Of a stretch of 19,886 nucleotides of DNA, positions 1 to 19,886 are shown in pieces. Made by a program: the position numbers and the translations under genes. Source of the DNA: Kofleriaceae bacterium (GTDB lineage Bacteria > Myxococcota_A > Polyangia > Haliangiales > Haliangiaceae); NCBI GenBank assembly GCA_046597055.1, contig JBKJLC010000119.1:1-19886 (forward strand), written 5' to 3'. Below the pieces are notes generated by a model. It saw nothing but the letters and a program-made list of their open reading frames with translations. It was not told the origin of the DNA and did no database searches. Position 1 is the stretch's first letter. Each line of letters begins with the position of its first letter.

Positions 1-25
1 GGCGCTCCTGGGTTTCGGGTGGCTC
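1..25 (+). repeat. ISL3 left terminal inverted repeat
   Basis: 20/25 match to the reverse complement of 1538-1562; begins with GG as ISL3 ends do. Confidence 0.8.
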
Positions 26-317
26 TCCGAGGAGAGCCGGTCGGCGCGTACCGGTGAACCTCGGGGCCTCCACTGCGCGTGTCAGGAGTCACGATCCTGC
101 ACTGGCCGGGGCAAGCCTTGGGCCCCGGCCTGGAAGGCTGCCAGCGGGGCGCGGAGGCGCGGTCAAGGACGGGCGAAGCCCGCCGCGAAGCGGCGCGAGC
201 CCAGCGAGCGTCCTGGACGGCGCCGAGCACGCCGCTTCCCGGCGGCGCGCGCTGGGGCTCGCGTGGAGCCTGCGGAAGCCTCGTGCCAGCGGTCGCCGGT
301 ACGAGTAATTTCGGACG

Positions 318-1559
318 ATGCGTGACACCGACCTCTACCGAAAGCTGCTTGGTCTTGAGACGCCATGGACGGTCGGTCGCGTCGAACTCGACGTGAAGAA
401 GCGCCGGGTCGATGTGTTTGCCGAACACAGCAAGCCCAAGACCTGGCCGTGCCCCGAATGCGGCACCGGCTGCGGCCTCCACGACCACGACGAGGAGCAT
501 GCCTGGCGGCACCTGGACAGCTGCCAGTTCGAGACCCACCTCCATGCGCGGCTTCCGCGGGTGAAGTGCCCCACGCACGGCGTGCGCCAGGTCCGCGTGC
601 CGTGGGCCGAGCCGCGGTCGCGGTTCACCGCGCTGTTCGAGCGCTTCGCGATCGAGGTGATGCTCGAGACCAGCATCGCTGGCGCCGCGAAGATCCTCGG
701 CCTGAGCTGGGACGAGGCCCATCACGTGATGGAACGCGCGGTGGCGCGGGGCCTGGCTCGGCGCCCGCATCAGGTCCCGCGCGTGATGGGCATCGATGAG
801 AAATCGTTGAGGAAAGGGCATCGCTTCGCCACGATCGTGAGCGACCTCGAGACCGGCCACGTGATCAATCTCGCCGAGGGGCGCACGAAGAGCAGCCTGC
901 TCCATTGCTTGGGCGCGTTCTCGATCAACGACCTGGCGGCGGTCGAGGCCGTTGCCATGGACATGTCGGGCCCGTACTTCCATCAGATCCGCGCGATCGT
1001 GGACGACGCCGACAAGAAGATCGTGTTCGACCGCTTCCACATCGTCGCGCACATGAACGACGCGGTCGACAAGGTCCGGCGCCAGGAGAACAAGCTCCTG
1101 CGTGCCGACGGTGACGAGCGGCTTGTGGGGTCCAAGCACATGTGGCTCTACGCCGAGGAGAACCTTCCCGACAAGTACGAGGTCGACTTCGCGGCATTGC
1201 GCTCGTCGAACCTCAAGACGGCGCGTACCTGGGCGATCAAGGAGTCGCTTCGGCAGCTCTGGAACCAGCGTAGCCGCGCCGCTGGGGAGCGCTGGTGGAA
1301 GCGCTGGTACGGCTGGGCGGTCCGCTCGCAACTCGCGCCGGTGAAGAAGGTCGCCGCCATGATGAAGCGACACCTACCGAACGTGCTGACCTACTTCAAA
1401 CACCGCATCACCAACGCTGGGAGCGAGGCTATCAACTCCGTAATCCAGATGTTGAAGAAGCGTGCATTCGGCTACCGTAACTTCGAGAACTTCCGCACCG
1501 TCGTGCTGTTCCGGTGCGGCGGATTGTCCCTATTGCCGAGCCACCCGAATCCCGGATGA
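318..1559 (+). CDS. ISL3 family transposase
   Basis: 413 aa; zinc-finger CPECG...CPTHG, WRHLD, PWAEPRSRFT, GIDEKS, VAMDM, FDRFH, TNAGSEAINSVIQMLKKRAFGYRNFENF; the stop codon lies inside the right IR. Confidence 0.96.
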   Translation: MRDTDLYRKLLGLETPWTVGRVELDVKKRRVDVFAEHSKPKTWPCPECGTGCGLHDHDEEHAWRHLDSCQFETHLHARLPRVKCPTHGVRQVRVPWAEPRSRFTALFERFAIEVMLETSIAGAAKILGLSWDEAHHVMERAVARGLARRPHQVPRVMGIDEKSLRKGHRFATIVSDLETGHVINLAEGRTKSSLLHCLGAFSINDLAAVEAVAMDMSGPYFHQIRAIVDDADKKIVFDRFHIVAHMNDAVDKVRRQENKLLRADGDERLVGSKHMWLYAEENLPDKYEVDFAALRSSNLKTARTWAIKESLRQLWNQRSRAAGERWWKRWYGWAVRSQLAPVKKVAAMMKRHLPNVLTYFKHRITNAGSEAINSVIQMLKKRAFGYRNFENFRTVVLFRCGGLSLLPSHPNPG

Positions 1560-1562
1560 GCC
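1538..1562 (-). repeat. ISL3 right terminal inverted repeat
   Basis: GAGCCACCCGAATCCCGGATGAGCC, the inverted partner of 1-25. Confidence 0.85.
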
Positions 1563-1637
1563 CGGAAGGTCAGGGAACTTGCACGCCCCTATCAGGGTCA
1601 CACCGGCAACACATATACGAAGATTGCTTGGTCTCAT
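1563..1637 (-). pseudogene. 5' fragment of a lipoprotein gene interrupted by the ISL3 element
   Basis: Minus strand: AGGAG (1650-1646), 8 nt, ATG at 1637, then MRPSNLRICVAGVTLIGAC-KFPDLP running into the IS end. It has a basic N-region, a hydrophobic stretch and the lipobox IGA-C. Confidence 0.65.
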
Positions 1638-1930
1638 ATCGCCTTCTCCTGTCGAGTGAAGCCCCACGGCCGAGCCTGGGACTTGGTGCCCGCCATCTGT
1701 TGCTCATCCTACCTATCGCGCAAGATGGCGTCGGGTTGCGCGGTGCCACCGCGCGGTGCTCGTGGTCGCTTGAACCCGGGGTTGCGCCGCAGACCGGCGC
1801 GGGCGCACATCGCGGATGCCGCCGAGGTCTTCGGGGCCGGGCGACGTGCCCATATGCGTGGCACCGGTGGCCGGCAAGTAACCGGCGTACCTCGGTGGGC
1901 CTGTCAGGCCCGGGTGCTACCAACCGGGGC

Positions 1931-2320
1931 ATGCAGGCGGAGGCTGCGACGGGCTCGGGGTACGGGGAGCTGGTGCTCACGTCGCTGCTGGTGCTGGTGA
2001 TCGTGTGCGCGATGGCGTGGGCCGCCGTGCGGGTCCTGGGTCGGTGGATGGAGGGCCGGCGGGTTGGGGGCGGGGTGGCGGTGGTCGCGCGGGTGCCGCT
2101 CGAGCCGCGGCGCGCGCTGTATGTCATCGAGGCGGGTGGGCGGACGCTGCTGCTGGGGTCGAGCGAGATGGGGGTGACCCTCATCGCCGAGCTCGACGGC
2201 GCGGCGATGGCGGCCGCCGAGGCGGCCCAGCCGAGGCCACGGCCGTTCGGGGCCGCGGTCGGTGATGCGCTGGCCCGCGCGCTGGTGCGGCGCCGGGTGC
2301 CGCCCGAGGACCGCTCGTGA
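1931..2320 (+). CDS. fliO: FliO/FliZ-like export-gate assembly protein
   Basis: Start at ATG 1931, in frame with ORF 1514-2320. One N-terminal TM helix, then VVARVPLEPRRALYVIEAGGRTLLLGSSEMGVTLIAEL, the typical FliO cytoplasmic pattern. Overlaps fliP by 4 nt (GTGA). Confidence 0.8.
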   Translation: MQAEAATGSGYGELVLTSLLVLVIVCAMAWAAVRVLGRWMEGRRVGGGVAVVARVPLEPRRALYVIEAGGRTLLLGSSEMGVTLIAELDGAAMAAAEAAQPRPRPFGAAVGDALARALVRRRVPPEDRS

Positions 2321-2994
2321 CGGTCGAGGGCGCGCTGGCGGTCGCGGCGGTGGCGATCGTGCCGCTGGTCGCGCTGATGCTGTCGGCGTTCGTGAAGATG
2401 TCGGTCGTGCTGGCGCTGGTCCGGAACGCGATCGGGACGCCGGAGGCGCCGCCGGCCCTGGTGGTGACCGGGCTGGCGTTCATCCTGACCGCGTTCGTGA
2501 TGACCCCGGTGGCGCAGCAGGTGGTCGATGCGGTGGCGGTGCCGGCGGCGGGATCCGCGCCGGGCGGAGCTGGGCCCGCGAGGACGGGGCCGGTGGTGCC
2601 GGCGCTGCCCGAGGGTGCGGTGGCATGGGCGGCGGCGGCGGCGCGTGGCGCGGGGCCGGTGCGTGCCTTTCTCGGCAAGCACGCGCACGCCGAGGATCGG
2701 TCGACGTTCCTGGCGCTGGCGCGCGAGCTGCGCGGCGCCGAGGTCGCCGAGGACGACCTGCTGGTGCTGGCCGCGGCGTTCGTCACCAGCGAGCTGACCG
2801 AGGCGTTCGCGATCGCGTTCCTCGTGTTCATCCCGTTCCTGGTGATCGACCTGGTGGTCGGCATCGGGCTCGGCGCGCTCGGGCTGTCGGCGACGCCGCC
2901 CGCGACGGTGGCGCTGCCGCTCAAGCTGCTGCTGTTCGTCGCGGTCGATGGCTGGCGCCTGCTGGTCGGCGGGTTGATCCGGGGCTACCTGTGA
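2317..2994 (+). CDS. fliP: FliP/SctR family export-gate protein (divergent)
   Basis: SAFVKMSVVLALVRNAIG..PP, AFVTSELTEAF, FIPFLVIDLVV, LPLKLLLFVAVDGW; no long N-terminal signal peptide. Confidence 0.93.
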   Translation: MTVEGALAVAAVAIVPLVALMLSAFVKMSVVLALVRNAIGTPEAPPALVVTGLAFILTAFVMTPVAQQVVDAVAVPAAGSAPGGAGPARTGPVVPALPEGAVAWAAAAARGAGPVRAFLGKHAHAEDRSTFLALARELRGAEVAEDDLLVLAAAFVTSELTEAFAIAFLVFIPFLVIDLVVGIGLGALGLSATPPATVALPLKLLLFVAVDGWRLLVGGLIRGYL

Positions 2995-3016
2995 CGGCCC
3001 GACCGCGGCGGCGGCG

Positions 3017-3283
3017 ATGACGGCGGCGCTGGTCGACCTGGCGCGCGAGGGGCTGCTGCTGGCGCTGGCGCTGGCGGCGCCGCTGGTGCTCGCGGCGCTG
3101 GTGGCCGGCGCGGTGACGGCGATCATCGGGGTGGTGACGCAGGTGCGCGATCCGGCGCTGGGCATGGCGCCGCGGGTGGCCGCGGTCGCGCTCGCGCTGG
3201 TGCTGACGGCGCCGATGATCGCGCAGCAGGCGTCCGCCTTTGCGACCCGGGCGCTGACGATGGTCGCCCAGGTCCAGGGGTGA
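3017..3283 (+). CDS. fliQ: FliQ/SctS family export-gate protein
   Basis: 88 aa with two hydrophobic helices; EGLLLAL..AAPLVLAALVAG..VTQVRDPALGMAPRV matches the FliQ pattern; lies between fliP and fliR. Confidence 0.88.
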   Translation: MTAALVDLAREGLLLALALAAPLVLAALVAGAVTAIIGVVTQVRDPALGMAPRVAAVALALVLTAPMIAQQASAFATRALTMVAQVQG

Positions 3284-3284
3284 C

Positions 3285-4028
3285 ATGGACCCGGCCGCGC
3301 TCGGGTTCGACGGCTGGGCGCTCGTGCTGGCGCTGGCGCGGGTCGCGCCGGCGATCCTGATCGCGCCGTCGGCGACCGGGCTGGCGGTGCCCCGGGTGGC
3401 GCTGGGCGCGGTGGCGCTGGCGATCGCCGCGGTGGTCGCGACCGGGCTGGCGGCCGGGGCCGGGGTGCTCGCGGCCGCGGGCTGGCCCGAGCGCCTGCTG
3501 CTGCTCGGGCGCGAGGCGCTGATCGGCGCGGTGCTCGGGGTGGTGGCGGCGGTGCCGCTGGCCGCGGCGGCGACCGCCGGGCGGTGGGCCGCGACCGTGG
3601 CCGACGAGGCGCCTGGGTCGGCGCCGTGGGGCTCGCTGTTCGCGCTGGTCGGCGCGCTGGTGTTCTTCGCGGTCGGCGGGCATCTCGCGCTGGTGGGGGC
3701 GCTGGGGCGGTCGTACCGGGTGCTGCCAGTGGTCGGCGGGGCGGGCGCGGTCGGGGCCGGCGTGGAGCACGTCGTCGCTGCCGGCGCGGGGCTGTTCGTC
3801 ACCGCGCTGGCGATGGCGGCGCCGCTGGTGGTCGCCGCGGTGATCGCGGCCCTGGTCGTCGGTGCGGCCGAGCGGGCGGTGGGCCTGCCCGGCCTCCTGG
3901 TGCCGGAGCTGGCGCTGCGCCGGCTGGTGCTGGTGCTCGCGCTGGCCGCCGCGGTGCTGGCGATCGCGCTGGCGGTGGCCGGTGAGGCCCGAGCGCTGCC
4001 GGCTGCGCTCGAGCGCGCGCTCACCTGA
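3285..4028 (+). CDS. fliR: FliR/SctT family export-gate protein (divergent)
   Basis: 247 aa polytopic protein; LARV..APS, REALIGAVLG, FFAVGGHLALVGALGRSYRVLP, ALAMAAPLVVA; follows fliQ. Confidence 0.85.
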   Translation: MDPAALGFDGWALVLALARVAPAILIAPSATGLAVPRVALGAVALAIAAVVATGLAAGAGVLAAAGWPERLLLLGREALIGAVLGVVAAVPLAAAATAGRWAATVADEAPGSAPWGSLFALVGALVFFAVGGHLALVGALGRSYRVLPVVGGAGAVGAGVEHVVAAGAGLFVTALAMAAPLVVAAVIAALVVGAAERAVGLPGLLVPELALRRLVLVLALAAAVLAIALAVAGEARALPAALERALT

Positions 4029-4144
4029 CGGCCGGGCGCTGGCGCACCCGGGCGGGCCCAGGCACGCCTGCCGGCCGAGGTTGCTCACCTGACTGCCGGC
4101 GGCGCAGGCGCGCCCGGCCGGGCCCAGGCACGCCTGCCGAGGTT
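4019..4144. repeat. Imperfect ~64-bp tandem duplication between convergent fliR and flhB
   Basis: Unit 1 (4019-4082) and unit 2 (4083-4144) both read GCTCACCTGAC...GGGCCCAGGCACGCCTGCCG...AGGTT; unit 1 contains the fliR stop codon. Confidence 0.85.
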
Positions 4145-4157
4145 GGCTCGGATTGCG

Positions 4158-5159
4158 CTATGCCGCGCGCGCCGTGACCGGCGGTGCCAGGCCGAGCGCT
4201 GCCAGCACCGCGACCACCCGGGGTTGATGGGCGGCCGCGACCGGCCCGGCCGGGAGGGCGGCCAGGTCCTCGTCGGCGAAGATCGGGACGCCGCGATGGC
4301 GGGCGGCGGCGACCAGGGCATGCGCGGCCAGCCCGGCCGCGGTGGCGACCACGTCGGGCGCGAGCACGCCGGTGCGCCAGCGGATCGCGGCTGCCGACCG
4401 GGCGCCGACCAGGACCATGGTGGCGAGCGCGACCCGGTCGCGCGGGTCGGGGCCGTGGGCGCGACGCTGACGCTGGCGCATGCCGGGGTCCCCGGCGGAC
4501 TCGCGCCGCTCGTCGCGCGCCTCGCGGTCGGTCATCCGTAGCGCGGTGGCCAGGCGGCGGTGGCGAACGACCACGTCGAGCGCCGCGAGCGCGACCGCGG
4601 CGGCCGCGAGGTGGGCGAGGGCGGCGATCGCGAACGCGCCGGCGGCGTGCGCGATCGCGGTCGGCGCGGCGGCGGCGAGCCGCGTGAGCCCGACCAGGTG
4701 GCCGAGCACGAAGCTGGCGCCGACCGCGAGCAGGATCGCGGCGCGGACGACCGCGAGCACGGCGTCGGTGGCGGCCCCGCCCAGGCCAGCGGGCGCGGCC
4801 GGCGCACCGCGCACGTCCCGGCGCGGGACGAACAGTCCGCGGGCGAGGGCGGCGCCGGCGACCAGGCCGCCGACCGCGGCGGCGATGACGATCGGCGCCA
4901 CGATCGCGCCGAGGTCGACCAGCACCCCGCTCACATCGAACGCCCGGGCGCGCGCGGCCGCGCCTGGCTCGGCCGCGGTCGCGAGGGTGGTCCGGGCGAG
5001 GCTCAGCAGCAGGCGCGCGCCCGTCACCAGCGCTGCGGCGGTGGCTGCGACCGCGGCCGCCAGCGCGACGGCAGCGGTCCACGCCGGGCTCTCCAGGACC
5101 AAGCCGGCCTTGCGGGCCAGCGCGACCCGGCGCGCCGAGGGCGGAAGGCGACGGTCCAC
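4158..5159 (-). CDS. flhB: FlhB/SctU family protein lacking the NPTH autocleavage motif
   Basis: C-terminal 333 aa of ORF 4158-6020. Motifs: RRLPPSARRVALARKAG (cf. KTExPTxKKLxxARxKG), TM helices, LRMTDREARDERRESAGDP (cf. LKMTKQEVKDExKxxEGDP), APDVVA, AARHRGVPIFAD. GTG 5159 chosen as start because a TAGCGT box lies 7 nt upstream; CTG 5189 is an alternative. Confidence 0.85.
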   Translation of the reverse strand: MDRRLPPSARRVALARKAGLVLESPAWTAAVALAAAVAATAAALVTGARLLLSLARTTLATAAEPGAAARARAFDVSGVLVDLGAIVAPIVIAAAVGGLVAGAALARGLFVPRRDVRGAPAAPAGLGGAATDAVLAVVRAAILLAVGASFVLGHLVGLTRLAAAAPTAIAHAAGAFAIAALAHLAAAAVALAALDVVVRHRRLATALRMTDREARDERRESAGDPGMRQRQRRAHGPDPRDRVALATMVLVGARSAAAIRWRTGVLAPDVVATAAGLAAHALVAAARHRGVPIFADEDLAALPAGPVAAAHQPRVVAVLAALGLAPPVTARAA

Positions 5160-5166
5160 AGCGGCG

Positions 5167-5175
5167 ACGCTATCA
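5167..5175 (-). promoter_or_regulatory. Putative extended -10 box for leaderless flhB
   Basis: Minus strand TGA-TAGCGT, 7 nt, GTG(5159); no Shine-Dalgarno. Confidence 0.5.
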
Positions 5176-5230
5176 TCACGTTGCGACAGTGGCTTGCGTG
5201 GGGCGGTTCGCGGTCCCGCATGACCCGGGC

Positions 5231-5236
5231 TAGAGT
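5231..5236 (+). promoter_or_regulatory. Putative -10 box for leaderless galU
   Basis: TAGAGT, 7 nt, ATG(5244); no Shine-Dalgarno. Confidence 0.5.
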
Positions 5237-5243
5237 GCGGCGC

Positions 5244-6131
5244 ATGCCCGCCACGGTTCGCAAGGCTGTCATCCCCGCCGCGGGGCTCGGTACCCGCTTT
5301 CTGCCCGCCACCAAGGCGATCCCGAAAGAGATGCTGCCGATCGTCGACATCCCGACGATCCAGCTGGTGATCGACGAGGCGGCGCGCGCTGGCATCCGTG
5401 ACGTCGTCGTGGTCAACGGCCGCGGCAAGTCGGCGATCGAGGACCACTTCGATCACGCCTACGAGCTCGAGCACACGCTGCGCGAGCGCGGCAAGACCGC
5501 CGATGCCGACGCGCTGGTCGCGATCTCGAAGCTGGTCCGCATCATCTCGGTCCGCCAGCAGCAGCCGCTTGGCCTCGGTCACGCGGTGCTGTGCGCCCGC
5601 CACGTGGTCGGCGACGAGCCGTTCGCGGTGCTGCTCGGCGACGACCTGGTCGACGACGACGAGCGTCCGGGTATCGGACAGCTTTGCGACGCCCACGCGG
5701 CCACCGGCGCCGGCGCGATCGCGGTCATGGAGGTCGCGGCCGGGCAGGAGCACCTCTACGGCATCGTCGCTGGTGACTGGGTCGGCGACGGCGGGTCGCG
5801 GCGGATGCGGATCCGCGACATGATCGAGAAGCCGAAAGCCGGCACCGCGCCCAGCCGGTTCGCGATCATCGGCCGCTACGTGCTGCCGCCGTCGGTGTGG
5901 GCGATCCTCGAGGCGACCCCGCCCGGGCATGGCGGCGAGATCCAGTTGACCGACGCGCTGCGCCAGCTCGCCGCGTCGAGCGACGGCCTGTACGGGGTGG
6001 TGCTGTCGGGCGTGCGTCACGACGCCGGCGACAAGGTCGGCTACCTCCGCGCGAACCTCGCCTACGCGCTCAAGCGGCCCGCGCTGCGCGAGCCGGTGCT
6101 GGCGATGATGCGCGAGCTGCTCGCCACCTGA
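5244..6131 (+). CDS. galU: UTP--glucose-1-phosphate uridylyltransferase
   Basis: KAVIPAAGLGTRFLPATKAIPKEMLP, IEDHFD, QQPLGLGHAV, LLGDD, IEKP, GEIQLTDAL; start ATG 5244. Confidence 0.97.
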   Translation: MPATVRKAVIPAAGLGTRFLPATKAIPKEMLPIVDIPTIQLVIDEAARAGIRDVVVVNGRGKSAIEDHFDHAYELEHTLRERGKTADADALVAISKLVRIISVRQQQPLGLGHAVLCARHVVGDEPFAVLLGDDLVDDDERPGIGQLCDAHAATGAGAIAVMEVAAGQEHLYGIVAGDWVGDGGSRRMRIRDMIEKPKAGTAPSRFAIIGRYVLPPSVWAILEATPPGHGGEIQLTDALRQLAASSDGLYGVVLSGVRHDAGDKVGYLRANLAYALKRPALREPVLAMMRELLAT

Positions 6132-6133
6132 GC

Positions 6134-8566
6134 ATGGCCGCTGAGGTCTACTGCGAGGTCGCGGTCGCCCTCCCGGTGACCCAGATCTACACGTACGCGG
6201 TGCCGGCGGCGCTGGCCGCGCGGATCGTGCCGGGTGCCCGCGTGCTGGTGCCGTTCCGCGGCCGCGGCCTCGCCGGCATCGTCGTGCGCGCGCCGGCGCC
6301 GGCGCCGGGGGGCGACGTGAAGATCCTGCTGGTCAAGGACGTCACCGCCGACCCGGTCGCGCCCGAGCTGGTCGGGCTCGCGCTGTGGATCGCCGAGTAC
6401 TACGAGGCGCCGCCCGGCGAGGCGCTGCGCCTGGTGGTCCCGGTCGGCACCGACACCTCGAGCGCGATGATCGTCACGCTCACCGCGCGCGGCCGGGCCA
6501 CTCTCGACGGCGACGAGGCGCCAGCGCTGCCGCCGCGGCAGCAGCGCCTGCTGGCGCGGCTCGGCATGGCCGACGGTCCGGTGGCGCGGACCGAGCTCAC
6601 CCGCTGGAAGGACGACCTCGACGGGCTGTGCGCCGCGGGCCTGGCCGAGATCGCCGACGAGCGCGCCGCGCCGCGCAACCGGCTCGCGCGTGAGCGCGTG
6701 GCGAGCGTGGCCCCCGGCTTCGACCTGGCCACCGCCCAGACGCTGCTCGCGCGCGCGCCGAAGCGCCGCGCGGTGCTCGACCGGCTGCGGGCGGCCGGCG
6801 GCCCGGTCGCGGTCACGGTGCTGGCCGAGCAAGTGCCGGGCGCAGCCGCGGCGCTGCGCGAGCTGGTCGCCGCCGGCCTCGCGGTGGTCGAAGAGCGCGA
6901 GGTCGCGCTGTCGGCGCTCGAGGCGGGCGCCGAGCTGCCGGCGCAGCCGCCGATCCCGACCCTGACCGCCGAGCAAGCGGTCGCGGTCGGCGCGATCAAC
7001 GGCGCCGCCGGCAGCGGCTTCGCCGCGTTTCTGCTCCACGGCGTCACCGGCTCGGGCAAGACCGAGGTCTACCTGCGGGTGATCGCGCAGGCGCTCGACC
7101 GTGGCCAGGGCGCGATCGTGCTGGTGCCCGAGATCAGCCTGACCCCGCAGCTGGCCGCCCGCTTCCGCGGCCGCTTTGGCGACCAGGTCGCGGTCCTGCA
7201 CTCGGGCATGAGCGATCGCGACCGGCTCGGCGAGTGGCAGCGCCTGCACGACGGCCGCGCTCGCATCGCGCTGGGCGCGCGCTCGGCGGTGTTCGCGCCG
7301 GTCGCCGAGCTCGGCGTGATCGTCGTCGACGAGGAGCACGACGGCTCGTTCAAGCAGGACGAGGGCGTGCGCTACCACGGCCGGGACGTCGCGCTGGTGC
7401 GCGCGCAGCGAGCCAAGGCCGTGTGCGTGCTCGGCTCGGCGACGCCGAGCCTCGAGTCGTTCGCGGCCGCGGTGGCCGGGCGCTACCGCCTGCTGTCGAT
7501 GCCGACCCGTGCGACCGGCGCGCCGATGCCGACGGTGCAGATCGTCGATCTGCGCATCTGGATGCCCGACGCCGACGCGATGCTCTCGGCGCCGCTGGCC
7601 GCCGCGCTCGAGGAGACCGTCGCCGCCGGCGACCAGGCGATCCTCTTTCTCAACCGGCGCGGCTTCGCGACGTTCGTCGTGTGCCGCGCGTGCGGGCACG
7701 CGTTTCGCTGCCGCGACTGCGCGGTCTCGCTGACCTATCACCAGGCCGCCGATCGCCTGGTCTGCCACTACTGCGCCTTCACCGCGAAGGTCCCGGAGAC
7801 CTGCCCGGCATGCAAGAAGGTCGGCGCGATCGAGCGCAAGGGGCTCGGCACCGAGAAGGTCGCGCAGGCGATCGCGGCCCGGTTCCCGACCGCGCGGGTG
7901 GCACGGCTCGACCGCGACGTCGCCAGCGGGGCCGGGGCCGAGGCGGTGCTGGCGCGGGTGGCGCGCCGCGAGGTCGACATCCTGGTCGGCACCCAGATGG
8001 TCACCAAGGGCCACGACTTCCCGGGGGTCACCCTGGTCGGCGTGCTGTGTGCGGACCTCGCGCTGTCGCTGCCGGACTTCCGGGCCGCCGAGCGGACCTT
8101 CCAGCTGCTGACCCAGGTCGCCGGTCGCGCCGGCCGCGGCGCGCGCGCTGGCCGGGTGCTGATCCAGACCTACAAGCCCGAGGTCGACGCGGTCGCGTGC
8201 GCGGCCCGCCACGACTACCTGGCGTTCTTCGCCGCCGAGGACGAGGCCCGCGCCGACCTGGCGTACCCGCCGCATGGCCGGATGTGCGCCATCCGGATCG
8301 ACGGCGAGGACGACGCGGCGGTGGCGCGCGCGGCCGAGCACCTGGGCGCGCTCGCGGTCGCGCTGGCGCGCAAGGAGGGGGACACCGTGATCGTCCGAGG
8401 ACCGGCGCCGGCCCCGCTGGCGCGGCTGCGCGGGCGGACGCGCTGGCAGATCTGGCTGCGCGCGGCCGACCGGGTGCCGCTGCGGCGGGTTGTCCGTGGC
8501 CTGCTCGCCGCCGAGATCCGCGGCGCACGGGTGGCCGCGGACGTGGATCCGTTGGCCACGTTGTAA
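6134..8566 (+). CDS. priA: Primosomal protein N' (replication restart helicase)
   Basis: LHGVTGSGKTEVY, LVPEISLTPQ, DEEH, SATPSLES, LNRRG, four CxxC pairs, GTQMVTKGHDFP, QVAGRAGR, DVDP; start ATG 6134. Confidence 0.97.
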   Translation: MAAEVYCEVAVALPVTQIYTYAVPAALAARIVPGARVLVPFRGRGLAGIVVRAPAPAPGGDVKILLVKDVTADPVAPELVGLALWIAEYYEAPPGEALRLVVPVGTDTSSAMIVTLTARGRATLDGDEAPALPPRQQRLLARLGMADGPVARTELTRWKDDLDGLCAAGLAEIADERAAPRNRLARERVASVAPGFDLATAQTLLARAPKRRAVLDRLRAAGGPVAVTVLAEQVPGAAAALRELVAAGLAVVEEREVALSALEAGAELPAQPPIPTLTAEQAVAVGAINGAAGSGFAAFLLHGVTGSGKTEVYLRVIAQALDRGQGAIVLVPEISLTPQLAARFRGRFGDQVAVLHSGMSDRDRLGEWQRLHDGRARIALGARSAVFAPVAELGVIVVDEEHDGSFKQDEGVRYHGRDVALVRAQRAKAVCVLGSATPSLESFAAAVAGRYRLLSMPTRATGAPMPTVQIVDLRIWMPDADAMLSAPLAAALEETVAAGDQAILFLNRRGFATFVVCRACGHAFRCRDCAVSLTYHQAADRLVCHYCAFTAKVPETCPACKKVGAIERKGLGTEKVAQAIAARFPTARVARLDRDVASGAGAEAVLARVARREVDILVGTQMVTKGHDFPGVTLVGVLCADLALSLPDFRAAERTFQLLTQVAGRAGRGARAGRVLIQTYKPEVDAVACAARHDYLAFFAAEDEARADLAYPPHGRMCAIRIDGEDDAAVARAAEHLGALAVALARKEGDTVIVRGPAPAPLARLRGRTRWQIWLRAADRVPLRRVVRGLLAAEIRGARVAADVDPLATL

Positions 8567-8605
8567 TACCGTAGCGATTCCGCGGCTGTTGCCGCGAGTT
8601 TCGCC

Positions 8606-11600
8606 GTGCCTCCGCCCGCCCCGATCAAGATTCTCGTGGTCGCTGACCCCGGCGAGCAGCGCTCGCTGGTGGCGGCGCTGCGCCTCGGCGGCGAGCCGCT
8701 CGACGAGGCCGTGATCGTTCTCGGGGTCGGCGACGACGCGACGCTCGGTCAGTTCCTGGCGCTTCGGCCGACCGTGGTCCTGATCCGTTCGACGCTGGAG
8801 GACGGCGACGCGCGCGCGTTGATCGGCGCGATGCGTGAGTCGGCGCGCCAGGCGGGGCGCGGTCTGTTCGTCGTGCTGCTCGGGGACGATGTCCACGGGC
8901 CGGTGCGGAACGCGCTCGATGCGATCGACTTCGGGGTCGATCGATTCGTCGGCCGGCCGCTGGCGCCGAAGGCGCTGCGCTTTGCCGTGATGAGCGGGCT
9001 CGTGAGCGATGCGGCGAAGGCGGACACGGCGGCGCGGGGCGCGGTGGCGGTGGTGCCGGCAGCGCCGGCGGGGTCGGCGGCGCCGGTCGCACGGGCGGCG
9101 GTGGCGCAGGTGGCGCTGGTGGCGCGGGCGTCGGTGGCGGGCAAGGCGAACGGGGTGTCGGCGGCGGCGGTACCTGCGGCGGTGCCAGCGGCCGCGACGA
9201 CGGGCGCGACGCCGGGTGACGTTGGTGCAGGGCAGGTACGGTCGGTGGCGCCGGATGTCGAGGCGGCGGAGGAGTGGGCGAAGGCGGAGGAGTGGGCGAA
9301 GGCGGAGGGTGGGGCGGCTGCGGTGCCGGTGCCGGTGCCGGTGCCGGTGATGATGGGGGGGCCGGAAGCGCCGGTGGATGGGTCGGAGACGACCCCGATG
9401 CGGGTCGTGGATGGGCCGGTGAGCCCGGTGTCGGCGCGGTGGGCGCGGTGGGCGGCGCTGGCGGATGCGATCGAGACCGGAGCGGGTGACGACGCGAACG
9501 TGGACGTCACTGGCGGGGGCGGGACGGAGCGGGCGTCGGAGACGGAGCACGCGTCGGAGCCGGCGAGCGAGCAGGCGCAGGAGCGGGAGAGCGAGCAGGA
9601 GCGGGAGAGCGAGCGGGAGCGGGAGCGGGAGCGGGAGAGCGCGTCGGAGCAGGAGCGCGATCCGGCGCGGGAGCGCGAGCAGGAGCGGGAGAGCGCATCG
9701 GAGCAAGAGCGAAAGAATGCGTCGGAGCCGGAGCGCGCGTCGGAGCCGGAGCGCGCGCACGAGATGGCGGCAGAGGGCGCGCCGGTGATCGAGCGCGCAG
9801 CCGGGCCCGCCAGTACGCCGGGACGCGCGAGCGATCCGGAGATGGAGGCGGCGGCGGAGCGCCCGGTCGAGATCGAGCGCATGCCGGCGAGGCCGCCGGT
9901 GACGGAGACGGCGAGCGAGCGGGCGATGGCCAGCGCGCGGGCGCTGGTGAGCGCGCGGGCGTTGGCGGATCGGAACGACGATGAGTTCGACCCGGCCGAC
10001 GAGTGGGATCCCGACGACGACGATGACGACTGGGAGCGGCCGGCCGTGCCGGTGTCGGTGGCGGAAGAGGTCGACCTGACCGATCAGGAGATCGACGACC
10101 GGTCGGTCGACGGTCCGTTCGTCGTGACCCAGACGCCGCCGCCACCGTCGGGCTGGCGGCCCGGTTCGACCGAGGTGCCGCTGCCGATGCGGGAGCCGAC
10201 GCTGGTGCTGTCCGATCCGGCGGAGGGGGCGGCGCCGGCCAAGGTCGAGCTCACCGAGCGCGCGCATGGTGGCGCGGCGGCCTGGGGTGCGCGGTCGCAC
10301 GTGCCCGCGGCCGACTACGACGAGGACATGCTCGCCGACGTCGGCGCCGGGGTCGACGAGGACCTGTCGGTCGACATCACGCGCGAGCCGGCGCCGAGCG
10401 CCGCCACGGAGGCCAGCGCGCCGCCGGTCGGGGGCGACTTTGCGCGCGAGCTCCGCCGCAAGATGTCGCTGATGGCCGAGCGGCTGTTCCGCGGCGAGGT
10501 GCCGGGGCCGGTCGCGATCGGGCCCGGTCACGATCATCACACCGAGATCGATCTCGGTGGGCTGGTCGACGAGCCGCGGATCTCCGATGGCTACGACGGC
10601 GGCGGGGTCACGTTCGTCGGCAGCGGCAGCGGCGATCTCGCGTCGCGCACCCAGACCAGCGAGACCCGCGGCACCACCGAGTCGGGCGAGATCCAGCGCG
10701 GCGTGTCCGACGCGGCCGCGCTGATCGCCCGCATGTTCACCGCCGACTTCACCGGGCGCATCATCTTCCGCCGCGGTCCTACCGAGAAGGTGATCCACTT
10801 CGAGGGCGGCCGCCCGGTCTTCGCGTCGTCGAGCCTGAGCCACGACCGCATGGGCGAGTTGCTGCGGCGCGAGGGCAAGATCACGGCCGAGCAGCACGCG
10901 CGGTGTCGCGATCTGGTGCGCGACACCGGCCGCCGCATGGGCGAGATCCTGGTCGAGCGCGGCTTCATGAAGCGGCGCGAGCTCTTGCCCGCGGTCCGGC
11001 GCCACGTCGAGGACGTCATCTACTCGTTGTTCGCGTGGGAGCAGGGCGACTACCGGATCATCGCGGGCGACGGCGCCGTCGGCGAGCGCATCCGGTTGTC
11101 GCGCCACCCGGCCGCGATGGTGCTCGAGGGCGTGCGCCGCAAGCTCGACCTCGCCGTGCTCGAGCGCCTGCTGGGTCCGCCCGGCACCATCGTCGAGACC
11201 ACCGACCGCGACAAGCTGGCGGCGATCACCGGCGTCGCCGACCTGTCGAGCGAGGAGCGCGCGGCGCTGGCCGCGCTCGATGGTTCGACCGATCTGGCCG
11301 CGGTCGCGCGTCACAGCGGCGCCGGCCTGACCAACGTCTACCAGCTGGCGTGGAGTCTCCACCTGCTCGGGCTGGCGACCACCCGCCGCCGCCCCGGCGA
11401 GGACGACGGCGAGGCGCCCGCGCTGGTCGGCGAGTCCGACCTGGCGATCGATCGCGACCGAGTCCGGGCCCGCTATCAGCTGGTGAGCGACGCCGACTAC
11501 TTCGCGCTGCTCGGCGTGCGCCGCGACGCGACCGGATTCGAGATCAAGCGCGCCTACGAGTCGGCGCGGCGCGACTTCGCGGCCGAGACGTTCCCGTCCG

Positions 11601-11737
11601 AGCTGCGCAAGGAGCTGCACGCCGAGCTCGAGGAGATCGCCTTGGTCCTCGACGAGGGCTACCGGGTCCTGCGCGACGACCTCCTGCGCGGCAACTATCT
11701 CCTGCACCTGCGCGACTTCATCGAGGACGCGTCGTGA
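8606..11737 (+). CDS. Multidomain protein: pseudo-receiver, long low-complexity linker, DUF4388-like domain, C-terminal J-like domain
   Basis: N-terminal receiver fold (IKILVVAD...PTVVLIR...GVDRFVGRP); FTGRIIFRRGPTEKVIHFEGGRPVFASS...RMGELL...RMGEILV...LFAWEQGDY (DUF4388-like); DYFALLGVRRDATGFEIKRAY (J-domain helices). Confidence 0.8.
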   Translation: MPPPAPIKILVVADPGEQRSLVAALRLGGEPLDEAVIVLGVGDDATLGQFLALRPTVVLIRSTLEDGDARALIGAMRESARQAGRGLFVVLLGDDVHGPVRNALDAIDFGVDRFVGRPLAPKALRFAVMSGLVSDAAKADTAARGAVAVVPAAPAGSAAPVARAAVAQVALVARASVAGKANGVSAAAVPAAVPAAATTGATPGDVGAGQVRSVAPDVEAAEEWAKAEEWAKAEGGAAAVPVPVPVPVMMGGPEAPVDGSETTPMRVVDGPVSPVSARWARWAALADAIETGAGDDANVDVTGGGGTERASETEHASEPASEQAQERESEQERESERERERERESASEQERDPAREREQERESASEQERKNASEPERASEPERAHEMAAEGAPVIERAAGPASTPGRASDPEMEAAAERPVEIERMPARPPVTETASERAMASARALVSARALADRNDDEFDPADEWDPDDDDDDWERPAVPVSVAEEVDLTDQEIDDRSVDGPFVVTQTPPPPSGWRPGSTEVPLPMREPTLVLSDPAEGAAPAKVELTERAHGGAAAWGARSHVPAADYDEDMLADVGAGVDEDLSVDITREPAPSAATEASAPPVGGDFARELRRKMSLMAERLFRGEVPGPVAIGPGHDHHTEIDLGGLVDEPRISDGYDGGGVTFVGSGSGDLASRTQTSETRGTTESGEIQRGVSDAAALIARMFTADFTGRIIFRRGPTEKVIHFEGGRPVFASSSLSHDRMGELLRREGKITAEQHARCRDLVRDTGRRMGEILVERGFMKRRELLPAVRRHVEDVIYSLFAWEQGDYRIIAGDGAVGERIRLSRHPAAMVLEGVRRKLDLAVLERLLGPPGTIVETTDRDKLAAITGVADLSSEERAALAALDGSTDLAAVARHSGAGLTNVYQLAWSLHLLGLATTRRRPGEDDGEAPALVGESDLAIDRDRVRARYQLVSDADYFALLGVRRDATGFEIKRAYESARRDFAAETFPSELRKELHAELEEIALVLDEGYRVLRDDLLRGNYLLHLRDFIEDAS
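9265..9349 (+). repeat. In-frame coding tandem repeats: 18 bp x2.4 (AEEWAK) and 6 bp x4.8 (VP)
   Basis: GGCGGAGGAGTGGGCGAA at 9265 and 9283, partial at 9301; CGGTGC array at 9321-9349. Confidence 0.85.
9525..9765 (+). repeat. Coding Glu/Arg/Ser-rich microsatellite-like tract (ERESEQERERE, ASEPER)
   Basis: Repeated GAGCGG/GAGAGC/GAGCAG hexamers and two copies of GCGTCGGAGCCGGAGCGC. Confidence 0.8.
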
Positions 11738-11768
11738 CGGCCGCCGCCGGGCGGGGTACCTACTCGCC

Positions 11769-12736
<968 letters not shown>

Positions 12737-12740
<4 letters not shown>

Positions 12741-14071
12741 GCGAGGATCAGGCCCCGCCGCCACCGCCCGGCGCGCGCGAGGTCGCCCGCCGCGTGCTGG
12801 CCCGGGTCGCCAAGGGCGGCGCCTACGCCACCCTCGCCCTCGACGCCGAGCTGTCGCGCGCCGGCCTCGACGAGCGCGACCGCCGGCTGGCGACCGAGCT
12901 CACCTACGGCGCGCTTCGCAACCAGCTCCGGCTCGAGCGCGCGCTCGCTGCGCACGCCGACCTCGGCCGGGCCCCGGCGCCGGTCCGCCACGCCCTGGTG
13001 ATCGCCGCGTACCAGATCTTGATGATGCGCGTGCCCAACCACGCGTCGGTCGACGACGCGGTCGGCGCGGTCCGCGCCAGCCATGGCCCCAAGCTGGCCG
13101 GCTTCGTCAACGCGGTCCTGCGCAAGCTCACCACCGGCGGCGAGCCACCGCTGCCGACCGACCCGCGCGAGCGCGCCGCGGTCGAGCACTCGCTGCCGGC
13201 GTGGATCGTCGACGAGCTGGCCGCGCAGCTGCCGGAGGGCGAGTTGCTGGCCGCGGCTCGCGCGCTGTCGGCGCCAGCGCCGCTGTGGATCCGGGTCAAC
13301 CGCGCGCGCGCGACCGCCGCCGAGATCGCCGCCGAGCTGACCGCCGAGGGCGCCGAGGTCGAGGCCACCCCGCTGTCGCCGTGGGCGCTGGCGGTGCGCG
13401 GGCTCGGCAACCCGGCGCTCAGCCCGTCGTTCCAGGCCGGCCGGTGGACCGTGCAGGATCTCGGCGCCCAGCTGGTCGGCGAGCTGGCCACCCCGCTGCC
13501 GGGGCCGCGCGTGCTCGACGCCTGCGCCGGCGTCGGTGGCAAGACCACCCAGCTCGCCGAGGCCGCGGCCGCCGCCGGGCTCGCCCTCGAGCTCACCGCG
13601 CTCGACCGCTCGGGCAGCAAGCTCGAGCTGCTGGTCACCACCGCCCGCCGGCTCGGACTGTCCGGGATCCGGACGCTCGAGGTGCCGCTGGCCAGCGCGC
13701 CCGCCGATCTCTACGACCTCGTGATCGTCGACGCACCCTGCTCGGGCCTGGGCGTGCTGCGCCGTCACCCCGAGGCCAAGACCCGCATCACCGTCGCCGA
13801 CGTCACCGATCTGGCCGGGGTCCAGGCCCGGCTGCTCGACGCCGCGTTCGCCCGCCTCGCGGTCGGCGGCATCCTGATCTACGCCGTCTGCACCATCACC
13901 CGTGCCGAGGGCCCCGACCAGCTCGCCGCGCTCCTCGCCCGCCACCCCGGCCTGGTCGTCGAGCCATCCGCGCTGCCCGCCGAGCTCGTCACCGCCGACA
14001 CCCTGCGCACCTGGCCCCACCGCCACGGCGCCGACGGCTTCTTCGCGGTCCGCCTCCGCCGCGTCAGCTGA
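12737..14071 (+). CDS. rsmB: 16S rRNA m5C967 methyltransferase (NusB-like N-terminal domain)
   Basis: DRRLATELTYG, GFVNAVLR, HSLPAW, VQD, VLDACAGVGGKT, VDAPCSGLGVLRRHPE, YAVCT, DGFF; ATG 12737 overlaps the fmt stop (ATGA). Confidence 0.95.
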
Positions 14072-14107
14072 CGCCGGGCCCGGAGGTACGACCGCCCGAG
14101 GATCGCA

Positions 14108-14116
14108 TGGTAGCGT
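14108..14116 (+). promoter_or_regulatory. Putative extended -10 box for leaderless rpe
   Basis: TGG-TAGCGT, 6 nt, GTG(14123). Confidence 0.5.
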
Positions 14117-14122
14117 CCGCCG

Positions 14123-14794
14123 GTGATCGCCCGGCCCATTCGTATCGCGCCCTCGATCCTTTCCGCTGACTTCGCGCGACTCGGCGCGGAGGTGGAAGCC
14201 ATCGATCGCGGCGGTGCCGACTACATCCACGTCGACGTCATGGACGGTCACTTCGTGCCGAACCTGACGATCGGGCCGCTGGTCGTCGAGGCCATTCGCC
14301 GGACTACCCGCCGCCCCCTCGACGTGCACCTGATGATCGAGCACGCGGACCGCTGGGTTGGCGAGTACGCCCGCGCCGGCGCCGACCTCATCGGCGTGCA
14401 TGCCGAAGCGTGCCCGCACCTGCACCGGACGATCGGTGCGATCGCCGAGCTGGGCAAGCGACCGGCCGTGGTCCTCAACCCAAGCACGCCGCTCGAGTCG
14501 ATCCGCTGGGTGCTCCCCGACGTCGCGATGGTGCTGATCATGAGCGTGAATCCGGGCTTCGGCGGCCAGAAGTTCATTTCCAGCGCCCTGACCAAGGTCA
14601 CGGAGCTTCGGCGCTTGATCGAAGAGCGTGGCCTCGATGTCGACATCGAGGTCGACGGCGGCATCAAGCTGGACAACATCGCCGCCGTCGCGGCCGCTGG
14701 CGCGAACGTCTTCGTGTCCGGTTCGGGCATCTTCGGTACCCCCGACTACGCCGCGACCATCGCCGAGATGCGCCGACGGGCCACGGCGGCGTGA
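14123..14794 (+). CDS. rpe: Ribulose-phosphate 3-epimerase
   Basis: IAPSILSADF, HVDVMDGHFVPNLT, DVHLMI, MSVNPGFGGQKF, EVDGG. Confidence 0.98.
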   Translation: MIARPIRIAPSILSADFARLGAEVEAIDRGGADYIHVDVMDGHFVPNLTIGPLVVEAIRRTTRRPLDVHLMIEHADRWVGEYARAGADLIGVHAEACPHLHRTIGAIAELGKRPAVVLNPSTPLESIRWVLPDVAMVLIMSVNPGFGGQKFISSALTKVTELRRLIEERGLDVDIEVDGGIKLDNIAAVAAAGANVFVSGSGIFGTPDYAATIAEMRRRATAA

Positions 14795-14839
14795 CGGTCC
14801 GCCCGATGGCGTGACCCGGTGCCGCGACCCGGGGAAGGT

Positions 14840-16234
14840 TCACCCCGGACGAAACTGTTCGAGATCGAGACCCAGGCGGCGCAGCCAGCGGTGGATCTGC
14901 ATCCGACCCTTGCCCATCACCCTGGCCGTTGCGCTGACGTTGCCGGCGTGCTCCGTGAGCGCTGCGATTAGCTGTTCTCGAAGCCGGTGATCTTCGATGG
15001 ACAGCTCGGCGATGGTGGTGGCATCGCCCGGAGCCTCGACCCGAACGGTCGGGGGGAGGTGGGACGCGTCGATGGGGCCGCCCTGGGCCAGCGCCACCGC
15101 GGCCTCGAGCGCCATCGACAGCTCGCGAATGTTGAGCGGCCAGTGATGCCCGAGCAGCCGCCGTGCGGCGCTGGCCGTGATGGTCAAGTCTCGCGGCGCA
15201 CCCAACCGCTCGAGGATCGCGTTGATCAAGAGGCCGGTGTCGACCAACCGTTCGGACAGCGGCGGAAGCTCGAGTACGTAGCCGGCGAGCCGCGCCCACA
15301 GATCGCGGCGGAAGGTGCCCTTCTCGACGTGTGCCGGGAGGATCTGGTGGGTCGCGGCCACCACCCGTACATCGACCGGCACCGGCCGGGTGCCGCCCAC
15401 CGGTACCACCTCGCTCTCCTGGAGCACCCGCAACAGCGCGGTCTGGGCCGGCGCCGGAAGTTCGGCGATCTCGTCCAGAAACAACGTGCCGTCGTCGGCG
15501 GAACGCACGTATCCGGCGCCATCGTCGACGGCGCCGGTGTAGGCCCCCTTACGCCAGCCAAAGAGCTGCGCCTCGACGAGCGCGGCCGGCAATGCGCCGC
15601 AGTTCACCGCCACGAACGCGCCCGCGCGCGTCGCCAGCTCGTGAATGGCGCGTGCCGTGACCTCCTTGCCGGTGCCGGTATCACCTTGGATCACCACCGG
15701 CACACGCGCCGCTGCAATGATGGCAAGCGCGGCAAAGGCGCGCGCCAGCTCACCGGAGAAGGTTGCCAGCCCACGCGCCGGCGGCGCCAGCGACGAGGCG
15801 AGCAGGTCGGGCGCGCCGGGCACGGCGGTATCCGCGTCACGGAACAAGATAAACGTCTGACCCAGCTCGATGAGATCGCCGTCCCGGAGTGGCGCGCGCC
15901 GGACGACCGTTCCATTCACCCGGGTCCCATTCTTGGAGCCGGCATCATCGAGGATCCAGCGGCCTCGAAGCTGTGTGAGGCGCGCGTGCTCGGACGAGAG
16001 GGCCCGATCGGGCAACCGAAGCTCGAGCCGCCGAAGCCCGCCGGCGCTGCGCCGCCGGGCGTCGCGCTCTCCACGGCCGATGGTGACCAGGTCCGTATTG
16101 GCAACGACGTGACGCGAGGACGTTCCGCGCAGGTGCCCGGCCGCGATCAGCACGAAGAGCTGAGCTGCTTCGCCCGCTTCTCCCTCCCGCTCCGCGACGT
16201 CGGCCAGGGACATGGTCACGGTCGTCGACGCCAC
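14840..16234 (-). CDS. FHA-domain sigma54-dependent enhancer-binding protein (FHA-AAA+-HTH)
   Basis: FHA motifs TIGR, SSEHA, SKNGT; Walker A GDTGTGKE; GAYTGA; LFLDEI; LLRVLQE; WPLNIREL; C-terminal GNVSATAR HTH. GTG 16234 chosen as start from the TGC-TACGCT box 6 nt upstream; ATG 16213 is an alternative. Confidence 0.93.
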   Translation of the reverse strand: MASTTVTMSLADVAEREGEAGEAAQLFVLIAAGHLRGTSSRHVVANTDLVTIGRGERDARRRSAGGLRRLELRLPDRALSSEHARLTQLRGRWILDDAGSKNGTRVNGTVVRRAPLRDGDLIELGQTFILFRDADTAVPGAPDLLASSLAPPARGLATFSGELARAFAALAIIAAARVPVVIQGDTGTGKEVTARAIHELATRAGAFVAVNCGALPAALVEAQLFGWRKGAYTGAVDDGAGYVRSADDGTLFLDEIAELPAPAQTALLRVLQESEVVPVGGTRPVPVDVRVVAATHQILPAHVEKGTFRRDLWARLAGYVLELPPLSERLVDTGLLINAILERLGAPRDLTITASAARRLLGHHWPLNIRELSMALEAAVALAQGGPIDASHLPPTVRVEAPGDATTIAELSIEDHRLREQLIAALTEHAGNVSATARVMGKGRMQIHRWLRRLGLDLEQFRPG

Positions 16235-16240
16235 GGGGCC

Positions 16241-16249
16241 AGCGTAGCA
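16241..16249 (-). promoter_or_regulatory. Putative extended -10 box for the leaderless activator gene
   Basis: Minus strand TGC-TACGCT, 6 nt, GTG(16234). Confidence 0.5.
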
Positions 16250-16275
16250 GAGGCTCACGCGCGGTCAGGCTGGCC

Positions 16276-16319
16276 TGTAACACCGACCGTCACGCGGGCG
16301 GCAGGCGCAGGCCGTTACA
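16276..16319. promoter_or_regulatory. Candidate upstream activator (enhancer) half-sites
   Basis: TGTAAC (16276-16281) and its inverse GTTACA (16314-16319), with a related GTCAC between them, 60-105 bp upstream of the -24 box. Confidence 0.35.
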
Positions 16320-16379
16320 CTGCGTGGGCAGCGTGGCACGGACTGGCAATAATTCTGGCGGGTTCCACCCCGCGCCGAA

Positions 16380-16395
16380 CGGCACGTTCCCTGCT
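16380..16395 (+). promoter_or_regulatory. Sigma54 -24/-12 promoter facing the kinase genes
   Basis: CGGCACGTTCCCTGCT: GG(16381-82)-N10-GC(16393-94), close to the TGGCACG-N4-TTGCW consensus. Confidence 0.65.
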
Positions 16396-16561
16396 GAAGC
16401 ACCTGCTCGTGTTGGCGTTCGTTCCCACCGCTGCAGGCCGTGCAGGATCCGTTGCCCCGGTCGGGCGGCCGCCGGTTCAGATCGGTAGCGACGAACCCAC
16501 CCGGACCCGAACCCGAGTCAGCGAGGACACCGACGCGTCGGCGCCGCGCGCCGCGGGATCC

Positions 16562-17623
16562 ATGCCCAGTTGCGCTCGGCCCCGTCCCGGTCTTCTGCCC
16601 GCTCCGCTGCAGTACCGGGATCCGGCCCGCTATCACATCGTCTCCGAGCATGGTCGAGGCGGGGTCGGACGCGTCTACCGGGCCCGGGATAACGAGCTCG
16701 GTCGTGACGTCGCCCTGAAGGAGCTGCTTCATCGAGGCGCCTCCAGCGAGTTGCGGTTTCTGCGAGAGGCGGTCATCACCGCCCACCTCGATCATCCCGG
16801 TATTGTCCCGATCTACGACGCCGGGCGATGGCTCGACGGCACTCCGTTCTACACGATGAAGCTCATCACGGGCCGCCTTCTCAAGGAGCTCATCCAGGAG
16901 TGCACTTCGATCGACCAGCGCCTTGCCCTGGTTCCTCATGTCATCGCCGTCGCGGACGCGATCGCCTACGCCCACGCTCGCAAGATCATTCACCGGGACA
17001 TCAAGCCGTCCAACGTCATGGTCGGCGAGCTCGGGGAGACCATCGTGATCGACTGGGGTCTTTCCAAGGTCATCGCCGACGTTTCCGACGGAATCGGCAG
17101 CGTGGTTGGCTCCGGGAGCTCGCCGGCTCCAGCCGGTGACGGCGTGACGATCGTCGGCACCGTGCTGGGCACCCCCGCGTTCATGGCGCCCGAGCAAGCT
17201 CGCGGCGAACCCGTGGATGAGCGGGCCGACGTATACGCGATCGGTGCGATGCTCGAGTGCATCTTCTCGGGCGAGGCGCTGTCAGGTGGGGCGGGGCAGG
17301 CCAGTCCGCAAGCGAAGTCATCCGCTCCGCCGGGGCTGGCGGCCATCATCGCGCGGGCGATGGCGCCCGAGCGCGCATGTCGGTACCGCAACGCGTCGGC
17401 GCTGGCCGCGGCGCTCCGGGCATTCGCGACCGGGCCACGGACGGCCGCTCGTCCGTCACGCCTCGCAGTCGGAACGTGGATGCGATGGACACGCACGATG
17501 GCGACGGCGATGGCGGCGGCGCTAGCCCTGTCGATCGCTCTGGCCGCGTGTGGAGCACGAGAAATTCCGGCCGAGAGACGCGCCGACCAGGCCAACCACG
17601 CGGTCGGTTCCGACCCGCGGTGA
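16562..17623 (+). CDS. Hanks-type Ser/Thr protein kinase with C-terminal hydrophobic helix
   Basis: GRGGVGRVY, VALKE, HRDIKPSN, DWG, GTPAFMAPE, DVYAIG; start uncertain (ATG 16562 or in-frame TTG 16412). Confidence 0.9.
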   Translation: MPSCARPRPGLLPAPLQYRDPARYHIVSEHGRGGVGRVYRARDNELGRDVALKELLHRGASSELRFLREAVITAHLDHPGIVPIYDAGRWLDGTPFYTMKLITGRLLKELIQECTSIDQRLALVPHVIAVADAIAYAHARKIIHRDIKPSNVMVGELGETIVIDWGLSKVIADVSDGIGSVVGSGSSPAPAGDGVTIVGTVLGTPAFMAPEQARGEPVDERADVYAIGAMLECIFSGEALSGGAGQASPQAKSSAPPGLAAIIARAMAPERACRYRNASALAAALRAFATGPRTAARPSRLAVGTWMRWTRTMATAMAAALALSIALAACGAREIPAERRADQANHAVGSDPR

Positions 17624-19582
17624 GTGCCTGATACAGTCGGGGGAAGTGACCCCGAGGTTTCTCAGTTGACCCAGCCCCCGCGGGCCGCCAGCATTCCGCC
17701 CGTCGAGCGGGTCGGAAGCTACATCCTGCTCCGCCGGATCGGGTCCGGTGGAATGGCGGAGGTCTGGCTGGGCCGGCACGTCGTCTCGGGCGGCAGCGCA
17801 GCGGTCAAGCGGCTCGCCCCGGATGCGCGGGACCGGCCGAGCATCGTCGAGTTCCTCGCCAGCGAAGCGCGGGTGATCGCACGCCTGTCCCATCCCCACA
17901 TCGTGCCGCTGTTCGAGTACGGCGACGGGTTCGTGGTGATGCCCTACATCGAAGGCGTGACCCTCTCGCGACGGATGCAACGTCCGGTCGACGCCGCGAC
18001 CGCCATCCGCATCGTGCGTCAGGTCGCCTCCGCCCTCGCTCATGCCCACGAGCGCGGTGTCATTCACCGCGACGTCAAACCGTCGAACATCCTGCTCGAC
18101 CGCAACGAGACGGCCTACCTGTCCGACTTCGGCATCGCGGCTTCGCCGGATGGCCCCGGCCATGCGGCGGGCACGCCACGCTACATGGCGCCCGAGCAGG
18201 GCCGCGGTGAGCCGGTAGGGCCGTCGGCCGATCAATACGGACTCGCGCGAACCTTGCTCGAAGTGCTGGGCGGCGGTCACCTGCCAGGTTTGCCCGACGA
18301 GGCGTGCGCGGCCCTGCCGGCGACGCTGCCCCCCGCGCTCCGGGCGGCGCTCGAGCGCGGTCTGGCCGCCCAGCCCGCGGAGCGGTTTCCGAGCATCGCT
18401 GCGTTCGCCGATGCGCTGGCCGCGATCGACCTTCAAGGCTTCGCGCCGTCGGTTCGACTGGCTCGAGCCCAGCGCGAAGTTGCTCCGAATCCATGGCTCA
18501 CTGGCTCGCTGAGCCAGCATGCACTGGGCCCCGATATCGTCTGCGCGGAATACCGTCTGCGTGATCTCGTCGCTCGCGGGTTCCTCCGGCAGGAGGTCAT
18601 CGACCCCGCGCTTGGTCGGCTCGGTCTCGCCGACATCGGGTTTTCCGTTTACACGGCGACCGCCCGACTCGGCGCGCTCACTGATCCCGCGCTGCTGTCA
18701 CGGGTCACGGAAGTGATCGTGCTCGTCCATGGATGGACGTGCACGCGCTTTGCGTGGCGCACCATCGCGCCCTCGCTCTGTCGGGACAACCCGCTCGCGC
18801 TCGTGGTCGTGCCCGACCTCCACGGGGCCGGTGAGACTCGGTGGGTCGGCACACCTACCCGAGCGCAAGCGTCGCTGCGATCGATGGCCGACTCGGTGCT
18901 TGTGCTGGCTCGCTTGCTTGGCATCGACGCGATACCGACCGTGCTGCTCGCCCACTCGATGGGGGCCATGAGCCTGCTCACGGTCGACGACGCGGATCTG
19001 CCAGACAACGTGGCGCGAGTCCTGCTTAATCCCGTCTTCCCGTCGAAGCTGCCAGCCGTCCGCCGGGCTTTTCTCGCAGCAGCGCTGGTCGTCAGCACCC
19101 TGGGTCGGTTCGAGTGGATGAGACGTGTGCTGGTGGCGTGGGTACTCCGCGATCCGAACCTGCGTGGGCTCGCTCCGGTGGATCGCGCCGCGCTGTCTGC
19201 GAACCTGCAAGCCTGTTGGCCGGGCGCCACGGAGCGGGTCCTGATCGCGCTGGCAACCGCTCCCTTTCGTGCTGGCCGCCAGCGGCGGGTTACGCTGATC
19301 TCCGGCGTCGACGACCCGTTGATGCGGGACGAGGACGTGCTGCGGGCGGCGGCGGCGCAACTCGGGCTCGATCCCGCCCACGTGCACCGGATAGCATCGG
19401 GCGGCCACAGTCCGCATCTTTCGCTGGTCATGCATCCCGAATGGGCGGCACGCAACATCGATGAGATCGCGCGCATCGTGCAGTCGATGATCCTCACCGC
19501 GCACGAACCGACCACGACGCCGACCCTCAAACCGGCCGCTGGCGAGACCATGACCTACCGCAGCGAAAGTGGCGACGGCTGA
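17624..19582 (+). CDS. Ser/Thr protein kinase fused to an alpha/beta-hydrolase domain
   Basis: Kinase motifs GSGGMAEV, AVK, HRDVKPSN, DFG, GTPRYMAPE, DQYG. Hydrolase motifs VLVHGW, PDLHGAG, AHSMG, SGVDDP, GGHSPH. Confidence 0.88.
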   Translation: MPDTVGGSDPEVSQLTQPPRAASIPPVERVGSYILLRRIGSGGMAEVWLGRHVVSGGSAAVKRLAPDARDRPSIVEFLASEARVIARLSHPHIVPLFEYGDGFVVMPYIEGVTLSRRMQRPVDAATAIRIVRQVASALAHAHERGVIHRDVKPSNILLDRNETAYLSDFGIAASPDGPGHAAGTPRYMAPEQGRGEPVGPSADQYGLARTLLEVLGGGHLPGLPDEACAALPATLPPALRAALERGLAAQPAERFPSIAAFADALAAIDLQGFAPSVRLARAQREVAPNPWLTGSLSQHALGPDIVCAEYRLRDLVARGFLRQEVIDPALGRLGLADIGFSVYTATARLGALTDPALLSRVTEVIVLVHGWTCTRFAWRTIAPSLCRDNPLALVVVPDLHGAGETRWVGTPTRAQASLRSMADSVLVLARLLGIDAIPTVLLAHSMGAMSLLTVDDADLPDNVARVLLNPVFPSKLPAVRRAFLAAALVVSTLGRFEWMRRVLVAWVLRDPNLRGLAPVDRAALSANLQACWPGATERVLIALATAPFRAGRQRRVTLISGVDDPLMRDEDVLRAAAAQLGLDPAHVHRIASGGHSPHLSLVMHPEWAARNIDEIARIVQSMILTAHEPTTTPTLKPAAGETMTYRSESGDG

Positions 19583-19770
19583 CGCCCCGTCAGCTGAAGA
19601 TCCGCCGCTGCGCGTCTCGGCACGACCTGGCAGGGTCCGCATATACCCGTCACAACTCGGGCAGCGGGGGGCAGGTGGCGTCCCCAGGGAGCCGAGTCGC
19701 CAGCAATCTGACAGGAGCTTTCAGGATCGGAGATCCTTGTCCGGCAGGCACCGGCTATCATGTGCGCAGC

Positions 19771-19886
19771 GTGCAGGTCGAGGTAACACCGTCGGTGCAG
19801 GGCGTCTTCCCACCGGGCGGGCTGACGGCCCCGGAGCAGGTCGGGAGCTACGTCCTGGTGCGGCGGATCGGCTCGGGCGGGATGGC
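19771..19886 (+). CDS. Ser/Thr kinase, 5' part (runs off window), paralog of 17624-19582
   Basis: VQVEVTPSVQGVFPPGGLTAPEQVGSYVLVRRIGSGGM versus ERVGSYILLRRIGSGGM in the upstream kinase; TATCAT box at 19756-19761. Confidence 0.8.
   Translation, partial: MQVEVTPSVQGVFPPGGLTAPEQVGSYVLVRRIGSGGM

Follow-up and report, generated by a model that had tools for sequence, protein, structure and literature searches.

A type III export gate in a Kofleriaceae genome assigned to a scattered, non-flagellar system lacking the usual gasket, plug and autocleavage site

Five genes of a type III export gate lie together in the window, the whole stretch of 19,886 nucleotides analysed here, and no further type III genes were found inside it. 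Does such a gate stand alone, as an earlier note on this DNA had proposed, or does it belong to a machine encoded elsewhere in the genome, and to which kind? The features of the locus are as follows.

1-1562, + strand: ISL3 insertion element, a flank outside the system (Pfam DDE_Tnp_ISL3)
1563-1637, - strand: 5' part of a lipoprotein gene interrupted by ISL3 (translation ending with a lipobox-like sequence at the IS boundary)
1931-2320, + strand: fliO-like gene, myxobacterial T3SS type (129 aa; Pfam FliO, E 1.2e-11)
2317-2994, + strand: sctR/fliP (225 aa; Pfam FliP, E 1.8e-53; aligned to solved FliP)
3017-3283, + strand: sctS/fliQ (88 aa; Pfam Bac_export_3, E 2e-14)
3285-4028, + strand: sctT/fliR (247 aa; Pfam Bac_export_1, E 1.1e-20)
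4019-4139, no strand: a 64-66 base repeat, present twice where the ends of fliR and flhB converge
5159-4158, - strand: sctU/flhB (333 aa; Pfam Bac_export_2, E 2.6e-28)
5244-8566, + strand: galU and priA (Pfam), conserved neighbours, context only

All five gate frames are open, and each scores above its own Pfam cut-off (E 1e-11 to 2e-53). The tight coupling described in the earlier note is confirmed by a 4-base overlap of fliO and fliP and by a fliR start 1 base past the fliQ stop, as is the setting between an IS-disrupted lipoprotein gene and galU, with priA following. The ISL3 element has a transposase gene (318-1559), inverted repeats (1-25/1538-1562) and an 8-bp target duplication; its first 117 bases also occur on contig C267, the carrier of rpoA-rplQ. 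Orientation of sctU/flhB is inverted in this family. Public soil contigs from one study, possibly the source of the window, cover 1884-3748 and 3682-6200 with zero indels; one public contig is missing one of the two repeat copies. The genome itself (G000) is 94% complete, with 7.6% contamination.

Searches of the whole genome revealed two FlhA/SctV, two FliP, two export ATPases, three FliN/SctQ matches, FliF and a shortened SctJ. These belong to two type III sets, one flagellar, with its own gate, and one non-flagellar, distributed over five loci: the window gate, SctV, a FliG/SctK-like gene next to a SctL-remnant-SctN gene (both on contig C156), SctQ and the shortened SctJ. Contamination as the origin of two sets is not favoured, because each forms a genus-level clade and the G+C content of the nine contigs is 0.716-0.740. 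Coordinates of the partners on their contigs are as follows.

C157:88263-90092: SctV (hrcV model 563 bits vs FlhA 480)
C156:32327-33775: SctN ATPase (SctN model 532 vs FliI 501)
C193:35805-36863: SctQ
C193:91426-91971: shortened SctJ (custom profile from SctJ of 20 relatives, E 5.8e-14)

Thus, the absence of other flagellar or injectisome genes holds within the window and fails genome-wide, and the gate is not a stand-alone module. It is not without an engine, because SctV, SctN, SctQ and SctJ exist at four other loci and have no gate genes other than these; the flagellar set, with its separate gate, is not part of this complement. The ATPase retains Walker A, GERGRE, Walker B and the arginine finger, all intact. 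SctL is a separate gene in other families; here a short N-terminal extension of SctN is the only SctL-like sequence (profile probability 65%). SctJ is full length in other families, whereas the form found here lacks the first SctJ ring domain; it was missed by the Pfam SctJ model and found with the custom profile, in a neighbourhood shared with G028 and G035. SctJ was also sought immediately before the ATPase locus and is not present at that site, which is occupied by an acyl-CoA ligase gene. Position, which is that of the FliG-like gene before sctL in the long myxobacterial locus, and weak scores (chained profile scores of only 61-70% to that gene and FliG; Atlas leads of 0.89 for FliG and 0.80 for YscK) hint that the K-like protein may be related to FliG/SctK; its model has a pLDDT of 91.8, and Foldseek and sequence comparisons with solved structures gave nothing significant.

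Two reduced loci of Myxococcus xanthus serve as references: the long one, the needle-less T3SS* (mxan_2434-2464; PMC10433427, PMC12075869), which serves prey lysis and works with a Tad/Kil pilus, and the short one, T3SS(2) (mxan_5643-5654), reported as dispensable for killing (PMC10196010; PMC3459982). The hint of the earlier note at myxobacterial needle-less clusters was right, and its use of FliO as a mark of flagellar origin fails. The FliO profile of the long locus matches the window FliO (E 2.9e-21) and gave no match on the flagellar FliO of the same genome; the presence of FliO in both M. xanthus systems has already been published (PMC12403147). The fliO-like product is likely an assembly factor of the gate. 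In the FliP/SctR phylogeny that the earlier note had proposed, the window SctR, like SctV in its own tree, falls outside the flagellar clade (support 100). Uniting SctV with flagellar SctV was rejected (p 0.015), and SctV groups with the myxobacterial systems, apart from flagella and proteobacterial injectisomes (92/82). The trees leave out SctV sequences shorter than 450 aa (4 rows) and SctN of L152. It is highly improbable that these genes are a spare or alternative flagellar gate. Such a role would fit a genome that has a flagellar set, and flagellar models give FliQ and FliR slightly better scores (far below cut-off); however, the flagellar operon carries its own fliO-P-Q-R-flhB-flhA, the window-type gate also occurs where FliF has no match and is absent from four family genomes with flagellar genes, and the trees exclude it. 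We therefore reject it on the separate gate, the distribution and the trees.

Which of the two Myxococcus loci is the closer counterpart? SctN is sister to the long-locus SctN (98/97). The combined SctR, SctS, SctT and SctU tree joins the window branch to the short-type locus L329 (support 94; composition of L329 is biased), with neither the long nor the short placement rejected in AU tests (p 0.26 and 0.21, respectively). The careful SctV tree is undecided between them, faster SctV trees favour the long locus (97 and 91), and the AU test for the short placement gives p 0.072. By themselves, the gate genes do not discriminate between the long and the short locus. It is possible, if rather doubtful, that the machine is the same one and not specifically T3SS*, being either a single Polyangia-side copy equally related to both Myxococcus loci or of the short T3SS(2) type. 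The undecided gate and SctV trees agree with this, as do FliO in both loci and the short-type genome G211, whose one ATPase lies on another contig and is absent from the tree. The SctN tree and the faster SctV trees argue against it. So does the Asn-Pro-Asp/Glu-His motif of SctU, found in 6/6 long-locus sequences and in 5/8 scattered ones from other families, the corresponding motif being NPTH in 2/2 short-locus and 7/7 flagellar sequences (L067 and L340 are left out of this count). Furthermore, profile comparison matches the SctI, SctJ and SctL proteins found in class relatives to the long locus (98.6-100%), and a FliA-like sigma gene precedes sctJ in these relatives, as in the long locus. 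In three Myxococcaceae-type short-locus genomes, the only ATPases are those of the long locus and the flagellum. The nearest named loci to the scattered set are labelled Haliangiales and Kofleriaceae.

Comparison with canonical gates showed that three control elements are gone. The gasket loop of SctR/FliP reads Leu-Ser-Ala vs Met-Met-Met in Salmonella FliP, the plug segment of SctT/FliR has 16 residues vs approximately 26 in canonical members, and the Asn-Pro autocleavage site of SctU/FlhB is absent. The Asn-Pro-Asp/Glu-His motif is likewise absent from 14 other in-frame family-level SctU rows. In the flagellar gate of the same genome, Met-Val-Met, the plug and NPTH are all preserved. We reject assembly error as an explanation, because relatives share the losses and the public contigs have no indels. 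SctS/FliQ has an Asp/Arg pair replacing the Glu/Lys salt bridge (8/8 genus rows), with Asp at the site of E46D, a Salmonella FliQ change that improves the function of small-residue gasket mutants (PMC8239009). Gasket loss and the SctS Arg occur together (25/26 vs 1/33 rows), an association that comprises only 3 independent pairs and is not significant. SctT and SctU are very Ala-rich (0.30-0.31 vs 0.15 for flagellar FlhB). The cytoplasmic fold of SctU is predicted to be intact (pLDDT 90.7; best matches are YscU/EscU C-terminal domains), a prediction partly borrowed, since the model alignment contained canonical FlhB. New in this lineage are the joint loss of the FliP methionine gasket, FliR plug and FlhB autocleavage motif, the FliQ Asp at the E46D site, the intact ATPase motifs, dN/dS values of 0.03-0.20 in one close pair and the failure to find a Tad/Kil marker in 17/17 genus genomes.

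Conservation of the scattered set extends from the genus to the family and the class, and includes genomes that lack a flagellar ring gene. Among 16 other genomes of the genus, SctV was found in 16, SctN in 14, SctQ in 13, SctJ in 13 (several weak), the K-like gene in 12 and window-type SctR in 11; in 3/5 of those lacking the gate, priA lies no more than 2.7 kb from a contig start. G002, G005 and G012 have the gate, SctV, SctN, K-like and SctQ, with a single FliP and no FliF match. Synteny, which the earlier note had proposed to check, is retained as priA at 18/26 window-type loci of relatives. Of 20 family genomes outside the genus, 9 lack any FliP match and 4 more have flagellar copies only. 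Frames are split in SctN of G005 and in SctR of G019, G023 and G035; some of these are likely assembly errors, because priA of G023 is also split. Informative dN/dS values (NG86) come from one close pair, G006-G016, which does not include G000: FliO 0.03, SctR 0.14, SctS 0.07, SctT 0.16 and SctU 0.15, with SctV 0.06, SctN 0.07, K-like 0.20 and priA 0.07. Beyond this closest pair NG86 is saturated, as in pairs with G000 (priA 0.42-0.54; gate 0.36-1.08).

These data bear on whether the gate is a relic under relaxed selection, left when a predation system lost its Tad partner and no longer working, which we consider improbable. Several losses would fit (the gasket and plug, the switch, the first ring domain of SctJ, most of SctL), as would the Ala-rich SctT and SctU with their long branches, the many family genomes in which the system was not found, and a gate dN/dS about twice that of priA in the close pair. 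Nevertheless, five unlinked loci stay open together across the genus at 44-88% identity, the catalytic motifs are intact, the Asp/Arg pair has become fixed within the genus, and dN/dS in the single informative pair is 0.03-0.20; for that pair, decay, which the earlier note had named as grounds for doubt, is not supported.

Several components were searched for and not found. No SctC secretin scored above the TIGR02516 cut-off in 17 genus genomes, which have generic secretins only. The needle subunit SctF had no match in G000, and likewise none in any control genome. Neither the SctI rod nor the SctO stalk was matched in G000; SctI adjoins sctJ in 4/20 class loci, and YscO-like proteins exceed the cut-off in 4/61 genomes, none of the family. 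FliK-like and second FlhB-C genes were not found in the genome, nor was a chaperone partner; none of the 65 FHA and 62 TPR hits genome-wide was assignable to SctD or LcrH-type chaperones. The Tad/Kil marker RcpC/CpaB was detected in 0/17 genus genomes vs 26/61 overall, and the Tad secretin N-domain in 0/3 vs 2/2 Myxococcaceae-type controls. For this genus, a role in prey lysis that depends on a Kil pilus is unlikely.

On balance, we favour, with somewhat better than even confidence, the view that the window encodes SctRSTU and a FliO-type factor of a non-flagellar type III set, likely the counterpart of T3SS*, with predicted export across the inner membrane only and without the usual gating and switch. 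The scattered products would form one machine, with SctRSTU inside the SctV ring and SctN feeding the gate through SctQ and the FliG/SctK-like protein. Substrates may end in the periplasm, because the searches turned up no secretin specific to the system and no gene for a Tad pilus, rod or stalk. The SctS Asp/Arg pair could compensate for the lost gasket, and if one substrate class were moved slowly, the switch and a high-speed seal would be dispensable. Given the lost seals and switch, and with no trace of a partner pilus, the gate probably does a simpler export job; its role might lie in predation, envelope upkeep or contact.

The nanotube reading of the flagellar CORE genes is disputed. That the gate no longer threads proteins, and is an unsealed channel for small molecules or ions or a membrane scaffold (e.g. 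in nanotube-like contacts) while retaining its coupling to SctV and the ATPase, seems unlikely to us. Both seals are gone, Salmonella plug or gasket mutants leak ions (PMC8239009), rod, stalk and chaperone partners were not found, and Myxococci are listed as CORE-only candidates where CORE genes are reported as a nanotube platform (PMC6456723). However, the retained ATPase, SctQ and K-like genes would be superfluous for a bare channel, the leak of gasket mutants is linked to active secretion (PMC8239009), and M. xanthus showed no hat-like structure (PMC9380563). The repurposed channel of the earlier note thus gains some support from the lost gasket, plug and switch, and not as a module without an engine. 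A bolder version, to which we give little credence, is that the gate shed all three elements together and was re-tuned through the SctS Asp/Arg pair to an unsealed, SctV- and ATPase-coupled channel or scaffold serving some purpose other than protein injection, long kept in a Tad-less soil lineage as a natural minimal type III machine.

On the favoured reading, export by a T3SS* counterpart, the myxobacterial needle-less lineage, a proposed flagellum-injectisome intermediate, extends to a scattered form in Polyangia, missed by cluster-based detection and by Pfam's SctJ model. Its separation from the Kil pilus suggests a second job for the needle-less system. With the joint loss of three control elements considered near-universal, and with a laboratory suppressor change of Salmonella FliQ fixed, these genes offer a natural test of what a type III gate needs for sealing and export.

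No description of a scattered Polyangia system with lost seals was found in the literature; supplements (e.g. Dataset S2 of PMC12403147, Table S5 of PMC11821767, Table S4 of PMC11509652) may list these genes. Homologues of sctR and sctV have been recorded in Polyangia genomes by annotation (PMC11509652), and the consulted portion of that paper, on needle-less genes of Bradymonadia and Polyangia, mentions no locus map, tree or lost seals. Bradymonad-like loci also have a stand-alone fliO-R-S-T-U cluster; their SctU keeps NPTH, unlike that of the window. The flagellar FliOPQR-FlhB gate (PMC7064499, PMC8239009) is alike in families, gene order and predicted folds, whereas the window genes lie outside the flagellar clade and are not sited with flagellar genes. 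The myxobacterial non-flagellar T3SS of Abby and Rocha (2012), described from Cystobacterineae, occupies a single locus with conserved order; here SctRSTUV, SctN, SctQ and a shortened SctJ are spread over five loci, and SctC was not found. Like the scattered set, T3SS(2) is reduced and needle-less, with SctQ, SctRSTUV and FliO (weak in T3SS(2)), but it keeps NPTH and one compact cluster and, in the three genomes checked, lacks a dedicated ATPase such as the scattered set possesses. Gene content of T3SS* was read from locus L318 of Myxococcus sp. 1LA and relatives, which we equate with T3SS* because of content and because sctQ is eighth from sctI, fitting mxan_2438 to mxan_2445. Compared with it, the scattered set has lost the gasket, plug and autocleavage site; SctI, SctO, FliK-like and second FlhB-C genes were not found, SctJ is shortened and SctL is a fused stub. 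It is encoded at five loci instead of one, in a genus without the Tad/Kil marker, and coexists with a flagellar set. Both have SctRSTUV, SctN, SctQ, SctJ and FliO before sctR, and both are without a SctC-type secretin.

The five export-gate genes of the window (fliO, sctR/fliP, sctS/fliQ and sctT/fliR on the forward strand, sctU/flhB on the reverse strand, followed by galU and priA) lie where the earlier note placed them, with open frames and scores above their Pfam cut-offs; the window makes up the entire contig C199. For SctR a non-flagellar subfamily model gives the best score, 188 bits against a cut-off of 179; the other four fall far below every cut-off of the flagellar and non-flagellar subfamily models. 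The note's main claim, that this gate stands alone, fails at the level of the genome (8.4 Mb, 303 contigs, G+C 72%, 94% complete, 7.6% contamination): SctV, an ATPase, SctQ and SctJ were found on other contigs. Family searches returned two matches each for FlhA/SctV, FliP and the export ATPase, and three for FliN/SctQ. One set belongs to a flagellar system that carries its own fliO-P-Q-R-flhB-flhA; its remaining genes were named from sequences and gene order by reading.

C73:28860-48249, C123:3-8075 and C203:3144-7682 (fetched loci L013, L014, L015): flagellar gene set (gate, rings, rod, hook, flagellin, stator)
Window 1-1562: ISL3 element, interrupting a lipoprotein gene

That the window gate is a spare for this flagellum is highly improbable; in trees, its SctR and the SctV of contig C157 fall outside the flagellar clade (AU p 0.015 against joining with flagellar SctV). 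Sequences of the flagellar FliP group into a clade at the level of the family, and FliF is present in 11 of the 16 other genus genomes (myxobacterial lineage).

The non-flagellar partners are single genes amid housekeeping neighbours (SctV on C157, SctQ on C193), together with the SctN ATPase on C156, preceded by a 277-aa, tentatively FliG/SctK-like gene. A profile from 20 relatives' SctJ identified a 181-aa lipoprotein-like form without the first ring domain (C193:91426-91971), in a neighbourhood matching those of two relatives (G028, G035). No second ring protein was found by Pfam search of the genome, and searches for SctI and SctO were also negative. On contig C286 lies a FliA-like sigma gene resembling those upstream of sctJ in class relatives, a candidate partner at most. 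On balance, sequence comparisons favour the view that these scattered genes still form one inner-membrane machine, which would move a single protein class into the periplasm; the identity part of this reading, taken alone, is very probable. SctN and SctV would supply power, there would be no substrate hierarchy, and the seal would have been re-tuned.

Named Myxococcaceae loci are of two types, a long one (sigma, I, J, FliG-like, L, N, O, FliK-like, Q, FliO, R, S, T, U, then V) and a short one (Q, FliO, R, S, T, U, V). From its content, from its number of genes compared with mxan_2438-2451 and from sctQ = MXAN_2445 (parts of PMC12075869, section 11, and PMC10196010), we infer that the long type is T3SS*, the needle-less Myxococcus xanthus system. 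The scattered SctN is sister to long-locus SctN (support 98/97), and in three genomes examined no ATPase belongs to the short locus. SctV groups with the long locus under fast models (97 and 91), a placement unresolved under a mixture model. The long-locus FliO profile matches window FliO and not flagellar FliO, and an unusual Asn-Pro-Asp/Glu-His motif is common to long loci and other families' scattered sets. Orthology of the scattered set with T3SS* appears probable from sequence. Gate-gene trees alone leave long versus short undecided, one leaning to the short type; an ancestry not specifically T3SS*, independent of decay, channel or spare, is rather unlikely. Two T3SS*-like clusters (L312, L315) have lower G+C, an ATPase branching apart and no sctJ seen between sctI and the FliG-like gene.

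In M. xanthus the Kil pilus recruits T3SS* (PMC12075869, in part), and a 2025 review limits their co-occurrence to Cystobacterineae in the portion consulted (PMC12428579). Searches of the genus for two Tad markers gave no match, with controls positive, and no SctC-type secretin exceeded the cut-off in genus genomes.

We surveyed 61 genomes (our own and 60 relatives). Among the 16 other genus members, SctV occurs in 16, SctN in 14, SctQ and SctJ in 13 each, the 277-aa gene in 12 and window-type SctR in 11; where SctR is missing, a contig break beside priA fits three of five genomes, and priA is also missing in one. priA adjoins the gate in 18 of 26 fetched loci, and the other loci of the set likewise retain their neighbours. 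In several other families the gate lies downstream of the rpoA-rplQ operon with flhB in the same direction, and in the window's own family flhB is inverted. The left end of the ISL3 element is shared with contig C267, where rpoA and rplQ are located. Named loci closest to the window gate are labelled Haliangiales and Kofleriaceae. Three relatives (G002, G005, G012) have the scattered set without any FliF match. Because four family genomes have flagellar copies alone and nine outside the genus gave no FliP match, the scattered system is dispensable at family scale.

Several side observations concern the flanks. The ISL3 insertion in the lipoprotein gene (window 1-1637) has an 8-bp target duplication, and the rplQ-fliO interval of relatives is a variable lipoprotein island. 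Between the converging fliR and flhB (window 4019-4139), a 64-66 base repeat occurs twice and nowhere else in the genome; a public contig carries it just once. Directly after priA, and kept in family and order relatives, lies a gene for a 1043-aa protein (window 8606-11737) that has DUF4388, a weak DnaJ-like end and, in between, a long stretch of low complexity. Window 14840-19582, slightly lower in G+C, holds an FHA-sigma54 activator opposite two Ser/Thr kinases, of which one is a fusion with an alpha/beta hydrolase.

Met-x-Met of the FliP gasket is absent in all 18 family rows, the FlhB autocleavage site is lost in all 15 in-frame family rows, and all eight genus rows lack about ten residues of the FliR plug, which three other family rows retain. 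Gasket and plug are the gate seals, and mutants in either leak (PMC8239009, in part); substrate switching requires Asn-Pro cleavage (PMC7064499, in part). A gate serving as channel or scaffold is an improbable account. SctN motifs are intact, and alignment of the SctV membrane domain to solved SctV is close. SctS has Asp/Arg in place of Glu/Lys in every genus row, and E46D improved small-residue gasket mutants in Salmonella (PMC8239009, section 13); wider gasket/SctS covariation is strong counted by rows, yet comprises only three independent pairs. What remains of SctL is a stub fused to SctN, and in its cytoplasmic part SctV lacks about 70-80 residues relative to long-locus SctV. Slow decay of the scattered set, to which such reductions might belong, seems unlikely. 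In the predicted structure the SctU switch domain retains its fold, and dN/dS is 0.03-0.20 in the single unsaturated pair.

Needle-less myxobacterial T3SSs, FliO inside such systems and sctR/sctV in Polyangia are already published (parts of PMC3459982, PMC12403147 and PMC11509652). In the article texts searched, neither the five-locus layout nor a combined loss of gasket, plug and switch is described. With the stand-alone claim gone, a testable and moderately surprising case remains. Sphingomonad injectisome loci (L330, L332, L347 and related) match the FliO profile near sctR, as described in part of PMC12403147. In other Myxococcota families (L301-L308, L346, L352) the gate is split further, with fliO-sctR by itself or highly diverged gasket-less copies. 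A fliO-R-S-T-U cluster standing by itself also occurs in Bradymonad-like genomes (L290-L296, L331); it keeps both NPTH and Met-His-Met.
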